Below, piece after piece: positions 1 to 64,000 of a stretch of DNA of 64,000 bases. Every line of letters starts with the position of its first letter. Position 1 is the stretch's first letter. The stretch is taken from contig JBAZQN010000005.1 in the NCBI GenBank assembly GCA_041645165.1, forward strand, positions 19,832 through 83,831. The letters are read 5' to 3'. Under the pieces are notes generated by a model. It saw only the letters and a list, made by a program, of their open reading frames with translations. It was not told where the DNA came from and searched no databases. The stretch is from Patescibacteria group bacterium. GTDB lineage: Bacteria > Patescibacteriota > Patescibacteriia > 2-02-FULL-49-11. Position numbers and translations under genes: made by a program.

Positions 1-131
1 TGTTTTGTCCATATGTTTAAGTAATAAATTCGGATGAAAAAGATAAAATATTTCATCTACTTGGTATAAGAATTTTTAGGAGATACTATGTAATGAATCG
101 TTGATATACAGACTAAATGTATACTGCGCGG

Positions 132-923
132 TTATCCTTTTGCCATCATGGTGCGGAAGAGGACGACGAGGGGGTCGCCCTTTTTGCGTTGGAGGAGCGA
201 GGGCGTGATCTCAAGCGTGGGAGTGTCGAGGATAAGGCGGGGGTATTCCTTGGTGAGGTTGAGCGCGTTTTCAAACACATAGGCGAGCGGCATAAGGCTT
301 TCCTCATTTTTGTAGAATATATTTTTACCCTCTACTTTTTTAAAATACTTCCGGTAAAAAGCGCGCAAGGTCTCCACCGAGCCGGTGAACGGAGTTTCCG
401 GGGGCACGATGTGATGGGCGCAGATGACTATTTTGGGATCCAATAGCTCAATGTTCTTTTTTGTCTTGTCTAATACGCCCGAGACCTCGGAATCAGACTT
501 TGGCATCGGAAGGAATATGATGTCAGGATGCCCGATTTCCGCGCACTGCTCTTCGGTGAGCTCGTGGGCATTGTCGGCAAAATGCGCGAGGCGTACGCCA
601 TCGACCGTATAGTGCCACGCGATATTGATATCGCCTGCCCATTCATAGATCACCGTCCCGCGCAGGTCGAGATTAGGAAAGGGATTGCTGTGGGTTTTGG
701 TAGGAGGCGCATGATAGAGCCAGCTGCCGGGCGCATAGGAGTGGTCTGCGTCCGGCTCGGAAGAGAGCACGATATTGGCTCCCATAGGCTTCCCCTGAAA
801 TTCGTCAGGGAATTGGGGGCCGAGAGAATACTGCGGATCATTGCTGAAGGGGTCAATAAGAATGCGGAATCCTTGATTATTTTCTATGAGAAAGCAGGAG
901 AGGCCGATGAAGTGGATGGTCAT
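132..923 (-). CDS. Metallo-beta-lactamase-fold metal-dependent hydrolase
   Basis: 263-aa ORF with an MBL-like His/Asp-rich motif (SEPDADH) and overall fold-like pattern; family assignment by eye. Confidence 0.55.
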   Translation of the reverse strand: MTIHFIGLSCFLIENNQGFRILIDPFSNDPQYSLGPQFPDEFQGKPMGANIVLSSEPDADHSYAPGSWLYHAPPTKTHSNPFPNLDLRGTVIYEWAGDINIAWHYTVDGVRLAHFADNAHELTEEQCAEIGHPDIIFLPMPKSDSEVSGVLDKTKKNIELLDPKIVICAHHIVPPETPFTGSVETLRAFYRKYFKKVEGKNIFYKNEESLMPLAYVFENALNLTKEYPRLILDTPTLEITPSLLQRKKGDPLVVLFRTMMAKG

Positions 924-976
924 AGGTCATGGAACATGGAACATATATCATAGAACATATAACATGGATCATGGAA
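921..976. repeat. Heptamer tandem array (CATGGAA-like, about 7 units)
   Basis: catggaa catggaa catatat catagaa catataa catggat catggaa read directly. It is nearly identical to the array at 1611-1665 and an inverted version sits at 2098-2160. Confidence 0.8.
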
Positions 977-1610
977 TTGGCGGTGAATCGGGGGGCCTTT
1001 TTTGCTTTCTTTTACGCGCAATATATAGTAAGAGGGAGAGGAGGGAGAGTGAAGCGTAGTTGAGTATCATAAACCATGACGTAGCCCATGCGATGCCGTT
1101 GAATTTCCATTCAGAGAAAGGCCAGAGGAAGGGAGTTGGGTAAAAGGCAAAAGAGTGGGTAGGAATGTCGGAAAGGATATGGAGAAACCAACCGCCTATT
1201 TCCCAAGGGATGCGTTTGTAGATTATCCAAATAAATGCCAGACATAGAAAAAATACGAAAAGACTGTGGCTGTAATTATAAAGGAGGGTGGCAAGTTGTA
1301 CGGTCCAGTGTGTTGCGGCAGGTGATGGTGCATGTGGCGCGGGCGGGCCTATGCGGGGAACTGAATCGCCGAACAAGGGACCGAGAATGAGCCACGCGAA
1401 AGGAATGCTGAACGCGAAGAGATCAGGAAAAAATCCCCAGAATGCGGCGAGCCAAGGGCTCACCGCCGCGGATTTACGCAGATCGTCTCGCGAGCCCATA
1501 ACGCGGATCAACGCGGAATTGTTTGATTGATGTTTTGTGAGATTGTAGGATTTGGCAGCAGCGGCTGCCCAAAGACCGTGGGCGAGGGTGTCCATAAGAT
1601 CATGGAACAC
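969..1610 (-). CDS. Hypothetical polytopic membrane protein
   Basis: 213-aa hydrophobic ORF with a GTG or ATG start inside or adjacent to the heptamer repeat array. Confidence 0.45.
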   Translation of the reverse strand: MFHDLMDTLAHGLWAAAAAKSYNLTKHQSNNSALIRVMGSRDDLRKSAAVSPWLAAFWGFFPDLFAFSIPFAWLILGPLFGDSVPRIGPPAPHAPSPAATHWTVQLATLLYNYSHSLFVFFLCLAFIWIIYKRIPWEIGGWFLHILSDIPTHSFAFYPTPFLWPFSEWKFNGIAWATSWFMILNYASLSLLSLLLYIARKRKQKRPPDSPPIP

Positions 1611-1708
1611 GTATCATGGAACATGGAACATATATCATAGAACACATAACATGGATTATGGAACATGGAGCATGGAGCATGTAGCACATAACATTGTTCA
1701 TGAGACAG
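1596..1708. repeat. Heptamer tandem array (CATGGAA-like, about 15 units)
   Basis: Period-7 units of the form CATGGAA, CATATAT, CATAGAA, CACATAA, CATGGAG, and so on, filling the intergenic space between two minus-strand genes. Confidence 0.8.
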
Positions 1709-2084
1709 GTTTGGCATGAGAAGTGTTTTTAATTCCCTCAATAGTGGTCCATAACATAGCACCAATTTCATCTGCGAGTTTCATTGACGTTTGAAAATCT
1801 CCTTCAGTCATATAGTTCTCTTTCTTAGAAAATTCAAGTAGATATCTCGATTCTTGAAGGGAACCATATGACATTTCTAAGAAGTTTCTATATACGGTAT
1901 CACGGTTCCGTGCGAATCCTTCGACATAGTTGAGGATTACTGAGAGAGCAGCGCGCCGCAATTGTGAGGTGACGCCGTAAAGCTCCTCATGAGGAAATTT
2001 TTTTGTAAGTGCATATACAAAATGAACATATTCGTCCATCTTTTGTCGGAGTTTCTGATGGAACATTTCATTATTGTATGGCAT
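1698..2084 (-). CDS. Four-helix-bundle protein (23S rRNA intervening-sequence protein family)
   Basis: 128 aa. Motifs FPHEELYGVTSQLRRAALSV..NYVEGF match the TIGR02436/PF05635 four-helix-bundle family. Confidence 0.7.
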   Translation of the reverse strand: MPYNNEMFHQKLRQKMDEYVHFVYALTKKFPHEELYGVTSQLRRAALSVILNYVEGFARNRDTVYRNFLEMSYGSLQESRYLLEFSKKENYMTEGDFQTSMKLADEIGAMLWTTIEGIKNTSHAKPVS

Positions 2085-2097
2085 AGTGGTTTTAATT

Positions 2098-2160
2098 AAT
2101 CAATGAGCCATGTTCTATGTTTCATGTTACGTGTTACATGCTTTATGTTATATATTCATT
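2098..2160. repeat. Inverted copy of the CATGGAA-type heptamer array
   Basis: catgttctatgtttcatgttacgtgttacatgctttatgtt is the reverse complement of the heptamer-array pattern. It lies just upstream of the 4HB gene start. Confidence 0.6.
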
Positions 2161-3410
2161 CCGGTATAGAGGGGATGCGCGTCGGTGAGGTCAGTAACTT
2201 TTTTGCGCACGCGATCCTTCTCTTCTTCGTTATCCCTGTTCTTCAAGGTGCGGACAATCAGTTCCGCGATGGCCTGCATTTCCGGTTCAGTGAATCCCCG
2301 CGTGGTGAGCGCGGCAGTACCGATCCGTAAGCCAGACGGATCCATAGGTTTGCGCGGGTCGAAAGGAATCATGTTTTTATTGGTATAGATTCCCACGCTA
2401 TCGAGCGTTTTTTCCGCTTCTTTTCCTGTAATTCCAAGCGTAGTAAGGTCGAGAAGCAAGAGGTGATTGTCGGTGCCGCCGGAGACGAGCCGTATGCCGT
2501 AGGAGGCGAGTGCAGCGCCCAAGGCCTGGCAATTTCTCACGATTTGCGCGGCGTAACTTTTGAATTCCCCGGTCATCGCTTCACGGAAGCAGACCGCTTT
2601 TGCGGCGATCACATGCTCCAGCGGCCCTCCTTGCATACCCGGCATAACCGCCTTGTCTATTTTTTCCGCATATTCCTTTTTTGAAAGAATAAATGCGCCG
2701 CGCGGGCCGCGCAAGGTCTTATGAGTGGTTGAGCTCACCACATGCGCATAGGGGACCGGAGAAGGATGCACCCCGCCGGCCACGAGCCCAGCAATGTGCG
2801 CCATGTCTACCATGAAGAGTGCGCCCACTTCATCCGCAATTGCGCGAAATGCGGTGAAGTCGATAGTGCGCGGATAGGCAGTGTATCCCGCAAGGATCAG
2901 TTTCGGCCGTTCGCGCAAGGCAATGGCGCGCACCTCATCCATGTCAAGCGTTTCTGTGTCGCGGCGCACGCCATAGGGGATGAAGCGGTAGAATTTGCCG
3001 GAAAAATTTACTGGGCTTCCGTGCGTGAGATGTCCGCCCGATGCGAGGTCCATGGCGAGGACCGTATCGCCCAGCTCAAGCAGCGCAAAGTATGCTTCCA
3101 TGTTCGCGCTCGAGCCGGAGTGCGGCTGCACGTTTGCGTGTTCCGCGCCGAACAATTGTTTAGCGCGCTCGCGCGCAAGGTTTTCTACCACGTCAATCCA
3201 TTCATTGCCGCCATAGTAGCGCTTGCCCGGATAACCCTCGGAATATTTATTCGTGAGGCAGGAGCCCATTGCTTCCAGCACGGCGGGCGAGGTGTAATTT
3301 TCAGACGCGATCATCTCTAAGCCCTGGCGCTGGCGTTTCAGCTCTCCTTGCATGGCATTGCTTAATTCTTCGTCTTGTTGGGTGAGGGTGGTAAAGGAAG
3401 GCATAATCAA
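2148..3410 (-). CDS. glyA: Serine hydroxymethyltransferase
   Basis: 420 aa with full-length SHMT signature ([14 protein letters not shown]..., the PLP region [11 protein letters not shown]). Confidence 0.95.
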
Positions 3411-3756
3411 ATAAGTTCAAAGTTCAAAACTCAAATGTCAAAACTGTATGCGATCGGTGGGTAGTGTCTTGTTGTATCGGAATTTTCCGCCGAAGGCGGA
3501 TCTGCCTCTGGCACGACAATCTTTTCGCGTACGTCAGCGTAAGGTCGGCGTAAGCCTGCCCGCCATAGCCTTGATGAAAATACGCTGCGTCAACTGAGAA
3601 CAAACGATACGCTGTGTTACTCTCATTGATTGTTAGCAGGTTTGGCAGGCGGGTCCGCGATTAATGCCGAAGGCTTAATTTAATTACAACATAGTTTAAT
3701 ATATCGTTAAAATCTGCTAGAATTTACTGTATCACGTATTACCTATATTACCATAT

Positions 3757-4881
3757 TTGTTTATGCGTACGCGACTCATATTCAATATCGCTATCATGGG
3801 AATAGCAGCATTATTGCCTTTTTTTGTATATGCGAGGGGAGACGCGGTGGTGATCTCTGCGGATGAGAACGTGCGGGGCGATGTCGTGCGCATGGGGAGC
3901 ACGGTGCGGATCCTCGCGCCCGTGGACGGTGATGTGATAGTCGCGGGCGGCACTGTAGAGATCGCGGGGCCGGTCACCGGTGACGTGATTGCCATAGGGG
4001 GCGAAGTGCGCATCACGTCTGATGTCGGCGGGAGCGTGCGTGTGGCAGGCGGCACCGTGGAAATTTCAGGCAGCGTCGGCAGGGGCGTGTCCGTGGTGGG
4101 CGGAAGGGTGCAGCTTTCTGATGCATCGGAAGTGGGGTGGAGTATGACCGCGTTCAGCGCAGATGTGGCAATCAATGGGCGCGTGGGGCGCGATGTCCGT
4201 GTGTATGGGGGATCGGTGGCGGTTGCCGGAGAGATAGGAAGGGATCTAACGGTCTACGGCAGGAGCGGCGATCGCGTGACGCTTGAGCCGACCGCAATCG
4301 TGCATGGAGCAATGGATTATACTTCCCAAGAGCCTGCCGCTATCCGCGACGGCGCCGTCGTGGAAGGGGAGATGCGGTTCCACCAGATTTCAAGAGAGAG
4401 CGCCAAGGCCGCATTCGCGGCCCATGCCATTGCCAGCCTTATCCGATTGTTCGGTTTGATTGTGGTGGGACTCGTGCTCATTACGCTTGCCCCGAAGGCC
4501 ATCGAGGTATTAGGTGAAAGGAAAAATGTGTGGACATTGAAAGGAGCGGGGTGGGGGCTGGTATGGCTCGTGCTCCCTCCTTTAGTCGCCCTCGCACTCC
4601 TGTTTACGCTCATCGGCGTGCCGCTCGCGCTTATCCTTGCGGCGCTATGGGCGGTAGGTTTGTATTGCGCGCAGGTCATCGTGGCGTTTACCCTTGGGAA
4701 ACTACTTTTGGTGGATGTATTGAAATCAGAAGCCTCCCACAGGTTTTTCTGCCTCGCGGCTGGCGCCGCGGTATGGATTGCGCTTGTCTCCATCCCGATG
4801 ATAGGATTGATGATCGGACTGGTGGGTACTATTCTAGGGCTCGGAAGCATGGTGGGGTATTTTAGAAAAGGTACTGCATAA
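3757..4881 (+). CDS. Membrane protein with bactofilin-like (polymer-forming) Gly/Val-rich repeat domain and C-terminal multi-TM region
   Basis: Signal or anchor sequence, then repeated GDV..GG.V.I.G.V motifs, then about 4 TM helices. Family assignment is tentative. Confidence 0.45.
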   Translation: MFMRTRLIFNIAIMGIAALLPFFVYARGDAVVISADENVRGDVVRMGSTVRILAPVDGDVIVAGGTVEIAGPVTGDVIAIGGEVRITSDVGGSVRVAGGTVEISGSVGRGVSVVGGRVQLSDASEVGWSMTAFSADVAINGRVGRDVRVYGGSVAVAGEIGRDLTVYGRSGDRVTLEPTAIVHGAMDYTSQEPAAIRDGAVVEGEMRFHQISRESAKAAFAAHAIASLIRLFGLIVVGLVLITLAPKAIEVLGERKNVWTLKGAGWGLVWLVLPPLVALALLFTLIGVPLALILAALWAVGLYCAQVIVAFTLGKLLLVDVLKSEASHRFFCLAAGAAVWIALVSIPMIGLMIGLVGTILGLGSMVGYFRKGTA

Positions 4882-5010
4882 TAAGAGCGTAATGCAATTC
4901 AGTGTATTTCCGTGTAGGATTCAGTTTTTTCAGTGAGAAAAGTTTTTCACACTGAATGCACACGGAAGCATGCACTGAAACGACACAAAAATCGAACTAC
5001 TACTGTTTAC

Positions 5011-5242
5011 TATACTCAATTGCTATTCAAATTCCGATTCCATCGTCATTCCCGCCCCGTATCACGGTACGGGGCAAACCATGGCCTCGCGCAGGCGGGG
5101 CTCCGGCGGGAATCCAGACGCCGTCCTCGACCGAGATCGGGGAACACCAAAAGAAAATCGATGTTTTGTTTGTTTTTTATGTCTGGATTCCAGATCTCGG
5201 TCTGGAATGACAATCGGAATTAGGTTAGCAAGTTAGTATAAT
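5011..5242 (+). mobile_element. MITE-like repeat, copy 1 (subfamily A)
   Basis: Shares termini tatactcaattgctattcaaattccgat... and ...tctggattccagatc.cggtctggaatgacaatcggaat.gggttggcaa.tagtataat with the copies at 43284-43492 and 56272-56474. It has internal GC hairpins and imperfect terminal inverted repeats (attccgatt...tcattcc / ggaatgacaatcggaat). Confidence 0.8.
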
Positions 5243-7453
5243 ATGATTTCTCGCACATTGCAGGTCGCGCAATTAAGGAAAGAATTTGAAGATGCGGTGG
5301 AGAGCGCCACGCCCGAAGAAGTGAAGAGGGGGCGTTTGTTTGATTTGGATCAGGAGGGTGAAATCCGCGTGACACTGACCAAGGACCTGGTTGAGCGACT
5401 AGGCTTGAAAGCGTGGCTCGCGAATTACCGCGAGGAAGCATCGCACTCCACCGGCGGCATCCGCGGCCCGCAAAATATCAAATATTGGTGGGATTGGCGC
5501 TTCCCGCTCAATGGGCTGGGGGTGGCGCTTGCCACCATAGCAAAAGCGCAGGTTGTGCGGCAGGATGTGGGCGCGCGCAAGATCAGGAAAATCCTCGGGG
5601 GAGAGGTGCGCTATAACACCGCCGCCTATATGGATCTGATTGCGCGAATTGAAGCGGCGCTCGACATCGAAGTGCATTGTGTCCCGGGCAGGAAGACCTT
5701 GCCCATTTGGCTCGCGTCATTCCTCACGTTTATGCTAGATTATGACGGAGGAGAGTATGTGACTTCCTCGCACGGCATTTCCAGCAAGATTGCGACCAAG
5801 GATTTGAACAATGAAGGAGGGCAATTCATGCCCGAGATATCCCTCCGGTTTGTGGATGAAATAGAACGCATCATTCATGAAGCTGAAACTGACCCTAAGG
5901 GCCTTACCATTACCTTGGCGCCGCGCAAAGACTCTCGCATTATTGAGGATGTGGAAGGGATTCCCGCGTACCTTGCATATTTGCGCACAAGCGTTGCCAC
6001 TCCTGAAAATATTGCACTTATTACGCAAGCGACCGGACAAGGATTTACCGCCCTGTTTGATTTTATCGGAGGTTGCATGCAGCGGACCATGGAGCCGCTC
6101 CTTGAGCAGCTTGGGGTGGCGGGCGCGTTCCGCTGGCATCATGGGGAGGAGGACCCTTTTTTCCATGGGGTGGGCAAAACACACAGGCTGAATCCGCAGA
6201 CAGGTAAAGAGGAGTATTATGATTACTCATGCGATACGACCCTCATGGACGTAGTGAAGACCTTGGGGTACGAAGAAACGCTCCGCGGCAAGCCTGTGGG
6301 ATTTCCCGTATTCATCACTGATCCGGACGGCGATCGGCTGGTGCTTGCAGAAGTGCAGGATGCGCAGAGGGTATCGGAATTGGATGAGCTCGGCATTGAT
6401 TATATTCCTTTAGATGCGGGGAAAGTCCTCGTCATCTTTATGCCCAACCAGTCTTTTTTCATGACGTTTGATTTCCATGCGCGAAGCTTAAAAGCTTCAG
6501 GGTGTTGGGGCGACCACGACCGATTTATGATAAAGACTACGCTTTCCGCGGCGTTCTGGGATGAATGGGCTGCAGTAAGCCGCGTGGCGGTGGTGAACGT
6601 CCCGGTGGGTTTCAAGGAAATATCCCATGTCATGAAAAAGGTGGAAGCGCAGTTACACACAAGCGCAGACCGACGCAGACTGAATACGCAGACCGACGCA
6701 GACGATATTCTAGTGCGCGATATATATGGGAAAACTATTAATCTTGGCAAAAATCCACGGCTGCTTTTTGGCGGCGAGGAAAGCGGCGGCATGATTATCG
6801 GCCCGGAAGAGCTGGTGGCAAGCCGTGCGGGCAGGCGGGCGATCGCCATGCGGGAGAAGAGCGCGGGAGAAGCGTCCATTATTACCGCAGCGCTCGCTAC
6901 TCATTTGTTTTTAGCGAAGAAGACTTTCTTGGATTATTATGTGAGCATTTTGGAAGAGTATCACATACGTTATCGCTATAATGTCCGCGGCCAAGTCGCT
7001 TATTACAATGAGAGCGAACCTGATCCGGTGAAGCTCATGAAGGCAAAACAGGGAGGCGAGCGGGTTCGGGACAAGAATGACACTTACTTTTTAACGCTAG
7101 CCGTAGCCAGAAAAGAAGGGCTCATCACCGTGGCGCACGCGCGTGAAATATTGAGTGAAGCCTTTCCGCATCTGCAGTTCCACAATTTGGTTGATGTGCG
7201 TTTTGTCGGGGACGGCACCATGATGGTGTTTGAAGACAAATCAATTGAGGTGCGCAAATCAGGCACGGATGCGAAAACGCGCGCCGCGGCATTTGGGGTT
7301 CATAGGGAAGAGTGCCAGCGCTACATGGACGCGTTCTTGCATTATCTCGGCGACATCACGCCCGCCTATGCGCGACTGATACCGGACGCGTATCGCGCGC
7401 AGGTTCCCCAAAAGGCAAAAGAATTGTATATGCAGTACTTGCGGGAGGATTAA
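5243..7453 (+). CDS. Alpha-D-phosphohexomutase superfamily protein (phosphoglucomutase/phosphomannomutase-like), unusually long
   Basis: All four family motifs are present: STGGIRG (cf. GTSGLRG), TSSHG (the active-Ser loop, cf. TASHNP), DPDGDR (metal loop) and GGEESGG (sugar loop). At 736 aa it is longer than typical PGMs. Confidence 0.6.
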   Translation: MISRTLQVAQLRKEFEDAVESATPEEVKRGRLFDLDQEGEIRVTLTKDLVERLGLKAWLANYREEASHSTGGIRGPQNIKYWWDWRFPLNGLGVALATIAKAQVVRQDVGARKIRKILGGEVRYNTAAYMDLIARIEAALDIEVHCVPGRKTLPIWLASFLTFMLDYDGGEYVTSSHGISSKIATKDLNNEGGQFMPEISLRFVDEIERIIHEAETDPKGLTITLAPRKDSRIIEDVEGIPAYLAYLRTSVATPENIALITQATGQGFTALFDFIGGCMQRTMEPLLEQLGVAGAFRWHHGEEDPFFHGVGKTHRLNPQTGKEEYYDYSCDTTLMDVVKTLGYEETLRGKPVGFPVFITDPDGDRLVLAEVQDAQRVSELDELGIDYIPLDAGKVLVIFMPNQSFFMTFDFHARSLKASGCWGDHDRFMIKTTLSAAFWDEWAAVSRVAVVNVPVGFKEISHVMKKVEAQLHTSADRRRLNTQTDADDILVRDIYGKTINLGKNPRLLFGGEESGGMIIGPEELVASRAGRRAIAMREKSAGEASIITAALATHLFLAKKTFLDYYVSILEEYHIRYRYNVRGQVAYYNESEPDPVKLMKAKQGGERVRDKNDTYFLTLAVARKEGLITVAHAREILSEAFPHLQFHNLVDVRFVGDGTMMVFEDKSIEVRKSGTDAKTRAAAFGVHREECQRYMDAFLHYLGDITPAYARLIPDAYRAQVPQKAKELYMQYLRED

Positions 7454-7475
7454 CAATATTTTCTGGTGTGTTGTT

Positions 7476-8963
7476 ATGGCATTAAGTGCATATTTGGAGC
7501 ATATCTTGAAAGACGCGGAGGAACTCCCACCCGCACGGCCTTATATAAATCACGCGGTGGCATTTAAACAGCCAGTGACGCCGCGCGAGAGGGCAGAGGC
7601 GCTTGAGAAGGCGGGCCTTAATGTCTTTTTTTATCCCGCAGCATTGATAAACGGCTGCGACCTCCTGTCCGATTCCGGGACCGGTGCCATGACGAATGAG
7701 CAGTGGGCGTCGCTCCACTACGGAGATGAAGCGTACGGCTCCAACCAAGGGTATTTTCTTTTGCGGGAACAAGTGCGCCATACGTTTGGAGATTTATTTT
7801 TCAATAATCTCACTGGCAGTTTCAACGCGTTCCTCTTCCATCAGGACCGGGCGGCCGAGTGCGCGCTGTTCACCCAAATAGGGAAACTTGGCACGGGGTT
7901 GATTATTCCCAGCAACGGCCATTTTGACACGACGCACGCGAACATCGAGGCGAATGGCATGCGCGCGCTTAATTTATTTTCTCCCGCACTGAAGCGCAAA
8001 GAGGATTCGTCCGCGTTTAAGGGCGACATGGACACGGAGAGGTTCATACAGTTGCTGGAGGAGTCGCGCGCGAAGGTGCCGCTCGTGTACCTTACCATTA
8101 CGAACAATACCGGCGGCGGACAGCCGGTATCGCTTGGCAACATTGCGGAAGTGGCCCGCATCGCCCATGCGCAGGGAATTCCCCTCTTTTTGGATGCGTG
8201 CCGTTTTGCGGAAAATGCCTGGTTTATACAGCAGCGCGAGCCAGGATACCGCGAGAAAGCCATTCCTGATATTGTCAGAGAAATATTTTCATACGCGGAC
8301 GGCTTTACCATCAGTTTCAAGAAAGACGGGCTGGCAAACATGGGTGGGGGATTATTTTTAAAAGAAAATGGGCTTTTTGTCCGAAAATATCCCCGTATGT
8401 CCGACGCGCTCACCAATCATCAGATTCTCACGGAAGGGAATCCCACATATGGCGGGCTTTCGGGGCGCGATATCATGACGATCGTCGAAGGATTGAAGAC
8501 GGTGGTGCGGCAAGAGTATCTTGATTACCGGACATCGCAGGTGCAGGCGTTCGGGGAACATATGAAAGAGTTGGGTCTTCCCGTGCTCACCCCCGCCGGC
8601 GGGCATGCGGTGTATATGGACATGACGGAATTTTTTTCTGATACCCGGATGCGACACGAGGATTTCGGCGGTATCTCGTGTACCGCGCTGCTGCTTGCCG
8701 CCTATGGACACCGCGCGTGCGAGCTTGGCGATTTCGCGTTTGGGTCGTATGATACGGTAGCGGGGAAAGACAATTTCCCGGAAGTAAATTTCGTGCGCTT
8801 CGCAGTGCCGCGCTTGCGCTATGAGCGGGAGGATTTGGAAGCGGTTGCGGGCGCGGTGAAGGCGCTCTATGACCGCCGCGACGAGATGCCTCCCGTGCGG
8901 GTCACCTATGGCCGCGATCTCCCTTTAAGGCATTTCAAAGCGCGGTTTGAGTTTATTGATTAA
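7476..8963 (+). CDS. Tryptophanase / tyrosine phenol-lyase family beta-eliminating lyase
   Basis: 495 aa with motifs DSGTGA, GDEAYGS, TNNTGGGQPVS, DACRFAENAWFI, PTYGGL and GGHAV aligned to E. coli TnaA. Confidence 0.8.
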   Translation: MALSAYLEHILKDAEELPPARPYINHAVAFKQPVTPRERAEALEKAGLNVFFYPAALINGCDLLSDSGTGAMTNEQWASLHYGDEAYGSNQGYFLLREQVRHTFGDLFFNNLTGSFNAFLFHQDRAAECALFTQIGKLGTGLIIPSNGHFDTTHANIEANGMRALNLFSPALKRKEDSSAFKGDMDTERFIQLLEESRAKVPLVYLTITNNTGGGQPVSLGNIAEVARIAHAQGIPLFLDACRFAENAWFIQQREPGYREKAIPDIVREIFSYADGFTISFKKDGLANMGGGLFLKENGLFVRKYPRMSDALTNHQILTEGNPTYGGLSGRDIMTIVEGLKTVVRQEYLDYRTSQVQAFGEHMKELGLPVLTPAGGHAVYMDMTEFFSDTRMRHEDFGGISCTALLLAAYGHRACELGDFAFGSYDTVAGKDNFPEVNFVRFAVPRLRYEREDLEAVAGAVKALYDRRDEMPPVRVTYGRDLPLRHFKARFEFID

Positions 8964-8991
8964 GAATATGAACAACTAAGACTAGAATTGT

Positions 8992-10104
8992 ATGGTGACC
9001 CGGAGAGAATTTCTAAGTGGATTATTCAGCCCGCATGGTGAAGAAGAGAAATCAGCTCCTTCATTTGAGAAACCTGTGGAACCAGAAATGGCGGAGCAAA
9101 GATTATTCGAGCGTGATACGTTTACCATCAATGATAAGAGAGTGGAATTTTACGGCATTGTGCATGATATTAAATTACCAGAAAGGTACTGGAAAGTTTT
9201 GGAGGACGCGATACAACGTGCATCTATAGTGGTACTAGAGTATGCGCCTCAAGCGTCAGGGTTATATGACCGTTCGTTCATAGCTAAACACAGAGAGTCT
9301 CTCAAGAAGTATTTTCCGGACTTCGCTGAGCTTGAGGATATAAGCGACCAGGAGATTTTTGAAGCCTTGATCCGAGAACCATCTCTTCACTTTTATCGTG
9401 AAATGGAAAATCTTGCCGCACGGCACAAGAAGCGCATCGTCACGATCGATCCGCACCTGTTAGCGCATGAGAAGATCCATGAACTGTATAAAACCGATCA
9501 GAAGGCGGATCTTATTAAGTCGCTTGGCATGGTTGGCGGTGCTACGGGAGTGCTTCTTTCCGCGATATTGCGAAAAAAATTGATAGGAGAGCACGTACGC
9601 GGCGAAAATGGTGAGAATAAAAAAGAAGAGGACTCCTCTTCAACTTACACACGGAGGCGCTTCCTTGACACCACGCTTAAGGCTGGTATTGGTATCTCTG
9701 CTACGGTAGGAGCATTGAGCACCCTTTCAAAAGGGGCGCAGATACTTGGCCATCCTGAGTACGGCAAGAAATTGGGATATGACGATCAGTTTGTCGGACG
9801 CGAGGAGAATCCATTGGGAGCTTTCTTGTATGATGAAGTTGATTTTAAAGATGTCATGATTGCGAAAGGGATGGATGAAGTGACTCAACATATGCACGCG
9901 GAAGACGAAGAGGCGGCCATGATTTATGGTTTCTTTCACAAAACTGGAATCGGCCATTATTTACGTTCGCCTCGCGAGCGAGCGGCACGAGAGCAGTTGT
10001 ACGCACCCTATAAGGGCGCCGTTGGGCCGCATAAATTGCGGATGTATGAATACGATGGTACAAAAGAGGAATGGAGGAAAATAGAAGAGAGGAATATCAC
10101 ATAA
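8992..10104 (+). CDS. Hypothetical protein (Tat-like RREFLSGL N-terminus; second RRRFLDTTLKAG motif mid-protein)
   Basis: 370-aa ORF in a lower-GC stretch with no family I can assign. Confidence 0.4.
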   Translation: MVTRREFLSGLFSPHGEEEKSAPSFEKPVEPEMAEQRLFERDTFTINDKRVEFYGIVHDIKLPERYWKVLEDAIQRASIVVLEYAPQASGLYDRSFIAKHRESLKKYFPDFAELEDISDQEIFEALIREPSLHFYREMENLAARHKKRIVTIDPHLLAHEKIHELYKTDQKADLIKSLGMVGGATGVLLSAILRKKLIGEHVRGENGENKKEEDSSSTYTRRRFLDTTLKAGIGISATVGALSTLSKGAQILGHPEYGKKLGYDDQFVGREENPLGAFLYDEVDFKDVMIAKGMDEVTQHMHAEDEEAAMIYGFFHKTGIGHYLRSPRERAAREQLYAPYKGAVGPHKLRMYEYDGTKEEWRKIEERNIT

Positions 10105-10713
10105 ATGAAATGCCCCTCCGGGGGATACCCGAAGGGCGTGATTGAGGGAAGTATAGCATTGGGAGCTGAACGTATGCAAAAACGACTGAACAACTACGCA
10201 TTCATCGACAGCCAGAATGTAAACCGTGCGGTAGAGGAGATGGGGTGGCAGCTTGACTTTAAGCGATTTCGTGTCTATCTGCGAGAGAAGTATGGCGTAA
10301 CACGAGCATACTTATTCTTGGGGTATCTTCCTCATCAAGAGAATATGTATCGTTCCTTGCAAGCATACGGTTATGTGTTAGTATTCAAGCCAGTACTCCC
10401 GCGCCGCGATGGAGATGTAAAGGGGAGCGTGGATGCGGAGCTCGTGCTCCAGGCGATGATTGACTATCAGGAATATGAACAAGCGGTGATCGCGACGAGC
10501 GACGGCGATTTCTATTGTCTCGTGAAATACCTCTATGAACGACACAAGCTCATGCGGCTCCTGGTACCCAATCGGTATAAGTATTCTGCGTTATTGCGGC
10601 GTGCGGCGCCCTCGGGGCACGCGATCGCCTTCATGAATGATCTGCGGCATCGCGTTGAATATACAAAACACCTCCGGCAATTACCGGAGGTGAGAATCGG
10701 GGGGTCTACATAA
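10105..10713 (+). CDS. NYN-domain (LabA-like) protein
   Basis: YAFIDSQNV...GSVDAELVLQAM...ATSDGDF matches the NYN/PF01936 pattern, and it is a paralog of the 32357-32851 ORF. The real start is probably the internal Met (MQKRLNNYAF, about 10174). Confidence 0.65.
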   Translation: MKCPSGGYPKGVIEGSIALGAERMQKRLNNYAFIDSQNVNRAVEEMGWQLDFKRFRVYLREKYGVTRAYLFLGYLPHQENMYRSLQAYGYVLVFKPVLPRRDGDVKGSVDAELVLQAMIDYQEYEQAVIATSDGDFYCLVKYLYERHKLMRLLVPNRYKYSALLRRAAPSGHAIAFMNDLRHRVEYTKHLRQLPEVRIGGST

Positions 10714-10787
10714 AGACGAAACTTCATGCGTGCCCTACCCGTGGTGATTCTCGCTATCAGTATATATTAACATTATCCTTTGTCAAG

Positions 10788-11558
10788 ATGTTAGGTATTC
10801 TTTCATCAGGTTTGGGAGGGTTGCTATTTGCCCGCGAGCTCGCACAGCATGCCGCGGATGCCGGCTTTCTCTATTGGGGCGATACGGCGCACGGGCCGTA
10901 TGGGTCGCGTTCGGTGGAGCAAGTAAGCATATGGGTGCGGGAGGGTTTAAAATTTTTGGAAAAAAAGGGAGCAGAGGTTATTGTGGTGGCTTCGGGAGAC
11001 GCATCAGTCGCGTCGCGATTTGCAGATCCGCGGAAATCAACGACGCAGATGTATCCGGAGGTGAATGTCCCTGTGATTGACTATTGGGATGCGCAAATCA
11101 AGGCGGCGCTTGCTGCCACAAAGAAAAAAAGAGTGGGGTTTTTCGGGTCGCGATTGGTGACGGAGCGCACAGGAATGTTGGGACTGGAACTGCAGGGAGT
11201 GGCGGTATTGAAAAAAGCAGTGGCGGCGCTCGCGCCTTTAATTCTTGAAGGCGAGGAAGCGCGCGGAGAAACGCGCCGTTTAGTGCGCGCGCATTTGCAG
11301 TGGTTCAAGACCCAGAATATTGATGTGCTGATTCTGGGGTCAATGCATTATGTCCGCGTGTTCGATGATATTCAGGCAAAGATGGGGAAGAGGGTTACGG
11401 TCATTAATCCGGTACGGGCGCTCCTCGATTTATTCGTCGCAATGGGGGTTTCTTCCAAGGGGGGAACGCGTCAATTTTTCCTTACTGATATCACGCCGCG
11501 GGACCTTGATATTGCCGGTGCGTGGTTTGGCAGAGGGGTGCACTGTGAGAAGGTATAA
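10788..11558 (+). CDS. Glutamate racemase (MurI) homolog with catalytic Cys->Ser substitutions
   Basis: Aligns to MurI (SSGLGG vs DSGVGG; GPYGSRS vs FPYGEKS; VIVVASGDAS vs IACNTAS; LGSMHY vs LGCTHF). Both catalytic Cys positions and the Asp10 position are Ser. Confidence 0.6.
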   Translation: MLGILSSGLGGLLFARELAQHAADAGFLYWGDTAHGPYGSRSVEQVSIWVREGLKFLEKKGAEVIVVASGDASVASRFADPRKSTTQMYPEVNVPVIDYWDAQIKAALAATKKKRVGFFGSRLVTERTGMLGLELQGVAVLKKAVAALAPLILEGEEARGETRRLVRAHLQWFKTQNIDVLILGSMHYVRVFDDIQAKMGKRVTVINPVRALLDLFVAMGVSSKGGTRQFFLTDITPRDLDIAGAWFGRGVHCEKV

Positions 11559-11676
11559 GAACACTGTCATCATTTTTCTGCGTACGTCCCAGTCATTCGA
11601 CCACAGTTATGCAACGTGGCAGGCGGGGCAGGCAATATTTGATGACAGTTTGGATTAATATTATTATTGAGATGAT

Positions 11677-12480
11677 ATGAAAAAAAGAGATTGTAGTATC
11701 GGTTTTATCGGTTTCGGGAGGATGGGGTCGATTTTGGGCAGCGCGTTGGTGGAAAGCGGCTGCGCGCGTCCGGGGGAGATCGTGGTATTTGAAAAAGACC
11801 GGAGAAAGAGGCGGATATTGAAGCAGTTTGCGTTGGCGGATTCTGCGCAAGAGGTAGTGGATCGCGCGAAGGTGATATTCGTGTGCGTGCGGCCTTTGGA
11901 GGTGCGAGAGGTGGCGAAGAGCATTGTGATAAAGAAAAACACAATTATTATTTCGATCGCGGCGGGCGTCAATCTTGCGATGCTGCAGCGGATGTTTGGC
12001 AGGTCTGTAATGAGGGTTATTCCCAGCTATACGCAGAAAGCACTATCTGGAGTATTGCTCTATTGCCATGCGAAAGGCTTGAGCCGGCAGAGTGTGGGGG
12101 AAATCCTGAAACTTTTAAAGTGCATTGGAGAACCGATTCAAGTGCCAGAAAAGCTGTTAGAGATAGCCACTGACCTTTCAAGCTGCAGCCCTGCATTCTG
12201 GGCTTTTATGGCAGACACGTTCGTGAGAGAAGCAACACGGCTGGGATTATCGAATGTGCTTGCCCAGCGCATAACCACTATGGCCATGCTTGGGACTTCA
12301 AAAATACTTGTGCAAGAATCACACTTGGAACGCGTTATTGACCATGTTGCCACGCCCGGCGGCATCACGCGGGAGGGCATCGAGGCGCTCGAGAAAGAGT
12401 TTCCGCATACGGTGAAGGAGATTTTTCGTGTTACGGGGAAGAAGTATGCGTTATTGCGGAAGAGGATTGAACGTCTGTAG
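11677..12480 (+). CDS. proC: Pyrroline-5-carboxylate reductase
   Basis: Rossmann IGFIGFGRMG N-terminus and the ProC C-terminal dimerisation motif ATPGGITREG. Confidence 0.8.
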   Translation: MKKRDCSIGFIGFGRMGSILGSALVESGCARPGEIVVFEKDRRKRRILKQFALADSAQEVVDRAKVIFVCVRPLEVREVAKSIVIKKNTIIISIAAGVNLAMLQRMFGRSVMRVIPSYTQKALSGVLLYCHAKGLSRQSVGEILKLLKCIGEPIQVPEKLLEIATDLSSCSPAFWAFMADTFVREATRLGLSNVLAQRITTMAMLGTSKILVQESHLERVIDHVATPGGITREGIEALEKEFPHTVKEIFRVTGKKYALLRKRIERL

Positions 12481-12556
12481 CGTCGGAGCTCGTCTCCGAC
12501 CTCATGGGTGGCAGACAAGCTGCCACGCTACAATTATTGTCTTAATTTAGGCGGGT

Positions 12557-13390
12557 ATGAAAATTTCCGTGAACGGAAACATAGTCCTCCAAAAAGACGC
12601 GTTCATCACCATCGCCGATAAGGCAGTGTGGTACGATTTCGGCGTGTATGAAAATATCAAGGTGCTGCAAGGGACGCTCATGTGGCCGGAAATGCACATG
12701 AAACGGCTGTTCACCTCGGCAGAGGTAATAGGGCTTGAGCTTGGCGAGACGGAAGAGACGCTTCTGCGGTGGGTGTGTGAGTATGCGGAGGCATTGAAGC
12801 TGAAAGACCATATAATTAAAGTGTGCGCCTACGGCGATGCCGACAAAAATACCCGCGCGACCGTGTATCTGTTTGCCATAGGATTAACATTTTATCCCGA
12901 CCAGTTCTATGCCAAGGGCGTTGCGGCCATTACATTTGCAGGGGAGCGCAATTTGCCGAATGCTAAGTCAATGGATACGCTATTGAATTTTCTTGCATTC
13001 AGGGAGGCGAAAGCAAGGGAAGCGTTTGAAGCGCTTCTGGTAGACCATGAAGGCGACATACGCGAAGGATCGCGGTCAAACCTCTATATCGTTGAAAAAG
13101 GAATAGTCATTACGCCGCCGTTATCAGACGTTTTGGAAGGTGTCACGAGGATTTTGGTACTTAAATTGCTTAAAGAGAATGACATTGCCCTTAAGGAAGA
13201 ACGAATATCAAAAAGCCGCCTGATGGCGGCAGATGAAGTGTTTGTGACGGCAACAAGCTCCAACGTGATGTCGGTGGTGGAAATTGACGGTAAAAAAATC
13301 GGTGCGGGGACGCCGGGAGAAGTCACGAAAAGAATAATAAAGCTCTATCGCGAGATGCAGAAAGAATATCTTAGGAGTAAGAGTTCCTAA
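12557..13390 (+). CDS. Class IV aminotransferase (branched-chain / D-amino-acid aminotransferase family)
   Basis: 277 aa, with fold-type IV pattern (YEGIKV-like N-terminus, E-G-S-N-F region). Confidence 0.75.
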   Translation: MKISVNGNIVLQKDAFITIADKAVWYDFGVYENIKVLQGTLMWPEMHMKRLFTSAEVIGLELGETEETLLRWVCEYAEALKLKDHIIKVCAYGDADKNTRATVYLFAIGLTFYPDQFYAKGVAAITFAGERNLPNAKSMDTLLNFLAFREAKAREAFEALLVDHEGDIREGSRSNLYIVEKGIVITPPLSDVLEGVTRILVLKLLKENDIALKEERISKSRLMAADEVFVTATSSNVMSVVEIDGKKIGAGTPGEVTKRIIKLYREMQKEYLRSKSS

Positions 13391-13422
13391 ACATCCGTGC
13401 CATACTTTCATACGTAACGATC

Positions 13423-13818
13423 TCAATCAATGAGATTTTTTTGTTTTAGGTCATCAAAGAGGAGAAGGCTCGCGGGGGTCGTTTTTGATTTTTGGGCGTA
13501 GTTGAAGTAGTCACATTGAGCAACTTCATTACTTGGGGTGGGGATGCCATTAAAGTCCGCAGTATAGCAGGTGAGGCGAACAAAGGTGTCGATAGGTTTG
13601 CCGTACGCTTGCGCCTGAAAGGTGCCATAGTAACGGATACTTGAAGGAACGAGGTCGAGATTCAACTCTTCTCTCACCTCACGTATAAGCGTTTGTTCAT
13701 CTGATTCTCCCGCAAAGCGTTTACCTCCCGGCATGAACCATGCGTCCTTACCTTTACTCAAGGTGACAAGGATTTTTTTGTCCTTGAGATGAATCCAAGC
13801 GAGTTTGTCTATTATCAT
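13423..13818 (-). CDS. NUDIX hydrolase
   Basis: Nudix box GGKRFAGESDEQTLIREVREELNL. Confidence 0.8.
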   Translation of the reverse strand: MIIDKLAWIHLKDKKILVTLSKGKDAWFMPGGKRFAGESDEQTLIREVREELNLDLVPSSIRYYGTFQAQAYGKPIDTFVRLTCYTADFNGIPTPSNEVAQCDYFNYAQKSKTTPASLLLFDDLKQKNLID

Positions 13819-13857
13819 ACAATAGGTTTTAAACCCTTCTTTATTTCCATGATTGGT

Positions 13858-14757
13858 TTACTGTCCGCCGAGGATGAGGGGAAGGCCTTCGTTGCCTGCG
13901 CCGATGACGATTACTTTTGCATTCGGCGAGCTGGCGAGTTTTTCCGTCGCCTCAATGCCTTTCCATTTCAAGAGCTCGGCGCTTATTCCTTTCGCCACGA
14001 TGTTCTGGAAATCAGAAATGCCTTGCGCTTCGATGCGTTTGCGCTCAGCTTCCTGCTTTTCTTTTGTCAACACAAATTCCATCCGCTGACTGTCCTGCTC
14101 GGCGCGGAGCTTTTCCTCGATTGATTCAGTAAGGCGGGCGGGTAAGCCCACGCGCCGGAGCGGCGTGGATTCGACGGTGATACCGCGCGGCGCGACAATA
14201 TCCTGAAGTTGTTGGGTGATATGCACCGCGAGCTCTTCCCGCACAGAGGTGTAGAGCGCTTTAGCATCATACGCGGCGGTCACCCCGCGGCTTACGGAAC
14301 GGAATTGCGGTTCAAGGATAATGGCAGCATAGTTCGACCCAACGCTTTTATACACTTCCGTCGCTTTCTCGGGATTAAGGTGGTACAAGGCGCTGATCTC
14401 CAATTGGACCGTGAGGCCTTCTTTTGACGGTACGTCCAGCAACTCTTTGATTTCTTGGGTCTTTACGGACATTTTTATTATTTTCGCCATGGGATTTACG
14501 GGGAAATTAATTCCCGCCTGCAGGATGCGTCCTGATACATTTCCGAAAAAATCAATAACTCCCACGTTTCCCGCAGGGATAAGGGCAAAGCACGACAATA
14601 CGAGCAAGAGGCCGCCTACTACGAACGCGTTAATCTTCAGCGCGTTGGTAAATTTTATCACAGGAAGAGGATAAGGGGACACCGTGCCTTTTGGCATTTT
14701 ATTAAGAAATGTAACGAGTATTCCTGCGCCGAGTAATATAAGTGCGATCCAAAACAT
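13858..14757 (-). CDS. SPFH/band-7 (prohibitin/HflC-like) membrane protein
   Basis: N-terminal TM helix, band-7 core, and a coiled-coil C-terminus rich in E/K/R. Confidence 0.75.
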   Translation of the reverse strand: MFWIALILLGAGILVTFLNKMPKGTVSPYPLPVIKFTNALKINAFVVGGLLLVLSCFALIPAGNVGVIDFFGNVSGRILQAGINFPVNPMAKIIKMSVKTQEIKELLDVPSKEGLTVQLEISALYHLNPEKATEVYKSVGSNYAAIILEPQFRSVSRGVTAAYDAKALYTSVREELAVHITQQLQDIVAPRGITVESTPLRRVGLPARLTESIEEKLRAEQDSQRMEFVLTKEKQEAERKRIEAQGISDFQNIVAKGISAELLKWKGIEATEKLASSPNAKVIVIGAGNEGLPLILGGQ

Positions 14758-14800
14758 ATATGGTAAGTTAGTAATGAATAAATAAATTCGACGTTAGAAA

Positions 14801-15808
14801 TTATCCGAAATAATCTATTTTCATTTTTTCACGGACAAGCGCCATTGTCATTTTTGCCTCTTGCAGGGCGCGCGCGGTTCCTGTGCGAAGAATATCATCG
14901 ACAAGCGCGGGATCCTTTTCATACTTCGCGCGCCTTTCTTGGATGGGCGAGAGGAACGCGCTGATCTCCTTAGCCAGTTGTTCCTTGAAGGCGGCGTAGC
15001 TCTGAAGGTGCGCGAATTCCTGTTCAATGGTTTTTATGTCCTTGCCCGTGACGAGCTTATAATACGTCATAAGGTTTGCTATTTCCGGTTTTTTCTCGGG
15101 GTCATATTTGATTTCCGAACCGCTGTCGGTCTTCGCGGTTTTTATTTTATCTTTCACGATTGTGGCGTCGTCAGAGAGGTATATCGCGTTATTCAGTGAT
15201 TTGCTCATTTTCCTGCCGTCGAGCCCTGCGAGCCGCCCGAGCAAGGAAATTTTTGCTTCCGGGAGGGGGAAGACATCGCCGTAGATGGCATTGAATTTTT
15301 CTGCAATTTCCCGTGTCTGTTCAATCATGGGCAGCTGGTCTTCGCCTACGGGTACGAGATGGGCGCGGCAGAAGAGAATGTCGGCTGCCTGGCTGATGGG
15401 GTAGCCCAAAAATCCATAGGTTACCTTGCCTCCCTTGAAGAGGTGCCCTTTCTCTTGGATTTCCGTTTTCACTGTAGGGTTTCTCTGGAGCCTCTGCAGC
15501 GTGACAAGATTGGAAAAGAAAACGGTGAGCTCGGCGATTTCCGGTATGAGCGACTGGATGAAGAGCGTCGCGCGCGAGGGATCTATGCCCACGGCAAGAT
15601 TGTCCATTACCACTTCCCGGACATGCTGGCGCACGTATTCAGGATGGTTGAAGTTGTCGGTGAGGGCCTGCACGTCCGCGACCATGATAAACGTGTCGTA
15701 AGCATCCTGGAGACTGACGCGATTGGCAAGCGATCCGGCATAATGTCCAAGATGCAGTTTGCCGGTCGGCCGGTCGCCGGTGAGGATCCTCTTCTTAGGA
15801 GTAGGCAT
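14801..15808 (-). CDS. trpS: Tryptophan--tRNA ligase
   Basis: TGDRPTGKLHLGHY (HIGH) and KMSKS motifs; 335 aa. Confidence 0.95.
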   Translation of the reverse strand: MPTPKKRILTGDRPTGKLHLGHYAGSLANRVSLQDAYDTFIMVADVQALTDNFNHPEYVRQHVREVVMDNLAVGIDPSRATLFIQSLIPEIAELTVFFSNLVTLQRLQRNPTVKTEIQEKGHLFKGGKVTYGFLGYPISQAADILFCRAHLVPVGEDQLPMIEQTREIAEKFNAIYGDVFPLPEAKISLLGRLAGLDGRKMSKSLNNAIYLSDDATIVKDKIKTAKTDSGSEIKYDPEKKPEIANLMTYYKLVTGKDIKTIEQEFAHLQSYAAFKEQLAKEISAFLSPIQERRAKYEKDPALVDDILRTGTARALQEAKMTMALVREKMKIDYFG

Positions 15809-15819
15809 AGGTCAATTAA

Positions 15820-15912
15820 GACGGATAAGTCTGATAGGTCCGATAAGACGGATAAGTTGAATAGGGCGGATAAGTATGATGAGCCTGATAAGTCGGATAG
15901 GTCTGATAGGAC
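15820..15912. repeat. Ten tandem 9-bp repeats (consensus GGATAAGTC) filling the rnj-trpS intergenic space
   Basis: ggataagtc tgataggtc cgataagac ggataagtt gaatagggc ggataagta tgatgagcc tgataagtc ggataggtc tgataggac. The array ends 12 nt before the trpS ATG (minus-strand sense CUUAUCN units). Confidence 0.85.
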
Positions 15913-17910
15913 TTATACTTCGATGATCACGGGGAGGATCATCGGCCGGCGCTCGGTGCGCTGGAAGAGGAACTGTCCGATTTCATTCCGCACCTTGTCT
16001 TTCAGGTAGACTTCGTTGGCCGGCTGACGGGGATCGCGGTCTTTGAGGATTTGTTTCACCTTCATCCTCACGTCTTCGATCAGCGCTTTTGATTCTTTTA
16101 GGTAGACAAATCCGCGGGAAATAATGTCAGGATTATGGACCAAGTTTCCGGTGCGCGAATCAATGGTCGCGATGAGCACCAGCATGCCGTCCTCCGACAT
16201 GATTTGCCGGTCTCTAAGCACCACTTCCGACACGTCGCCCACCCCCAAGCCGTCCACAAACACGTAATCAGTAACGACTTTTTCGTTGAGGATGCGTCCG
16301 CCGCGCGCGGTGAATTCTACGACGGAGCCGTTATCAGGTATGAAAATGTGGTCTGCGGGGATCCCCACTTGCTGCGCGAGCTTTGCATTCATTTTTAGGA
16401 ATGAATGGTTTCCGTAAATGGGGATGAAGTTCCGCGGTTTCACCATGGTATAGAATGCTTTCAGGTCTTCCTGCCGGGCGTGCCCTCCCGCATGGATATC
16501 CATCATTTGGTAATGGATGACTTCGGCGCCTTCGCGGTAGAGGCCGTCAATCAGGCGTTGTACCGAGCGTTCGTTTCCCGGAATGACCGAGGAAGAGAAC
16601 ACGACGGTATCTCCGGGTTCGATGTGCAGATAGCGGTGTTCGCGGTTTGCGATGCGCATGAGCACGGCGTTATCCTCGCCCTGTGCGCCGGTGCAGAGGA
16701 TGACGATCTTGTTTGGGGCGTAATTTTTCATCTCTTTGGGAGTGATGAGCGTGCCCCGTTTTATCTTCATATAGCCGAGCTCTTTCGCAATCTCAAGGTT
16801 GCTCTTCATGCTGAAGCCTTCCACGATGATATGCTTGCCCGATTTCTCCGCCGCAAAAATGATTTGCTGGATGCGGGAAAGGAGCGAGGCAAAGGTGCCC
16901 ACGATCATTCTGCCCGGGGCTTTCGCCACGATGTCTTCGATGTTGGATTGGATCTCTCCCTCGGTGAGCTGTTTGCCGGGCTGGGAGGCGTTGGTAGAAT
17001 CGGCGAGCACGCAGAGGACATTTCTGTGCCCGAGCGCCATAATTTTATCCATATCCGTAGGGGTGAGGCTGTTGGGATCCGGATCAATTTTGAAATCGCC
17101 AGTGTGTACGACTGGCCCTAGGCCCATGTCGAGCACCACGCCCAAAGATCCCGGCACATTGTGGGATACCGCGAAGAAGTCTATGTGGAACGCGCCAAGT
17201 GTTAAGCGGCTGTCGTGCGTGATCGTTTGCAGCCTTAAAGGGGCGGTATGGAAGTCATCCTGGCGTTTGCGGATTATGCCGAGCGTCAGGTCTGAGCCGA
17301 AAATGACAGGGTTGCCCAGCTTATGGATAAGGTGAGGGATGGCGCCGATATGGTCATAGTGGCCGTGGGTGATGATCACGCCGCGTATTTTCTTTTCTTT
17401 TCCCTTGAAATAGGAAATGTTGGGGATGATGTAATCAATGCCCGGCATGTCTTCTTCGGGGAATTGGAGGCCCATGTCGACGATGACAATATCGTTTTTC
17501 GTTTCAAAAGCGACCATGTTGCGGCCTACTTCTTCGCAGCCCCCTATGGGGATAATGCGCAGGCTTTCAGGGCCTGCGCGGCGTGCAGCGCCCATGGTCA
17601 TGGGGCGAAGCGGCGCAAGTGCAGGACGCCGCAATGGTTCTCTCACGGGAGCGGTCGGTGGCGGAAGTGCGGTTCTGCGCGCGTTGGCAAAAGCGAGCCT
17701 GGGAACAGGACGCCGGCCGCGCACGAAACGCCGCCTTGCGGGAGACGCACTTTTTGATGGCGCATGTGCGGGCGTTCCCCGGCGTGAGCCAAGGGGAGCG
17801 CGTGCATCTGATGCAATGCGCGATTGGTTTGTTGTTGGTTGCATGGATTCGTTGGTTATAAGTAAATAAGAAAGATGATTAAATGGATTAAGGTTATAGA
17901 AATGAACCAT
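15913..17910 (-). CDS. rnj: Ribonuclease J (MBL / beta-CASP), with ~100-aa Pro/Arg-rich N-terminal extension
   Basis: RIIPIGG..VGRNM, ITHGHYDHIG, beta-CASP and C-terminal domain are present. The N-terminal 100 residues are low-complexity, so the true start may be the internal Met (MTMGAARRAG, about 17601). Confidence 0.9.
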   Translation of the reverse strand: MVHFYNLNPFNHLSYLLITNESMQPTTNQSRIASDARAPLGSRRGTPAHAPSKSASPARRRFVRGRRPVPRLAFANARRTALPPPTAPVREPLRRPALAPLRPMTMGAARRAGPESLRIIPIGGCEEVGRNMVAFETKNDIVIVDMGLQFPEEDMPGIDYIIPNISYFKGKEKKIRGVIITHGHYDHIGAIPHLIHKLGNPVIFGSDLTLGIIRKRQDDFHTAPLRLQTITHDSRLTLGAFHIDFFAVSHNVPGSLGVVLDMGLGPVVHTGDFKIDPDPNSLTPTDMDKIMALGHRNVLCVLADSTNASQPGKQLTEGEIQSNIEDIVAKAPGRMIVGTFASLLSRIQQIIFAAEKSGKHIIVEGFSMKSNLEIAKELGYMKIKRGTLITPKEMKNYAPNKIVILCTGAQGEDNAVLMRIANREHRYLHIEPGDTVVFSSSVIPGNERSVQRLIDGLYREGAEVIHYQMMDIHAGGHARQEDLKAFYTMVKPRNFIPIYGNHSFLKMNAKLAQQVGIPADHIFIPDNGSVVEFTARGGRILNEKVVTDYVFVDGLGVGDVSEVVLRDRQIMSEDGMLVLIATIDSRTGNLVHNPDIISRGFVYLKESKALIEDVRMKVKQILKDRDPRQPANEVYLKDKVRNEIGQFLFQRTERRPMILPVIIEV

Positions 17911-17934
17911 TAGTAATATGGTATTGCTTCGCCG

Positions 17935-18030
17935 CGGTTGCCGCCTTTCTTGCTGCGGAACTCGTCCCGCTTCGCGGGACTCAAACAGTCCTCACGGCGA
18001 AATGCGGCAACCCGCGGCTGGTCTATATTT
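17935..18030. repeat. Conserved ~95-nt intergenic element (copy A), possible structured RNA
   Basis: The core ttcttgctgcggaactcgtcccgcttcgcgggactcaaacagtcctcacggcgaaatgcggca is about 90% identical to 50200-50285. It contains hairpin GTCCCGC-TTC-GCGGGAC and copy A has an outer stem GCCGCGGTTGCCGC/GCGGCAACCCGCGGC. Confidence 0.55.
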
Positions 18031-18082
18031 AAAAGGGTTTATCCCCCTGGCATCCCGGGGTGAACCCAAGATTATTAATTCA

Positions 18083-18166
18083 TGCCCAGAGGGAGAGTCG
18101 AACTCCCATGACCTTGCGGTCACATGGCCCTGAACCATGCGTGTCTGCCAGTTTCACCATCTGGGC
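18083..18166 (-). tRNA. tRNA-Leu (anticodon CAG), class II with long variable arm
   Basis: 84-nt cloverleaf by hand: acceptor GCCCAGA/TCTGGGC+A, anticodon stem CATGG/CCATG with loop TTCAGGG, variable stem GACC/GGTC, T-arm GGGAG-TTCGACT-CTCCC. Confidence 0.85.
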
Positions 18167-18265
18167 TTGGATATTTGGAAAAAATATCTGCGTAAATCCG
18201 CGTGAAGGCCAAGCGTGACGATCGGCGTTTATCCGCGGTTAGCGCCGACCGAGGGGAGGCCTAAC

Positions 18266-20092
18266 TTATCTCAATTTCCACTGCGTCTCCACATACCATT
18301 CGTTGATATGGGAGAAGCGGTCTGAAGGAGTGGTGAGTCCTTGCAGGGAAATTCCCTGCACTTTTCTATCGACGAGATAGGAATAATAGGGAGTGAGGAG
18401 GAAGATCGCAGGGCGTTCCTGGATAAGGAGCTGCTGAAATGCCGCGTAGCTCTCGTCCCTCATTTTGAGATCTGTGGTTTTGCGCGCCTCCTCGAGTAGC
18501 TTATCGGCATCGCGGTTGGAAAAGTCTGAAAGGTTCAAGCCCCTCTCGCCGATCCCGGAGGAGTGCCAGAAGGGATAAGGATCAGGATCAATGCCGGTGG
18601 TCTCTCCGATGAGTAGCGCCTGATAGGCGCGCGGCCGGATAATATCCTGCGTGAGCCGCGCGGGATCGACGATCTCAAGATTAGTGCCTACGCCGATGCC
18701 TTGCCACTGCTTTTGGATTATTTCCGCCATGCGATACAACTCCGGTACGTTGAGAGTGGTGAGTCTGATTTGGAGATCTTGTTTTAGGGTCGCATGGTGC
18801 CGTATACTCCCTCCTTCTGGCAGGGTCCAGCCATTCGCTTCGAGCGCCGCGATTGCGCGCGGGGCATCAAAGGGCGTGGAGGTTGCATTCGCGCGGTAGC
18901 CAATGGCGCCGGGAAGCAGGGGGCCGTTGATTAACTCGCCTTGGCCTTGCAGCGCGTCAGCGAGAAGTTGTGAGCGGTCTATGGCAAGAGAGAGCGCTTC
19001 TCGCACCGCGCGAGTCGCGAGGATGTCGTTTTCTTTGGTGTTAAAGAATATAGCGGTATATTGAGGGATTTGCAGGCGATGTTGCGCGAGGCTGCTTCTT
19101 ACAGTGTGCATGTTCTCAAGCGATTCCCGCGAGATGAGTGCGAGCCCGTCGATGATTTTATTTTTTAATGCATTCACCGCGTCTGTGGTTTCTGAATAAA
19201 ATTTTATGGTCAAGGAAGTAATATACGGTGTATGCGGCACTCCTTGCGTGCGCGGGAGGAAAGTATATGAGCGTATCGCGCCGCCGGGGTCTTTGCTCAG
19301 CGATTGGAACTGGTAAGGGCCCACGCTTATCGGTTTGGTATTGAGCTCGGTGAGGAGCGCATGCTTTGGTTCGATATTTGCCCACAGGTGGGAGGGGAGC
19401 AGCCCGAGGGTGAGATTTTCAATGAAAGGGGCGGAAGGGTCTTTGAGCGTGAGACGCGCGGTGTGGCTGCCTATAGTTTCGACCGTGACTTCCTTAAAAT
19501 TCTGCTGCAGAGGGCTGTGGTACTCGGGATTCTGGATCGCCTCGAGGGTAAATTTAATATCTTCGCTCGTGACCGGCTCCCCGTCTGACCACGTGAGGTG
19601 TTCGCGTAGGGTAATGGTGTAGGTCTTCGCGTCCTCGGATACCTCTACTTTTTCTGCGAGATCCGGCTCCGGGATCCCGTGAGCGCCGAAACGGACAATC
19701 CCTGCAAAGAGCAGTTTAGTGAGGTCGCGATCCACTTCATTCGACCCTGCATAGAGGGGATTGAGGTACTGGGGCGAACCTACGATCCCTTCGGTGTAGG
19801 CGCCGCCCACCGCGGGGATGCGGGTAAATACTCTCTGCCAGAGCTGGACTGACATCCACGCGCCCGAGGCAAGGGCGATGAGGAAGAGCATCGCAAATTG
19901 CTTCCGTTCTTGGGCGTTAAGGACGCGAAAAAAATAAGTGAATTGCTTGAGGGAAGGAACACGGCGTCCGGAGAGCTGCTGGATAAGCATGTGATCAATC
20001 GTCGCGCTGGTATGCTGGCGCAACGACCCCAAGACTCGGCGCACGCCAGAGGCAAGAGCAGTTCCTACCCGTCGTAGGTAATTGCGTTTCAT
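18266..20092 (-). CDS. ABC transporter substrate-binding protein, family 5 (peptide/nickel type)
   Basis: 608 aa with an N-terminal anchor and OppA/DppA-like length and pattern. Confidence 0.75.
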   Translation of the reverse strand: MKRNYLRRVGTALASGVRRVLGSLRQHTSATIDHMLIQQLSGRRVPSLKQFTYFFRVLNAQERKQFAMLFLIALASGAWMSVQLWQRVFTRIPAVGGAYTEGIVGSPQYLNPLYAGSNEVDRDLTKLLFAGIVRFGAHGIPEPDLAEKVEVSEDAKTYTITLREHLTWSDGEPVTSEDIKFTLEAIQNPEYHSPLQQNFKEVTVETIGSHTARLTLKDPSAPFIENLTLGLLPSHLWANIEPKHALLTELNTKPISVGPYQFQSLSKDPGGAIRSYTFLPRTQGVPHTPYITSLTIKFYSETTDAVNALKNKIIDGLALISRESLENMHTVRSSLAQHRLQIPQYTAIFFNTKENDILATRAVREALSLAIDRSQLLADALQGQGELINGPLLPGAIGYRANATSTPFDAPRAIAALEANGWTLPEGGSIRHHATLKQDLQIRLTTLNVPELYRMAEIIQKQWQGIGVGTNLEIVDPARLTQDIIRPRAYQALLIGETTGIDPDPYPFWHSSGIGERGLNLSDFSNRDADKLLEEARKTTDLKMRDESYAAFQQLLIQERPAIFLLTPYYSYLVDRKVQGISLQGLTTPSDRFSHINEWYVETQWKLR

Positions 20093-20121
20093 TCTTAGAG
20101 AATTGATTATTGGAGAGAGAC

Positions 20122-20349
20122 TTAGACGTTGGCTTCGATGAGGATCCTGACAATCCCCACTATGAAGAAGAGGACCGCGGTCACCACGGTGGCGATGAAG
20201 ATGAATTTTTCCGCGCCGCGCCGTACGCCGTACACCTCGCCTGATCCGCCAAACGCCATGCCCATGCCGCTTCCGCGCTGCTGGAGCAATACCTCAATGA
20301 TAAGGAGGACCGCCAATATGGCCTGCACAATACTGAGCGTATTGTTCAT
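20122..20349 (-). CDS. secG: Preprotein translocase subunit SecG
   Basis: 75 aa with two TM helices flanking the LLQQRGSGMGMAFGGSGE signature. Confidence 0.8.
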   Translation of the reverse strand: MNNTLSIVQAILAVLLIIEVLLQQRGSGMGMAFGGSGEVYGVRRGAEKFIFIATVVTAVLFFIVGIVRILIEANV

Positions 20350-20555
20350 AACAACAAGAGGAGTATAACACGCACACGTTTAGGCGCCGTAAAAAAATAA
20401 CATATCCAACCTATTGACATTATAGTTCCGGAAAACAAGGCCAAACCTTGTAGTTAAAAGAAATGTTATTTTTTAAGCGCCCTTAAGGAAGTGCGTGAAT
20501 ATCACACTAAATAGAAGATTCTGAATAACGAGAGAATTGTGACATATCTACCCTA

Positions 20556-23033
20556 TCACAAAACACCCCAATGCGTCAAATGCTTGATGAGGATGAACGC
20601 CTTGCGGCTGCCGATTAGGGCGCTTAATTCTTCGCGGGAAACGCGCCGCAGGGCTTCCACCGATCCATAGGTGGTAAGGAGCAGTTGTCTGGTTTTGGGG
20701 CCGATGCTTGGGAGCGCGTCAAGGCGCGAGAGAGTGAGCTGTTTCGCATGGCGGCTGCGGTAGTGAGTGATAGCGAAACGGTGCGCTTCATCGCGCACGC
20801 GGTCAAGGAGGAGGAGCGCGGGGCTGGAGGGAGGTAGTTTAATGATCGTTCGGATTTCTCGTTGCAAAACACGCCAGTCGTTCGGACTGCCCGCAGAAAA
20901 AGACGCGGTTGACTTCCCCAGCGAGGAAGTCACCGCTCGGCTCTCGGCTTCGCTCGCCCCGCCCGGCGGGGCGCCATGCCCGCGAAGCCTCCGAGACGCT
21001 TTTTCTTTCGGGCGATCCTCACTGAAGGAGTTGAGTGTGGATGGTTTTGTAACGGTAATCCTCTCTCTCGTGAGTGTAAAAATTGTCTCACCCGCGCGCG
21101 GTTTTCTTCCTCGCCCCTTTGCAAGGGAGAGGAGAGGGATGTCGAGCGCATATTCGGCAAGCACCGCGTGCGTTGCATTGAGTTGGGGCACGCCGCCGTC
21201 AATGACAATAAGGTCGGGCAACGGCCATTGGTCAGTTTGTCGGTTTGTCGGTTTGTCAGTTGCCAGTTTGTGAGTGGATGAGTGTCTGCGTAAATCCGCA
21301 CTTGATCCGCGTTGACTTGCCTGCGCAGGCGGGTCTGCGACACTATGGGAGAGGCGGCGGCGGAGGACTTCGGCAAGCATCGCAGGATCATTGCTTCCTG
21401 TGACTGTTTTGATGACGAACCGCCGGTAGGCGGAAGGGTGGAGGACGCCCTGCGCGAGCACGGTCATGGCGCCGACCGCATACGATCCTTGGATATTGGA
21501 AATGTCATAGGCTTCAATGCGCGCGGGGGGGAGAGGAAGATGCAGAAGATTTTGGAGCGTCTCAAGGCTCTCGCGCGCCTGCGCAGACGCGCGCGCTTCG
21601 ATGCCGCCGCGGCGCATCAGTTCTTGGCGCGCATTTTCCTGACCCATCAAGATAAGCTTTTTCTTTTTGCCGCGTTTGGGGACTGCCACCATAATGCGCC
21701 CGGGGAGCGGCGAGAGAAGAGGAAGCGCGGTGTATACTTGCGGCGGAATGTCGCCAGTGCGGGCATAGTAGAGGCTGATAAACGCTTCGAGCGCTTCCTG
21801 TTCATTGGCGCCTTCTGCGTGGGCAAGGGGGAATAGGAGCCGTTCAGTGAGCGCGCCGTCACGGATTTTAAAAAGGTTTACCATGAAATGCGCGCCCTCG
21901 CGCGCCGCGCTCATGATGTCATAGGATTCCCTTTTTACGCTCACGATGGATTGGCGGGCGGTGATGGCACGCAGCGCGGCGATTTGGTCCCGCAGTTTTG
22001 CCGCAGATTCATATCGTCGCTCATCCGACTCCCTCTGCATCTGACTTTTGAGTTGCGCAATAAGCGTGCCGTAATGCCCGCGGAAGAAGGGGAGCATGCG
22101 GCGGATGATGCGCGTGTAGTGGGCAGGGCTCACGATGCCGACGCAGGCGCCGGGGCAGCGGCCGAGGTGGTAATTGAAACAAGGGCGAGAAGGGGGATGT
22201 GGTGAAGGCAGAGCACGATCGTTCGCGGCCACACGATTTTCTTGCTGCGGAACTCGATAGTCCGCTCGGGCTATTCTTGGTGAAACACGCCAGTCGTTCG
22301 GACTGCCCGCAGAAAAAGACGCGGTTGACTTCCCCAGCAAGGAAGTCACCGCTCGGCTCTCGGCTTCGCTCGCCCCGCCCGGCGGGGCGCCATGCCCGCG
22401 AAGCCTCCGAGACGCTTTTTCTTTCGGGCGATCCTCACTGAAGGAGTTGAGTGTGGAGGGTTTCATGAGAATATCCCTAGCTGAGGGAAAAGTATTTCGT
22501 CCGCCTATGCGAGAAGGGGAAGAGAAGGAAGAGGGTGGTTCGGTGCAGTACGGGAAGATGCGTTTGGCGAGGCGGAGCGCGGTGTAGGCGTGGCGCGCGG
22601 AAGTGTAGGGGCCGAAGAGAATGGAGTGCGAGCGCTTGGGGAGCAAGGGGCGGCGCACGGTAGAGACGTCAGCCCACGCGCGGTCGAAATCGAATTTTAT
22701 ATAGACGTAGGATTTATCGTCCGCGAGTATGATGTTATAGGGCGGATGGTGGCGTTTGATGAGTTCTGCTTCAAGAAGCAGCGCTTCGGTTTCATTGGAC
22801 ACGAGTATCGTTTCGAGAGAGGCGATGCTGTTCACCATGAGCTGCTTTTGGGGAGAAAGTTTAAGCGAGGGGGCGACGGTCTTTTTTGTCACGCGGAAAT
22901 AGGAGCGGACGCGGCTGAGTAACCGTTTCGCCTTGCCGATATAGAGAATATTCCCCTTCCCATCTCGGAAAAGATATACCCCCGGGCGAGGGGGTAGGGT
23001 GCGCAATTGGTCAAGGAGGCTCTTTGGTGGCAT
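20556..23033 (-). CDS. uvrC: Excinuclease ABC subunit C carrying in-frame repeat-element insertions
   Basis: GIY-YIG (GVYLFRDGKGNILYIGKAKRL), RPCFNYHLGRCPGACVG, the endonuclease domain and (HhH)2 are present. At 825 aa it exceeds the usual ~600 aa because of two identical 60-aa insertions plus a third repeat-derived insertion. Confidence 0.9.
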   Translation of the reverse strand: MPPKSLLDQLRTLPPRPGVYLFRDGKGNILYIGKAKRLLSRVRSYFRVTKKTVAPSLKLSPQKQLMVNSIASLETILVSNETEALLLEAELIKRHHPPYNIILADDKSYVYIKFDFDRAWADVSTVRRPLLPKRSHSILFGPYTSARHAYTALRLAKRIFPYCTEPPSSFSSPSRIGGRNTFPSARDILMKPSTLNSFSEDRPKEKASRRLRGHGAPPGGASEAESRAVTSLLGKSTASFSAGSPNDWRVSPRIARADYRVPQQENRVAANDRALPSPHPPSRPCFNYHLGRCPGACVGIVSPAHYTRIIRRMLPFFRGHYGTLIAQLKSQMQRESDERRYESAAKLRDQIAALRAITARQSIVSVKRESYDIMSAAREGAHFMVNLFKIRDGALTERLLFPLAHAEGANEQEALEAFISLYYARTGDIPPQVYTALPLLSPLPGRIMVAVPKRGKKKKLILMGQENARQELMRRGGIEARASAQARESLETLQNLLHLPLPPARIEAYDISNIQGSYAVGAMTVLAQGVLHPSAYRRFVIKTVTGSNDPAMLAEVLRRRLSHSVADPPAQASQRGSSADLRRHSSTHKLATDKPTNRQTDQWPLPDLIVIDGGVPQLNATHAVLAEYALDIPLLSLAKGRGRKPRAGETIFTLTRERITVTKPSTLNSFSEDRPKEKASRRLRGHGAPPGGASEAESRAVTSSLGKSTASFSAGSPNDWRVLQREIRTIIKLPPSSPALLLLDRVRDEAHRFAITHYRSRHAKQLTLSRLDALPSIGPKTRQLLLTTYGSVEALRRVSREELSALIGSRKAFILIKHLTHWGVL
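20866..21046. repeat. 181-bp palindrome-rich repeat, copy 1, in frame inside uvrC
   Basis: Identical apart from 2 SNPs to 22284-22464. It contains palindromes GACTTCC..GGAAGTC and CGCCCCGCC-CGG-CGGGGCG and encodes KPSTLNSFSEDRPKEKASRRLRGHGAPPGGASEAESRAVTSLLGKSTASFSAGSPNDWRV. Confidence 0.9.
22284..22464. repeat. 181-bp palindrome-rich repeat, copy 2, in frame inside uvrC
   Basis: Second copy 1.4 kb from the first, same reading frame, translated as the same 60-aa peptide inside the UvrC endonuclease domain. Confidence 0.9.
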
Positions 23034-23296
23034 ACTTACCTTATAACGCGTTTCAATCTTCCGCGTGCTTCTGCGTAATAATCAGCGTTCTTCCGCTTCT
23101 AATCTTCATAGAAGCAGACCCACCTGCCAGCGCCTTTGATTATGAGCACACTGTAGTATGATTATAGGTTTAGCGTCACGGTCGCATCTCATATCAGGGG
23201 ATAGGCCATGGCGGGCAGGTATACGCAGAAAGTTAGGCAGATTTACGCAGATATTGAATTACGAATCATAGTGTAACCATTTAACTTTAACGCCTT

Positions 23297-23749
23297 ATGG
23301 ACATTAAAACAATCATGACCAAAAATGTAATTTCCTGTAATCTCGAAACCACGGTGGCGGAGATTGCGCGCTTGCTTTTTGACCACAACCTCACGGGGAT
23401 GCCAGTGGTGGATAAGGCCGGGAAAGTGGTCGGTATTGTGACAGAGTATGACCTCATGAGCAAGAATATGGGGGTGCATATCCCCACCTATATGAGGCTT
23501 CTTGAATCGTTGGGGCAGAGCGAGGTGGGCACGAGGATTCGGGACGAGCTTGAAGCGATCTTGCGCACGACTGCGCGGGAGATTATGACTGACAAGGCAG
23601 TCACGGTGCGTCCTGACAGCACGGTCGAGAGCGCGGCGCTTATTTTCAGTGAACAGCGGATCAATCCATTGCCGGTGGTGGATAAGGCAGGCACGCTCGT
23701 GGGTATTGTCTCGCGTGCGGATATCGTAAAATTATTTAAGAAGAAGTGA
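23297..23749 (+). CDS. CBS-domain pair protein
   Basis: Two CBS motifs (MPVVDKAGKVVGIVTEYDL and LPVVDKAGTLVGIVSRADI). Confidence 0.8.
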   Translation: MDIKTIMTKNVISCNLETTVAEIARLLFDHNLTGMPVVDKAGKVVGIVTEYDLMSKNMGVHIPTYMRLLESLGQSEVGTRIRDELEAILRTTAREIMTDKAVTVRPDSTVESAALIFSEQRINPLPVVDKAGTLVGIVSRADIVKLFKKK

Positions 23750-23777
23750 TCGGACTCTAGGGTATTGTAATCTCTAG

Positions 23778-23812
23778 GCAGGCGGTGTATACTGCCTGCC
23801 GTTTGTTATCCC
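23778..23812 (+). terminator. Putative rho-independent terminator after the CBS gene
   Basis: GGCAGGC-ggtgtatact-GCCTGCC hairpin followed by gtttgttat. Confidence 0.45.
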
Positions 23813-24044
23813 TTCATTTATTCATGGGCCAGGAGTTACTATAGTTGAAACACACAACACATAACCCTCGTAAGTGCTCATGTAAAAATTTTCAATTCTC
23901 AATTTCTCCCCCTACGGGGGATCTCCCGAAGGGGGACAATTTTCAATCAATATCTCAATGTCATAATTTTCAAACATTGAAACATTGATGCATTGTAAAT
24001 TATTTGAAAATTGATGCTTGAAAATTAAAAATTATCAATTTGTT

Positions 24045-27000
24045 ATGGACGCTATTGTCATAAAAGGCGCGCGGGTGCACAATCTCAAAAACATGGACGT
24101 GGAGATTCCGCGCGACAAGTTCGTGGTGCTCACCGGCATCTCCGGTTCGGGCAAATCTTCACTTGCGTTCGACACCATTTACGCGGAAGGGCAGCGCCGG
24201 TACGTGGAGTCGCTCTCTGCGTACGCGCGCCAGTTCCTTGGACTCATGGACAAACCTGACGTGGACGACATCAGGGGCTTATCACCTGCCATTTCCATTG
24301 ACCAGAAATCCGTGTCCCATAATCCGCGCTCGACCGTGGGCACGGTCACGGAAATTTATGATTATCTCCGGCTCCTCTGGGCGCGCGTGGGGCACCCGCA
24401 TTGCCCGCAATGCGGCAGGGAGGTGGTGCGCCAATCCGTGGATCAGATCATCAGCCAGCTCCTGAAAAGCCCGGAAGGCGCGGCGTGCGCCATATTCGGC
24501 CCGGTGGTGCGCGACAAAAAAGGCGAGCACAAAAACGTGCTCAGAGAAATCGCGCGGGCGGGATTCGCGCGCGTGCGCATGGACGGCGCCCTTATGACCT
24601 CTGAAGAAGCGCTGGACGCGGCGATCGACAAGCAGCGCAAACATACGCTCGAGGCGCTCGTGGATGAGATACCAGTCACGCGGACCCTGCGGGAAGAGCA
24701 GGAGCGCGGCGCGCAGACACAAAGCGCGCGTGCGCGCAACGCTGCCGCGTCATTCACCGCGAAGATCAACCTCTACCAGAAGCAGAAAAAGGACATAGCC
24801 TCGATGAGCGAGGGGGGAGAGCGCTCGCGCCTTGCCCAGTCTCTGGAAACGGCGCTTGATCTCGGGGACGGTTTCGTGACCGTGGAGGTGCGTCGCGGCG
24901 AGACATCGGAATCGCTGGTATTCTCCGAGCATTTTGCCTGCCCTGTCTGCGGCGTGAGCCTGCCTGACCTTGAGCCAAGGCTTTTTTCATTCAATTCTCC
25001 GCATGGCGCGTGCCCCGGGTGCACGGGCTTGGGCACCAAGCTTGAGGTTGATGCAGAGCTCGTCATTCCCAATCCAGGGCTTACCATCGCGCAGGGCGCG
25101 ATCCGCCCATGGTCGCGCACAGGCACCAACGCCCCGTGGTACATGAGGATCGTGGAAGGGGTGGCCCATGTGCACGGTTTTTCCGTCCACACGCCCATTA
25201 AAAATCTCACGAAGAATCAATACGACCTCTTGCTCCTCGGCACAGGCGACCGCACGTACAAAATCGATTATGAGAGTGATTCGTTTACCGGAGATTACCA
25301 GACTCATTTTGAAGGAGTGATTCCCAACCTTGAGCGCCGCTACCGCGAGACTGAATCCGACTATATCCGCGCCGAGATCGAGCGCTATATGCGGGTGCTG
25401 CCCTGCCCCGTCTGCGCGGGCAAGCGGCTGAAATCTGCCGCGCTCGCCGTTACGGTGCGCGGAAAATCAATTTATGATGTCACCTCCCTGACTATCGAAC
25501 AGGCGCTTGCCTTTTTCTCAAGCCTCAAAGGTGAGGCTGCGCCTGCCGCACACAGTGCGCGCCGCGCGGCCGTCTTAGATTCTCACAACGACATTCCAAA
25601 TTTTCCGCGCCCATCAGCGTCCGGTCAGCGTGAGTCCGCGACAGACGCCGCGTTAACGGAGCGGGAGCGCACGATCAGCAGCCAGATCCTGAAAGAGATT
25701 TTAGAGCGGCTGAAATTCCTCCTCAATGTGGGGCTCACCTATCTCACGCTCGACCGGTCCGCGTCCACGTTATCGGGCGGCGAGTCGCAGCGGATTCGCC
25801 TTGCCACGCAGATCGGCTCCCAGCTCTCGGGCGTCATCTACATTTTGGACGAGCCGTCGATAGGCCTCCACCAGCGCGATAACGCAAAGCTCATCAAGAC
25901 GCTCAAAAGCTTACGCGATTTAGGGAATACGGTTCTCGTGGTGGAGCACGATGAGGAAACCATCAGGTCCGCGGACTATGTGATCGACATCGGGCCTGGC
26001 GCAGGCGCCCATGGCGGCCACGTCGTGGCTCAGGGCACCCCTCTTCAGGTCGCGCGCCATTCCACTTCGCTCACCGGCGCTTACCTTTCGGGGAAGAAGA
26101 TGATTGATCTGCCTCATGAGTACCGCCGCGGCAACGGCAAGTACCTGGTCGTGAAAGGCGCGCGCGCGTTTAATTTAAAAAATATCAATGTCACCGTGCC
26201 TTTGGGGAAACTGGTGTGCATTACCGGCGTGTCCGGCTCCGGCAAATCCACGCTCATGACGGAAATCCTGGCGAAATCCCTGCTGCAGCAGTTTTGGGGC
26301 GCGCGCGAACAGCCTGCGGCGCATGACGCGGTGCTGGGCACGGAATTTCTGGACAAAGTGATTGTCATCGACCAGTCTCCCATCGGCCGGACGCCGCGTT
26401 CGAATCCCGCGACCTACACCGGCGTCTTTACACCCATCCGCGAGCTGTTTACGCAGGTGCCGGAAGCGCGCATGCGCGGCTACCGGCCGGGCAGGTTCAG
26501 CTTTAATGTGCGCGGCGGGCGGTGCGAAGCGTGCCAGGGCGACGGGCTCGTGCGGATTGAGATGCATTTTTTGCCGGACGTGTACGTGGAGTGCGAAGAG
26601 TGCGGGGGCAAGCGCTACAACCGCGAGGCGCTCGAGATCCATTACCGCGGCAGGACCATCGCGGACGTGCTTGCCATGACCGTGGAGGAAGCCGAGAATT
26701 TTTTCCACGACATTCCGCCCATCCGCGAGAAGCTCACCACACTCACGAGCGTGGGCCTCGGCTACATTACGCTCGGCCAGTCGGCGACGACCTTGTCAGG
26801 CGGCGAGGCGCAGCGCATCAAGCTGTCCTCCGAGCTTTCACGGCGCTCCACGGGCAAGACCCTCTATATCCTTGATGAGCCGACGACAGGTTTGCATTTT
26901 GAAGACGTGAAAAGGCTCTTAGGTGTTTTGCAGAAGCTCGTGGATCGCGGCAATACGGTCCTCGTGATTGAGCACAATCTCGATGTCATCAAGAGCGCGG

Positions 27001-27137
27001 ATTGGATTATTGATCTGGGGCCGGAAGGCGGGGATGCAGGCGGCCGCATCGTGGCGGAAGGAACGCCCAAAGAAGTGGCAAAGATCAAGACAAGCTTTAC
27101 GGGCCAGTATTTGAAGAAAATGTTCATGAAGGAGTAA
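24045..27137 (+). CDS. uvrA: Excinuclease ABC subunit A (with two lineage-specific insertions)
   Basis: [51 protein letters not shown] and both ABC modules are present. The ORF track starts at an upstream TTG (24018), but ATG 24045 matches the canonical UvrA N-terminus. About 90 aa are extra relative to typical UvrA. Confidence 0.95.
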
Positions 27138-27671
27138 AAAGCGACGTTTTTCATTTTTTCTGCGTAAGTCAGCGGTGACGTCTCCGCCAGAGGCGGATCC
27201 GCCTATGGCGTGAAGCGTAAGTCAGCGGTTAGTGCTAGAGGATGACTTGTCAGTTTTTTTAGGCGGGTTTACACTTACCACCAGATGGCCCGTCCTCTCC
27301 ACAATTTAGGTAATAGGTTATCGCAGATCATTTCCCCTGCGCCGGCTTTTGAGTCTTTCCTCGTCCGCCGGTTTTTGTTGCTTTAAGCATTCTCCTGCTT
27401 TTCTGGTTTTTCTCAGCTCACTCAACAGATTTTTGAGAAAGTCGTCCAGAGCATGCATTATCCATCAAAGATAGAGAAAAGTATTACCATTCCGATCAAT
27501 GCGGCCATCAAACTCCTAGAGCGGGGGCAGGTGAGCTTAGCTGGCACCGTTCTTAAGACGCTCGTTGCATACCTTAACGTCCTCGCCGATAAGCATCTTA
27601 TTCCTCAACAAGATGCCATTAATTTTATCCAAACCATCGAGCAGATAAGGAGCTCGTTGTAATTCCAAATT

Positions 27672-28109
27672 ATGAATAAAAATTTTATAAAAATATTATT
27701 AGGGCTTTCTCTGTGCGGTTGTGTTGCGGGTTATATTTTGTGGTTTCCAGAGAAATTCGGAGTTTGTGCTCCTCAGGATCGATTTAGTTGTATTTATCCT
27801 CTGAGCGAACGTATTGGACAACCTCTCTTAATACTTATGTCAGGTTTGAGTATCGTTTCCTTCATATTATTATTTCTTCCAATTGTAATTTATCCCGTCT
27901 GGAAGAAATTTGTTTTTATCATTTCTCCTTTGGTATTATTATGGGTTATTTTTACCCCAGTGCAATGTAGCGGATTATTGGGAGCGTGTTTTGATAAAAA
28001 GCTTACGTCACTGGTGTCTACCGTAATATTCATAATTGGTAGCCTAACTGTATTTATAATTAAGTACATCTCTATCATCCGTGAGAAAAGAAGGGACATG
28101 GATGTATAA
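27672..28109 (+). CDS. Hypothetical small membrane protein (4 TM)
   Basis: Hydrophobic ORF in the AT-rich island. Confidence 0.4.
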   Translation: MNKNFIKILLGLSLCGCVAGYILWFPEKFGVCAPQDRFSCIYPLSERIGQPLLILMSGLSIVSFILLFLPIVIYPVWKKFVFIISPLVLLWVIFTPVQCSGLLGACFDKKLTSLVSTVIFIIGSLTVFIIKYISIIREKRRDMDV

Positions 28110-28245
28110 ATAGAAGACATAATTTAAAAATACTGCCCTATTAAAAAGGCAGTGGAGCAAATACCCCCGCTTCCCACCCCACCGCAGCCATTGCCGCTAA
28201 GGTCAAATAAGCATTCATCGCCACCATCAATAGTATAATAAGCCA

Positions 28246-28527
28246 ATGACAACATTAACAAAGAATAGTCTATATTCAATAATAGTTATTTTACTTGCAC
28301 TAGACATGCTGTTTTGGTATGGAGCTAAAAGAGATATTGAATTTATTACCGATCTAAAAGTTATAATTTTCTTCATCGCGTTTATAGGATTTGCTTTTTC
28401 GTACTACCTCTTATATAAAACGGACATCAAACACAAGGCAGTTTTGAACATTGTCATCACTATCGGCGTGCTCATCAATTTAAGATTCATTTTCCTCTGG
28501 TATATGCTTAAAGATTTTGGATTTTAA
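28246..28527 (+). CDS. Small membrane protein, paralog 1 of a tandem trio (C-terminal ...WYMLKDFGF)
   Basis: 93 aa, about 65% identical to the ORF at 28863-29141. Confidence 0.5.
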   Translation: MTTLTKNSLYSIIVILLALDMLFWYGAKRDIEFITDLKVIIFFIAFIGFAFSYYLLYKTDIKHKAVLNIVITIGVLINLRFIFLWYMLKDFGF

Positions 28528-28570
28528 TAGTAGTTATTTTCAAAGATATCTCCGGAATAATTTGTGTAAT

Positions 28571-28843
28571 ATGAAATATATATCATTGTATTTTTTGATC
28601 ATCATCTTTTTTGCTTTGCATGGAGTCTTTAATGTGGTAAACAAAAACAATATCTCTGAAACACGCCCTTTGTCTTGGTTGTTGATATTTTTAAGTTTTC
28701 TGGGATTTATCTGGGTAGTATACTACACTAAAAAGAATACCCTTCGGTTTAAATATATACCCTATATACTTTCTACTGTTGGTATCTTGCTCGCATTTGC
28801 ACAAGTTATTTTCTGGTACCTATTTAAAGACTTTGGGTTTTAA
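28571..28843 (+). CDS. Small membrane protein, paralog 2 (C-terminal ...WYLFKDFGF)
   Basis: A divergent middle copy. The start is taken at the internal Met (MKYISLYF). Confidence 0.45.
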   Translation: MKYISLYFLIIIFFALHGVFNVVNKNNISETRPLSWLLIFLSFLGFIWVVYYTKKNTLRFKYIPYILSTVGILLAFAQVIFWYLFKDFGF

Positions 28844-28862
28844 ATACAGCGAGGTTGATACT

Positions 28863-29141
28863 ATGGTGATTAAAAGGAAACAGTTATATTTCATATTAAT
28901 CGTCTTACCTGTTTTAGATGTAATTTATTGGTATGGGGATTTTCAGAATATCGAATTTATTACTGATTTATCAATTTTTTGGTTCCTCACTGCGTTCATA
29001 GGTTTTGCTTTTTCGTACTATCTATTATATAAGACGGACATCAAACATAAGGCGATTTTAAACATCGTGATTACCATCGGTTTGGTAATCAATTTCAGTC
29101 TCATTTCCCTCTGGTACATGTTTAAAGATTTTGGGTTTTAA
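28863..29141 (+). CDS. Small membrane protein, paralog 3 (C-terminal ...WYMFKDFGF)
   Basis: Shares FIGFAFSYYLLYKTDIKHKA(V/I)LNIVITIG with paralog 1. Confidence 0.5.
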   Translation: MVIKRKQLYFILIVLPVLDVIYWYGDFQNIEFITDLSIFWFLTAFIGFAFSYYLLYKTDIKHKAILNIVITIGLVINFSLISLWYMFKDFGF

Positions 29142-29172
29142 TGGGTAGTGCATTTATTTAAATAAAAATCAT

Positions 29173-30915
29173 ATGGGAGTTTTTCTTTTTATCTGTGGAA
29201 TGATTGTGTTGATCGTACTGCTCGACTTACGTAGACGGGTAAGGAAGCTGGAGGCGCTGACTCGGCAGTGGGGTGCATCGCCTATTGCCTCACAGCCGCC
29301 GACTGCGGTTACAACGCAGGTAAGTCCTATGTCACCGACCACCGGTGCGCCTAGCCCTGCAGTGCGGCCGGCGCTGTCCGCAGAACCGTCTTCTGATTTG
29401 CTGCACAAATTTGCGGTTTGGCTCAAAGACGACTGGCTGCTAAAACTGGGCGCGTTCCTTATTCTCATCGGTTTCGGATGGCTCGTGACGTACGCATTCC
29501 TCCATGATTGGATAGGGCCGATGGGACGCATCACTCTCGGCATGGTTGCAGGGACCCTGATTCTTATGTTTGGCTGGTGGCGCATCCGTACATTTCTCCA
29601 CCAAGGCAGTGTGTTTCTGGTGCTGGGATCCACGACGATATTGGTCACCCTCTTTGCCGCGCGCGAGGTCTACGATTTTTTCACACCCTTCACCGTCCTT
29701 GCGGTCATGTTTTTAAGCACTGCATTCGTGGCAATGGCTAGCGTGCGGTTCCGCACACCCGCGCTTTCGCTCTTAAGCCTTGCGCTCGCCGGCGTCGCGC
29801 CTCTCCTTACCCGCATGCCGAAGCCGGACTATCCCGCGCTTTTCCTCTATCTCCTCGTGGTCGTGCTGGGAGCGCTCTGGATTGTGGTACTCACCCGTCG
29901 GCGCGAGCTCACGACAGCGGCACTCGTCCTTATCACTTTTTATAGCATGCCGCACTTTCTCGCGTCAGCGTCCTTGCCTGATCAGGACGTGCTGTTGATT
30001 TTTGCATACGCCTTTGCCGCCGTATTTTTCATTGCCAATACGCTCGGCGTTCTCAAGTCGCAGGAGCAGGGCATCGAGGTCGACCTAGTGACTGCCGCGG
30101 GCAGCGGCATGCTCCTGCTTGCTTGGATTGTGCATGCCGCGCAGGACGAGTGGAAGAGCCTTATCATTGCCGCGTGGATGATCGTGTATACTGTGGGGGC
30201 ATTCGCCATATTCAGGATTACCCGGCGGCGACAGCCGATGTATGTCTATGCGTGCGTGGCGATTGTTATGCTTGCCGCCGCGACTGCGGTAGAGCTCGAG
30301 GGCGCTGCGCTGATGATTACCTATACGGTAGAGTGCAGTATTATTTCATTGCTCGCCTACCTAATTCTCCGCGATCTTTCCATTGCGGAGCGTTTAAGCT
30401 GCCTCCTCATTGGACCTGCTCTTTTCTCCTACAAGAACATTTTTTCGCGCGCGTGGAAGACCGGCGTGATCCATGAGGATTTTTTTGTGCTTCTTGTGCT
30501 CGCCATGGCGCTTTCGTTCCTCGGCAGTTTTTTCTGGTTGAAGGGGCGAGAAAGAGGCGCAGGCCATATTTCGGATTATAATCTTATTCTGCTCGTGGCA
30601 GGATCCGCCTACGCCTACCTTCTCATGTGGCGTTCCTTCCATGCCGTGCTCGCTGATGGAGATGTGGCCTCGATGATTGCGCTGGTTGGCTATACGATTA
30701 TCGGCTTGTCCGTTTATATTTACGGGCGCACGCATGAGGTGAAGATACCGCGCATCTACGGCGCCGTGCTATTGGGAATCGTGGTGGGTAGATTGCTCAT
30801 CGTAGAGGTATGGAGCATGGAGCTAACGGGAAGGATCATCACCTTCTTTCTCGTGGGCGCCTTGCTCGTTAGCACCGCGTTTTTAGGGAGAAAGAAAGCT
30901 TCTCCTACCACTTAA
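29173..30915 (+). CDS. Large polytopic membrane protein (possibly DUF2339-like)
   Basis: 580 aa: N-terminal TM plus RRRVRKLEALTRQ helix, a Pro/Ser-rich linker, then 12 or more TM segments. The DUF assignment is from memory of family architecture and neighbourhood, not verified. Confidence 0.45.
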   Translation: MGVFLFICGMIVLIVLLDLRRRVRKLEALTRQWGASPIASQPPTAVTTQVSPMSPTTGAPSPAVRPALSAEPSSDLLHKFAVWLKDDWLLKLGAFLILIGFGWLVTYAFLHDWIGPMGRITLGMVAGTLILMFGWWRIRTFLHQGSVFLVLGSTTILVTLFAAREVYDFFTPFTVLAVMFLSTAFVAMASVRFRTPALSLLSLALAGVAPLLTRMPKPDYPALFLYLLVVVLGALWIVVLTRRRELTTAALVLITFYSMPHFLASASLPDQDVLLIFAYAFAAVFFIANTLGVLKSQEQGIEVDLVTAAGSGMLLLAWIVHAAQDEWKSLIIAAWMIVYTVGAFAIFRITRRRQPMYVYACVAIVMLAAATAVELEGAALMITYTVECSIISLLAYLILRDLSIAERLSCLLIGPALFSYKNIFSRAWKTGVIHEDFFVLLVLAMALSFLGSFFWLKGRERGAGHISDYNLILLVAGSAYAYLLMWRSFHAVLADGDVASMIALVGYTIIGLSVYIYGRTHEVKIPRIYGAVLLGIVVGRLLIVEVWSMELTGRIITFFLVGALLVSTAFLGRKKASPTT

Positions 30916-30920
30916 CCACT

Positions 30921-32099
30921 ATGCGTATGCGTAAATTTTTAAATGTCACCATTTTCCTTATAAGCCTCTGTGCCGTCGGCGTATCTGCGCAACAGGCTTC
31001 CAACCGTGCGCGCACGGAGCTCATGAACGCGTATCGCCAATATAAGGAGGTCAATAATCTCGTGTTGTCTGTGCCCACGGTCGTGGAAGTGTCATTTGCT
31101 GATCAGTACCTTGAACGCGATAATTTTGCGGTGCTTGACCAATTCGCCGGCTCATATGAGCCCTCCTACGTCAGGCAGGAGACGATTGTTGCCGAAAATT
31201 CCTTCAGCATTGCCACGGATAAAATCATTGGAGGAGCATCGCGCATGATTGACGGAGATACGCGGACCTATGCGGAATTCGCACTACCCGAGAATGCACA
31301 GGGAAGCGCGCGGATAATGCTCAAATCCTCGCAGCCGGTGGTTTCATCGGGTCTTACTCTTTTTCTTGACGATCATGTGGCTTTGCCGACTTCAGTAGGA
31401 ATTCGTGCGGTCGTGAATGGCAGCGAGCGTATTGTGGTGGCGGAGCGCAGCATCAATCAGCCTACCATTGGGTTCCCGCGTACGGAGGCGCGGGACTGGA
31501 TCGTCACATTTACCTTTGCGCAGCCTCTGCGTATCACGGAACTGCGTCTCATACCGGAAAATGCCGCTTCCACGAAAATATATAACCTGCGTTTTCTCGC
31601 GCAGCCTCAGCGTACATATCGTATCTACTTCGATCCCGACAGAAACGTGAATGTTCCCGTCGGCGAGACCGGAAATCTCGCGCTAAATAAGGACGTGCTT
31701 GTACTCCCCCTGTTGAGCGCGAATGCGAACCCTCTTTATCGTGCGGCAGACGTTGATGCCGATGGTGTTATTGATACGCAGGACAATTGCGTTGAGATAA
31801 GCAATCGGGACCAGCGCGACATCAACCATAACGGAAGGGGAGATGTATGTGATGACTACGACCGTGATGGGCTGATCAACAGCAAAGATAATTGTCCGGA
31901 AAACGCCAACCGCAGCCAAGCAGATACTGACGGTGATGGGAAAGGAGATGCGTGCGATGCCGAAGAGAGCAGGATTACGGAACGAAATCCATGGCTGCCA
32001 TGGGCAGGGATTGTATTTGCGGCGCTTGTGGTGGCGGTCCTTCTATTCATAACGGTGCGCATGCCGACAGACGACAAGAAACCTCTTCAGAGAAAGTAG
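30921..32099 (+). CDS. Secreted/anchored protein with thrombospondin type-3 Ca-binding repeats (possibly DUF3999-like partner)
   Basis: Signal peptide; DVDADGVIDTQDNCVEISNRDQRDINHNGRGDVCDDYDRDGLINSKDNCPENANRSQADTDGDGKGDACD matches TSP3 repeats; C-terminal TM anchor. Confidence 0.6.
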   Translation: MRMRKFLNVTIFLISLCAVGVSAQQASNRARTELMNAYRQYKEVNNLVLSVPTVVEVSFADQYLERDNFAVLDQFAGSYEPSYVRQETIVAENSFSIATDKIIGGASRMIDGDTRTYAEFALPENAQGSARIMLKSSQPVVSSGLTLFLDDHVALPTSVGIRAVVNGSERIVVAERSINQPTIGFPRTEARDWIVTFTFAQPLRITELRLIPENAASTKIYNLRFLAQPQRTYRIYFDPDRNVNVPVGETGNLALNKDVLVLPLLSANANPLYRAADVDADGVIDTQDNCVEISNRDQRDINHNGRGDVCDDYDRDGLINSKDNCPENANRSQADTDGDGKGDACDAEESRITERNPWLPWAGIVFAALVVAVLLFITVRMPTDDKKPLQRK

Positions 32100-32205
32100 T
32101 ACAGGAATTTAACAGGTGGTGCGATTCTCGAAACGGCTATTTATCTCATGAATAGCCTTTTTGGTTTGGCGTGGCGCGTGCGGGAGCCCCATGTCCATGT
32201 GGCAA

Positions 32206-32240
32206 AAATGCTGTAAATTTGCCACCTTTTTGCTTGATAC
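32206..32240 (+). terminator. Rho-independent terminator (GUGGCAAAU..AUUUGCCAC + CUUUUU) within the 85-bp duplicated module
   Basis: Hairpin plus T-run read directly. A second copy lies at about 32955-32990. Confidence 0.55.
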
Positions 32241-32356
32241 CAGCTGCCTTTTGTGGGATCATGAAGGCAAATGAAAAATATAACATGAGCTAAAATGAGA
32301 ATCTCCCATAGATCCACCAGTTGGCGGAGCAAGTATAATCTTCTATAGTTTATGAT

Positions 32357-32851
32357 ATGGTGTTAAAGGAAAATAATTTTGCCTACATTGACGCGGCAAA
32401 CCTTCACAAAGGAGTTGCGAGCTTGGGCTGGCAGCTTGATTACGCAAAATTCAGGAGATGGCTATTCGAGAAATATGGCGTGCGCGCCGCGTACTTGTTT
32501 ATCGGTTTAATAGCAAAATATAAAGAGCTTTATAAATCTCTGCAAGAGGCGGGGTTTACGCTGGTGTTCAAAGAAGTGGTATATGACGGAGAAGGCAAGC
32601 CCAAAGGGAATTGCGACGCTGATTTAGTATTGCAGGCGACGCGTGACGCCTTTGAAAATAAATTTGATACGGCAGTTATTGTCGCAAGCGATGGCGATTA
32701 TGCGGGACTGGTTAAATTCTTGCAGGAGAAACACAAGCTGTCAGTCATACTGTCTCCCAGCAATGAGAAAAAATGCTCGATTCTTCTTAAACGGACTGGA
32801 GCAAAAATTGCCTATATTAACGATCAGCGCTCCCATTTAGAATTGGCTTAA
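32357..32851 (+). CDS. NYN-domain (LabA-like) protein
   Basis: FAYIDAANLH..GNCDADLVLQA..VASDGDY. It is bracketed by about 85-bp direct repeats at 32193-32278 and 32948-33037. Confidence 0.7.
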   Translation: MVLKENNFAYIDAANLHKGVASLGWQLDYAKFRRWLFEKYGVRAAYLFIGLIAKYKELYKSLQEAGFTLVFKEVVYDGEGKPKGNCDADLVLQATRDAFENKFDTAVIVASDGDYAGLVKFLQEKHKLSVILSPSNEKKCSILLKRTGAKIAYINDQRSHLELA

Positions 32852-33056
32852 AAAGAAAAAGCCCCCGATAGGGACGGCACCCCATAAGGGTCTTTTTCGT
32901 GGTGATGGTTGCAGTATAGCAGGCGTTTACTGAAAGTCAATAGTCCATAAGAGCCCTCTCGCCCATGTGGCCCATTTGCTGCAAATGTGCCACCTTTTTA
33001 CTTGTTACTAGTTGGTTTTTATGGGATCATGAAGGTATGAAAATTAAGGCTTAATT

Positions 33057-35561
33057 ATGCAAAAGGAAGCTAATGCACGATTAAAAATAAACGCCTTACT
33101 CCAAGAGTCCGGCTGGAGATTTTTTGATGATAAAAAAGGCAAAGCCAATATTGTCTTGGAAAATAACGCCAAAATCACAAAACAAGCCATAGATGAATTT
33201 GGCAACGATTTTGAAAAAACTAACAAAGGTTTTATTGATTTTTTACTGCTCGATGAAAAGGGTTTTCCGTTTGTCGTTTTAGAAGCAAAATCGGAAGACA
33301 AAGACCCTCTCGACGGCAAAGAACAGGCGCGCCGTTATGCCCAATCACAAAACGCCCGCTTTATTATTCTTTCAAACGGCAACCTTCATTATTTATGGGA
33401 TGTAGAGCGCGGCAACCCGACAGTTATCATCACTTTCCCGACTTATGAATCCTTGAAGCATTTTGAATCTTTCAAGCCAAGTTTTGCCGCTCTTTCAGAG
33501 GAAAAAGTTGAAAGCGATTATATTGTCCAAACTCAAAATCCAAATTATCAAAAAGACCCGCGCTGGATTGATGAAACTCAAAGGCCGGATTTTATCAAAG
33601 ATCAGGATTTAAAATTTTTACGGCCTTATCAGCTTTCCGCAATTTACTCCTTGCAGAGTTCGGCGAAAAAAGGCAATGATCGCTATCTTTTTGAAATGGC
33701 AACCGGCACAGGCAAAACTCTTATTGCGGGCGGAATAATCAAGCTGTTTTTGAAAAGCGGAAACGCCAAAAGAATTTTGTTTTTAGTTGATCGCTTGGAA
33801 TTGGAAGATCAAGCGTGGAAAAATTTTGTTCGTTTTCTCAAAAGCGATTTTACCTGCGTAATTTACAAAGAAAACAAAGACGACTGGAGAAAAGCGGAAA
33901 TTATCGTTTCCACAGTTCAAAGTTTGTCATTCAACAATAAATACAAAGAGCTTTTTTCACCGACAGATTTTGATTTGTTAATATCTGATGAAGCGCACCG
34001 TTCAATCGGCGGAAATAGCCGGGCAGTTTTTGAGTATTTTGTCGGGTATAAATTAGGGCTTACCGCCACGCCGAAAGATTATCTCAAAAATATTGACCCG
34101 CAAAAAGTCAGCGAGAAAGACCCGCGCGCTTGGGAACGCCGTCAGCTTTTGGATACTTACACGACTTTTGGCTGTCCTTCCGGCGAGCCGACTTTCCGAT
34201 ACAGCTTGCTTGACGGCGTAAAAGACGGCTATCTTGTTAATCCGATTGTCGCCGACGCGAGGACAGAAATCACCACCGAACTTTTATCAGAAAAAGGTTA
34301 TTCCTTAATGGTAGAAAACGAGGAAGGAATTGAGGAAGAACAAACCTTTTTCCAAAAAGATTTTGAGCGGAAATTTTTCTCCGATAAAACAAATCAGATT
34401 TTTTGCAAAACATTTTTAGAAAATGCGATCAAAGACCCGATTAGCGGGGAAATTGGAAAGAGTATTATTTTCTGCGTGAGTCAAAATCACGCTTCAAAAA
34501 TAACGCAAACTTTAAATCAATTTGCTACGGCTCTTTGGCCCGACAAATATAATTCCGACTTTGCCGTGCAGGTTACTTCCAATATTCCCGACTCTCAACA
34601 ATTTCCTATCAATTACGCAAACAATTATCTAAACGGACAAACAAAATGGCTGGCGGGCTATAAATCAAGCAAGACAAGAGTTTGCGTAACCGTCGGCATG
34701 ATGACAACTGGCTACGATTGCCAAGATGTGATGAATCTTTGCCTTATGCGACCAATTTTTTCTCCGACTGATTTTATTCAAATCAAAGGACGCGGAACGA
34801 GAAAATATACTTTCAGCTACAAAGACGCAGACAATGAGCTGATAAAAATAGAAAAAGACACTTTCAAACTTTTTGATTTCTTCGCTAACTGCGAATATTT
34901 TGAGGAAAAATACAATTACGATCAAGTTTTGAAGCTCCCGATTAAAACCGGAACGGGAACAGGCGGCGGCGAGGGCGTAGATATTGATGAAGTAAATATT
35001 TTTAATCCCGACCCGCTCAAAACTTTTTCAGAAATTGCAGTCGGCCTTGCCGGTATGAAAGTTGACTGGAAGTTTTTTGATAAATTTGAATCGGTTGTAA
35101 AAAATGATCCGGTTGTTAAACAAAAATACGAGCAGGGCGATGTCAAAGGAGCGGAAGAATATGTTAAAACCGAAATTTTTGAAAAACCGGAAGATTATTT
35201 CAATTTGGATAAATTGCGAAAATCCGTCAAAGCAGATCGTCGCATTACGCTCAAAGAATTTATTGAAAAAATCTTTGGTGGTATAAACAAATTCAAATCA
35301 AAAGACGAATTGCTTGAAGATGAATTTGAAAAGTTTGTTTCTATCCACAAACCCGAAAATGATAATCTTTTACAAATTAAAAATTTTCTAAAATGTTATG
35401 TTGCAGATCAGGAATTTAGAACAATTATTGACAATAATCAAATCCAACGGTTATACACCTACCCAAGTTTTTCCGCTAATGAACTTAATGAATTGGGTAA
35501 GTATAAAAAGATTGTACCGGAATATGTCAAAGATTATGTTTCCTTAAATACTTTTATGTAA
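33057..35561 (+). CDS. hsdR: Type I restriction enzyme R subunit
   Basis: N-terminal PD-(D/E)xK nuclease (DFLLLDEKGFPFVVLEAKSED) and SF2 helicase motifs (ATGTGKT, DEAH: LLISDEAHRS). Confidence 0.85.
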   Translation: MQKEANARLKINALLQESGWRFFDDKKGKANIVLENNAKITKQAIDEFGNDFEKTNKGFIDFLLLDEKGFPFVVLEAKSEDKDPLDGKEQARRYAQSQNARFIILSNGNLHYLWDVERGNPTVIITFPTYESLKHFESFKPSFAALSEEKVESDYIVQTQNPNYQKDPRWIDETQRPDFIKDQDLKFLRPYQLSAIYSLQSSAKKGNDRYLFEMATGTGKTLIAGGIIKLFLKSGNAKRILFLVDRLELEDQAWKNFVRFLKSDFTCVIYKENKDDWRKAEIIVSTVQSLSFNNKYKELFSPTDFDLLISDEAHRSIGGNSRAVFEYFVGYKLGLTATPKDYLKNIDPQKVSEKDPRAWERRQLLDTYTTFGCPSGEPTFRYSLLDGVKDGYLVNPIVADARTEITTELLSEKGYSLMVENEEGIEEEQTFFQKDFERKFFSDKTNQIFCKTFLENAIKDPISGEIGKSIIFCVSQNHASKITQTLNQFATALWPDKYNSDFAVQVTSNIPDSQQFPINYANNYLNGQTKWLAGYKSSKTRVCVTVGMMTTGYDCQDVMNLCLMRPIFSPTDFIQIKGRGTRKYTFSYKDADNELIKIEKDTFKLFDFFANCEYFEEKYNYDQVLKLPIKTGTGTGGGEGVDIDEVNIFNPDPLKTFSEIAVGLAGMKVDWKFFDKFESVVKNDPVVKQKYEQGDVKGAEEYVKTEIFEKPEDYFNLDKLRKSVKADRRITLKEFIEKIFGGINKFKSKDELLEDEFEKFVSIHKPENDNLLQIKNFLKCYVADQEFRTIIDNNQIQRLYTYPSFSANELNELGKYKKIVPEYVKDYVSLNTFM

Positions 35562-35563
35562 TT

Positions 35564-36592
35564 ATGAAAAAATTACAACCTCAATCACAAATAATTATCT
35601 ATAAAGCAGAAACAGGCGAGACTAAAATCGATGTGCGTTTTGACGGTGAAACAGTGTGGTTAACGCAAAAACTTTTAGCTGAACTTTTTGGCGTTACTGT
35701 TCCTACTATCAATGAACATATTAAAAATGTTTACAAAGAAGGTGAATTAAAGGAAAGCTCAACTATTCGGAAATTCCTAATAGTTCAAAAAGAAGGCATT
35801 CGTGAAGTAGAAAGAGAGATTGATTTTTTTAATCTCGACATGATTATCTCTGTCGGTTACCGTATTAAAAGCTCTATCGCCACAGCTTTTCGTCAATGGG
35901 CAACTTTGCGACTACGCGAATATATTGTCAAGGGCTTTGTAATAGATGATGAACGATTAAAGAATCCCGATCTGCCATTTGATTATTTTGAAGAATTAAC
36001 TCGTCGTATCTCAGAAATACGCGCCTCAGAAAAGAGATTTTATAGAAAAATTACCGACATCTATGCCACCAGTGTTGACTATGACCCGACAGATGAGAAG
36101 AGTACCCTCTTTTTTAAAACAGTTCAAAACAAAGTTCATTATGCGATTACGGGAAGCACTGCGGCAGAGATAATCGCGAGCAGGGTGGATAGTAAAAAAA
36201 CAAATGTAGGCCTCACAAACTTCAGGGGCAGTAAGCCAACAAAAGAAGAAGTTTTGTTTGCCAAAAATTATTTGAGCGAGCAGGAACTTCTCGTTTTAAA
36301 TAATCTTGTCGAGCAATATCTCGTATTTGCCGAAGGACAGGCGATGCAGAGAGTGCCAATGTATATGAAGGACTGGATAGATAAACTCCACGGATTTTTA
36401 CAGATTAACAATAAAGATATTTTGAAAGATGCGGGCAAGGTCTCGCATGAGTTGGCAAAAGAGTTAGCTGAAAAAGAATATGATAAATATTACAAAAAAA
36501 GTTTAAAAGCGCCAAGCAAGGCGGACAGAGATTTTGAGGCATTCGCGAATAAAGCGATGAAACTTGTTAGCAAGGGTAAAAAGAAAAAATAA
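35564..36592 (+). CDS. rhuM: RhuM-family virulence/DNA-binding protein (typical Type I RM locus passenger)
   Basis: The N-terminal IIYKAETGETKIDVRFDGETVWLTQKLLAELFGVTVPTINEHIKNVYKEGEL pattern is characteristic of RhuM. Confidence 0.8.
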   Translation: MKKLQPQSQIIIYKAETGETKIDVRFDGETVWLTQKLLAELFGVTVPTINEHIKNVYKEGELKESSTIRKFLIVQKEGIREVEREIDFFNLDMIISVGYRIKSSIATAFRQWATLRLREYIVKGFVIDDERLKNPDLPFDYFEELTRRISEIRASEKRFYRKITDIYATSVDYDPTDEKSTLFFKTVQNKVHYAITGSTAAEIIASRVDSKKTNVGLTNFRGSKPTKEEVLFAKNYLSEQELLVLNNLVEQYLVFAEGQAMQRVPMYMKDWIDKLHGFLQINNKDILKDAGKVSHELAKELAEKEYDKYYKKSLKAPSKADRDFEAFANKAMKLVSKGKKKK

Positions 36593-36594
36593 TT

Positions 36595-39108
36595 ATGAAT
36601 TATCAAGAAATAAAACAAAAAATAAAAAATTGCCGCAACATTCTTGTTGGAATTGTTCCTAGTCCTGAAGCGCAAGTGCAACAAATCACTATTGCTTTGA
36701 TGTATAAATTTATGGATGATATGGATAAAGAAGCGCAGGAAAAACACGACGCCCCGCCAATGTTTTTTGCCGGCGAATTTGCTAAATATTCCTGGACTAA
36801 ACTTTTGTCGCCACAAGTAGGAAATCAAGAGAGATTAAATCTTTACGCGGAAGCGATTGAAAAAATGAATGAAAATAAAGACATTCCACAACTTTTTAGA
36901 GATATTTTCAAAGGAGCCTTTTTGCCATATCGCAGTCCCGAATCCCTTAGTTTATTTTTAAAAGAAATAAACGGTTTTACTTATGATAACAGTGAAAATT
37001 TAGGCAATGCCTTTGAACATTTGCTTTCAATTATGGGCAGTCAAGGCGACGCGGGGATGTTCAGAACCCCAAGACACATTATTGATTTTATTGTTGACGC
37101 GGTTGATCCGCAAAAAAATGAAAATATTTGCGATCCAGCTTGCGGATCTGCGGGTTTTCTTATTTCCGCCTACAAACACATAATAAACGCAAACACAAAA
37201 GAGAAAAAAGGCGATCTTTTATCGCCGGAAGAAAAGAAAAAACTTATTAAAAATTTTTCAGGTTATGATGTATCGCCGGATATGGTTCGTTTATCAAAAG
37301 TGAACATGTATTTTCATGGATTTCTTGACCCAACAATTTATGAATATGACACGCTTGGGCAAGAGGAAAAATGGGACGAAAGTTTTGATGTTATGCTTGC
37401 AAATCCGCCGTTTATGTCGCCAAAAGGCGGAATACGACCGCATAAAAGATTTTCCGTGCAAGCCAATCGCTCCGAAGTGCTTTTTGTGGATTATATTTTA
37501 GAGCATTTGCGTCCCAAAGGCCGCGCCGGCATTATCGTTCCGGAAGGAATTATTTTTCAATCCGCGACCGCTTATAAAGCGTTAAGAAAATTAATGATTG
37601 AAGACGGACTTTTGGCAGTTGTTTCGTTACCGGCTGGCGTTTTCAATCCATATGCCGGAGTAAAAACAAGCATTTTGTTTTTTGATAATGAAATTGCCAA
37701 GAAAACGAAAAATATTTTATTTCTGAAAATTCAAAATGACGGCTATGACCTTGGCGCGCAAAGACGAGAAATTGACAAAAACGATTTACCTTTGGCTTTG
37801 GAAATTATTAAGAAATACAAAGAGGTTCTTTCCTCCTGTCATTCCGTACTTGATACGGAATCTATAAAGAAAGAGCTGGATTCCCGTTTTCACGGGAATG
37901 ACAAATGGGGAGAAATCGCTCATCTTGTCGCCAAAGAAAAAATCGCCGAAACCGGCGACTACAATCTTTCGGGCGATAGATATAAAGAAAATAATAATTT
38001 TATAAACAGAAAATGGCCAATGGTTAGTTTAGATGAAGTTATTGATTTGAATTTTGGCGTAAGAATAACTAAAAAGAATAGCGAGGGGATAGAATACCCT
38101 GTTTATGGTGGCGGTGGTGAAAGTTTTAGAACCGATACATTTAATAGAGAGGACGAACTTATTATTTCTCGTTTTGCGATGGCAGAATGGTGTGTCCGCT
38201 TTGTAAAAGGAAAGTTTTATTTATTAGATTCAGGATTTACTTTTTCCGTGAAGCCAGAAAAGAAAAATGAAGTATTGAAAGATTATATTGATAGATATTT
38301 TCTTTCAACACAACAAAGGATTTATTCCTGCGCGCGAGGTCATGCCCAGAAAAATCTTGATGTAAAACAATTCAAGTCGCTTAAAATCCCGTTTCCTCCG
38401 ATTGAAGTCCAGAAAAAAATCGTTGAGCAGATTGAAGTTAAGCAAAACGCCATAGATCACGCCAAAGCAATCATCCAAAGTCTAGAGAGAGAGAGACGCT
38501 ATTTTGGTCAATCACTTAGAAAATTAAAAGGTGTTGAGTTGGTGAAATTGGAAAATATTTGTGATGATTTTAGAAATGGAGTTAATTTTTCCAAAGAGCA
38601 AGTAGGAAGAGGCACAAAACTTGTGAATATTAAAGACTTATTTAACGACGGATATGTTGATGTTGAAAATTTGGAACAAGTTGAATTAAAGGATAAAGAG
38701 GTGATAAAAAACACTCTCAAAGACGACGATTTATTATTTGTTCGTTCATCAGTCAAATACGAAGGTTGCGGCTACCCATCTCTTATTAGGGTAGGAAAGG
38801 AAAATATTGTTTTTTGTGGTTTCATTATCAAATGTTCGCCAAATAAAAAGAAGGTTTATCCGAAATATTTGCTGCATCTTTTAAGGTCTGAGGAATATCG
38901 GAATCAAGTTATCATTTTATCTAACCGAGCAAATATAACAAACATATCACAGGATAGAATAAAATCAGTAAAAATTATTTTGCCGTCAATTGAAACGCAA
39001 AAGCAGTTAGCAGATGAGGTAGAAAAAGAGCAAGAATTTATAAATATAAATAAGCAGTTGATTAAAATATACGAGCAAAAAATCGCTGATGTTTTAAGTG
39101 AAATATAG
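36595..39108 (+). CDS. Type I RM methyltransferase-specificity fusion (HsdM N-terminal ~470 aa + two-TRD HsdS C-terminal ~360 aa)
   Basis: N6-adenine MTase motifs (DPACGSAGFL, NPPF) followed by two target-recognition domains with HsdS-type conserved spacers (FPPIEVQKKIVEQIE.., LPSIETQKQLADEVEKE..). Confidence 0.8.
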   Translation: MNYQEIKQKIKNCRNILVGIVPSPEAQVQQITIALMYKFMDDMDKEAQEKHDAPPMFFAGEFAKYSWTKLLSPQVGNQERLNLYAEAIEKMNENKDIPQLFRDIFKGAFLPYRSPESLSLFLKEINGFTYDNSENLGNAFEHLLSIMGSQGDAGMFRTPRHIIDFIVDAVDPQKNENICDPACGSAGFLISAYKHIINANTKEKKGDLLSPEEKKKLIKNFSGYDVSPDMVRLSKVNMYFHGFLDPTIYEYDTLGQEEKWDESFDVMLANPPFMSPKGGIRPHKRFSVQANRSEVLFVDYILEHLRPKGRAGIIVPEGIIFQSATAYKALRKLMIEDGLLAVVSLPAGVFNPYAGVKTSILFFDNEIAKKTKNILFLKIQNDGYDLGAQRREIDKNDLPLALEIIKKYKEVLSSCHSVLDTESIKKELDSRFHGNDKWGEIAHLVAKEKIAETGDYNLSGDRYKENNNFINRKWPMVSLDEVIDLNFGVRITKKNSEGIEYPVYGGGGESFRTDTFNREDELIISRFAMAEWCVRFVKGKFYLLDSGFTFSVKPEKKNEVLKDYIDRYFLSTQQRIYSCARGHAQKNLDVKQFKSLKIPFPPIEVQKKIVEQIEVKQNAIDHAKAIIQSLERERRYFGQSLRKLKGVELVKLENICDDFRNGVNFSKEQVGRGTKLVNIKDLFNDGYVDVENLEQVELKDKEVIKNTLKDDDLLFVRSSVKYEGCGYPSLIRVGKENIVFCGFIIKCSPNKKKVYPKYLLHLLRSEEYRNQVIILSNRANITNISQDRIKSVKIILPSIETQKQLADEVEKEQEFININKQLIKIYEQKIADVLSEI

Positions 39109-39110
39109 TT

Positions 39111-41456
39111 ATGTTTGAAAAAGTAATCAAGCTCAAAAAATTCGGAATATTTCGCGACTTTTCATGGTGTAGTAATACTCCAGATCTTGCTCGATTCAAT
39201 TTGATTTATGGTTGGAATAAAAGTGGCAAGACGACTTTTTCGAGAATATTTTCTACTTGCGAAAAAAAGACGACAGAATTTAACCAATACCCGAAAGACA
39301 AAGAAGGAAATTTGGGCGAATTTGAGATAAAGTTAAATAACGGCACTACAATTAAGCATTTCGATTGCCAAAACGGGACAAAACAAATACGAGTATTCAA
39401 TGAAGATTTTATTGACGAGAATGTGTCATTTGATCCATCCAATCCTAGCAATCCGATTGTTTATGTAAGCGAAGTAGATATAGAGAGTAGTAAAAAGTTG
39501 AAGGAGCTAAGAGGGAAAGCTACACTATTATCTCAAAATTTTGAAGCCTATTTGAAAGCCCGCCAAAAAAGCGAAAAGGCAGAAGATGATTTTCGAAAAT
39601 CCACGGCACGCACTATCAAGGACATCGTCGGCAATCTGAAAGTTAATGATAAATACCGCGACTATGACAAGAGTGGCGTAAAGATAGCAATTGAAAATAT
39701 AGGGATTGATAATTTCACCAAATTTTCTGATGAAGATTTTGAAAAAAAGAAAAAACTTATCGGTGGCGACCCACCCAATAATCAATCACTTTTTTCAAAA
39801 TATGATCTTGGATTTTCATTCAATGGAAAAAATCTATCAAATTTTTCAGACATCCACGATGAAATCGCTACATTACTTAAACGCAAAGTGGTCGCGGAAA
39901 CTATTGACCGTCTAAAAAACGATCCCGAATTAAACAAATGGGCGCAACACGGATTCGAGCTACATAAAAACAAAGATGAAAAGAAAAAGTGTTTGTTTTG
40001 CCAAAATGAATTTTCCGAGGGTTTTTTAGATTTGTTATCAAAACATTTCAGCAACGATTACGAAAAATTACAGGACGACATAACATCGTTGATTCAGGGA
40101 TTAGTTGATCTAAAAAAGGAAAAAATTATAGAGAAAATTTCGGAGCTTTATGCAGATTTACAGAGTGGCTATAAAGATATAGCCAAAAGGCTAAATGGCA
40201 TTGTGGAAGAATTGAATGGCTGGATAGATGAGGTAACAAAAAAACTGAATAAGAAGCACGACAACCCGCTTTCAATGGCGGAAGCGCCAAAATCACCAAA
40301 AGATTTTAAGGAATCCTATGATAAAGCGACTGATGAGTTAAATTCTGTTATTGCTAGCCATAATTTGAAGGTCAGAAATCACGAACAAGAAGTAAAAACT
40401 GCGAAAGAGGAATTAGAGAACCACCTCATTGCCGTTGCTTTAAAAGAACTAGATTATCCAAAAATAAAAGCGGATTATGATTCAGACATTGAAACTGAGA
40501 AAAAAGCAAAAAATGCGGTGGAAGAAAATAATAAACAAATATTAATATTAGAAAAAGAAACATCCAATATCGGAAAAGCTGTTCAAAAAATAAACAAACA
40601 TCTGGAAGAATTTTTTGGAAGAAAGGAAATACATCTTGAATTAGACGACTTCAAAAAGGGCTATGTTATAAAACGCGATGATGATACGGCGCACAATTTG
40701 AGTAAGGGCGAAAAAAATGCCATCGCGTTTTCCTATTTTGTTGTTAAAACCCAAGAAAAAGGATTCAAAACTGATGAAGGAATAATTGTAATTGATGACC
40801 CTATTTCCAGCTTTGATTCCAATTTTATCTATCATTGCTTTTCATTGATAAAAAGTCACTTCAAAGAATCCGAGCAGTTGATCGTCTCGACTCATAATTT
40901 TGAATTTTTTAATTTGGTGAAAGATTGGTTTGAGCAAAAAAACCGGAAAGTAGAGAGCGATAATAAGAAAATTGCGAACGAGTTAGATAAAAAGCCCACC
41001 CCTTGCGAATTTTTTATGATTGAAAATACCGTTGAGAATGAAAAACGGTGCGCCTCAATCGTACCATTGGAAGAAACTTTGAGGAAATTCAAGTCAGAGT
41101 ACCATTTTCTTTTTTCTAGATTGAATCAGTTTATCGCTGCAGGTTCGCCGAACTACGCCGACTTTTACACTATCGGAAATATAGCAAGAAGATTTTTAGA
41201 AATTTACATAAACTTTAAAATTCCAACCACCGGCGACTTAAAAAGCAGGGTTGATCAACTTGATACACAGACAGTAAGTGACACGGAAAAAGATAAGGTG
41301 TATAGATTAATTCAGGAATTTTCGCATGGGCTTGATCCTGTGAGCACGATTGAGCACAAGGACAAAAGCGAGATACAAGGTGCAATTAAAGTATTGCTGA
41401 AAATGGTTGAGGAGTCGGACAATAAGCATTTCGAATCATTGAAAAGTACGTTATAA
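39111..41456 (+). CDS. RloC/PrrC-like coiled-coil ABC ATPase (candidate anticodon nuclease / abortive-infection effector)
   Basis: Walker A GWNKSGKTT, about 350 aa of coiled coil with a CLFCQNEF CxxC zinc-hook-like motif, Walker B IVIDDPISSFD, H-loop STHN, and a C-terminal region with ARRFLE (R-x3-E) and an ...EFSHGLD motif reminiscent of the PrrC nuclease triad. It sits immediately downstream of the Type I RM genes. Confidence 0.5.
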   Translation: MFEKVIKLKKFGIFRDFSWCSNTPDLARFNLIYGWNKSGKTTFSRIFSTCEKKTTEFNQYPKDKEGNLGEFEIKLNNGTTIKHFDCQNGTKQIRVFNEDFIDENVSFDPSNPSNPIVYVSEVDIESSKKLKELRGKATLLSQNFEAYLKARQKSEKAEDDFRKSTARTIKDIVGNLKVNDKYRDYDKSGVKIAIENIGIDNFTKFSDEDFEKKKKLIGGDPPNNQSLFSKYDLGFSFNGKNLSNFSDIHDEIATLLKRKVVAETIDRLKNDPELNKWAQHGFELHKNKDEKKKCLFCQNEFSEGFLDLLSKHFSNDYEKLQDDITSLIQGLVDLKKEKIIEKISELYADLQSGYKDIAKRLNGIVEELNGWIDEVTKKLNKKHDNPLSMAEAPKSPKDFKESYDKATDELNSVIASHNLKVRNHEQEVKTAKEELENHLIAVALKELDYPKIKADYDSDIETEKKAKNAVEENNKQILILEKETSNIGKAVQKINKHLEEFFGRKEIHLELDDFKKGYVIKRDDDTAHNLSKGEKNAIAFSYFVVKTQEKGFKTDEGIIVIDDPISSFDSNFIYHCFSLIKSHFKESEQLIVSTHNFEFFNLVKDWFEQKNRKVESDNKKIANELDKKPTPCEFFMIENTVENEKRCASIVPLEETLRKFKSEYHFLFSRLNQFIAAGSPNYADFYTIGNIARRFLEIYINFKIPTTGDLKSRVDQLDTQTVSDTEKDKVYRLIQEFSHGLDPVSTIEHKDKSEIQGAIKVLLKMVEESDNKHFESLKSTL

Positions 41457-41571
41457 TAAATTTGATGTCCCGCCGTCCGCTCGCCAAAAATTCTGTTTCG
41501 CTCCGCAGGAGCGATGATGTGGAAAGCGTTTCCGCCGTCTTGGTATCAAGACATCAAAGCAAAATAATCTT

Positions 41572-42093
41572 ATGCCAGATGATAATTTAACTACTGAATC
41601 ACCAGCGGCGGAGGTGCCGGTAGAGATGCCGGTGGTGCCAAACGAACCGATTCCGCCAGTCAAAATTCCACCTGTGACACCAAGCGAACCGGTGCCGGCA
41701 TCAGCGCCGCCGACAACGGAAGTGCCGGTTGAGGTTAGCCCCAGTGCCTCGGCAGTAGCTCCAACCGTTGTAACCTCGCCCACGCCGCCGCCCGCGCAAG
41801 CCGAACCAGCGCCTGCCATCGGGTTAGCGCCGGCCGTGAATTTAAAGTCATTGTTGGCGAAGGCCATGGAGACCATCAGATTCCGCAGAAATGCGAAGCT
41901 GGAAAAAATCATGAAATTTGTGGGCGAAAAAGGCTCTGTCACTAATGACCAGGCGCAAATGCTGCTCCGCATTTCCGATGCCACCGCAAGTCGCTATCTT
42001 TTGACGCTCACCCAACAGGGGCGTCTGCGGAGGACCGGCAAGACATCGGGCAGCCGCTATGAGTCGACAGTCGGCTCAAATGGAGGGAATTGA
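41572..42093 (+). CDS. Hypothetical Pro-rich protein with C-terminal winged-helix-like domain
   Basis: N-terminal PxxP-rich low complexity and a C-terminal KIMKFVGEKGSVTNDQAQMLLRISDATASRYLLTLTQQGRL. Confidence 0.4.
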   Translation: MPDDNLTTESPAAEVPVEMPVVPNEPIPPVKIPPVTPSEPVPASAPPTTEVPVEVSPSASAVAPTVVTSPTPPPAQAEPAPAIGLAPAVNLKSLLAKAMETIRFRRNAKLEKIMKFVGEKGSVTNDQAQMLLRISDATASRYLLTLTQQGRLRRTGKTSGSRYESTVGSNGGN

Positions 42094-42304
42094 GCCGATG
42101 GCGATGCAAGAATGAGCGATAGCCGTTATAAAAATTTGGTTTTATTCGGAGAATTGTACTCACATTATAGACATCACATTGAGAAATGGTACTCATCAGC
42201 AGTGTCATGGTGAGCTTGTCGAATCCATACACTGCGGACATCCTTCGACAGGCTCAGGATGACAGTACTACGTCATGATGTGATATCTATAAGCGCAAAA
42301 AATT

Positions 42305-42655
42305 ATGGGCATGGTTGAAAATTTTCGTACGCACGAAGCGTTTATCAAAAGAGAATTAAAACGCGCGCATAGCGACGCGGGGTGGCGGGATTTGTCGGAT
42401 TATCACCACACGCAAATTCAAAATTTCCAGCATGAGCGGCTGGTTCATTTGCTCGTGACCCTGACGTATGCCTTGGTCAATCTGATTGCCCTCGCGATCA
42501 CGCTCGCATTTCCCAGCATTGGCATAGTAATTTTGGACATTATCCTGCTCGTGATGCTCGCGTTTTATGTCTGGCATTATTTTGCTCTGGAAAACGGCAT
42601 TGCGCGGCTGTACCAATTGGACCAAAAAATTATCAAGAAATACCTGGATAGATAG
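42305..42655 (+). CDS. Small hypothetical membrane protein
   Basis: Two TM helices and no identifiable family. Confidence 0.35.
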   Translation: MGMVENFRTHEAFIKRELKRAHSDAGWRDLSDYHHTQIQNFQHERLVHLLVTLTYALVNLIALAITLAFPSIGIVILDIILLVMLAFYVWHYFALENGIARLYQLDQKIIKKYLDR

Positions 42656-42669
42656 CCATAAATCACTTT

Positions 42670-43209
42670 ATGCATTATCATCCCGCAGACACTGAAGGCG
42701 CGCCGCCGCAAGAAGAGATATATACGGGAAATGAAATTATCATCGCAAGCAAGCGGGAAAATGCAAAGATTATTATTGATGAAATTGAACAAAAAATGCA
42801 AGAGCTTGGATGGTTGGAGGATAACGTAAATATTTTTATCACAGCTTTAAGCGAAGCATTAAATAATGCGATCGTCCACGGCAATTTTGGATTGGCGCAG
42901 GCACAATTTTCTGATGATGAAAAATATAGCGATGCGATAAAAGAAGCTGAAGCAAAATGGGGTGAAGTAAAGAAAGTAATCATCACTATTGAAGACATGA
43001 GTTCTACTCATATATCAATGATGGTCACTGACGAAGGAAAAGGATTTAATCATGAAGCGTTGCTTGATCCTAGACAACCAGAAAACTTATTAAAGGAGAG
43101 CGGGCGCGGAGTGTTGATTATGCAAAAACTTGTGAAGGTAGAATATTTAGGTGACGGAAACAAGGTGCGTCTGGAATTGCCACGCGTGGCAGAGGAAACC
43201 GCTCGCTGA
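42670..43209 (+). CDS. GHKL/HATPase_c-domain protein (anti-sigma-factor / RsbW-like ATP-binding protein)
   Basis: N-box ALSEALNNAIVHGNF, then the G-boxes DEGKGF and GRGVLIM. Confidence 0.55.
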   Translation: MHYHPADTEGAPPQEEIYTGNEIIIASKRENAKIIIDEIEQKMQELGWLEDNVNIFITALSEALNNAIVHGNFGLAQAQFSDDEKYSDAIKEAEAKWGEVKKVIITIEDMSSTHISMMVTDEGKGFNHEALLDPRQPENLLKESGRGVLIMQKLVKVEYLGDGNKVRLELPRVAEETAR

Positions 43210-43283
43210 GATTTATTCTCTCATTGCCGCCAGAGGCGGACACAGCGTGCGCTTTGCCGCATGAGCAGAAAATTTATATTACT

Positions 43284-43492
43284 ATACTCGATTGCTATTC
43301 AAATTCCGATTCTATCGTCATTCCCGCCCCGTATCACGGTACGGGGCAGGCTCCAGCGGGAATCCAGACGCCGTCCTCGACCGAGATCGGGGAACACCAA
43401 AAGAAAATAGATTTTTTTGTTTGTTTTTTATGTCTGGATTCCAGATCAGGTCTGGAATGACAATCGGAACTGGGTTGGCAATGTAGTATAAT
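43284..43492 (+). mobile_element. MITE-like repeat, copy 2 (subfamily A)
   Basis: About 90% identical to 5011-5242. Its right end supplies TAGTATAAT 10 nt upstream of the methyltransferase ATG. Confidence 0.8.
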
Positions 43493-43502
43493 TCAAGGGT
43501 AT

Positions 43503-44420
43503 ATGGCCTCAAGAGAATTACATAAAAAGTTGAATGAGCTTCGTGAAGTCTTTGATTTTGAGAAAGTATTATCAATTTCCGCTGATAATAAGTACATTCA
43601 AAAGTATTATAGGGTAAACCAGATACCCTATTCTGTTTTCCATACGCATACAGACCTCATGTATATGGGTATCAGCAGGGATGGCGTATACAAAGAAAGC
43701 GACCTTCTTGCCCATGCGCGTTTTGTTGATGGTTATATAAAGAAATATTGCGCCAAAAAGGTTTTGGAAATTGCCACTGGGCGCGGGGCAAATTCTGCGT
43801 ATTTAGCCAAGATGAATCCAGAAGTCCAGTTTTACGGGATTGATCTCTCGCCCGGGCAATTGGCCTATGCAGAGAAAAGGGGGCGTCGGTTCCCAAATTA
43901 TTTTCCCACGCAGGGCGATTATCATGATTTATCACGATATGCTCCCGATACATTCGACATTGTCTTTGTCGTGGAAGCATTGTGTTATAGCAGGGAGAAG
44001 GAAAAGGTATTAGATGAGGTGTACAGGGTTTTGAAAAAGGGCGGGTATTTTATCATTTCCGACGGCTATAGGAGCGCCTCAAATCTCGATGAAGCGGAAA
44101 AGTTGGCGTGCCGTTTGTGCGAGAGAGGAATGGCGCTTGAGGTGTTTGACACCTATGATGAATTTTTAAGGGTGATAAAATTGAGCAAGTTTTCCATCGC
44201 ACATGAGGAGGATGTCTCAACGTGCATCATGCCTACGCTTTACAAGTTTGAATCCCTCGCGCGTAAATTTTTGAAATGTAAAAGGTGCGCAAAGTGGGCG
44301 CTCATGATTCTCCCCTCTGCGTTTGTAAATAATTTCATCTCTGCCTATCTCATGCCTACCATTGTCAAAGACAGGATTGGCAGCTATTGGATCACGGTAT
44401 TAAAAAAGCAAGGGAGTTAA
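43503..44420 (+). CDS. Class I SAM-dependent methyltransferase
   Basis: Motif I VLEIATGRGANSAYL, post-I GIDLSP, motif IV-like VFVVEAL. Confidence 0.75.
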   Translation: MASRELHKKLNELREVFDFEKVLSISADNKYIQKYYRVNQIPYSVFHTHTDLMYMGISRDGVYKESDLLAHARFVDGYIKKYCAKKVLEIATGRGANSAYLAKMNPEVQFYGIDLSPGQLAYAEKRGRRFPNYFPTQGDYHDLSRYAPDTFDIVFVVEALCYSREKEKVLDEVYRVLKKGGYFIISDGYRSASNLDEAEKLACRLCERGMALEVFDTYDEFLRVIKLSKFSIAHEEDVSTCIMPTLYKFESLARKFLKCKRCAKWALMILPSAFVNNFISAYLMPTIVKDRIGSYWITVLKKQGS

Positions 44421-44447
44421 CCTCATATTTCCTTACATTCGCGATAG

Positions 44448-45089
44448 GTGAATAGCAGATATGTTTTATTTATGGAAATTATTTTGGCTACCCGTAATAC
44501 TGATAAGTTGAAACAGTTCTCCATCTTTTTCAGGGATTTAGGGCTATCGCTTGTGTTGCCGCAGCAGGAGATCAGCGTGGATGAAGACAAGCCGACTTTG
44601 CAAGAGAATGCGGAGAAAAAGGCGCTCGCATATTCTGCATTGTATCCGCAGCAGTTTGTCGTGGCCACTGATGGCGGCATTACAGTTCCCTATCTGGGAG
44701 AACGCTGGAACCACGTGTGGACGCGCAGGCTTTCCGGGCTTGATGCGTCCAGTGTATTCACCGACCGAGAGCGTTGCGAATCACTGCTCGCATTGTTAAA
44801 AGACGCGAAGGGCGATGAGCGCCGCGTATCATGGCGCGAGGCGTATGCGGTCGCGCGCGCAGAGAAGATTATTTTTTCCGAAGAGTTGTCCGGCGCTGAT
44901 GACCAGGGGATGCTTCTGAACCATATTCCTCCTGATTTTCAGGAGAGCGGTTATTGGATTGGTTATCTATGGCACGAACCGCGGTTCAAGAAACATTATA
45001 TGGCGCTCACTGAGGAAGAAAAGAAAACCCGTGACTGCGCCACCGCCCAATTCGTCCGGCTTATAAAGGAAAGGAAAATTTTTGAATAA
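44448..45089 (+). CDS. Ham1/RdgB-like non-canonical purine NTP pyrophosphatase homolog
   Basis: ILATRNTDKLKQF, DEDKPTLQENAEKKA and ATDGGITV resemble ITPase motifs. The likely true start is the internal Met at 44472. Confidence 0.5.
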   Translation: MNSRYVLFMEIILATRNTDKLKQFSIFFRDLGLSLVLPQQEISVDEDKPTLQENAEKKALAYSALYPQQFVVATDGGITVPYLGERWNHVWTRRLSGLDASSVFTDRERCESLLALLKDAKGDERRVSWREAYAVARAEKIIFSEELSGADDQGMLLNHIPPDFQESGYWIGYLWHEPRFKKHYMALTEEEKKTRDCATAQFVRLIKERKIFE

Positions 45090-45155
45090 TTAAATTGCAG
45101 TAATTTTAATTCTCTCATTTGACTCCGTTATACCACGGGACAAGCATGCTGACCC

Positions 45156-45314
45156 AATTCCGATCGTCATTCCAGACTTGATCTGGAATCCAGAAACAAA
45201 AATAAACAAAAACCGATCGATTTTTATGTTTGTTTTGGTTTTCTAGATCCCGCATCTTAAGTGCGGGATGACGGTGAGGATCGGAATTTGAATAGCAATT
45301 GAGTATAACAAGCA
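45156..45314 (-). mobile_element. MITE-like repeat, copy 3 (subfamily B, inverted orientation)
   Basis: Same termini as copies 1, 2 and 5 but a different core (cgcacttaagatgcgggatctagaaaac...). A TTGACA-N17-ATAGGA promoter-like sequence abuts it at 45319-45347, facing the thrC-like gene. Confidence 0.7.
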
Positions 45315-45434
45315 TGCCTGTTGACAAGAGGTAGGTGGTTTGTATAGGATGAGAATAGTCTATGTACCATTGCACCAAGGTCAACGCCATCATTATCAGC
45401 ATTATACTTGTAAGCCCTTTCAAGAGGCCTTGAT

Positions 45435-47378
45435 GTGCATTCGAAATTAATGCGAAACGTCACGAGCCTCCACTCAAAGGGGCTCGATTTCATTTTAAGT
45501 TCTATGCCGCAATCAACGCCCAATGCACCGGACACGGCACTGCTTATGGATTGGCAGGCGCGTTGCCATGAGTGCGGCATGGAGTTTAGCCTGCACGAGG
45601 CGGTCCATCGCTGCCTCCATTGCAAGGGGCCGCTCAACCTTCTTTGCGATTATCAGGAGCTTGCGCGATTCATTAACCAGACTGACTGGAAAGAGTCAAA
45701 CCTGCGCTCCAGCAAATACTGGCGCGCGCTTCCTCTGGGGAATTTCACGCAGATCGTGACTCTGCAGGAAGGTGTCACGCCTTTGAAGCTCCTGTCGAAC
45801 CTTGGGGAGCGGCAGGGCATTAAGCGCTTGTGGGCGAAATTGGAGAGTGAGAACCCCACGGGATGTTTCAAGGATCGCGGGTCGCTTTTGGAAATTTCTT
45901 GGGCCGTGCAGCATGGGTATAAGGCAGTGGTGTGCGCATCCACCGGCAATATGGCCGGGTCGGTCGCGGCGTACGCGGCAAAAGCAGGACTTGAATGCTA
46001 CATTTTTGTGCCAGAGGGAGTGCCCATTGGCAAGCTTTCCATGATTATCGCGTATGGCGCGAAGCCTATTGCAGTCCGCGGAAGCTACAATGACTGTGTG
46101 CGGCTGGCAGAATATTTAGCGTCCGAGGAGGGTTACTTTCTCGCCGGGGATTATGCCCTGCGCGCAGAAGGGAGCAAGACGCAGGCCTATGAAATTATCG
46201 AACAGCTGCACTGGCAGGTGCCAGAGTGGGTGGCGGTGCCCATGGGGAACGGCACGAATCTTTCAGGGATCGCAAAAGGTTTCCAGGATCTTTTAGCGCT
46301 TGGCCTTATTGACCGCTTGCCGAAACTTCTTGGCGTACAGGCGGCGCAATCCTCGCCTATAGTTGAAGCATGGCAGAGGAATGAGGCGAAAGTCATAGCG
46401 TCTGAATCGCTCGCCCAGACCGTGGCGCAAGCGGCAAATGTGGGTAATCCTTTGGATGCCACGAAGGCCTTGAGCGCGATCAGGGAAAGCGGGGGACAGG
46501 CGGTCGCGGTGAGCGAGGAAGAGATTTTGTGCGCGCAGGAAGAATTAAGCAGGGCAGAATCAGTGTTCATAGAGCCGTCGTCCGCGCTTGTCTGGGCAGG
46601 GGTGAAGAAACTGAAAGAACAGGGAACAGTGAACAGTGATCAGAGTATCGTTTTGGTGCTGACAGGCCATGGCTTAAAAGATCCCAAGAGCGTGCTCGTG
46701 AGGGCGGTGGAACCGCCGGTTATCGCGCCCACCGTTGCCGCCTTGCAGGAATTATGGAAGGAGCGGCTGTATGCGCTCACAAAGGTGAGCAAGAGTGAAG
46801 GTATGAAAGTCCTGTGGGATGCGCACACTATCCCTACGGACCTTGGCGTGCGGGCGAAGAAGCTTTTCCATGTCGCGCTGGATAAGGCGCATGAGGAGCG
46901 GCTCGCAATTTCCGTCGCGCAGTTCCATGAGAAAATGCATGAGATGACGCTGCACAGTTTCAATCTCCTCCTTGAAGATGTGACCAAACTCCCGTACGAT
47001 TACCAAGAGATACTGCGGATTGCGGATTTCACCATCCAGGTTCCCCGGCACGCGATGCCGCGCGCCGAGGTAAGCGTGAAGCTCAACGGCGGAACGTACG
47101 AAGGTGAATATGAGGGCGTGGGGCCGGTTGACGCGGTCATTAAGGGCGCAGAAGAAGCGCTTGCCAAATCCCCGCACGGCATTCCCCATGCACTGGTGGA
47201 TTACGACGTGGAGATCGACCGCGGCGGCACCGACGCTATTGTCCGCGTGCACCTCGCGCTTGAGCACCCGAACGGCGCCAAGGTGACCGGCTCGGCGGTG
47301 TCGCCGGACGTCATCACCGCGTCCGTGGTGGCGTTTGAGAGAGCATATAATTTGTTGTATCAAAAGGTGACATCGTAA
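45435..47378 (+). CDS. Threonine-synthase-like PLP enzyme fused to a C-terminal LeuA-type allosteric (LeuA_dimer) regulatory domain
   Basis: N-terminal Zn-ribbon (CHECG..CLHCKG), ThrC PLP motif ENPTGCFKDRGS and a fold-type II core. The C-terminal ~200 aa align to the LeuA regulatory domain (GVGPVDAVIKGAEEAL; LVDYDVEIDRGGTDAIVRVHLALEHPNGAKVTGSAVSPDVITASVVAFERAYN vs E. coli LeuA ..[37 protein letters not shown]). Confidence 0.8.
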   Translation: MHSKLMRNVTSLHSKGLDFILSSMPQSTPNAPDTALLMDWQARCHECGMEFSLHEAVHRCLHCKGPLNLLCDYQELARFINQTDWKESNLRSSKYWRALPLGNFTQIVTLQEGVTPLKLLSNLGERQGIKRLWAKLESENPTGCFKDRGSLLEISWAVQHGYKAVVCASTGNMAGSVAAYAAKAGLECYIFVPEGVPIGKLSMIIAYGAKPIAVRGSYNDCVRLAEYLASEEGYFLAGDYALRAEGSKTQAYEIIEQLHWQVPEWVAVPMGNGTNLSGIAKGFQDLLALGLIDRLPKLLGVQAAQSSPIVEAWQRNEAKVIASESLAQTVAQAANVGNPLDATKALSAIRESGGQAVAVSEEEILCAQEELSRAESVFIEPSSALVWAGVKKLKEQGTVNSDQSIVLVLTGHGLKDPKSVLVRAVEPPVIAPTVAALQELWKERLYALTKVSKSEGMKVLWDAHTIPTDLGVRAKKLFHVALDKAHEERLAISVAQFHEKMHEMTLHSFNLLLEDVTKLPYDYQEILRIADFTIQVPRHAMPRAEVSVKLNGGTYEGEYEGVGPVDAVIKGAEEALAKSPHGIPHALVDYDVEIDRGGTDAIVRVHLALEHPNGAKVTGSAVSPDVITASVVAFERAYNLLYQKVTS

Positions 47379-47381
47379 GAT

Positions 47382-47491
47382 GTCATCCCCGCGAAGGCGG
47401 GGATCTAGAAAACAAAAATAAAAAATAGATCGATTTTGCTGTTTATTTTTTGTCTGGATTCCTGCCTGCGCAGGAATGACAATATTGAAGG
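47382..47491 (+). mobile_element. MITE-like repeat, copy 4 (subfamily B, left arm missing)
   Basis: gtcatccccgcgaaggcggggatctagaaaac...tgtctggattcc..caggaatgacaat matches the copy 3 core and right terminus. Confidence 0.65.
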
Positions 47492-47512
47492 TATTACTTT
47501 GTTATAAATACT

Positions 47513-48415
47513 ATGCAGCCTACCCAATTCATCTGGCTCAACGGTTCATTCGTCCCCTGGCAGGAGGCGAAAATCCACGTCCTCGCGCACGCGCTCCACT
47601 ATGGCACGGGCGTGTTCGAGGGAATCCGCACCTACGCCACGGCAAAGGGCCCTGCGGTTTTCCAGTTGGAGAAGCACCTGGAGCGCTTCCTCTACGGCGC
47701 CTCGTGTTTGCGCATGCAGGTTCCCTATACGAAAGAGCGGCTCGCAGAGGCGGTCGTGGCGACGATACGCAAAAACGACATTAAGGAATGTTACGTCCGC
47801 CCGATCATGTTTTACGGCTACGGCGAACTGCGCGTGAATCCCGCGGGCTGTCCGGTGGACGTCGCGATTGCGGTCTGGCCGTGGGGCGCCTATCTGGGAG
47901 AGGCGGCCATCACGGCGAAAGTGTCCAAGGTCATCCGCATCCACCCGCATTCGTCCGCGACCGATGCGAAGATCACCGGCCATTATGTCAATTCTATGCT
48001 CGCGGGGCTTGATGCCGTTGATGCCGGATACGGGGAAGCCATTCAGCTGGATTATGAAGGTAATATTGCCGAGGGCACGGGCGAGAATTTTTTCATGGTC
48101 AAAAACGGCGTGGTGGCGACCCCGCCGCTTGGCACTATCCTCGCGGGCATAACCCGCACTTCGGTCATCACCCTTGCCCGCGATTTGGGCTACACGGTGG
48201 AGGAGCGCCCTCTTTCCCTTGCGGAAGTGTTGAAGGCGGATGAGTGCTTTTTCACCGGCACTGCGACGGAGATCGCCGGCATCGGGAAGATTGACGACAC
48301 GGAGTTCAAAGACGCCCCAGGCCCGGTGACTAAGAGACTCACTGACGCGTTTAAGACCATCGTGAAAGCGGAAAACGAGAAGTATATGCATTGGCTTACC
48401 TTGGTGAATAAATAA
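47513..48415 (+). CDS. ilvE: Branched-chain-amino-acid aminotransferase
   Basis: 300 aa, fold type IV, with an IlvE-like N-terminus ([34 protein letters not shown]). Confidence 0.9.
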
Positions 48416-48419
48416 TTCT

Positions 48420-50138
48420 ATGTCAGCTTCCTCATTGAAACACCACAGCCAGCTTATGACCGGTTCTCCCGGCACTGCCGACTGGCCCAAAAGGGCCGCG
48501 GCGCGGGCCATGCTAAGGGCGGTGGGTTTTAAGGATCAGGATTTTGAGAAACCCATCATCACGGTCGCCTGTCCCTACACCAACGCCACGCCGTGCAATG
48601 ACCACGTGGACAAGCTCGGGCGTGTTGTGGTTGAGGAAGTGGAAAAGATAGGCGGCAAGCCGTTTATTTTCGGCACGCCGGTGGTAAGCGACGGTGAGAG
48701 CATGGGTACGGAAGGTATGAAGTATTCGCTCGTGTCGCGCGAATGGATTGCGGACAACATAGAAATCATGCAGGAGTCATACATGGCAGACGGCGCGATT
48801 ACCTTGTCAGGATGCGATAAGACGATTCCCGGCGCGCTGATGCCTTTGGCGCGCAACAACAGCATTGGCCTCACGCTCTACGGCGGTTCGATTCACCCCG
48901 GCAGACTGGGTGATAAAGACCTCACCATTGTGAGCTCGTTCGAAGCGATTGGCGCCCATGCGGCGGGGAAGATAAGCGACGAAGAGCTCCACCAGATAGA
49001 ATGCCATTCTTGCCCCGGGGCAGGATCCTGCGGCGGCATGTTTACGGCGAATACCATGGCGTCATCCATCGAGGCGCTTGGCATGTCCATTCCCGGCTCC
49101 TCATCCAATCTCGCCGTGGACAGGCACAACCAAGTGTCTGAGGACAAGCGGAACGACTGCAAAAAAACAGTCACGGCGCTCTTTCATCTTCTTGAGCGGG
49201 GCATCCGCGTTCGTGACATCATGACTAGGCAAGCGTTTGAGAATGCCATTGTCGTGGTGATGGCGCTGGGCGGGTCTACCAACGCCGTGCTCCATTATCT
49301 AGCCCTCGCGCATGAGGCGGGCGTGGAGCTCACGCTTGATGATTTCTCGCGCGTGGCCGCGCGGGTGCCGCTCCTCGGAAATTTTTCGCCTTTTGGGAAA
49401 TATGTGATGGAAGATTTGCACAATATCGGCGGCATCCCCATGGTGATGAAACACCTCTTGCAGTACGGCCTTTTGCATGGCGATTGCATGACGGTGACTG
49501 GCAGGACCGTGGCGGAGAATCTAAAAGACGCGCCGGACTACCCCGAAGGACAGGATATAGTCGCGCGCGTGGATCAGCCGTGTGCGCCGCCGGACCACCA
49601 CATCGTTATCCTCCGCGGCAATCTCGCGCCTGAAGGGGCGGTGATGAAGCTCTCGGGGAAAGGTGTGATGGCGCACAAGGGGCCTGCGCGGATATTCGAG
49701 CGGGAAGAAGATGCGCTTGATGCGATCCTGGAAGGCAGGGTAAAAAAAGGCGACGTGATGGTTATTCGTTTCGAAGGCCCGAAAGGCGGCCCGGGCATGA
49801 GAGAAATGCTTTCTCCCTCTTCCGCGCTCATGGGTGCGGGATTGGGGAAGGAGGTCGCGCTCATCACGGACGGGCGTTTTTCCGGCGGCACGCACGGCAT
49901 CATGGTGGGGCACATCACGCCGGAAGCGCAGACAGGCGGCCCGATTGCGTTCCTCAAAGAAGGGGACATGATTGACATAGACGTCCAAAGACGAGAAATA
50001 AATGTTGAGATAAGCGAAGAGGAAATGCGCGCACGCGCAGCAGTGTGGAAAGCGCCCGCACTGAAATATCAGCGAGGGGTGCTGTGGAAATACGCCACGC
50101 TCGTGGGAAGCGCATCGAGAGGGGCCGTGACAAGTTAG
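48420..50138 (+). CDS. ilvD: Dihydroxy-acid dehydratase
   Basis: 572 aa, IlvD/EDD family ([31 protein letters not shown]). Confidence 0.95.
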
Positions 50139-50199
50139 ACGTGCGTTTATTCGTTGGGAAAACACGTTTCTTTAAGATTCCAACCATATTAGTGTATTA

Positions 50200-50290
50200 T
50201 TCTGCTCGGTCGCACCCCAGTTCTTGTTGCGGAACTCGTCCCGCTCCGCGGGACTCAAACAGTCCTCACTGCGAACTGTGGCACCCCCTC
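50200..50290. repeat. Conserved ~95-nt intergenic element (copy B)
   Basis: See copy A at 17935-18030. It lies in the same orientation, immediately after the ilvD stop. Confidence 0.55.
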
Positions 50291-50324
50291 GCTTTAGGAA
50301 AAGGAGGGAAAGGAGAAAAAATGT

Positions 50325-50780
50325 ATGAACTATGTATCCGCCGAAGGAAGGCAGGGAAGGGTAATGGTAGCTCGGTTTAAGCCCGGACAGGATTTGCGTG
50401 ACGCATTGAATGCTTTTTGCCTTGAGAAGGGGATAAAAGCCGGCTATATTCCGGTACTCTTAGGAGGATTCAAGAATCTCAAGGTGAATGCGATGGCGCA
50501 AGGAGAGGAGGATGACCAACCGCGCACTGTCTTGCGCGAGTACCGCGAGCCTCTGGAATATTTCGGCTGCGGCACGGTTGCATTTGCGGACGGCAAGCCT
50601 TCGATCCATATCCACCTTACTGCGGCGCAAGGGAACCACAACGCGGTCGGAGGGCATCTCGTATCCGGAGAGATCGTCTTTCTAACAGAAGTAGTTATCG
50701 TGGAGGTTGAGGGCATTGTCATGACGCGCCAGAGTGATCCCGAAGTTTTCAATATGCCCCTTTTGCATTTTTCCCATTGA
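50325..50780 (+). CDS. PPC-domain (DUF296) protein
   Basis: GRVMVARFKPGQDL..IKAGYIPVLLGGF..HIHLTAAQGNHNAVGGHLVSGEIVFLTEVVIVE resembles the PPC/DUF296 fold. The start may be at an internal Met. Confidence 0.5.
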   Translation: MNYVSAEGRQGRVMVARFKPGQDLRDALNAFCLEKGIKAGYIPVLLGGFKNLKVNAMAQGEEDDQPRTVLREYREPLEYFGCGTVAFADGKPSIHIHLTAAQGNHNAVGGHLVSGEIVFLTEVVIVEVEGIVMTRQSDPEVFNMPLLHFSH

Positions 50781-50909
50781 TCCCGTTGATAATAAATGAG
50801 ACATGGTTTAATATGAGATGTCCTTTAATCCATAATTCAATTATTTATACAGTTTATATACAACGGGGTTGACATAAAAACCCGGCGGGAGTAGCCTTAG
50901 AATATACCT

Positions 50910-50966
50910 ATGCAAAGTACCGCAACCAATCAGATTTTTAGCGTTGTTATCCTTATCCAGCCGTGA
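50910..50966 (+). promoter_or_regulatory. Candidate ilv leader peptide MQSTATNQIFSVVILIQP (6 of 8 consecutive residues I/V/L)
   Basis: 18-codon ORF read directly. It sits 36 nt upstream of a terminator hairpin and 310 nt upstream of ilvC, which fits branched-chain-amino-acid attenuation. Confidence 0.5.
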
Positions 50967-51002
50967 GGGTGGCCGCTTGCGTATACGCAATACCGTCGCA
51001 GA

Positions 51003-51027
51003 GGCCGCCCGAAAGCGGCCATTTTTT
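51003..51027 (+). terminator. Rho-independent terminator / attenuator hairpin in the ilvC leader
   Basis: GGCCGC-CCGAAA-GCGGCC followed by ATTTTTT. Confidence 0.6.
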
Positions 51028-51276
51028 ATACCAAATAATGGATCGCAGCAATTTTAGGTTTCACGCGTATGTACGCAGAAGCCGTCCGCGTCACCTTTAG
51101 TAATATTTGGCGTTTAGTGCGTATGCGGACGGACGCAGACCCGCCTGCCTACGCCTATGGTCGGGTACGAACGAGAGTAAGGTTATGCATCTAAAGTCAC
51201 AGGTGTATCTCATTCATGAATAGAGGCTATGGCGGGCAGGTCAACGCAGATATGTATTATTTTTTATTTTACTACT

Positions 51277-52326
51277 ATGAAGATTGATTTCGGCGGCGTT
51301 ACGGAAGACGTTGTGACCAGGGATGAATTCCCTTTATCGCGCGCGCAGGAAGCATTAAAGGATGAGACCATCGCGGTGCTTGGCTACGGCGTGCAAGGGC
51401 CGGGGCAATCCCTCAATATGCGCGATCAAGGCTTTCGCGTCATTGTGGGCCAGCGGAAGGGTACGGATTCGTGGGATAAGGCGGTGAATGATGGATGGAA
51501 GCCGGGTGAAACGTTGTTTGAGTTGGACGAGGCCGCTGCGCGCGGCACCATTATCCAATATTTGCTCTCTGACGCGGGGCAGAAGCAGTACTGGCCTGCC
51601 TTGAAGCCGCATCTTACGAAGGGTAAGGCGCTCTGTTTTTCGCATGGATTTTCCATTGTGTACAAAGACCAGACCCGCGTGGTGCCGCCCGCCTGTGTGG
51701 ATGTCATTCTGGTCGCGCCAAAAGGGTCAGGTACGTCCGTGCGCAGGAATTTTTTAAAAGGCAGCGGGATAAACGCGAGCTTTGCGGTGTTTCAGGATGC
51801 GACAGGCCATGCGCGCGACCGCGCGATTGCCTGCGGTATTGCAGTCGGTTCCGGTTTTCTCTTCCCCACCACGTTTGAGAACGAGGTATGGAGCGACTTG
51901 ACCGGCGAGCGGGGTGTGCTCATGGGTGCGCTTGCGGGCATTATGGAGGCGCAGTACAACCTCCTCCGCGCCAAGGGTCATTCGCCCTCTGAAGCGTTCA
52001 ATGAAACCGTGGAAGAAGCTACACAAAGCCTCATCCCTTTGATTGCAGAAAAAGGTATGGACTGGATGTATGCAAACTGTTCGACGACTGCCCAGCGCGG
52101 CGCGCTTGACTGGCGGCATAAGTTCCGCAAGGCAGTGGAGCCGGTGTTCGAAGAGCTCTACAAAAGAGTGAAAGAAGGGAAGGAAACGGAAATCGTGCTT
52201 AAGGCAAACAGCGATCCGCACTACCGCGAGAATTTGAAGAAAGAATTGGACGAAATGAAAAATTCCGAAATGTGGCAAGCAGGCGCGGCGGTGCGCGGAT
52301 TGCGTCCCGAAAACTGGAAAAAGTAG
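51277..52326 (+). CDS. ilvC: Ketol-acid reductoisomerase (class I)
   Basis: IAVLGYGVQGPGQSLNMRDQGF Rossmann N-terminus and a KARI C-terminal knotted domain. The start is set at MKIDFGG (the ORF track begins 48 nt upstream). Confidence 0.9.
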   Translation: MKIDFGGVTEDVVTRDEFPLSRAQEALKDETIAVLGYGVQGPGQSLNMRDQGFRVIVGQRKGTDSWDKAVNDGWKPGETLFELDEAAARGTIIQYLLSDAGQKQYWPALKPHLTKGKALCFSHGFSIVYKDQTRVVPPACVDVILVAPKGSGTSVRRNFLKGSGINASFAVFQDATGHARDRAIACGIAVGSGFLFPTTFENEVWSDLTGERGVLMGALAGIMEAQYNLLRAKGHSPSEAFNETVEEATQSLIPLIAEKGMDWMYANCSTTAQRGALDWRHKFRKAVEPVFEELYKRVKEGKETEIVLKANSDPHYRENLKKELDEMKNSEMWQAGAAVRGLRPENWKK

Positions 52327-52383
52327 AAGCCAGTGTACGCCATCACTATGCCAGTATACGCCGCTTAGTGAGGAGTTTAATTT

Positions 52384-52743
52384 ATGAATAACCACATAAA
52401 ACCCATCGGCCCATATTCAACCGCACGGCGTGCAGGCGATCTCCTTTTCTGTTCCGGACAGATCGGGATTGATGGGTCAGGTGCGCTCGTCGCCGGCGGT
52501 ATTGCGTCGGAGACGCGGCAGGCGTTTGAAAATCTTAAAGAGGCGCTGCGCGAGGAAGGCTTCACTCTTCAGGACGTGGTGAAGGCCACCGTATACCTGA
52601 AGGATATGAACGAGTTTGCGGCGATGAACGCGGTGTATCAGGAATATTTTAATCCTCCGTATCCAGCGCGCGCGACCATACAGGTCGCGGCGCTTCCGAA
52701 AGGCGCGTGTATAGAAATTGAAGCAGTGGCAGTAAAGGGTTAG
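52384..52743 (+). CDS. ridA: RidA/YjgF-family reactive-intermediate (enamine/imine) deaminase
   Basis: 119 aa, PIGPYSTARRAGDLLFCSGQIG...ATVYLKDMNEF..R..A..A. Confidence 0.85.
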   Translation: MNNHIKPIGPYSTARRAGDLLFCSGQIGIDGSGALVAGGIASETRQAFENLKEALREEGFTLQDVVKATVYLKDMNEFAAMNAVYQEYFNPPYPARATIQVAALPKGACIEIEAVAVKG

Positions 52744-52761
52744 GTAATAAAATCATTCATT

Positions 52762-54516
52762 ATGTTATTAACAGGAGGCGAGATATTACTCAAAACTTTA
52801 GTAGACCTCGGCGTCGACGTGATGTGGGGCATGCCTGGGGGCGTGGTGCTGCCCTTGTATGACCATTTTGCGAAATACCCACAGCTTAAACACATCCTTA
52901 TCCGCCATGAACAAGGAGGGGCGTTTGCCGCCGATGGTTATGCGCGGGTGACCGGGAACGTGGGGGTATGCTTGGGCACCTCGGGTCCGGGATCCACAAA
53001 CCTTGTAACAGGGATTGCGGGCGCGTTCATGGATTCCATTCCTTTGCTCGCAATCACCGGGCAGGTTGCCTCGCCTCTGATCGGTTCTGACGCGTTTCAA
53101 GAGGTGGATTCCATAGGCATTACGGTGTCGATCGTGAAACACAGCTTTTTGGCGCAAAGGGCGGAAGACGTGGCAGACATAATCACGACCGCCTATTATC
53201 TTGCCGGGTCCGGCCGCCCAGGGCCGGTGCATGTGGATGTGACTAAGGATGCGCTCATGAACAAAGTTGAGTACCAAAAGGGAATAGTTTTAGCGCTGCC
53301 GGGTTACCGCATCCCGCATATGGACGATCCCGAGATGCGCTCAGCGGTGAAACAGCTTGAAACATTATTAGAAAATCCTGATGCGCGCCCCTTAATCCTT
53401 GCTGGGCACGGGGTGGAGCTTGGCGGGGCGGAAAAGGAACTCTTGGCATTTGCGGAAAAATTGCAGATTCCAGTGGCCAATACGCTCTTGGGAACAGGCG
53501 TATTTCCGCAAGGGCATCCTCTGTATCTGGGATCGGTGGGCATGCACGGCACGGCGCTTGCGAACAAGACGCTGGCAGAATCAAATGTAGTGATCGGCAT
53601 AGGGATGCGCTGGGACGACCGCGTGACAGGCGATTTGAAAAGCTTCAAGAGCGGCAGGCAATTTGTCCATTTCGAGATAGACCCGTCCGAGGTTGGCAAA
53701 ATTATAACTCCCGCAGTAGCTTTCATGGGCAACGTGAAGGATACGCTCTCATCCGCCGTGAGGGAGATGCAAACGCGCGCGTGGCCGAAGTGGCGGCGCT
53801 CCATTGAAGAGTGGAAAGCCGCTTGGCCGCCATTCGCCCTTCCTTATCCGCAAGCTGAAGACGGTCCCATTTCCCAGCCGTGGGCGATCAGCCTGCTTTC
53901 GGAAATGACAAAGGGCGAAGACATCGTGGCATCAGACGTAGGCCGCCATCAGATGTGGGTGATGCGCTATTACCGGTTCCGCCATTCGCACTCGCACATT
54001 TCGCACGGAGGCTTAGGCGCGATGGGATTCGGCGTGCCCGCGGCCATGGGCGCGAAATTTGGCGCGCCGGGGAGGCGCGTGTGGGCAGTGAGCGGCGACG
54101 GCAGCTTTCAGATCAATATCCAAGAACTCGCGACGATTGCGGAAAACAAAGTCGAGGTAAAAATGGTGCTGATGAACGACGGATCGCTGGGTATGGTGCG
54201 GCAGTGGCAGGAGCTTTTCTACGGCTCGAACCTTTCTGCAAGCACTTTTTCAGGGAATCCCGATTTCGTGCGCGTGGCAGAAGCGTATGCCATTCCCGCG
54301 CGGCGCGTGGAGAAAGCTGCGGATTTGCGGCAGGCGTTTGAGTGGGCTATGCAGACTCCCGGGCCGGTCCTTGTTGAGGTGCGGGTTGACCCGCAGGAGC
54401 ACGTCTACCCCATGGTGCCGGCAGGCAAGGGAGTGCATGAGCAGATCATTGTTGACCCTCGACGGGCATTACATGCGGAATCGCACTTGAAATTAAGCGC
54501 GTCAACGAGCGATTAA
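52762..54516 (+). CDS. ilvB: Acetolactate synthase large subunit
   Basis: 584 aa ThDP enzyme (GGAFAADGYARVTG.., GSDAFQEVD, the ThDP-binding GDGSF...N...LG motif). Confidence 0.9.
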   Translation: MLLTGGEILLKTLVDLGVDVMWGMPGGVVLPLYDHFAKYPQLKHILIRHEQGGAFAADGYARVTGNVGVCLGTSGPGSTNLVTGIAGAFMDSIPLLAITGQVASPLIGSDAFQEVDSIGITVSIVKHSFLAQRAEDVADIITTAYYLAGSGRPGPVHVDVTKDALMNKVEYQKGIVLALPGYRIPHMDDPEMRSAVKQLETLLENPDARPLILAGHGVELGGAEKELLAFAEKLQIPVANTLLGTGVFPQGHPLYLGSVGMHGTALANKTLAESNVVIGIGMRWDDRVTGDLKSFKSGRQFVHFEIDPSEVGKIITPAVAFMGNVKDTLSSAVREMQTRAWPKWRRSIEEWKAAWPPFALPYPQAEDGPISQPWAISLLSEMTKGEDIVASDVGRHQMWVMRYYRFRHSHSHISHGGLGAMGFGVPAAMGAKFGAPGRRVWAVSGDGSFQINIQELATIAENKVEVKMVLMNDGSLGMVRQWQELFYGSNLSASTFSGNPDFVRVAEAYAIPARRVEKAADLRQAFEWAMQTPGPVLVEVRVDPQEHVYPMVPAGKGVHEQIIVDPRRALHAESHLKLSASTSD

Positions 54517-54680
54517 ATTAAAATACAAATCTCAAAATGTCACCGCTTTGCGGGATCCCGCTTACCATTGAATACCATCATTAAGGTGCGGGACAGAATG
54601 ACAAACCAAAATTTATAAATTTTACATTTTCATTTTGATTTTTGATATTTGATTTTTGCATTATTTGAATAAGTAAAGTT

Positions 54681-54938
54681 ATGCAATACAATGAGTTCCA
54701 TTTCAAGATTACCCTCGAAGCCATGAATCACGTGGGCGTGATGACGCGCATAACAAATGTGCTGCGAAAGTTCAGCCTGAATATTTATGAATTCAGCGGC
54801 AAGACGCACCCCGAAGACCCAGAGCGCTTTACAATGTATCTTTGGGTAGCAGGCCCCAGAGAAAACTGCGATTATATTTTCAAGAAATTGGAAAAGATTA
54901 TCGATGTGGTGAAGATTGAGTGGAAGGGAGTGAAGTAA
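54681..54938 (+). CDS. ilvN: Acetolactate synthase small (regulatory) subunit, short ACT-only form
   Basis: 85-aa ACT-like domain (NHVGVMTRITNVLRKFSLNIYEFS) immediately after ilvB. Confidence 0.55.
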   Translation: MQYNEFHFKITLEAMNHVGVMTRITNVLRKFSLNIYEFSGKTHPEDPERFTMYLWVAGPRENCDYIFKKLEKIIDVVKIEWKGVK

Positions 54939-55055
54939 ATATGATACCAATATACGAATGTATTCGAATGATGCGAATCACTGCGAATTCGTAGGTATTA
55001 GCCTGCCTGCGCAGGCAGGTATCATTAGTATTAATTAGTTGATTAGTATCATACT

Positions 55056-56246
55056 ATGTTGAAACCCATTCGACCTTTTAGTAAGCGCATAACTAAAATT
55101 GAAGTGTCCGCCATCAAGCAGATGGCGCTGAAGGCTACGGAATACAAGAACGTGGTATCGTTCGGCTGGGGCGTGCCGTCGTTTCGGACAAAAGAGGAGA
55201 TACGGGACGCGGTGCGTGACGCGTTTCAGAATGATCCTCATCTGGATAAATATGCGCCCGTGTCGGGACTTACCAGCTTGCGCGAAAAGATCGCGCGCAC
55301 CTGGCCGAAGCGCTATGGGTTTGAGATCTCGCCAAAAGAAGTGCTCGTGTCTGCGGGCGCTATGGAGGCGATGATGGGATTGATGATGGTGCTTTTCGAT
55401 CCCGGAGACGAGGTGCTCGTGATGGACCCGGGATTCGCGTCGCACATCGAAGAAATGGAAGTGACCGGCCTTGTTCCTTCTTATGTCCATCTGGACGAAT
55501 CAAAGGGATGGGGATTGACGGAGCGCGCGCTTGAGAAAGCAATTTCCAAAAAAAGCAGAGGGATTATCATTATCAATCCCAACAATCCCACCGGCCATGT
55601 ATATGCGCGTGCAGATATTGAGTTAATAGCGCGTTTCGCCGTGCAGCACCATTTGTGGCTTATCGTAGATGAACCTTACGAATACCTGGTATTCGACGGG
55701 AAAAAATTATTCCATCCCCTGCTGATCCCAGAAGCGCGGAATAATGTGATTGCGGTGCACTCTTTTTCCAAGAAATTCGCCATGACCGGCTGGCGCGTGG
55801 GATACTTCGTGGGATCGGAGGAGTTGGTAAAAGAATTCATGAAATTCCACGACAATACGATTGTGAGTGCACCGCGCATTTCCCAAATCGCAGCGCTCGC
55901 CGCGCTAGATATCCCGGACAGCGCGTTTGCGGATGAATTAAAAGAAATGCACGCGCGCAGAGACCTGATCTGCCAATGGCTCGACAGGATGCCGGATCTC
56001 TTCACCTATGTGCGCCCCACTGGCGCGTATTACATTTTTCCGAAAATAATCGCGCCGGGGTTGGATGACGTGACGCTCGCGGAACGCCTCCTGAATGAGG
56101 TGCAGGTCGTGACCACGCCGGGCTCTGCTTTCGGGCCTGTGGGCCAAAATCACCTGCGTCTCACTTTCAGCGGCACGAGAGAAGAAATCAGTGAAGGGAT
56201 GGAGAGGATATCAAAATGGTGGGAAGCGGAAAAAAAGAGAAAATAA
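55056..56246 (+). CDS. Class I/II PLP-dependent aminotransferase (aspartate/aromatic family)
   Basis: NPNNPTGHVY and the PLP-Lys motif SFSKKFAMTGWRVGY. Confidence 0.8.
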   Translation: MLKPIRPFSKRITKIEVSAIKQMALKATEYKNVVSFGWGVPSFRTKEEIRDAVRDAFQNDPHLDKYAPVSGLTSLREKIARTWPKRYGFEISPKEVLVSAGAMEAMMGLMMVLFDPGDEVLVMDPGFASHIEEMEVTGLVPSYVHLDESKGWGLTERALEKAISKKSRGIIIINPNNPTGHVYARADIELIARFAVQHHLWLIVDEPYEYLVFDGKKLFHPLLIPEARNNVIAVHSFSKKFAMTGWRVGYFVGSEELVKEFMKFHDNTIVSAPRISQIAALAALDIPDSAFADELKEMHARRDLICQWLDRMPDLFTYVRPTGAYYIFPKIIAPGLDDVTLAERLLNEVQVVTTPGSAFGPVGQNHLRLTFSGTREEISEGMERISKWWEAEKKRK

Positions 56247-56271
56247 AACGGATTTACGCGGATTATACTCA

Positions 56272-56474
56272 ATTGCTATTCAATTCCGATTCCATCGTCA
56301 TCCCCGCCCCGTATCAAGGTACGGGGCAAGCTCCAGCGGGAATCCAGACGCCGTCCTCGACCGAGATCGGGGAAAACCAAAAGAAAATTGATCTTTTTGT
56401 TTGTTTTATGTCTGGATTCCAGATCCCGGTCTGGAATGACAATCGGAATTGGGTTGGCAAATTAGTATATTATA
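56272..56474 (+). mobile_element. MITE-like repeat, copy 5 (subfamily A)
   Basis: About 90% identical to copies 1 and 2. It lies between the convergent aminotransferase and leuB genes. Confidence 0.8.
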
Positions 56475-57558
56475 CAGATATACGCGGAAATTGAGATACG
56501 ATCAAATCACCCATCGTTTTCGTTCCTACAATTTTATCGTCCGTGGTGGTGGTATCTTTGATATCAAAGGTACGATATCCGCTCTCTAACACCGACGACA
56601 CGGCGCGCCATACGGCATCCGATTCTGTTTTGAGGCCGAACGCGTACTCAAGCAGCATTGCGCCGGAAAGGATGGAGGCGATCGGGTTTGCGATGCCCTT
56701 CCCGGCGATATCCGGCGCCGATCCGTGGATAGGCTCAAATAAACCCACACCCGGCCCAAGGCTCGCGGACGCGAGCAGGCCAAGACTTCCCGCAATTTGC
56801 GATGCTTCGTCGGTCAGGATGTCGCCGAACATGTTTTCCGTGAGGACCACGTCGAATTGGCGCGGATTTTTTATTAATTGCATGGCGGCGTTATCCACAT
56901 ACATATGCGTGAGCGCGACGTCGGAGTAATCGCGCGCAACTTCGTTCACGGTCTCCCGCCAGAGGCGGGAACATTCCAGGACGTTTGCCTTGTCTACGGA
57001 ACGGAGCGTTTTTTTCCTTCTGCGCGCCGCCTCAAACGCCATGCGGGCGATCCGCACGACGGCATCTTTGGTATAGCGCATGGTATCCCATGCTTCGTCC
57101 CGCGCCACGTTTCTGCCCCGCGGCTCTCCAAAGTAAATGCCGCCGACCAGTTCCCTGAAAAATACGATATCCGCGCCTTCAAGGACCTCCTGTTTCAATG
57201 AAGAAGCGTCGAGGAGTGGAGAGAAGAGCCTGATTGGGCGGATATTTGCGAACAAATCAAAATCTTTGCGGATTTTCAAGAGTCCCTGTTCCGGTCTCAC
57301 CGTGGCATGCGGGTCCTGGTCGTATTTCGGCAAGCCCACCGCGCCGAGCAAAATCGCGTCTGTGTCCTTGGCAGCTTCAATGGTTTTTGGCGGCAGGGGA
57401 TCGCCTGTCGCGTCGATTGCCGCAGCACCAATCAACTCATGACGAAAATGGAAATCGTGTCCGAATTTTTCCGCGACCGCTTTCAGCATCTTGACGGTTT
57501 CTGCGGTCACCTCCGGTCCTATGCCGTCACCCGGTAAAACTAAGATATTTTTATACAT
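56470..57558 (-). CDS. leuB: 3-isopropylmalate dehydrogenase
   Basis: ILVLPGDGIGPEV...NLFANIRP..; start set at MYKNILVL (the ORF track extends 60 nt upstream). Confidence 0.9.
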   Translation of the reverse strand: MYKNILVLPGDGIGPEVTAETVKMLKAVAEKFGHDFHFRHELIGAAAIDATGDPLPPKTIEAAKDTDAILLGAVGLPKYDQDPHATVRPEQGLLKIRKDFDLFANIRPIRLFSPLLDASSLKQEVLEGADIVFFRELVGGIYFGEPRGRNVARDEAWDTMRYTKDAVVRIARMAFEAARRRKKTLRSVDKANVLECSRLWRETVNEVARDYSDVALTHMYVDNAAMQLIKNPRQFDVVLTENMFGDILTDEASQIAGSLGLLASASLGPGVGLFEPIHGSAPDIAGKGIANPIASILSGAMLLEYAFGLKTESDAVWRAVSSVLESGYRTFDIKDTTTTDDKIVGTKTMGDLIVSQFPRISV

Positions 57559-57590
57559 ATCAATACGCATCAATGAGATTTTTTCACATT

Positions 57591-57661
57591 GTAGCGTGGT
57601 AGCTTGTCTACCACTCACGATGTCTTATTGTCGGAGGCAAGCTCCGACGCTACTATTCTTG
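57591..57661 (-). repeat. Structured hairpin repeat (GTAGCGTGG...ACGCTAC), copy 1, leuD-leuB intergenic
   Basis: gtagcgtggtagcttgtctaccac...gcaagctccgacgctac is homologous to 61158-61245. It has nested inverted repeats with a long-range closing stem. Confidence 0.55.
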
Positions 57662-58405
57662 TGACTGTCGTTGCTCGAACGCAGCAATCTCCGGCTCAAA
57701 TTTAAGAATATATCCAATCTCATCTACCCCGTCGCGGAGACATGCTTTCACGAACGGATCAATCTCAAAGCGGTAGTCCTTGCCTTTCCAACTCACGGTT
57801 TGCCGTTCTAGGTCAAGGTGCGCTTCTTCTTGCGGACTACCTGCGGCATCTTTATGCATTTGGTCCACGGCCACTTCAGGCAATGAAACGGGAAGAAGGC
57901 CGTTTTTATAGCAGTTATTTTTAAAAATATCGCCGAAGGTAATCGCAATCACGGCCTTGAACCCGTATTCAGAAAGCGCCCAGACCGCATGTTCGCGGGA
58001 AGAGCCGCTGCCAAAATCCCTATGCGCGAGCAATATCCTTGCATTTTTATCCGCCTCCGCAGGAAAACCGCGGGCGTCAGCCCGCGGATGAATGCGGGAC
58101 TGCGGATCCGCCGAAGCCTTGCGCGAAGGCGGCAGGACTGCTACGGCGGATTCCGCCTGATCTCCCTTGAGAGAGATACCGTGGGCGTGAGCCCGCGGAG
58201 TTTCATACAGGGGATTATTGAGAGGAAATTCCGGCCCTGCCTCGCCCTGCGGATTAAACCGCAAATCACGGAATAGATTTTCCCCATAGCCTTCCTTTCC
58301 GGTTGCGATCAAAAACCGCGCGGGTATGATCTGGTCAGTGTCCACGTCGTCCATCAGCAGAGGAACGAGGAGCGAAGAAAAATTTTTGAATGGAGCCTGT
58401 GACAT
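57653..58405 (-). CDS. leuD: 3-isopropylmalate dehydratase small subunit carrying a ~49-aa palindrome-derived in-frame insertion
   Basis: LVPLLMDDVDTDQIIP..and ..ILLAHRDFGSGSSREHAVWAL match LeuD. Relative to E. coli LeuD, the segment RAHAHGISLKGDQAESAVAVLPPSRKASADPQSRIHPRADARGFPAEADK is inserted, encoded by GC-palindromic DNA (ccgcgggcgtcagcccgcgg / ccgtgggcgtgagcccgcgg / ccgccgaagc..gcgaaggcgg). Confidence 0.85.
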   Translation of the reverse strand: MSQAPFKNFSSLLVPLLMDDVDTDQIIPARFLIATGKEGYGENLFRDLRFNPQGEAGPEFPLNNPLYETPRAHAHGISLKGDQAESAVAVLPPSRKASADPQSRIHPRADARGFPAEADKNARILLAHRDFGSGSSREHAVWALSEYGFKAVIAITFGDIFKNNCYKNGLLPVSLPEVAVDQMHKDAAGSPQEEAHLDLERQTVSWKGKDYRFEIDPFVKACLRDGVDEIGYILKFEPEIAAFEQRQSQE

Positions 58406-58407
58406 AT

Positions 58408-59835
58408 TTATTGAATATATTTTCTCACGTCCGTCACCTTGCCTTCAATAGCCGCCACGGCCGCCATGGCAGGGGACATGAGGAGCGTGCGCGCGCCCTG
58501 GCCCTGCCTGCCAATGAAGTTGCGGTTGGATGTGGACGCGCAGTATTTCCCCGGGGGCACGACATCGCCGTTCATCGCGATGCACATGCTGCAGCCCGGA
58601 TCGCGCCATTCGCATCCGGCATTTTCGAATATTTCCTTCAGCCCTTCCGCTTCCGCCTGTTTCTTCACACTTTGCGATCCCGGCACCACGTAGACGATGC
58701 GGCCCGCCGCGATTTTCCCCCCTTTCAGGAATTGCGCGGCGACGCGCAGGTCTTCAATGCGCGCATTGGTGCAGCTGCCGATAAATACATAATCGATGCG
58801 TTGCCCTATGACCCGCTGGCCCGGTTGCATTCCCATATAGTCAAGCGCTTTCTTCACTTCAGGATTCGCGGTGTCATCAGGAATGTGTTCACTCACCTTC
58901 ACGGACATGCCCGGATTGATGCCCCAGGTCACCATGGGCTCGATTTCAGACGCGTCCATCTTCACTTCACGGTCAAACGCCGCGTCCGAATCACCGCGAA
59001 AGGAAAGCCATGTGGCTATTGTCGCGCGTTTTGATTCTTCGGTAGGAAAGGAAATTTTTGAGAGCAGATAATCGACCGTCGTCTGATCCGGCGCGATCAT
59101 GCCGGCGCGCGCGCCCGCTTCAATGCTCATGTTGCACACCGTGAGCCTCTCTTCCATGCTTAATTTTTCTATTGTATTCCCGCGGTATTCCAGAGTGTAG
59201 CCCACGCCGCCGCCCACACCGATCCGCCGGATGATGGAAAGGATGATGTCTTTTGCATACACCCCCCGCGGAAGCTCACCGGTGATGGTGATGGCCATGG
59301 TTTTGGTCTTTTTTTGCAGGAGGCACTGGGTAGCGAACACCTGTTCAACTTCCGACGTGCCGATACCGAAGGCGAGGGCGCCAAACGCGCCGTGCGAGGA
59401 CGTATGGCTGTCACCGCACACGATGGTCATGCCCGGCTGGGTGAGGCCGAGTTCTGGCCCGATGACGTGGACAATTCCTTGCTTGTCGCTCTCAAGCCCG
59501 TAGAGAGTGATGCCTTCTGCGCGGCAATTCTCTTCAAGCGTATTCACTTGTTTCTGCGCATTTCCGTCTTTCCACACTCTTTCGAAGCGTCCCCGCGAGG
59601 GCACCGCATGATCCATGGTGGCAAAGGTGAGATCAGGGCGGCGCACCCTCATTCCGCGCGTTTTTAGCCCCGCAAACGCCTGCGGTGAGGTCACCTCATG
59701 GATGAGATGAAGGTCAATGTAGATGATCGCAGGTTCATTCGGCGCCTGCCCCGTAAGCCCCGCCTTGGCGGGGTCCTTCGGGGCTTCCCGCACCACATGC
59801 GCGTCCCATATTTTGTCGTACAAGGTCTTGGACAT
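58408..59835 (-). CDS. leuC: 3-isopropylmalate dehydratase large subunit
   Basis: Aconitase-family motifs (MSKTLYDKIWDAHVV, GDSHT, CMGPC-like GSCTNAR). The stop overlaps the leuD start. Start set at MSKTLYDK. Confidence 0.9.
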   Translation of the reverse strand: MSKTLYDKIWDAHVVREAPKDPAKAGLTGQAPNEPAIIYIDLHLIHEVTSPQAFAGLKTRGMRVRRPDLTFATMDHAVPSRGRFERVWKDGNAQKQVNTLEENCRAEGITLYGLESDKQGIVHVIGPELGLTQPGMTIVCGDSHTSSHGAFGALAFGIGTSEVEQVFATQCLLQKKTKTMAITITGELPRGVYAKDIILSIIRRIGVGGGVGYTLEYRGNTIEKLSMEERLTVCNMSIEAGARAGMIAPDQTTVDYLLSKISFPTEESKRATIATWLSFRGDSDAAFDREVKMDASEIEPMVTWGINPGMSVKVSEHIPDDTANPEVKKALDYMGMQPGQRVIGQRIDYVFIGSCTNARIEDLRVAAQFLKGGKIAAGRIVYVVPGSQSVKKQAEAEGLKEIFENAGCEWRDPGCSMCIAMNGDVVPPGKYCASTSNRNFIGRQGQGARTLLMSPAMAAVAAIEGKVTDVRKYIQ

Positions 59836-59951
59836 AGCAATGAAAATCCCAAATCCCAATTTCCAATGACCAATAAAATCCAAATGTGAAAATCCCAAAT
59901 TGGTCATTCAGTCATTAATGCATTGGTTGGTCATTGGGGTTTGGGCATTGG
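59836..59951 (-). promoter_or_regulatory. leuA-leuC intergenic region packed with ATTGGTCAT/ATGACCAAT palindromic half-sites and AAATCCC repeats
   Basis: The 9-mer ATTGGTCAT occurs four times and its reverse complement ATGACCAAT once, plus a 10-bp inverted repeat AATGACCAAT/ATTGGTCATT around a 24-nt loop, immediately upstream of the leuC ATG. Confidence 0.45.
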
Positions 59952-61145
59952 TCATTTCTTTGAACTTTGAAATTTGAATTTTGTCATTATATCAATGAGG
60001 TCTTCTTCTTCCACTTCTTTCTTTTCGTCTGCCACGATGAGGAAACGCCGATACGCCTCATCCAGCTGATCGCCTTCCAATGAGAATCCCAATTGCGCGA
60101 GTTTGTGTTTCAGCGCGGCGTGGCCGGAGCGTGCGGTGAGCACGATTCTCGACACGTCCACGCCCACATCCGGCGGATTGATGATTTCATAATTATCCCT
60201 GCTTTTCAATACGCCGTCCTGATGGATGCCGGATGAATGGGCAAAGGCATTTGCGCCTACAATCGCTTTGTTCGGCTGTACCGGAATGCCCATGGTTTTA
60301 GCGATGAGCCTGCTTAAAGAGGCTAAGCGGGAGCTCTCAATCCTGATCTCGAAGCCGTTATCGCGCCGGGTTTTCAGCGCCATCACGACTTCTTCGAGCG
60401 CCGCGTTTCCCGCCCGCTCGCCGATGCCGTTCATCGTCACTTCCACCTGCCGCGCGCCCGCGCGCACGCCTGCCAAAGTGTTCGCGGTCGCAAGCCCCAA
60501 GTCGTTGTGGCAATGGACGCTTACCACGACATTCTCAATGCCTTTCACGCGGTCGAACAGGTATTTTATTTTTTCATACCACTCTTCAGGAAAACAATAG
60601 CCGGTGGTGTCGGGGATATTGACGACCGTGGCGCCCGCGGCAATGACCACTTCAACCATCTGCGCCAAAAACACAGGATCCGCGCGTCCCGCATCTTCGG
60701 CATAGAATTCAATGTCATGGACAAATTGTTTCGCATAGCGCACCGCATCGACGCCTTGAGAGAGCACTTTGTCCCGCGTGGATTTAAACTTTTTTTCAAT
60801 ATGGATATCAGACGAGCCGATGCCGGTATGGATGCGCGGCCGTTTCGCAAAACGCAATGCCTCGACTGCCGCGTCAATGTCTTTGTGCACGGCCCGCGTG
60901 AGCGCGCACACCGTCACGTCGCCCACGGCCTTGGACACCTCGACCACTGACGCGAAATCTCCCGGGCTTGATATGGGGAATCCCGCTTCAATCACGTCCA
61001 CGCTCAGCCGCGCAAGCTCCCGCGCGAGCGCGACTTTCTCTTGCGTGTTCAGCTTCGCGCCCGGCACTTGTTCGCCATCCCGCAAGGTAGTGTCGAAGAT
61101 GTACAGACGTTCTTTGGTTTGGGGTGAAGATGGCATAGTGAGCAT
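59952..61145 (-). CDS. leuA: 2-isopropylmalate synthase, short form lacking the C-terminal allosteric domain (LeuA/CimA/NifV-like catalytic core only)
   Basis: LYIFDTTLRDGEQ, HCHNDLGLATANTL and the TIM-barrel plus subdomain I are present. At 397 aa the protein ends before any LeuA_dimer regulatory domain. Confidence 0.85.
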   Translation of the reverse strand: MLTMPSSPQTKERLYIFDTTLRDGEQVPGAKLNTQEKVALARELARLSVDVIEAGFPISSPGDFASVVEVSKAVGDVTVCALTRAVHKDIDAAVEALRFAKRPRIHTGIGSSDIHIEKKFKSTRDKVLSQGVDAVRYAKQFVHDIEFYAEDAGRADPVFLAQMVEVVIAAGATVVNIPDTTGYCFPEEWYEKIKYLFDRVKGIENVVVSVHCHNDLGLATANTLAGVRAGARQVEVTMNGIGERAGNAALEEVVMALKTRRDNGFEIRIESSRLASLSRLIAKTMGIPVQPNKAIVGANAFAHSSGIHQDGVLKSRDNYEIINPPDVGVDVSRIVLTARSGHAALKHKLAQLGFSLEGDQLDEAYRRFLIVADEKKEVEEEDLIDIMTKFKFQSSKK

Positions 61146-61157
61146 ATTTATTCATGG

Positions 61158-61245
61158 TAGCGTGGCAGTTTATCTGCCACCGATAGGTTACTTGAAGTCG
61201 CAGACAAGCCTGCTTGCGCAGGCAAGCTGCGACGCTACGAATTGG
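61158..61245 (-). repeat. Structured hairpin repeat, copy 2, in the leuA 5' leader
   Basis: gtagcgtggcagtttatctgccac...gtcgcagacaagcctgcttgcgcaggcaagctgcgacgctac. Confidence 0.55.
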
Positions 61246-61283
61246 TTTTGAATTTTAGGATTTCATTTAACTGCGGTAAAGAT

Positions 61284-61308
61284 AAAAAAATCCTCCCCTT
61301 ATGGGAGG
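61284..61308 (-). terminator. leu attenuator terminator (minus-sense CCUCCC-AUAA-GGGGAGG + U7)
   Basis: Perfect hairpin plus a U-run read from the minus strand, 28 nt downstream of the leader-peptide stop and upstream of leuA. Confidence 0.75.
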
Positions 61309-61336
61309 TAATAGGTAGAATTTTGACTACGCAGCA

Positions 61337-61411
61337 TTACTTCCCACCCGGTAATGGAAGGAGGAGAGAAGTAAGGAGAAGCGAGTGAATGGCGGTGGTT
61401 TGATGTGTCAT
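61337..61411 (-). promoter_or_regulatory. leuL: leu leader peptide MTHQTTAIHSLLLTSLLLPLPGGK (7 Leu in 10 codons before the stop)
   Basis: 24-codon minus-strand ORF. Its 3' end (GGGAAGUAAU) can pair with AUUACCUCCC (the 5' half of the terminator) as an antiterminator. The Leu-codon region (CUUCC...) can pair with GGAAG of region 2. Confidence 0.7.
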
Positions 61412-61521
61412 ATTCTTAAGTTTAGGGTATGTCAAATATCCGTTTACGTCAATACATTGTTGTGGATAAGGGCTTTTTATGCTATTTTGACGTGTGAAAG
61501 AAGCGATGGTATTCTTGTAGT

Positions 61522-61824
61522 ATGAAGAATGAAAATTTTCCTCGTGGTTTAAATGATTCATCTTCATCAATCAAGGAATTGACTACTCTACTTGATAAAG
61601 TATCGGAGGGAGAATTAGTCGAAGCATATAATAAAGGACGAGTAGTGCTACAACAAGGGACAGTGCATGATAGTGGTTCACCGCTGAATCTTCACTTGTG
61701 GGGCGTTGAAGGTATAGCATGGGATTCTCAACCATTGAAAGAAAGAATTGAGGAATTGAAAGACGCATTAGAAGAGAAGGGATACCAATTTGATCATGAG
61801 GGAAATATTATTAAATTATCTTAA
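61522..61824 (+). CDS. Hypothetical protein
   Basis: 100-aa ORF in a low-GC stretch with no family assignable. Confidence 0.3.
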   Translation: MKNENFPRGLNDSSSSIKELTTLLDKVSEGELVEAYNKGRVVLQQGTVHDSGSPLNLHLWGVEGIAWDSQPLKERIEELKDALEEKGYQFDHEGNIIKLS

Positions 61825-62524
61825 GTCCATGTTTTCTAAAAAAAGGATTATCGCTATTGCGCTTTTTGCCGTGATCGGCCTATTGGCGGATCGCGTGGCG
61901 GTGAGCGCGGTGTGGGGAGCTAAGGGCCAGACCTTTACGCTCTTGCAGCTGTTTGCGCCGGCAGTGGGCGCATTCCTTGGCGGCGTGAGCGGCGCCGTTA
62001 CCGTATTGTTTACGGAAATCGCGAGTTTCATCATCCAAGGGAAAGAAGTCACCGTGATGAATGTAGTTCGCCTTTTGCCGCTGGTGTGCGCGACATTTTA
62101 TTTTGCCAGCGTCATGCGGCCCCATGGCAAGAAGTCGCGGTGGATTGAGATTGGCGTGCCCGCGCTCGCCATGCTTATCTTTTGGGAACACCCCATCGGC
62201 CGCGCGGTGTGGTACTACGCGCTTTATTGGACCATCCCCATGATTGTATCGCTCACGCCTTTGCGGAAGACCTTGGTGGGGAAAAGTTTAGGCTCCACAT
62301 TTACCGCGCACGCAGTCGGCGGCGCGTATTGGATCTGGGCAACCAATATGGCGGCGCCGCTCTGGACCGCGCTCATTCCGGTCGTCGCCATGGAGCGCGC
62401 GGTGTTTGGGCTGGGGATTGCGCTCACGTTTATGGCGGTCAACCTGTCGCTCTCTCGCCTGCCCTCGGTCCACGCGCTCCCGATCAAGATTCACCATGTA
62501 AGGACAGTTTTTTCACGGGGTTAA
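61790..62524 (+). CDS. Polytopic membrane protein (ECF-transporter S-component-like, about 6 TM)
   Basis: Small hydrophobic protein with S-component-like topology. The start may be the internal Met (MFSKKRII). Confidence 0.45.
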   Translation: MIMREILLNYLKSMFSKKRIIAIALFAVIGLLADRVAVSAVWGAKGQTFTLLQLFAPAVGAFLGGVSGAVTVLFTEIASFIIQGKEVTVMNVVRLLPLVCATFYFASVMRPHGKKSRWIEIGVPALAMLIFWEHPIGRAVWYYALYWTIPMIVSLTPLRKTLVGKSLGSTFTAHAVGGAYWIWATNMAAPLWTALIPVVAMERAVFGLGIALTFMAVNLSLSRLPSVHALPIKIHHVRTVFSRG

Positions 62525-62562
62525 CGGCGGTCGCCTTTTCGATAGAATTAAATTATAATTTT

Positions 62563-63849
62563 ATGCCACCAACAAGCCCCGCACAGCCACAAAATGAGGA
62601 AATGTTAGAACCTCAACCAAAATTTAACACACTGTTAACTATAATTATCTCTGTCTTCGCCACCACCATACTAGTCGGAGCAGGAGTGTATTTTGTCATG
62701 GCGAGAAACAACAGCAGTGGCAATCAGCAAGTATTGGAAACACAGGTTGATTATTTAAATAAAAAAATTGAAGTTTTGGAAAGTCAAAAGCAGGCCAATA
62801 CCGAAGATACTAAAAACATTGTTAATGAAGGCAAAAATGGAGAGCAAGGGAATCAGGATAAATTTGCTGATTGGCAGATTTATCGGAATGAGCAGTATGG
62901 GTTTGAAATAAAGTATCCAAAGGATTTAATTGTTAATCAAACTGATTCAAATATTATTACAATGGGCTCTCAGGCAACACCTTATATAGTCATTGAAAGA
63001 TATCCAAGCAGACAAAACATTGATTTTCAAAGTTTTGTTCAGGAAAAATTAGTAAAAGCTTTTGGTAGTTTATTAGATGTTAATAAAATTAAATGGGCAG
63101 AGTGGGCACATAAAGAAATTTTTGATCAGTATGTTATAGATGTGGAGTTTGAGAATATGGTAGGTGGTTACACCGGCAATGTAATTTGGACTTATTTTGC
63201 GAGAGGAAATTGGGTGTACAGAATATCAGCTTTGCAGGGCTACAATAATATGGACCAAAAGACATTTCAGAACCAAATCATTCCCACCTTTAAATTTATT
63301 AACGGAACCGCCAACTGGCAGACATATAAGAATGAAAATTTGGGATTGGAATTTAAATATCCCCAGGAATTTACTTTAAAACAGAGTGACCATCCTCATT
63401 ATAAGACAGGTAGCTTTTTAGAAGTTCATCAAAGTGGAGCCGAAGTTTGGTCAAGTGATGTGGTTGTTTCAGTCAGACTTGATAATGCTTACTTGGGTAC
63501 AAATTTTCAAAGTGCTTGGCTAACAGTAGCTTATGATTCAGATATTGCCGATTTATCTAACTGTCAGGAGCTACACAGAAACAGAGGAGTAGAAAAAATG
63601 ACTGATAGTCAGGTCGTTAATAGAGTTACTTGGTATAAAGGCGAAACTAGCGGTGTAGCAGCGGGTACGTATGTGAAATCAAAAGTTCATCATACTTTTC
63701 ATAATGATATGTGTTATGAAGTAACCCTGCATCTATCAATTGCTAACATTGGGAACTTTGATCCTACTTCAGGTATAAAAGAAGTTGATGAAAGTGTAGT
63801 TTGGGTAAAGCTGGGAAGTATTTTTTCCACCTTCAAATTTTTAGATTAA
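62563..63849 (+). CDS. Membrane-anchored secreted protein with an internally duplicated domain (W-Q-x-Y-x-N-E-x-x-G-x-E-x-K-Y-P motif twice)
   Basis: Start set at MPPTSPAQ (62563). The upstream 381 nt of the ORF-track call overlap the previous gene in another frame and have different composition. One TM anchor, then Q/N-rich sequence, then two repeats. Confidence 0.5.
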   Translation: MPPTSPAQPQNEEMLEPQPKFNTLLTIIISVFATTILVGAGVYFVMARNNSSGNQQVLETQVDYLNKKIEVLESQKQANTEDTKNIVNEGKNGEQGNQDKFADWQIYRNEQYGFEIKYPKDLIVNQTDSNIITMGSQATPYIVIERYPSRQNIDFQSFVQEKLVKAFGSLLDVNKIKWAEWAHKEIFDQYVIDVEFENMVGGYTGNVIWTYFARGNWVYRISALQGYNNMDQKTFQNQIIPTFKFINGTANWQTYKNENLGLEFKYPQEFTLKQSDHPHYKTGSFLEVHQSGAEVWSSDVVVSVRLDNAYLGTNFQSAWLTVAYDSDIADLSNCQELHRNRGVEKMTDSQVVNRVTWYKGETSGVAAGTYVKSKVHHTFHNDMCYEVTLHLSIANIGNFDPTSGIKEVDESVVWVKLGSIFSTFKFLD

Positions 63850-64000
63850 ATTTTGGCTGACTTAACAAATCGGTTCCAGGTATAACCTCGAGCCAACACC
63901 GTGTTTTAGTGTTTCTGTGCTTTATGTGTTTTATGACTTTATTCCATTACCATTCTTTAAAGTAAAGCAAGTGTTATGGGGTAAATTAAAGGTACTAAAT

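Follow-up and report, generated by a model that had tools for sequence, protein, structure and literature searches.

A predicted horizontally acquired operon of a Patescibacteria group bacterium with a naturally fused HsdM~HsdS of Type IMS architecture and RhuM- and RloC-family genes

The window, the whole stretch of 64,000 nucleotides analysed here, harbours five intact open reading frames (ORFs) between positions 32357 and 41456, encoding a NYN-domain protein, HsdR, a RhuM-family protein, a fused HsdM~HsdS and an RloC-family protein of 781 amino acids; these genes and all other features given below lie on the + strand. The ORFs are located exactly where the initial annotation, made from the sequence alone, had placed them, and in the same order. 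Only 2 nt separate neighbouring genes among hsdR, rhuM, hsdMS and rloC. The low-GC defence island proposed in that annotation was recovered as well, with a GC content of 0.38 for hsdR, 0.37 for rhuM, 0.357 for hsdMS and 0.349 for rloC, that is, 35-38% in the core four genes versus 52-57% in the flanks (0.522 in the TSP_3 gene, 0.573 in orf173); the NYN gene is intermediate (0.438). The upstream TSP_3 gene ends in a terminator-like hairpin with a 10-bp stem and a TTTTT tail (32135-32157), where the GC content drops from 0.52 to 0.42, marking the left edge of the foreign segment. The search for att-like repeats flanking the island detected nothing beyond chance matches of 11-12 nt, and no integrase or transposase was found adjoining the cassette. 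An exact-sequence look-up of HsdR returned no record; short-read assemblies probably break inside hsdR. The region is a horizontally acquired, compositionally foreign anti-phage defence cassette. The profile HMMs expected from the initial annotation (HSDR_N, N6_Mtase, Methylase_S in two stretches, and AAA_13) were all matched, and so were the PADLOC models REase_I, MTase_I, Specificity_I, PDC-S05 and PDC-S06. Every part of it falls into a known family, so the island is well preserved but ordinary.

The first gene (32357-32851; 164 aa) encodes a putative metal-dependent RNase, whose earlier assignment to the NYN domain agrees with PF01936 (E 4.8e-14) and with the presence of the acidic active-site motifs IDAAN, DADL and SDGD. 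Its match to PADLOC HEC-09 is weak (E 4e-6), and the HEC-09 NYN candidate conferred no protection when tested. As the initial annotation described, the gene is bracketed by two copies of a terminator-promoter-like module of ~85 nt. Copy 1 (32195-32281), upstream of the NYN gene, comprises the hairpin GTGGCAAA-N11-TTTGCCAC, a T-run and TTGATA-N17-TG-GATCAT. Copy 2 (32963-33047), the probable promoter and 5′ UTR of hsdR-rhuM-hsdMS-rloC, ends 10 nt 5′ of the hsdR ATG. Both copies possess a hairpin with an 8-bp stem and a T-run, followed by the promoter-like site TTGATA/TTGTTA-N17-TG-GATCAT. Ungapped, the repeat covers 73 nt with 82% identity (32195-32267 and 32963-33035), and it reaches ~85 nt once one 2-nt indel is allowed. 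Sub-patterns of the module occur in the window only at the two sites bracketing the NYN gene (expected number ~0), and outside the window the module was confined to contigs of the same genome. The Rfam scan of the window could not detect any known RNA family, and the repeats are therefore not a described RNA. A mobile promoter element was considered and rejected: the closest relative (locus L001) has no conserved copy ahead of its hsdR, and the module is not dispersed in the window and was not found at other loci; it thus represents a local duplication. Membership of the NYN gene in the cassette was likewise rejected, as the cassettes of relatives have no linked NYN gene, except for one homologue ~10 kb off in L038. 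The NYN gene would have been acquired and terminated separately, carrying a diverged copy of the promoter module of the operon.

[quoted passage not shown] It matches ResIII (1e-39), HSDR_N/HSDR_N_2 and PADLOC REase_I (8e-60). The best-scoring NCBIfam model is that of EcoAI/FtnUII, at 235.6 bits and below its cut-off of 550, so by its sequence this HsdR appears EcoAI-like (Type IB-like) but outside the EcoAI/FtnUII equivalog. Over 834 aa it is 94% identical to the HsdR of L001. Between hsdR and hsdMS lies the gene of a 342-aa RhuM-family protein (35564-36592), which matches PF13310 (Virulence_RhuM) over its full length (E 1.1e-106, profile positions 1-248 of 252) and the PADLOC candidate PDC-S05 (E 2e-137). 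It is a putative toxin or accessory defence gene; the literature search revealed no demonstrated defence function of RhuM.

The fused HsdM~HsdS is encoded by a single ORF of 837 aa (36595-39108). A gamma-class N6-adenine methyltransferase (MTase; ~aa 1-470; N6_Mtase 1e-49) with the motifs DPACGSAGF and NPPF is directly followed by an S moiety with two target recognition domains (TRDs; ~aa 471-837), detected as two Methylase_S stretches; the PADLOC models MTase_I and Specificity_I recognise the protein, and its S part also matches the Type IIG model (E 8e-42). The domains are thus those of a Type I system, whereas the separate M and S subunits of the R2M2S1 arrangement are replaced by one polypeptide. 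The initial annotation had reported this fusion and named a frameshift or assembly artefact as the alternative. Since independent assemblies, including contig L005, contain the identical ORF and hundreds of relatives share the fused architecture, such an artefact is excluded. Eleven fused homologues were aligned with the protein; the family spans over 100 protein clusters and over 556 metagenome matches, and 66 of 78 of its ORFs are 800-899 aa long. HsdR lies directly upstream of the fusion in 52 of 52 loci, and a separate hsdM or second M-like gene was found near it in none of 80 loci. The fusion is real and defines a large natural family. Its description as uncommon holds among characterised Type I enzymes but not within this HsdM clade, where fusion is the rule.

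A separate HsdR together with HsdM joined to an HsdS of one or two TRDs is the definition of Type IMS (Roberts et al. 2012), and the architecture of the cassette corresponds to it; Type IMS was hitherto described only for engineered enzymes. Like the window protein, those enzymes carry HsdM in frame with a two-TRD HsdS, with HsdR separate; the EcoKI MSFusion (PMC3510504) and the S. aureus CC398-1 MSfus (PMC6158711) both restrict and modify with HsdR. Both, however, were assembled in the laboratory from Type IA and S. aureus systems, whereas the window represents a lineage that is natural and widespread, in which HsdR is EcoAI-like (Type IB-like) and the cassette lacks a separate hsdM. The Type IIB/IIG enzymes AloI and CjeI also have one MTase domain covalently joined to two TRDs, and therefore pose the same stoichiometry puzzle as HsdM~HsdS; how one MTase serves two TRDs in them has been called 'a mystery'. 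AloI and CjeI carry the nuclease in the same chain as well and lack a translocating HsdR, in contrast to the window with its separate SF2 motor subunit.

The last gene of the operon (39111-41456) encodes the 781-aa protein, which matches AAA_13 (E 1.8e-127, residues 11-763) and PDC-S06 (1e-164). It consists of a Rad50/SMC-like ABC ATPase split by a coiled-coil insert of ~380 aa and a C-terminal putative anticodon-nuclease domain of HEPN type. All the parts listed in the initial annotation are present: Walker A (GWNKSGKT, 34-41), Walker B (IIVIDD, 558-563) and T594-H595 of the H-loop, a CxxC hook (C294-L-F-C297) and the triad R693-x3-E697-x41-S738-H739. The ABC motif LSKGE (530-534) is present as well. 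Across 113 homologues there is no variation at G34, K40, D562, D563 and H595, at the hook cysteines, or at R693, R694, S738 and H739; position 697 holds E in 97 sequences and D in the other 16. An HEPN Rx4-6H reading of R732...H739 was rejected because position 732 varies (K, R or N). In the AF2 model, long helices (121-173 and 399-502) emerge from a split ABC head and the CxxC lies in an apical loop of low confidence. [quoted passage not shown] Its hook context HK..C.FC...L..HFSN resembles the section of the published hook alignment used for comparison, residues 121-540 (PMC2610378). Sequence searches of the PDB, run with the protein and also with a profile of 18 sequences, retrieved nothing meaningful.

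The initial annotation had assigned the protein to an RloC/PrrC family. On sequence-level characters it appears to be RloC; the PrrC half of the assignment does not fit. PrrC similarly joins an ABC ATPase to a HEPN-type anticodon nuclease within a Type I operon, as a second-line suicide module with EcoprrI, but it has 341-416 aa, no coiled-coil/zinc-hook insert and a place inside a classical three-subunit Type IC locus, whereas the window gene is 3′-terminal in an R-RhuM-MS operon. The statement that this family is classically embedded in Type I RM loci likewise stands for PrrC but not for RloC, as only 8 of the 72 RloC orthologues in the original survey are linked to Type I or III loci (PMC2610378). 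The RloC of Geobacillus kaustophilus (GkaRloC; COG4694 'wobble nucleotide-excising tRNase') is similar in size, ABC motifs, CxxC-hook insert and C-terminal triad. Compared by motif position, K44/C291/D572/R692/E696/H737 of GkaRloC are nearly colinear with K40/C294/D562/R693/E697/H739 of the window protein. [quoted passage not shown] The window RloC differs in that it belongs to another clade, mostly from uncultured phyla, and is translationally juxtaposed to an RM operon. The GTDB genome scan detected no Geobacillus, Acinetobacter or Campylobacter locus, with a best match of 76%.

Neighbourhoods of an RM system with RhuM and PrrC/RloC-like genes were described earlier by Anantharaman et al. 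2013 (PMC3710099). Both accessory families of the window, represented in PADLOC by the candidates PDC-S05 (RhuM) and PDC-S06 (AAA_13), occur there in comparable settings, and the window adds a further example in which the backbone is a fused M-S. The order HsdR-(RhuM)-MS-RloC is common to ~10 GTDB loci that belong to different phyla. Among R-MS relatives the closest, L001 (MS ~90% identical), carries OLD and SNase genes where the window has RloC, and lacks RhuM. In other M-S cassettes, OLD, SIR2, RadC, Fic or PIN genes fill the slots of RhuM and RloC, and the slot between R and MS is elsewhere occupied by Fic/DOC, PIN, KilA-N or PD-(D/E)xK genes. Among 58 loci found by seeding with the M-S fusion, RloC is located downstream of the fusion in none, and RhuM is present in one; there is therefore no evidence for obligate functional coupling of RloC to this RM type. 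The closest relatives of the RloC protein (76-81% identical) adjoin Type II/III-like, PLD-SNF2/Eco57I-like or Mrr genes, and, of 48 neighbours encoded upstream of RloC homologues, about half are restriction or modification proteins of many types. RhuM and RloC are swappable accessories on an R-MS core.

We consider it likely, with a probability of about 0.8, that positions 33057-41456 are an acquired four-gene operon consisting of a natural Type IMS core with RhuM and RloC, from which the NYN gene is separate. Transcription of the operon probably starts from the promoter-like module at 32963-33047. For the enzymatic activities, assembly and trigger we infer the following course. HsdM~HsdS would recognise a bipartite target via its two TRDs and methylate adenine through the NPPF motif, and the separate EcoAI-like HsdR would dock on it, translocate DNA with ATP and cut unmodified DNA. 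Since there is no second hsdM, the second MTase of an M2S1-type core must come from another fusion molecule or a clipped fragment. It may be an (MS)2 assembly in which one S moiety is idle, or a clipped fragment may supply the second MTase, as seen with engineered fusions. RhuM would ride between R and MS as an accessory putative toxin. The RloC-family anticodon nuclease, with a start codon 2 nt past the MS stop, would be the second accessory; by analogy with the Geobacillus RloC, it would be held off by its zinc hook and ATPase region and switch on via ATP hydrolysis when DNA ends are present.

RloC might instead not be governed solely by its own zinc-hook/ATPase switch. As PrrC does with EcoprrI, it would be bound and silenced by the R-MS complex, and released when a phage anti-restriction protein inactivates that complex. 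The MS-RloC junction, which is as tight as in the window in L024, L043 and L057 and overlapping in L023 although the RloC proteins of those loci are only 44-66% identical, points in this direction, as does the recurrence of the gene order in different phyla. However, RloC is exchanged freely, its relatives of 76-81% identity lying beside unrelated restriction systems, L001 carries OLD in its place, all 58 M-S-seeded loci lack it 3′ of the fusion, and the switch of GkaRloC is autonomous. Such coupling of RloC to the RM proteins is possible, with the odds against it.

Against the reading as a functional operon stands an in-frame insertion in the linker of hsdM (37826-37913), a miniature MITE/REP-like element with two hairpins (z = -3.5). 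Its termini, GTCATTCC and GGAATGAC, are those of the 165-188-nt intergenic repeats of the host, and it encodes ...SSCHSVLDTESIKKELDSRFHGNDKWGE... in the protein. The element is absent from all 11 aligned fused homologues, that is, unique to the window copy among 12 proteins. Since it derives from the host's own repeat family, the insertion happened after acquisition of the cassette. It could impair the methylase, and the system may then be inactive; the cassette would be a decaying remnant without restriction, its ORFs intact only because the event is recent. Decay is seen in relatives, with the RloC ORF split in L022 and L057, and M and S split in L022. The insert nevertheless keeps the frame, with ~88 nt in place of ~46 nt in L001 (net +42 nt), and it lies in the sole poorly conserved M linker, which joins the catalytic domain to the C-terminal tail motif. 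The catalytic motifs of R, M, RloC and NYN are all intact, and identical sequences are present in two datasets. Moreover, an inactive M with an intact R would be lethal, so that a dead M beside the fully intact 834-aa hsdR is unlikely. We therefore regard a decaying remnant as quite improbable. The weakest alternative sees in the 781-aa protein an SMC/Rad50-like ATPase without nuclease function (of DNA repair, or a plasmid-associated AAA_13 protein) and with a coincidental likeness to anticodon-nuclease motifs; it accords with PDB fold matches of the AF2 model to SMC/Rad50 heads with coiled coil only, with a PADLOC PrrC model aligning to the ATPase C-lobe only (residues 457-626) and with a weak best Foldseek match of the C-domain (HEPN toxin, E 0.19, prob 0.85), but it is very hard to reconcile with the conserved nuclease triad, whose spacing and Ser-His signature exactly fit the published RloC definition (PMC2610378), with a C-terminus of 160 residues among the best conserved parts in the 113 homologues, with homologues auto-named 'wobble nucleotide-excising tRNase' by JGI and with neighbours that are restriction systems instead of repair operons; the non-nuclease SMC, RecF or OLD identity that the initial annotation had named as its refutation is accordingly excluded by the full RloC architecture.

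For the natural Type IMS operon with exchangeable accessories, a wider joint reading seems unlikely in full: a distinct uncharacterised natural Type I lineage with an EcoAI-like motor and without free M, assembled asymmetrically (either as an (MS)2 complex in which one S moiety stays idle, or using a processed fragment of M), which would be a standard platform on which interchangeable abortive-infection modules dock and, in RloC-bearing variants, would control RloC physically through the fusion. To the cataloguing of defence systems the locus adds little, since tools such as PADLOC would flag its Type I RM system, PDC-S05 and PDC-S06. The insert in hsdM shows a coding linker invaded by a host repeat with the gene left unbroken. 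M-S fusions, known as laboratory products under the name Type IMS, also occur naturally as a large coherent family, and this family provides material on how one methyltransferase domain serves two TRDs. Its two accessory slots, in the R-MS gap and after MS, swap RhuM, Fic, PIN, RloC, OLD and SIR2, and this slot system offers a clean test of functional coupling between passenger toxin-type genes and restriction.

Five ORFs on the + strand make up the low-GC island of the window, at exactly the positions assigned in the initial annotation: a NYN gene (32357-32851), hsdR (33057-35561, 834 aa), rhuM (35564-36592), hsdM and hsdS in one ORF (36595-39108, 837 aa), and a gene for a 781-aa protein (39111-41456). 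Spacers of only 2 nt separate the last four genes, which therefore constitute a single tight operon, hereafter the cassette. The GC content of the cassette genes is 0.35-0.38, against 0.52 for the TSP_3-repeat gene upstream and 0.57 for the ORF downstream, in agreement with the annotated contrast between island and GC-rich core flanks. The NYN gene, with 0.44, lies between both, and the right edge of the low-GC segment is sharp, at 41457. Core genes surround the cassette, including uvrC, uvrA, and a DUF2339 gene upstream, and ham1, ilvA-like, ilvE, and ilvD downstream; neither att-like repeats nor an integrase or transposase were found flanking it. The NCBI annotation of the five proteins (within MFA4872829-49) consists of generic names, 'N-6 DNA methylase' and 'AAA family ATPase' among them, and the sequence look-up retrieved no record for the exact HsdR product. 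Identical proteins with the same junctions are present in two further assemblies. The short-read assemblies ERZ27249422 (contigs L083 and L005) and SRR8449827 (L084 and L006) both break within the cassette, and the window bridges the gap. In each, one contig reaches 165-624 nt into hsdR before it stops, and its successor begins within hsdR (L005) or hsdMS (L006), which might reflect a low-GC coverage drop or strain heterogeneity of the island. Directly after the 781-aa gene, a 173-aa ORF (41572-42093, GC 0.57) shows weak winged-helix matches (HTH_DeoR, E 0.004; PHROG 'DNA binding protein', E 9e-5).

The HsdR protein harbours HSDR_N and ResIII domains, and its motifs D..EAK (nuclease), GTGKT, DEAH, TAT, and QxxGRGxR are all intact. 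Its top NCBIfam model is the EcoAI/FtnUII family, with 235.6 bits below the cut-off of 550; by sequence, HsdR is therefore classed as EcoAI-like rather than as a member of that family. The M part of the 837-aa protein corresponds to a gamma-class N6-adenine methyltransferase with the motifs DPACGSAGF and NPPF, joined without a linker to an S moiety of two Methylase_S/TRD units. The annotated fusion of M and S is real and no artefact: the identical 837-aa ORF was seen in independent contigs, and a protein search yielded over 100 clusters (790-890 aa) sharing the architecture, besides single-TRD forms of about 620-650 aa. A scan of metagenome contigs seeded with M-S, and thus unbiased towards RloC, gave more than 556 matches, from which 80 loci were kept. 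The M-S ORF measured 800-899 aa in 66 out of 78, a relative of HsdR lay directly upstream in all 52 loci with enough sequence, and none of the 80 loci contained a second M-like gene. The fusion had been annotated as uncommon for Type I systems; within its own clade it is typical. The arrangement of a separate HsdR with a fused M-S is exactly that of the engineered EcoKI enzyme named 'Type IMS', which Roberts et al. obtained by removing the hsdM/hsdS frameshift (PMC3510504), and Bower et al. rebuilt such a fusion in a S. aureus system (PMC6158711). Both engineered fusions are active in restriction and modification together with a separate HsdR; their second M came from added HsdM, a clipped fragment, or possibly an (MSfus)2 dimer (PMC3510504, PMC6158711). 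The fusion of the window shares the problem of one M for two TRDs with AloI and CjeI, for which a review of Type I enzymes termed it 'a mystery'. In the literature searched, M-S fusions are described as engineered versions only, and REBASE may already list natural ones.

Within hsdMS, a palindromic element (37826-37913) with two hairpins and the termini GTCATTCC / GGAATGAC encodes about residues 412-439 of the fusion (...SSCHSVLDTESIKKELDSRFHGNDKWGE...). The same termini bound a MITE/REP-like repeat that is dispersed in the host genome and measures 165-188 nt; its ends are inverted repeats (CGATTCCATCGTCATTCC ... GGAATGACAATCGGAAT), and several hairpins lie within it. Full intergenic copies are present at 5035-5222 and 43307-43472, just upstream of + strand genes starting at 5243 and 43503, respectively, and at about 56290-56450. 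Hairpin units occur at 45166-45189 and 47458-47480, the unit pattern being found 7 times against 0.05 expected; no Rfam family matched the repeat. The element in hsdMS is a miniature copy of this repeat, placed in frame in the hsdM linker. Compared with L001, the locus whose R-MS pair is most closely related, about 88 nt stand in place of about 46 nt of variable linker, which lengthens the gene by a net 42 nt (14 aa), and the insert is absent from all 11 aligned homologues. This absence, together with termini matching the host's own repeat family, implies that the insertion postdates the arrival of the cassette. Because the insert lies in the only poorly conserved linker of the M part, the frame is preserved and hsdR is intact, the hsdMS gene is probably still functional.

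The NYN protein matches PF01936 and possesses the acidic motifs, and its gene has its own small terminator. As annotated, duplicated terminator-promoter modules bracket this gene; the two copies align over 73 nt ungapped with 82% identity, and over about 85 nt if one indel is allowed. Both comprise a hairpin of the form GTGGCAAA-N11-TTTGCCAC, followed by a T-run and a promoter-like TTGATA/TTGTTA-N17-TG-GATCAT, the second copy stopping 10 nt short of the hsdR start codon. The module was not found upstream of hsdR in L001, and no further copies were detected in the window or in the other loci. We read it as a local duplication, which would give similar promoters to the NYN gene and the operon; an operator role of its inverted repeat is speculation. 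Linkage of NYN to the cassette was not seen in relatives, barring a homologue (48% identical) in the Parcubacteria locus L038, of the order HsdR-RhuM-M-half-S-RloC. This homologue, at 17764-18162 of that locus, lies about 10 kb downstream, and this only other co-occurrence is probably coincidental. HEC-09, an NYN protein and the sole related candidate for a defence function, did not confer protection when assayed.

Elsewhere in the window, a second low-GC stretch (0.33-0.43) at about 27150-29170, between uvrA and the DUF2339 gene, contains five small ORFs of 69-145 aa (called genes of L083). These have no Pfam or PHROG match except for a weak holin-like one, and the stretch may be another small foreign insert. 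GC also dips to 0.35 at the right end (63001-64000), and to 0.46 at 9001-10000 and 13001-14000. ARAGORN predicted an 84-nt tRNA-Leu(CAG) at 18083-18166 on the minus strand; an Rfam scan of the whole window at gathering threshold returned no family, tRNA included. The core genes, including ilvA-like, ilvE, ilvD, ilvC, and full uvrA and uvrC, have 52-58% GC. Such gene content and GC are atypical of a reduced CPR genome; the Patescibacteria label may therefore be a generic one, or the bin may be mixed. Patescibacteria MAGs contain many relatives of the cassette itself.

RloC proteins are defined by PrrC-like ABC motifs, a coiled-coil insert with a CXXC zinc hook, and a C-proximal triad Arg-X3-Glu-X36-52-His, in which Ser often stands before His, at a length of 658-897 aa (PMC2610378). 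The 781-aa protein possesses the ABC motifs GWNKSGKT (K40), LSKGE, IIVIDD (D562/D563), and T-H595, the hook motif C294-L-F-C297, and a C-terminal triad R693-x3-E697-x41-S738-H739. These positions almost coincide with those of the characterised Geobacillus kaustophilus RloC, GkaRloC (K44, C291, D572, R692, E696, H737), and all the residues are invariant across 113 homologues (>=50% identity), except for E/D at 697. The sequence flanking the hook is similar to the published RloC alignment, and several homologues carry the JGI name 'wobble nucleotide-excising tRNase'. In the AlphaFold model (pLDDT 77.5), long helices interrupt the ABC head and the CxxC sits in a loop at the apex; the closest PDB folds are heads of SMC and Rad50 proteins that include coiled coil. 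A separate model of the C-terminal domain (pLDDT 80.9) gave a bundle made up entirely of helices, whose top fold match is a weak one to a HEPN toxin (prob 0.85, E 0.19). Motifs and model thus identify a predicted RloC-type protein. Of the annotated RloC/PrrC-like assignment, the RloC half stands on the full motif set, and PrrC was rejected: the protein is twice the size of PrrC, has the insert, and aligns with the PrrC model in the ATPase C-lobe only.

The accessory genes of the cassette are modular. In L001, with HsdR 94% and M-S about 90% identical, RhuM is missing, and an OLD-family nuclease and a SNase gene occupy the RloC position. The closest RloC relatives (76-81% identical) come after unrelated systems, including two N6_N4 methylases with unknown genes, and a PLD-SNF2 protein with an Eco57I-like methylase; another lies near a Mrr gene. 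Of the 76 GTDB loci that an alignment of RloC retrieved, about ten show the order HsdR (65-71%)-(RhuM)-M/S-RloC; these come from different phyla, and M and S are fused in most. Restriction or modification proteins make up about half of the immediate upstream neighbours of RloC homologues (n=48) and are of diverse types, such as Type I/IMS, AlwI, DpnII, Eco57I/MmeI-like, Type ISP, GmrSD, and McrBC. In the M-S-seeded loci, BLAST found RloC after M-S in none of 58, distant AAA_13 proteins followed in two of 53, and RhuM was seen once. Their downstream slot holds DUF4145, RadC, SIR2, OLD/AAA_15/21, UvrD, GmrSD, KAP NTPase or kinase genes, and between R and MS the position is taken by Fic/DOC, PIN, KilA-N, PD-(D/E)xK or an additional methylase. 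By this comparison RhuM occupies the Fic/DOC position of other cassettes, exactly as noted by Anantharaman et al. 2013 for neighbourhoods of RM, RhuM, and PrrC/RloC-like genes (PMC3710099). Candidate PADLOC systems cover both accessories (PDC-S05 for RhuM, PDC-S06 for the 781-aa protein). In L014 (3060-5540) and L040 (7543-9995), an M-half-S fusion (631-636 aa) is followed by a separate S-like fragment and RloC; in L022 (7612-12364) the M and S ORFs and RloC are split, and in L057 (10001-12336) RloC is split. These variants are probably decaying copies.

The function proposed here builds on the observed gene content, motifs and fold class, on how the family is distributed, and on its modularity. 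Judging from what is established for Type I enzymes and from the behaviour of engineered fusions, the fusion would make a bipartite m6A modification, with a second fusion molecule or a fragment as second M, and HsdR would translocate with ATP and cleave. Following GkaRloC biochemistry, the RloC nuclease would be kept silent through its hook until ATP hydrolysis in the presence of DNA ends activates it, and would then excise the tRNA wobble nucleotide as an abortive-infection backstop. The R-MS complex might additionally hold RloC in the manner of PrrC, the anticodon nuclease of EcoprrI; this fits the tight gene junctions, but the free exchange of the rloC gene makes it rather unlikely. Every component of the cassette belongs to a described family, and their combination has already been described. 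Only two aspects go beyond routine interest, namely the occurrence of Type IMS as a natural lineage and the slots for accessory genes within it.

Follow-up and report, generated by a model that had tools for sequence, protein, structure and literature searches.

The ilvC-ridA-ilvB-ilvN genes of an uncultured Patescibacteria bacterium are probably controlled by a ribosome-mediated leader-peptide transcription attenuator. The element lies in the intergenic gap upstream of ilvC, within the 64,000-nt stretch of DNA that was analyzed as a whole and is referred to here as the window. It combines an open reading frame (ORF) upstream of the operon and on the same strand, codons for the amino acids of the pathway, an intrinsic terminator, and an antiterminator that cannot form together with that terminator. 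We regard the attenuator as real, ordinary in kind, and new for Patescibacteria; no description of a leader-peptide attenuator in the Patescibacteria (CPR) was found in the literature searched. The host is known from metagenomes only. An attenuator had been proposed at this site in the original prediction, which was made from the sequence of the window, and that reading gained support from conservation of the element, from the antiterminator and promoter-like pair described below, and from two sister elements in the same window.

Operon context, leader ORF and promoter-like pair

The element was compared across five distinct versions, that of the window and those designated L168/L169, L163, L164 and L083, the last of which has 12 identical copies. 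The four versions from outside the window come from related metagenomic contigs whose ilvC is 84-94% identical to that of the window. The predicted order of the downstream genes was borne out by Pfam matches and gene calls, with products identified as ketol-acid reductoisomerase (KARI; ilvC, true start ATG 51277), RidA, the large subunit of acetohydroxyacid synthase (AHAS), and an 85-aa ACT small subunit. The non-coding leader that had been put at 490 bp is present and measures 496 nt (50781-51276). The upstream neighbor in the window is a PCC-domain gene, and some of the relatives that carry the element have ilvD in its place.

The 18-codon ORF rich in Ile, Leu and Val that had been predicted to end at 50966 was found, running from ATG 50910 to TGA 50964-50966 and encoding MQSTATNQIFSVVILIQP. 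Its IFSVVILI block lies near the 3' end of the ORF, where relatives have NVVVLI or SVIILI. The proposed control codons are located 2-6 codons from the stop codon, and the 5' strand of the antiterminator, region 2, begins right after the stop. No Shine-Dalgarno sequence was found before the leader ORF, as is the case for most genes of this genome and of the window. The leader ORF is presumably translated from a transcript with almost no 5' UTR, as set out below.

A TTGACA hexamer at 50869-50874 had been noted in the original prediction as lying 23 nt from the best -10-like sequence. The hexamer is present, and the 23-nt distance corresponds to TAGAAT (50898-50903); with the conserved TAGCCT the spacing from TTGACA is 17 nt, and the spacing problem is thereby removed. 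The -35-like hexamer is TTGACA in L168 and L164 and TTGACT in L083, and the L163 sequence ends before this position. TAGCCT is found 7 nt before the ATG in L168, 12 nt before it in L163 and 11 nt before it in L164; the corresponding hexamer of L083 is TAGCAT, with a 16-nt spacer and 6 nt before the ATG. Because only 3 of 6 positions match TATAAT, TAGCCT did not appear in the list produced by the consensus scan, and it is weak by the standards of E. coli, whose consensus this is. TAGAAT was considered as a -10 for a strictly leaderless transcript and was set aside: in the sister leaders, similar AGAAT motifs precede the ATG by 0-6 nt, which does not amount to a consistent -10 position, whereas TAnnnT is found consistently 17-18 nt after TTGACA. 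The TTGACA-17-TAGCCT pair may therefore serve as the promoter for the leader, a role suggested by its conservation, and the 5' UTR predicted from it is about 5 nt in the window and about 0-6 nt across relatives.

Table 1 Features of the leader region, the downstream genes and the two sister elements, with positions in the window.
Feature	Position	Strand	Basis
-35-like hexamer TTGACA	50869-50874	+	read in sequence, kept in relatives
-10-like hexamer TAGCCT, 17 nt after TTGACA and 12 nt before ATG	50892-50897	+	conservation
Leader ORF, 18 codons and TGA, MQSTATNQIFSVVILIQP	50910-50966	+	sequence reading and ORF list
Proposed control codons Val12 Val13 Ile14 Leu15 Ile16 (GTT GTT ATC CTT ATC)	50943-50957	+	
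Region 1, GCCGU, spanning the last bases of the ORF and the first stop-codon base; potential partner of GCGGC in region 4	50960-50964	+	minimum free energy (MFE) fold
Region 2, GGGUGGCC, antiterminator 5' strand, which begins right behind the stop codon	50967-50974	+	folding
Small loop hairpin UUGCGUAUACGCAA between regions 2 and 3	50977-50990	+	folding; lineage-specific sequence
Region 3, GGCCGCCC, shared by the terminator (5' arm, GGCCGC) and the antiterminator (3' strand)	51003-51010	+	folding
Region 4, GCGGCC, 3' arm of the terminator	51015-51020	+	consensus scan
T-run TTTTTT of the terminator	51022-51027	+	sequence and consensus scan; TTTTT in all relatives
Spacer of 249 nt between terminator and ilvC, apparent lineage-specific insertion with a dispersed intergenic repeat (~51132-51250)	51028-51276	+	
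Putatively regulated genes ilvC (51277-52326), ridA (52384-52743), ilvB (52762-54516) and ilvN-like ACT subunit (54681-54938)	51277-54938	+	Pfam, gene calls
Ile-rich leader MYHCTKVNAIIISIILVSPFKRP (45362-45433) with hairpin CGAGCCUC/GGGGCUCG and U-rich tail (45463-45496)	45362-45496	+	
Leu-rich leader MTHQTTAIHSLLLTSLLLPLPGGK (61411-61337) with terminator CCUCCC/GGGAGG and U7 (61308-61284), upstream of leuA	61284-61411	-	

Competing helices and the proposed switch

The hairpin and T-run predicted at 51003-51027 were recovered, and the consensus scan lists them as a terminator-like site. GGCCGC (51003-51008) and GCGGCC flank the loop CCGAAA, and a single A separates the hairpin from TTTTTT. Across the five sequences the terminator helix is 96.7% paired, with one change from G-C to G-U in L168. 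An upstream copy of GGCCGC had also been reported, and it is present at 50971-50976 rather than at 50968-50976. The original prediction had been unable to define a clean antiterminator; one was found here, formed by GGGUGGCC (50967-50974) and GGCCGCCC (51003-51010) in a helix of 8 bp that includes one G-U and competes thermodynamically with the terminator. In this 2:3 helix 95% of cells are paired across the five sequences, and GCCGCCC of region 3 is invariant in all five. Region 1, whose pairing is seen in the MFE fold of the free RNA, is likewise invariant and 100% paired in the five sequences. L163, L164 and L083 have other sequences in place of the UUGCGUAUACGCAA stretch that lies between region 2 and region 3.

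How far the antiterminator is favored over the terminator was compared with dinucleotide shuffles in four lineages. The antiterminator exceeded 993 of 1000 shuffles in the window, 1000 of 1000 in L163, 997 of 1000 in L164 and 987 of 1000 in L083, with 7, 0, 3 and 13 shuffles, respectively, reaching the native value. In L083 an A-C mismatch interrupts the antiterminator, and the fold predicted to have minimum energy is a different one. Covariation counts over the five sequences yielded no compensatory base changes in any helix, because the helices are invariant; every paired position was either invariant or had a single unpaired cell. Support for the pairings therefore comes from complementarity and conservation.

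Folding was repeated with the stretch covered by a ribosome masked. Placing the A site on the stop codon gave the 3:4 terminator. Moving it to Ile16 (stop minus 9) gave the 2:3 helix and left region 4 free in four of the five sequences. When the A site was placed on Leu15, the 2:3 switch persisted in L163 and L164 and the terminator re-formed in the window and L168. Region 2 was freed while region 1 remained covered with the A site at Ile16 in the window and L168, and at Leu15 or Ile16 in L163 and L164. The outcome varied with the ribosome footprint assumed and was clean only at the last one or two control codons, and the predicted energies of the competing folds lie within a few kcal/mol of one another. 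Rows for L168, L164 and L184 (a leuA leader) were left out of the masking analysis where automatic picking had mis-set the terminator helix, because the MFE structure extends into the U-run. In the ribosome-free fold, the RNA forms a nested long hairpin, with 1:4 around 2:3, and not the classical 1:2 and 3:4 arrangement.

These folds are consistent with the following model. Transcription would start a few bases before ATG 50910, from the TTGACA-17-TAGCCT pair, leaving a 5' UTR of 0-6 nt across relatives, and a ribosome would read the 18-codon ORF as RNA polymerase proceeds. With charged Val, Ile and Leu tRNAs in ample supply, the ribosome would reach the UGA and cover regions 1 and 2; GGCCGC of region 3 would then pair with GCGGCC of region 4, and transcription would stop at the U-run. 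A ribosome stalled on the Val, Ile or Leu codons near the 3' end of the ORF would leave region 2 exposed to pair with newly made region 3, region 4 would be left without a partner, and the polymerase would read through into ilvC. Which of the codons would hold the ribosome is suggested by the masked folds. If no ribosome were present, one long hairpin, with 1:4 stacked on 2:3, would abut the U-run and probably terminate transcription as well. Termination at the T-run and a response to the supply of branched-chain amino acids in vivo are expected from this model.

A mutant design in which region 2, GGGUGGCC, is replaced is given by GGGUCCCC.

Conservation in relatives and sister elements in the window

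The original prediction had named lack of conservation of the leader ORF as a finding that would count against it, and the ORF is kept in all five versions. All five retain the ATG, the frame, the position of the stop, the block of branched-chain codons and the terminator. The homologous leader peptides are MQSTVTNQIFSVVILIQP (L168), MRNNASNQIFSVIILIQP (L163), MNKPSQNIINVVVLIQP (L164) and MQRHSRNFINVVVLIQP (L083). Their tail, V/I-V/I-V/I-L-I-Q-P, is kept, with synonymous changes or V/I swaps only; GTC ATT ATC, GTC GTC GTC and GTC GTG GTC occur among the control codons of relatives. The N-terminal half of the peptide diverges and includes an in-frame indel of one codon, and the loop between the helices diverges as well.

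Among 177 ilvC upstream regions drawn from genomes and metagenomes, the combination of a short ILV-rich ORF, a hairpin and a T-run was present at 17 loci, all within this clade. One false match outside the clade seems to belong to the tail of a longer reading frame upstream. The combination is specific to the clade. Regex and pattern scans of all loci found the element before ilvC only and yielded no more distant copies. A BLASTN search with the leader against the first 82 loci returned the window's own contigs only; it missed the homologues because their loop and N-terminal parts are too diverged, and these were found by reading the regions upstream of ilvC. The leader is absent before ilvC in the closest reference genome (MAG041, locus L003, ilvC 88% identical), in which ilvD is followed by 166 nt containing an unrelated palindrome and then by ilvC. 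It is also absent at L167 (ilvC 83% identical), where a glyoxalase gene lies directly before ilvC.

Two further leaders were identified in the window, one upstream of leuA and one upstream of a threonine-synthase-like gene at 45504, the first gene of the ilv cluster. The leuA leader, which is conserved in L180/L181 and L184, folds in the classical four-region layout (1:2 / 2:3 / 3:4). The Ile-rich leader is conserved in L178 and L179. In these three leaders of one genome the codon bias fits each operon, being toward Ile, Val/Ile/Leu and Leu, respectively, and with two sister elements of matching bias the amino-acid-sensing reading of the ilvC leader is hard to avoid. A broader and decidedly tentative proposal is that a small CPR clade keeps its full branched-chain amino acid pathway under three compact, nearly leaderless attenuators that lack Shine-Dalgarno sequences (Ile; Val/Ile/Leu; Leu). 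In the ilvC and Ile-type elements, which would be nested (1:4 around 2:3), a ribosome parked on the stop codon would be decisive, and the conserved Pro-stop ending might lengthen its stay there.

The usual description of Patescibacteria (CPR) is of reduced cells that depend on a host and carry out little biosynthesis, and to our knowledge almost nothing is known about their gene regulation. If the conserved set of attenuators on the ilv and leu operons operates as proposed, certain CPR lineages produce branched-chain amino acids themselves and tune output to tRNA charging, transcription and translation in these cells are coupled tightly enough for attenuation, and translation can begin without a Shine-Dalgarno sequence on mRNAs whose 5' UTR is nearly absent. 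Should the reading of three attenuators hold, it would be the first evidence that CPR sense tRNA charging via coupled transcription and translation. For annotators, the leaders represent three small, easily overlooked regulatory genes, and the ilvC element offers a compact (~118 nt) putative switch responsive to branched-chain amino acids. The mechanism is a textbook one; its value lies in the host group and the compact architecture and not in a new principle.

Known systems and alternative explanations

In enterobacteria, ilvL (ilvGMEDA), ivbL (ilvBN) and the trp, his, leu, thr and phe leaders consist of a translated leader rich in codons for the end product, a choice between 2:3 and 3:4 helices, and intrinsic termination. 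The ilvC element shares the leader-codon logic of these attenuators, and the leuA leader of the window is close to their four-region layout. The ilvC element differs from them in having no Shine-Dalgarno sequence and a predicted 5' UTR of almost no length, in the pairing of region 1 with region 4 and not with region 2, and in belonging to the phylum Patescibacteria. The analogy to ilvL and ivbL drawn in the original prediction holds in function and does not extend to membership in an Rfam leader family. At gathering thresholds, Rfam gave no match anywhere in the window, and permissive filters (E up to 10), applied to a 3-kb region and the three leaders, returned sub-threshold noise and no T-box. 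The sole match to a leader family was Phe_leader on the leuA leader, at 13.9 bits compared to a gathering score of 55; none of Leu_leader, Thr_leader, His_leader, Trp_leader or Phe_leader was at or near threshold.

The ilvBNC attenuator of Corynebacterium glutamicum encodes a 15-aa leader, IlvL (MTIIRLVVVTARRLP), and its transcription starts 1 nt before the start codon (PMC11857589). Like the 18-aa leader described here, it is short, contains Ile, Val and Leu codons, precedes acetohydroxyacid synthase and ketol-acid reductoisomerase genes, and ends near a Pro residue; in both systems a terminator competes with an antiterminator. Translation is leaderless or nearly so in both, from a start that was measured in C. 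glutamicum (PMC11857589) and is predicted from the promoter-like pair here. In contrast, no sequence relationship is apparent, the gene order is ilvC-ridA-ilvB-ilvN here and ilvBNC there, and the leader region of C. glutamicum spans 292 nt compared to ~118 nt from ATG to U-run here. The C. glutamicum leader also forms three hairpins that include an anti-antiterminator (H1), whereas the free RNA here nests 1:4 around 2:3. Short ILV-rich ORFs that overlap or precede terminator hairpins also lie upstream of branched-chain amino acid operons in actinobacteria, as in the ilvB leaders (PMC1262725), and a study of Staphylococcus aureus ilv-leu describes a Leu-rich attenuator peptide that works alongside CodY (PMC5794164), a type of regulation that is not known for the ilvC element. 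These leaders, identified through comparative genomics or genetics, belong to other phyla and are unrelated in sequence.

The ilvC leader could be regulatory without classical stalling, acting through ribosome-polymerase coupling, RNA stability or Rho, with the I/L/V codons playing a minor part. Mutation of the candidate control codons in the Streptomyces coelicolor ilvB leader was reported to have no effect on regulation (PMC1262725), and a conserved ILV-rich leader is no guarantee of classical attenuation. The nested ribosome-free hairpin, which departs from the classical layout, and the sensitivity of the predicted switch to the assumed footprint point in the same direction. We nevertheless consider this reading improbable: the codons still specify I, L or V after synonymous and V/I changes, the bias of each of the three leaders fits its own operon, and the element contains both a good intrinsic terminator and a helix that competes with it. 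A riboregulator that acts independently of translation, either T-box-like or protein-binding, with the ORF incidental, appears very unlikely. Competition between terminator and antiterminator does not by itself depend on translation, and GAGGGUGGCCGC resembles the T-box motif AGGGUGGNACCGCG, the 5' side of T-box antiterminators. A T-box identity was rejected, however: Rfam gave no match to a T-box or any other family even with the permissive filters, the ~57 nt from the predicted start to the motif are all ORF and leave no room for Stem I or a specifier, and the 2:3 helix lacks a bulge that could accept a tRNA 3' end. Conservation of the ATG, frame and stop through the in-frame indel also counts against this reading.

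It is scarcely credible that the ORF lies by chance beside an ordinary terminator of the upstream PCC-domain gene. The two strands of the window carry around 40 short ORFs in which 6 or more of 8 residues are I, L or V, so that the leader ORF by itself is not beyond chance, and terminator-like sites are not enriched in the 2-kb region (3 found, 2.4 expected). The chance reading is already contradicted by conservation, since ORF, promoter-like pair, antiterminator and terminator are kept together, including in relatives with ilvD upstream; moreover, the terminator lies 223 nt past the PCC stop codon, and the pattern gave false positives in about 1 in 160 unrelated ilvC upstream regions. We also give little credence to an independent small gene or small RNA, in which the 18-aa peptide or an RNA of ~115 nt would act in trans with no control of ilvC. 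The element has its own promoter-like pair and terminator, spacers of 249 nt (window) and 185 nt (L168) separate it from ilvC, and trans-acting leader peptides and attenuator RNAs are known in Sinorhizobium. Against this, conservation does not extend to the N-terminal half of the peptide, the element was found only at sites before ilvC, and in L163, L164 and L083 a gap of only about 25-35 nt separates the terminator from the ilvC start codon, which leaves no room for a second promoter. From this short gap in three lineages, the leader is probably co-transcribed with ilvC, as attenuation would entail. The consensus scan predicted no promoter-like site inside 51028-51276. The window spacer was also considered as a second regulatory RNA and rejected, as its fold is not unusual (z = -0.67), it is absent from the same three lineages, and it is made up in part of dispersed repeats. 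Both long spacers look like secondary insertions: part of the window spacer matches 23111-23229 of the window (BLAST identity 69% over 120 nt; mean column identity 73% when aligned), and the L168 spacer is built from a different repeat, a copy of which is also found at 52322-52385 of the window.

Conservation of the ilvC leader and its predicted promoter

The 18-codon leader ORF, the GGCCGC/GCGGCC hairpin with its T-run and the TTGACA hexamer were all present as originally predicted, and Pfam matches agreed with the genes assigned on both sides of the leader. Those on the 3' side are ilvC (true start 51277), ridA, ilvB, a small-subunit gene (85 aa, ACT) and an aminotransferase gene; the 5' neighbors encode a PALP and LeuA_dimer protein, IlvE, IlvD and a PCC-domain protein, and leuA-leuC-leuD-leuB lie on the strand opposite the ilvC genes. 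About 40 short ORFs in the window carry at least 6 Ile, Leu or Val residues in 8, so the leader ORF alone is unremarkable, and a consensus scan found no local enrichment of terminator-like sites.

Leader elements of the window and leader variants in relatives
Feature	Position	Strand	Details
ilvC leader ORF	ATG 50910, TGA 50964-50966	+	18 codons, MQSTATNQIFSVVILIQP; read in sequence
ilvC-leader terminator	51003-51008, 51015-51020, 51022-51027	+	GGCCGC, loop CCGAAA, GCGGCC, A, TTTTTT; terminator-like site in consensus scan
TTGACA hexamer	50869-50874	+	read in sequence
leuA leader	61411-61337	-	MTHQTTAIHSLLLTSLLLPLPGGK, seven Leu codons; 5' of leuA (61145-59952)
leuA-leader terminator	61308-61284	-	CCUCCC-AUAAG-GGGAGG + U7
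Ile-rich leader	45362-45433	+	MYHCTKVNAIIISIILVSPFKRP, five Ile codons; 5' of first ilv-cluster gene (45504)
Ile-type element, whole	45321-45496	+	leader ORF, hairpin CGAGCCUC/GGGGCUCG, U-rich tail
L168/L169 leader			MQSTVTNQIFSVVILIQP; ilvC 94% identical
L163 leader			MRNNASNQIFSVIILIQP; ilvC 91% identical
L164 leader			MNKPSQNIINVVVLIQP; ilvC 86% identical
L083 leader			MQRHSRNFINVVVLIQP; ilvC 84% identical; 12 further identical copies

IlvC scans of genome and metagenome collections gave 160 loci, most 70-77% identical, and exact-match look-ups for the nearest IlvC proteins added others. Four more variants of the element were found among these relative loci (L numbers), all directly 5' of ilvC. 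The leader ORF proved to be conserved, with ATG, frame and stop position retained despite a one-codon indel. Its N-terminal half diverged freely; the V/I block varied only synonymously or between Val and Ile (GTT GTT ATC, GTC ATT ATC, GTC GTC GTC, GTC GTG GTC). CTTATCCAGCCGT, GG(G/A)TGGC, GCCGCCC, GCGGC and the T-run were invariant, and the ~25-nt loop between invariant blocks differed. To gauge specificity, the 5' sides of the 177 ilvC genes retrieved were all searched for a short ILV-rich ORF with a hairpin and T-run after it. The 17 loci of this clade were the only ones recovered, apart from one false match, apparently the tail of a longer ORF lying upstream. The element was absent in two relatives, MAG041 (88%) and L167 (83%), where another gene closely precedes ilvC. 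The 166-nt ilvD-ilvC gap of MAG041 (L003 2335-2500) holds a perfect 12-nt inverted repeat, ATCTATACCTAT ... ATAGGTATAGAT.

The window IlvC is identical to NCBI MFA4872851.1 ("Patescibacteria group bacterium"), encoded on an 89-kb contig, and is also found in ENA and Logan assemblies, and the 84%-identity cluster includes proteins named Candidatus Uhrbacteria and Kaiserbacteria. These names place the host among the uncultured CPR bacteria.

The original prediction had left the TTGACA 23 nt from its best -10-like hexamer. This difficulty was resolved by a conserved TAGCCT at 17 nt (TTGACT-16-TAGCAT in L083), and the pair ends 12, 7, 12, 11 and 6 nt before the ATG across the five variants. TTGACA-17-TAGCCT stays a predicted promoter, as TAGCCT shares just three positions with TATAAT; from it, the leader would have a 5' UTR of ~0-6 nt. 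All three leaders of the window, before ilvC, leuA and the first ilv-cluster gene, are preceded by TTGACR, 17-18 nt and a TAnnnT that ends 11-12 nt before the ATG.

Folding of the ilvC leader

The MFE fold was a long hairpin that did not display the small terminator. Region 2, GGGUGGCC (50967-50974, directly after the stop codon), paired with region 3, GGCCGCCC (51003-51010), and region 1, GCCGU (50960-50964), paired with GCGGC of region 4 (51015-51019). Where the original prediction could define no clean antiterminator, this fold identified the 2:3 helix as one. The stretch from the stop codon to region 3 was dinucleotide-shuffled 1000 times and scored for how far the energy favored the antiterminator over the terminator with local folding. 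The native advantage was reached by 7 (window), 0 (L163), 3 (L164) and 13 (L083) of the shuffles, and ~82-95% of shuffles kept the terminator in their MFE fold.

Folding was also performed with a ribosome masked over an assumed footprint of the P site plus 13 nt. With the stop codon in the A site, the ribosome covered both region 1 and region 2, and the 3:4 terminator formed. With the A site on Ile16, region 1 was covered, 2:3 formed and region 4 was unpaired in four of the five sequences; L083 has an A-C mismatch in 2:3 and a weaker antiterminator. With the A site on Leu15, the outcome was Ile16-like in L163 and L164, and the terminator re-formed in the window and L168. With no ribosome, or an A site farther 5', the long 1:4 and 2:3 hairpin formed, ending 2 nt before the U-run. 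Because the competing folds lie only a few kcal/mol apart and the footprint is assumed, it is uncertain exactly which codons are effective. Over the variants, 96.7% of terminator pairs and 96.9% of 2:3 and 1:4 pairs were retained, with no compensatory changes because the helices are invariant.

Sister leaders and comparison with known attenuators

In the leuA leader, GGGAAGUAA, the antiterminator strand that includes the stop codon, pairs with UUACCUCCC, and the Leu-codon stretch pairs with GGGUGGGAAG, which gives the classical four-region layout of 1:2, 2:3 and 3:4. The terminator was present in the free-RNA fold. In masked folding it was lost at most A-site positions on both Leu runs and the intervening Thr-Ser codons, and re-formed when the final Leu codon of the second run was in the A site. 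L180/L181 (MHQTIAIRSLLGLLLLTYWGGK) and L184 (MRYTQPILLGLLLLPDFGGI) have homologous leaders, also with Leu runs and terminators; the terminator lies ~130 nt from leuA in the window, with more hairpins between, but only ~20 nt in L180. The Ile-type leader is preceded by TTGACA-18-TAGGAT and has homologues in L178 (MAG041; MYRYIKVNFIISIILGKPL) and L179 (MTFSQPAIIINVLIPS). The L179 layout is that of the ilvC element: stop codon, GAGGCC, loop, GGCCUCC-GAAC-GGAGG and U6.

The ilvC leader is real, and its interpretation as an attenuator was supported, most strongly by the occurrence in one genome of three leaders, each biased toward the product of the operon it precedes. Judged from sequence, the element would work like classical leader-peptide attenuators, with a predicted transcription start, predicted in vivo switching and a putative role for the long ribosome-free hairpin. 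Among described systems, the C. glutamicum ilvBNC attenuator comes closest; it has a 15-aa leader (MTIIRLVVVTARRLP), competing hairpins and a transcription start one nucleotide before the leader start codon (PMC11857589). ILV-rich leaders with terminators are predicted 5' of ilvB across the Actinobacteria, and codon mutants of the S. coelicolor ilvB leader were without effect (PMC1262725), which calls for caution over the attenuation reading.

Unlike classical attenuators, the ilvC element has almost no 5' UTR and no Shine-Dalgarno sequence, its control codons fall 2-6 codons before the stop codon, after which region 2 begins at once, and the ribosome-free RNA nests 1:4 and 2:3. One speculation is that peptide release may be delayed at the conserved Gln-Pro-stop, keeping the ribosome over region 2; just as plausibly, this ending is conserved only since CCG belongs to region 1. 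The element is a member of no curated Rfam family, and in the literature searched no paper linked Patescibacteria or CPR to leader peptides or attenuation. The element is a known type of regulator and stands out chiefly by its host group and its compactness.

Neighboring genes and spacers

The first ilv-cluster gene (45504-47378, +) encodes no typical IlvA. Its product matches threonine synthase TIGR00260 (219.7 bits, cut-off 167.1), with a Cys-rich N-terminal stretch and a C-terminal LeuA_dimer allosteric domain. At least 164 protein clusters carry this fusion, under the name threonine synthase, in CPR, DPANN and NC10 genomes; the window leuA product (397 aa) is without LeuA_dimer. Given the Ile-codon leader, this protein may be a feedback-controlled source of 2-oxobutanoate for isoleucine.

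The acetolactate synthase small subunit (54681-54938, +; 85 aa) has a single ACT domain and is about half the usual length. Its gene lies 164 nt from ilvB, and the short form also occurs in relatives (L170 and others). Only ~7 of 34 gene starts checked across the window had a Shine-Dalgarno-like sequence, in place of which start regions are A/T-rich; a strong GGAGG makes the PCC-domain gene at 50325 an exception. In one relative (L182 and L183, 1-1145; 80% identity in leuA), the gene for a group II intron reverse transcriptase (RVT_1 and GIIM) stops 55 nt short of leuA, and the gap between them showed no Leu leader.

The U-run lies 249 nt from ilvC in the window, compared to 25-35 nt in L163, L164 and L083, and L168 has instead a 185-nt spacer of another kind; its 3' part is also found in other intergenic regions. 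The window spacer folded into nothing unusual, and a consensus scan predicted no promoter-like sites in it. We read both spacers as secondary insertions of dispersed repeats, outside the switch. Two families of short intergenic repeats account for them. The first (~115 nt, with a GCCUGCC/GGCGGGC closing stem and ACGCAGA flanks) occupies ~51132-51250 of the window, with a copy at 23111-23229. The second (~65 nt) contains GTATACGCC and occurs at 52322-52385 of the window and at 2926-2995, 290-358 and 4053-4089 of L168.

Follow-up and report, generated by a model that had tools for sequence, protein, structure and literature searches.

How expression of the leucine genes might follow leucine supply in a Patescibacteria bacterium is the question raised by a short stretch of DNA upstream of leuA in contig JBAZQN010000005.1. 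The stretch lies within a 64,000-nt segment of that contig (here called the window), and an earlier note, made from the letters alone, had read it as a leucine attenuator. The analyses described below indicate that it is very probably a ribosome-mediated (leader-peptide) transcription attenuator controlling leuA-leuC-leuD-leuB in this member of the candidate phyla radiation (CPR). The leader element looks genuine, conserved and ordinary in mechanism, and new only in its host group.

All four genes of the downstream operon named in the earlier note were identified by NCBIfam, and the same leu gene order was found in three related loci (L083, L089 and L091). The window leuA is a short form; its 397-aa ORF lacks the C-terminal LeuA_dimer allosteric domain, and because this domain is missing, transcriptional control is a plausible leucine-sensing route for the operon. 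For the start codon, which had been placed at 61145, the ATG at 61136 appears the likelier choice, being the start used by an identical database protein (P0001; 394 aa, 100% identity). The best species-level matches to LeuA were from Cytophagales and the closest LeuA proteins were from Patescibacteria, while for the UvrA encoded in the window only Patescibacteria/CPR were found among the named best matches. A Bacteroidota host, which the Cytophagales matches might suggest, was rejected on the basis of the closest LeuA proteins and the named UvrA matches. The possibility that the leu operon forms a GC-anomalous island was rejected, as the leu region has a GC content of 50 to 55% and the window mean is 49%; the low-GC island of the window lies at 32 to 42 kb.

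A short ORF precedes leuA on the minus strand (ATG, 61411 to 61409; TAA, 61339 to 61337), and the 24-codon, seven-Leu peptide described in the earlier note proved exact to the base. Its Leu codons are CTT CTC CTT, CTC CTC CTT and TTA, six of them within a span of eight codons, making this a promoter-proximal short ORF rich in codons for the amino acid of its own operon. A survey of ATG ORFs of 8 to 40 codons, covering the two strands of the window, identified 2 of 948 with at least six Leu in eight codons, and only the leader ORF also had a terminator-like hairpin within 90 nt; this sole combination of Leu run and terminator directly adjoins leuA on its upstream side. CUC (29%) and CUU (23%), the commonest Leu codons of the genome, are also those used in the leader. 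Across 13 Patescibacteria leaders, CUY accounted for 64 of 76 Leu codons, compared with 52% of the Leu codons in window genes. The coordinates of the leader and associated features are listed in Table 1.

Table 1. Coordinates of the leu genes, the elements of the leuA leader and associated features, numbered from the first letter of the window.
Feature	Position	Strand	Basis or description
leuA, 2-isopropylmalate synthase, short form	59952..61145	-	NCBIfam NF002086, 4e-178, profile positions 3-384 of 516
leuC	58408-59907	-	NCBIfam match
leuD	57653-58405	-	NCBIfam match
leuB	56470-57618	-	NCBIfam match
Terminator-leuA spacer	61146..61283	-	138 nt; GC-rich REP-like hairpins and weak promoter-like match
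U7 tract of intrinsic terminator	61284..61290	-	One A between stem and tract
Terminator hairpin CCUCCC-AUAAG-GGGAGG (regions 3:4)	61292..61308	-	Terminator scan; -10.1 kcal/mol alone
Region 3 (UAUUACCUCCCAU), terminator 5' arm and flanks	61301..61313	-	Antiterminator partner of region 2; masked folds
Region 2 (GGGUGGGAAGUAAUG), last codons and UAA stop	61335..61349	-	Can pair with region 1 or region 3
Leader ORF (leuL-like)	61337..61411	-	24 codons and TAA; product MTHQTTAIHSLLLTSLLLPLPGGK; read from sequence and homologous ORFs
Extra Leu codon UUA (L20)	61352-61354	-	
Regulatory Leu codon tract	61358..61381	-	CUU CUC CUU (L11-13), ACU UCU, CUC CUC CUU (L16-18)
Region 1, pyrimidine strand pairing with region 2 without a ribosome	61362..61374	-	Minimum-free-energy folds
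-10 box TACCCT, predicted	61424..61429	-	12 nt from leader ATG; T, A and final T invariant in alignment
-35 box TTGACG, predicted	61447..61452	-	Same site in 12 of 13 Patescibacteria leaders
Ile leader	45362-45497		
Ile/Val/Leu leader	50910-51030		

Between the leader ORF and leuA, the first structural gene, lies an intrinsic terminator (61308 to 61284). The gap of exactly 28 nt from the stop codon (61336 to 61309) and the U7 tail were as previously described, and the hairpin was also present, with a short stem of 6 rather than 7 bp and a loop of 5 nt. A role for the terminator behind an upstream gene was considered and ruled out, since the neighboring upstream genes are divergent. At the end of the ORF, GGGAAGUAAU (61345 to 61336) pairs at 9 of 10 positions with AUUACCUCCC (61312 to 61303), which bears out the antiterminator pairing given earlier, and RNAfold lengthened this helix to 12 pairs. 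The proposed 1:2 pairing fared less evenly: the helix UUACUUCUC (61374 to 61366) with GGGAAGUAA (61345 to 61337), together with three more pairs, formed in the unconstrained minimum-free-energy fold but gained no support from a covariation test (76% of cells paired, a value reached in 147 of 500 shuffles).

Folding with a masked ribosome, the check suggested in the earlier note, agreed with its claim of mutually exclusive structures, as the predicted fold switched with ribosome position between the first Leu triplet and the stop codon. Stalling at Leu 11 to 13 or at Leu 18 led to a fold with the antiterminator in place of the terminator, placement at the stop codon to one with the terminator alone, and a ribosome at Leu 16 to 17 left the terminator in the predicted fold. 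This predicted switch recurred in 7 of 10 homologs tested; L091 (72% LeuA identity) and L014 kept the Leu-rich ORF and the terminator, and their masked folds did not show it. Taken alone, the window antiterminator was not distinctive: when the sequence from the stall site to the terminator was dinucleotide-shuffled, 55 of 300 versions likewise lost the terminator in the stalled state. Because this single-sequence test was not significant, cross-locus tests were relied on. In a comparison of 41 non-identical loci, pairing of the stop-codon region was better with the terminator arm of the same locus than with the arms of other loci (mean duplex energy, -13.0 versus -9.9 kcal/mol; 0 of 10,000 permutations as low). 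In a five-sequence alignment spanning relatives at 88 to 78% LeuA identity, 90% of cells in the 2:3 helix were paired (6 of 500 shuffles as high), compared with 35 to 56% in slid controls, and one compensatory pair (A-U to G-C) was identified. The pairs formed by the stop-codon segment and the arm were, by lineage, GGGAAG:CCUCCC, GGUGGG:CCCACC, GGGUAGUG:CGCUCCC, GGCGGG:CCCGCC and GAGAG:CUCUC. Masked folds, permutations and alignment all point to an antiterminator in which the ORF-end segment takes up the 5' arm of the terminator. The 301-nt leader region as a whole folded with a z score of -4.98 against dinucleotide shuffles, part of which was contributed by the REP-like hairpins 3' of the terminator.

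Upstream of leuA, a Leu-run ORF with a terminator was found in 50 of 160 related loci and in 0 of 160 reverse complements; two independent locus sets gave 29 of 85 and 21 of 75 (reverse complements, 0 of 85 and 0 of 75). Runs of codons for any other amino acid occurred in at most 3 loci of the 85-locus set. Relatives at LeuA identities of 88, 87, 80, 78, 73 and 71% kept the Leu-rich mini-ORF and the terminator, as well as an ORF end complementary to the 5' arm; the attenuator reading had been staked on conservation of the mini-ORF and hairpin, and both are conserved over this range. Homologous leaders encode MHQTIAIRSLLGLLLLTYWGGK in L083 (88% LeuA identity), MHQTRTTNSLLLTSLLLTPKVGK in L085 (87%) and ...ILLGLLLLPDFGGI in L086 and L089 (80 and 78%), and others were identified in L090 and L091 (73 and 72%), Dojkabacteria (L001), Kerfeldbacteria (L172) and elsewhere. 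Indels in the leader ORFs of L083, L085, L086 and L089 were of 3, 3 and 9 nt, all in frame. Both the reading frame and the regulatory codons are conserved in related genomes; the peptide termini and the spacer diverge, and the Leu run and the stop codon inside region 2 are kept. Region 2 itself was unchanged in L083 and almost unchanged in L085. The layout shared by these leaders consists of a promoter, an ATG, a run of CUY Leu codons, a stop codon in the arm-complementary segment, a hairpin and a U-tract. Hairpins of other sequence (CGCUCCC, CUCUCUC, CCCGCC and CCCCCACC) occupy the same position in relatives, and no Patescibacteria homolog whose operon begins with leuA lacked an equivalent hairpin. 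Leaders of the window type, with GGUGGG(A) and (U)CCCACC or CCUCCC, were found only in a LeuA clade in which every named member belongs to Patescibacteria, and a metagenome scan added only two more close relatives, both identical to L089.

A group II intron lies directly 3' of the leader terminator in L086 and L087. Some bacterial group II introns insert after intrinsic terminators; the position of this intron fits that habit and so agrees with the presence of a terminator there.

The sequence TTGAC(A/G)-17 nt-TAnnnT occupies a constant position in the Patescibacteria leaders (12 of 13), and its -35 and -10 boxes presumably function as a promoter. The gap from the -10 box to the ATG was 6 to 12 nt in 12 loci, and no Shine-Dalgarno-like motif was identified in the last 18 nt before the leader ATG in these loci. 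The 5' untranslated region of the leader ORF would be about 4 to 6 nt long and without a Shine-Dalgarno sequence.

From this arrangement we infer a transcription start, translation of the ORF, coupling of transcription to translation and a response to leucine that would operate as follows. A σ70-type promoter (TTGACG-17-TACCCT) would start the transcript a few bases before the ATG at 61411, and a ribosome would start on the 24-codon ORF at a 5' end that is nearly leaderless. With charged tRNA-Leu (CUY reader) plentiful, the ribosome would reach the UAA in region 2 and cover that region, regions 3 and 4 would pair into the CCUCCC/GGGAGG hairpin with its U7 tract, and transcription would end at about 61284 to 61290. 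With leucine scarce, the ribosome would stall on the CUU-CUC-CUU or CUC-CUC-CUU codons and leave region 2 free to pair with region 3; no terminator would form, and the polymerase could enter the leu genes. With no translation at all, the 1:2 and 3:4 helices would both form, again giving termination.

The strongly folded spacer between the terminator and leuA was considered as a second riboregulator and rejected, as L083 lacks it, L085 has a shorter version, and its hairpins recur in other intergenic regions (12507-12526, 55001-55020 and 57635-57653). It carries a promoter-like sequence, TTTACC-17-TAAAAT (61280 to 61252; score, 9/12; 2 found versus 1.7 expected), which could give unattenuated expression. 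Two sister attenuators of identical design, with Ile and with Ile/Val/Leu codons, precede other branched-chain amino acid genes of the window.

The terminator could be regulated by another sensor, whether an RNA-binding protein, a tRNA or a metabolite, with the Leu-rich ORF incidental or untranslated. The leader ATG has no Shine-Dalgarno sequence, and Streptomyces ilvB/leuA leader mutants do not fit classical attenuation according to the part of PMC1262725 that summarizes them. However, the ATG is positioned where a leaderless mRNA would begin, no T-box or riboswitch model was matched, and it is precisely the Leu run, the frame and the stop in region 2 that are kept while the remaining peptide and spacer vary. 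The enrichment is also particular to Leu codons, and the codons of the sister leaders match their own operons, making a sensor other than the ribosome improbable. Slightly less probable still is that the promoter, ORF and terminator constitute an independent small gene for a hydrophobic micropeptide or small RNA, with leuA read from its own downstream promoter. The hydrophobic peptide core (SLLLTSLLLPL) and the promoter-like site beyond the terminator would suit such a gene, and in other bacteria the short RNAs released at an attenuator can function in trans, as does rnTrpL of Sinorhizobium. Against this, that site occurs at chance level, the peptide is unconserved outside the Leu run, and the link between element and leuA holds without exception across lineages that have otherwise unrelated leaders; in L083, leuA begins 17 nt past the terminator stem, which leaves no room for a separate leuA promoter.

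Chance, in the form of a pyrimidine-rich stretch that happens to read as Leu codons beside an ordinary hairpin, would agree with the weak single-sequence shuffle test of the antiterminator and with the near-shuffle frequency of terminator-like hairpins over a 20-kb region (26 found versus 23.4 expected). It is hard to reconcile with the presence of the combination in 50 of 160 loci and none of the controls, its conservation down to 71% LeuA identity, the permutation result or its uniqueness within the window. The comparative sequence data effectively refute this explanation, which we consider barely conceivable.

As the mechanism is a textbook one, the main value of the element lies in annotation and comparison. 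The leader is a real regulatory element that was missed by gene callers and Rfam and, judged from sequence, it widens the range of classical attenuation to the CPR. To our knowledge, almost nothing is known of gene regulation in the CPR, where amino acid biosynthesis is unusual; a literature search found no paper tying CPR or Patescibacteria to attenuation or leader peptides. The layout provides start-site predictions for uncultivated bacteria (TTGACA-17-TAnnnT, 6 to 12 nt, ATG, no Shine-Dalgarno sequence) and suggests that they translate leaderless mRNAs and couple transcription to translation. The 13 Patescibacteria leaders, together with dozens from Bacteroidota, could serve as the starting set for a new RNA family model. 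On a wider proposal our judgment is evenly balanced: attenuation from leaderless or near-leaderless leader ORFs may be the standard control of branched-chain synthesis in CPR bacteria that keep the pathway, with a three-attenuator regulon (Leu, Ile and Ile/Val/Leu) and with leucine sensing moved from the lost allosteric domain of LeuA to the leader. If true, the proposal would provide CPR amino acid biosynthesis with its first described cis-regulatory RNA mechanism and would give indirect evidence for transcription-translation coupling in the CPR.

Comparison with known families placed the element outside each of them. Membership of Leu_leader, the leu/phe leader or the T-box was rejected after Rfam searches of the locus, the window and 12 related loci: cmscan of 60500 to 62500 at E values of ≤10 returned six chance-level matches, none to a leader family, and at gathering scores there was no match in the window and nothing relevant in the 12 loci. 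The T-box covariance model in particular had no match in either. T-box leaders also sense tRNA charging and choose between terminator and antiterminator upstream of amino acid genes, whereas the window leader is about 130 nt long, contains an ORF and has no specifier loop or T-box sequence. The earlier description of a Gram-negative-style attenuator rather than a T-box was therefore sound as to the T-box, but "Gram-negative-style" was a misnomer given the Patescibacteria/CPR matches of UvrA. Actinobacterial leader ORFs often begin on leaderless transcripts. Firmicutes and Actinobacteria likewise have leader-peptide attenuators (PMC5794164, PMC1262725). The actinobacterial LEU element (PMC1262725) shares an upstream ORF with a Leu codon run before leuA, but the window has a clear hairpin and U7 tract 146 nt before leuA, and no pairing with the leuA ribosome site is evident in its leader; the Leu tract lies 213 to 236 nt upstream of the start codon at 61145 with the terminator between, which sets it apart from that element. 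The Leu-rich attenuator peptide of S. aureus (PMC5794164) and the ilvBNC leader of Corynebacterium (PMC11857589, PMC10272879) share ribosome-mediated attenuation by runs of Leu or branched-chain codons outside Proteobacteria, but precede other operons (ilv-leu and ilvBNC) and are unrelated to the window element in sequence.

Bacteroidota provide another parallel. Comparative genomic work by Vitreschak et al. in 2004 and Lopatovskaya et al. in 2010 reportedly proposed leader-peptide attenuators in this phylum, and such attenuators of amino acid operons were also proposed from the transcriptome of Flavobacterium psychrophilum (PMC9723704). At leuA loci of Cytophagales, Spirosomataceae and Paludibacter, an ORF of 15 to 20 codons (for example, M..LLLIAF, ..LLLLITS and ..HILLLGIIILLQHK) is followed by a terminator and then by a short-form leuA about 65% identical to that of the window. 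These leaders are of the same class and have the same target, although in sequence their peptides, terminators (AACCCTTTCTC.../...GAGAAAGGGTT) and promoters bear no relation to those of the window.

The leuL-leuABCD system of E. coli and Salmonella differs from the window element in detail. The two are alike in neither sequence nor structure (no Rfam match at E values of ≤10), and the Leu codons of enterobacterial leuL are rare codons, whereas the window leader uses the commonest ones of its genome, in two triplets rather than one run. The window leader also has no Shine-Dalgarno sequence, its ATG lies 12 nt past the -10 box, its stop codon falls inside region 2, and its host belongs to the Patescibacteria. 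What the two have in common is the pathway and gene set, a promoter-proximal ORF with a Leu run, a terminator before leuA and an antiterminator that overlaps the 5' arm of that terminator.

The leu operon on the minus strand of the window is preceded by an ORF in which seven codons specify leucine (CTT CTC CTT, then CTC CTC CTT after ACT TCT, and further on TTA). Exactly 28 nt separate its stop codon from a terminator hairpin and T-tract. The segment at the end of the ORF could pair with the 5′ side of the hairpin at 9 of 10 positions, and RNAfold lengthened this antiterminator helix to 12 pairs. NCBIfam matches identified the downstream genes as leuA, leuC, leuD, and leuB (E values, 1e−65 to 2e−213). 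An earlier note, made by reading the sequence, had proposed a leucine leader-peptide attenuator; its ORF, seven Leu codons, 28-nt gap, hairpin with U7, 9/10 pairing, and gene assignments were all borne out. The pairing it proposed between the Leu tract (region 1) and the ORF-end segment (region 2) stood in part: in the unconstrained fold the Leu tract was paired to the same purine segment that makes the antiterminator, but comparative support for this helix was sought and none was found. Both strands of the window were screened for ATG ORFs of 8 to 40 codons. Of the 948 ORFs, two had at least six Leu in eight codons, and only the one directly upstream of leuA had a terminator-like hairpin within the next 90 nt.

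Coordinates of the leader elements and other features in the window
Feature	Position	Strand	Details
leuA leader −35 box, predicted	61452–61447	minus	TTGACG
leuA leader −10 box, predicted	61429–61424	minus	TACCCT
leuA leader ORF	ATG 61411; TAA 61339–61337	minus	MTHQTTAIHSLLLTSLLLPLPGGK; 24 codons; sequence reading
Antiterminator, region 2	61345–61336	minus	GGGAAGUAAU
Antiterminator, region 3	61312–61303	minus	AUUACCUCCC
leuA leader terminator	61308–61292	minus	CCTCCC-ATAAG-GGGAGG; 6-bp stem; −10.1 kcal/mol for hairpin alone
T7 tract	61290–61284	minus	one A after hairpin
REP-like hairpins	61146–61283	minus	GGTGGCAGATAAACTGCCAC, GCCTGCGCAAGCAGGC
REP-like copies	12507–12526; 55001–55020; 57635–57653		intergenic
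leuA	59952–61145	minus	
leuD ORF	57653–58405	minus	250 aa
All-GC 8-bp hairpin	58087–58068		within extra leuD segment
Promoter and ATG of divergent 100-aa gene	61487–61524; ATG 61522	plus	TTGACG-17-TATTCT
Ile leader element	45321–45497	plus	promoter TTGACA-18-TAGGAT
Ile leader ORF	45362–45433; ATG 45362	plus	MYHCTKVNAIIISIILVSPFKRP; 5 Ile in 7 codons
Ile leader terminator	45463–45486	plus	CGAGCCTC...GGGGCTCG + U-rich tail; just before thrC-like gene
thrC-like fusion gene	45504–47378	plus	
Ile/Val/Leu leader element	50869–51030	plus	promoter TTGACA-17-TAGCCT, 12 nt before ATG
Ile/Val/Leu leader ORF	50910–50966; ATG 50910	plus	MQSTATNQIFSVVILIQP
Ile/Val/Leu leader terminator	51003–51020	plus	GGCCGC-CCGAAA-GCGGCC + AUUUUUU; upstream of ilvC, small ORF, ilvB
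Small ORF, putative RidA-like	52384–52743		between ilvC and ilvB
55-nt repeat	50221–50275; 17947–18001		intergenic
151-aa ORF	50325		
tRNA-Leu(CAG)	18083–18166		
Low-GC island	32000–42000		34–41% GC
ResIII/HSDR_N helicase	33057–35561		

The Leu-rich ORF and hairpin were present in related loci, both close and distant. Among loci around LeuA homologs, those with 88% LeuA identity (L083 and L084) encode MHQTIAIRSLLGLLLLTYWGGK, that with 87% (L085) encodes MHQTRTTNSLLLTSLLLTPKVGK, and those with 80% (L086 and L087) and 78% (L089) encode M..(I)LLGLLLLPDFGGI. Alignment of these close relatives showed that the promoter hexamers, ATG, CUY (CUU/CUC) Leu run, GGTGGGA, stop region, ACCTCCCA, and hairpin with T-tract were kept, and that the terminal peptide residues (N and C) and the spacer varied. 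Indels within the ORF were of 3, 3, and 9 nt. Selection on a translated frame for its Leu run alone would leave such in-frame indels and such variable peptide ends around a kept run. Farther Patescibacteria loci (L090, L091, L001, L014, L020, L172, L174, and L176) encode unrelated peptides that likewise carry Leu runs; a terminator specific to the lineage comes after each. The nearest LeuA proteins were metagenomic sequences, followed by named Kerfeldbacteria, Dojkabacteria, Levybacteria, and similar; named best matches to UvrA from the window (GC content, ∼49%) were solely Patescibacteria/Parcubacteria at ≤85% identity. By these matches the host belongs to the Patescibacteria (CPR) and is not a classical Gram-negative, so the earlier label "Gram-negative-style" does not fit.

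In 12 of 13 Patescibacteria leaders, a predicted promoter (TTGAC(A/G)-17 nt-TAnnnT) preceded the leader ATG by 6 to 12 nt, and no Shine-Dalgarno-like motif was identified in the last 18 nt before this ATG. If transcription starts at the usual 6 to 8 nt from the −10 box, L090, L091, and L174 would produce leaderless leader mRNAs, and the leader mRNA of the window would carry a 5′ UTR of 4 to 6 nt. The divergent gene, whose promoter has a TG upstream, leaves a gap of 6 nt before its ATG, which suggests that leaderless mRNAs are common in this organism.

Since loci had been chosen by their hairpins, terminator covariation would be circular, and complementarity between each leader's stop-codon segment and the 5′ arm of its own terminator was assessed instead. 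Across 41 non-identical loci, related by phylogeny and therefore an effective sample of fewer than 41, mean duplex energy was −13.0 kcal/mol for native and −9.9 kcal/mol for cross-locus pairs; no permutation out of 10000 gave a mean as low as the native one. The complementarity follows the terminator sequence from locus to locus: GGGAAG:CCUCCC in the window, GGUGGGA:UCCCACC in L086/L089 and L176, GGGUAGUGUAG:CUACGCUCCC in L090, CGGGAGG:CCUCCCG in L001, GGCGGG:CCCGCC in L094, and GAGAG:CUCUC in L014/L020. On a five-sequence alignment, 90% of cells in the window's antiterminator helix were paired versus 35 to 56% in slid controls, with one A-U to G-C compensatory pair; 6 of 500 shuffles scored as high. 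Evidence from the window sequence alone is weak: when the intervening segment was dinucleotide-shuffled 300 times, 55 of the shuffled versions abolished the terminator as well. The leader was further folded with its 5′ part masked to 12 nt past the A-site codon. Here, a ribosome at Leu 11, 12, 13, or 18 gave the antiterminator and loss of the terminator, in keeping with the stalling proposed earlier, while one at Leu 16-17 gave an alternative region-2 hairpin with the terminator kept and one at the stop codon left the terminator alone. The switch was also predicted in 7 of 10 homologs tested; it was not predicted in L091 and L014, and in L086 was predicted for Leu 11-12 stalls only.

The 450 nt upstream of leuA were screened for ATG ORFs of 8 to 40 codons that had at least three Leu in six codons and were followed by a terminator no more than 90 nt away. 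Positives numbered 29/85 loci from species-representative genomes and 21/75 metagenome loci, reverse-complement controls gave 0/85 and 0/75, and the same screen for each of the 19 other amino acids gave ≤3/85 in the former set. Many positives were from Cytophagales, Spirosomataceae, and Paludibacter (M..LLLIAF, ..LLLLITS, ..HILLLGIIILLQHK); thus, Leu leaders before short-form leuA are widespread in Bacteroidota too. Such genomes have Leu (or Leu/Ile) leader families of their own (L004, L008, L009, L011, L022, L023, L030, L034, L063, L104, L133, and others), with peptides such as M..NDLLLIAF, ..LLLLITS, and MNKSYLHILLLGIIILLQHK and terminators of the type AACCCTTTCTC...GAGAAAGGGTT 30 to 70 nt upstream of leuA. 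These leaders matched no Rfam family.

The leu operon belongs to a branched-chain amino acid region (45.4 to 61.1 kb) carrying a thrC-like PALP-LeuA_dimer fusion, ilvE, ilvD, ilvC, the small ORF, ilvB, an aminotransferase, and leuABCD. A window-wide short-ORF screen run for any amino acid identified two sister elements there with the same architecture as the leuA leader, each having TTGACA-17/18-TAnnnT 11 to 12 nt upstream of its ATG. In mask folding of the Ile leader, an Ile stall gave the antiterminator and a ribosome at the stop codon the terminator; the same mask-dependent switch as at leuA was predicted for the Ile/Val/Leu leader. Three leaders with operon-matched codons leave little room for explanations besides ribosome-mediated attenuation. 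The fusion protein, an unusual one behind the Ile-codon leader and ahead of ilvE-ilvD, joins a threonine-synthase-like PALP domain (TIGR00260 thrC; 220 bits) to a C-terminal LeuA_dimer (Pfam; 1.5e−21), a domain absent from the window LeuA, and may serve isoleucine synthesis as an enzyme under allosteric control.

Certain bacterial group II introns insert immediately downstream of intrinsic terminators. In L086 and L087, leader and terminator are intact and a group II intron lies directly 3′ of the T-tract, before leuA (at 1085 to 2945 of the locus in L086). It encodes a reverse transcriptase (RVT_1/GIIM) and matched Rfam D1-D4 models at 106 and 53 bits. This position points independently, if circumstantially, to a terminator role for the hairpin. 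The strongly folded terminator-leuA spacer of the window consists of GC-rich, REP-like palindromic hairpins, which recur at three intergenic sites and are absent from the L083 spacer. A 55-nt repeat (94.5% identity) with one copy upstream of a 151-aa ORF and the other adjoining tRNA-Leu(CAG) is probably another small repeat family. LeuD is usually ∼190 to 200 aa; the longer window ORF matched the LeuD profile in two stretches, and the extra segment may be an in-frame insertion or N-terminal extension (annotated leuC-leuD gaps in L083 and L089 are 230 to 285 nt). The low-GC island, with restriction-enzyme-type genes (the helicase and large neighboring ORFs), was probably acquired horizontally.

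As the leader stop codon lies inside region 2, a ribosome completing the peptide would block the antiterminator. Leaders of the enterobacterial trp and leu operons follow the same logic. CUY codons make up 64 of 76 Leu codons in the 13 Patescibacteria leaders versus 52% in window genes, whose most frequent Leu codons are CUC and CUU; given this predominance, the switch would report charging of CUY-reading tRNA-Leu. Pairing with region 2 may be a further use of the pyrimidine bias. Because the window LeuA is a short form lacking the LeuA_dimer allosteric domain, transcriptional control would be a plausible route for leucine feedback.

Overall, the leader is a real, conserved element that very likely functions as a leucine attenuator; its start site, translation, coupling, and leucine response are all inferred. 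No Rfam family was matched at the locus, in the whole window, or in 12 related loci, which rules out membership in the enterobacterial Leu_leader, Lactococcus leu/phe leader, and T-box families and agrees with the earlier reading against a T-box. Leader-peptide attenuators are known or proposed in Proteobacteria. They are likewise known or proposed in Firmicutes (PMC5794164), Actinobacteria (PMC1262725, PMC11857589), and Bacteroidota (PMC9723704); a literature search, with most subscription journals outside its coverage, returned no paper tying CPR/Patescibacteria to attenuation or leader peptides. The interest therefore lies in the host lineage and a leader ORF lacking a Shine-Dalgarno motif rather than in the mechanism, which is already known. 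In the actinobacterial LEU element, the Leu run forms part of a pseudoknot, paired to the Shine-Dalgarno box of leuA (PMC1262725). The window leader is unlike that element and shows all sequence-level features of the classical leader-peptide attenuator class.
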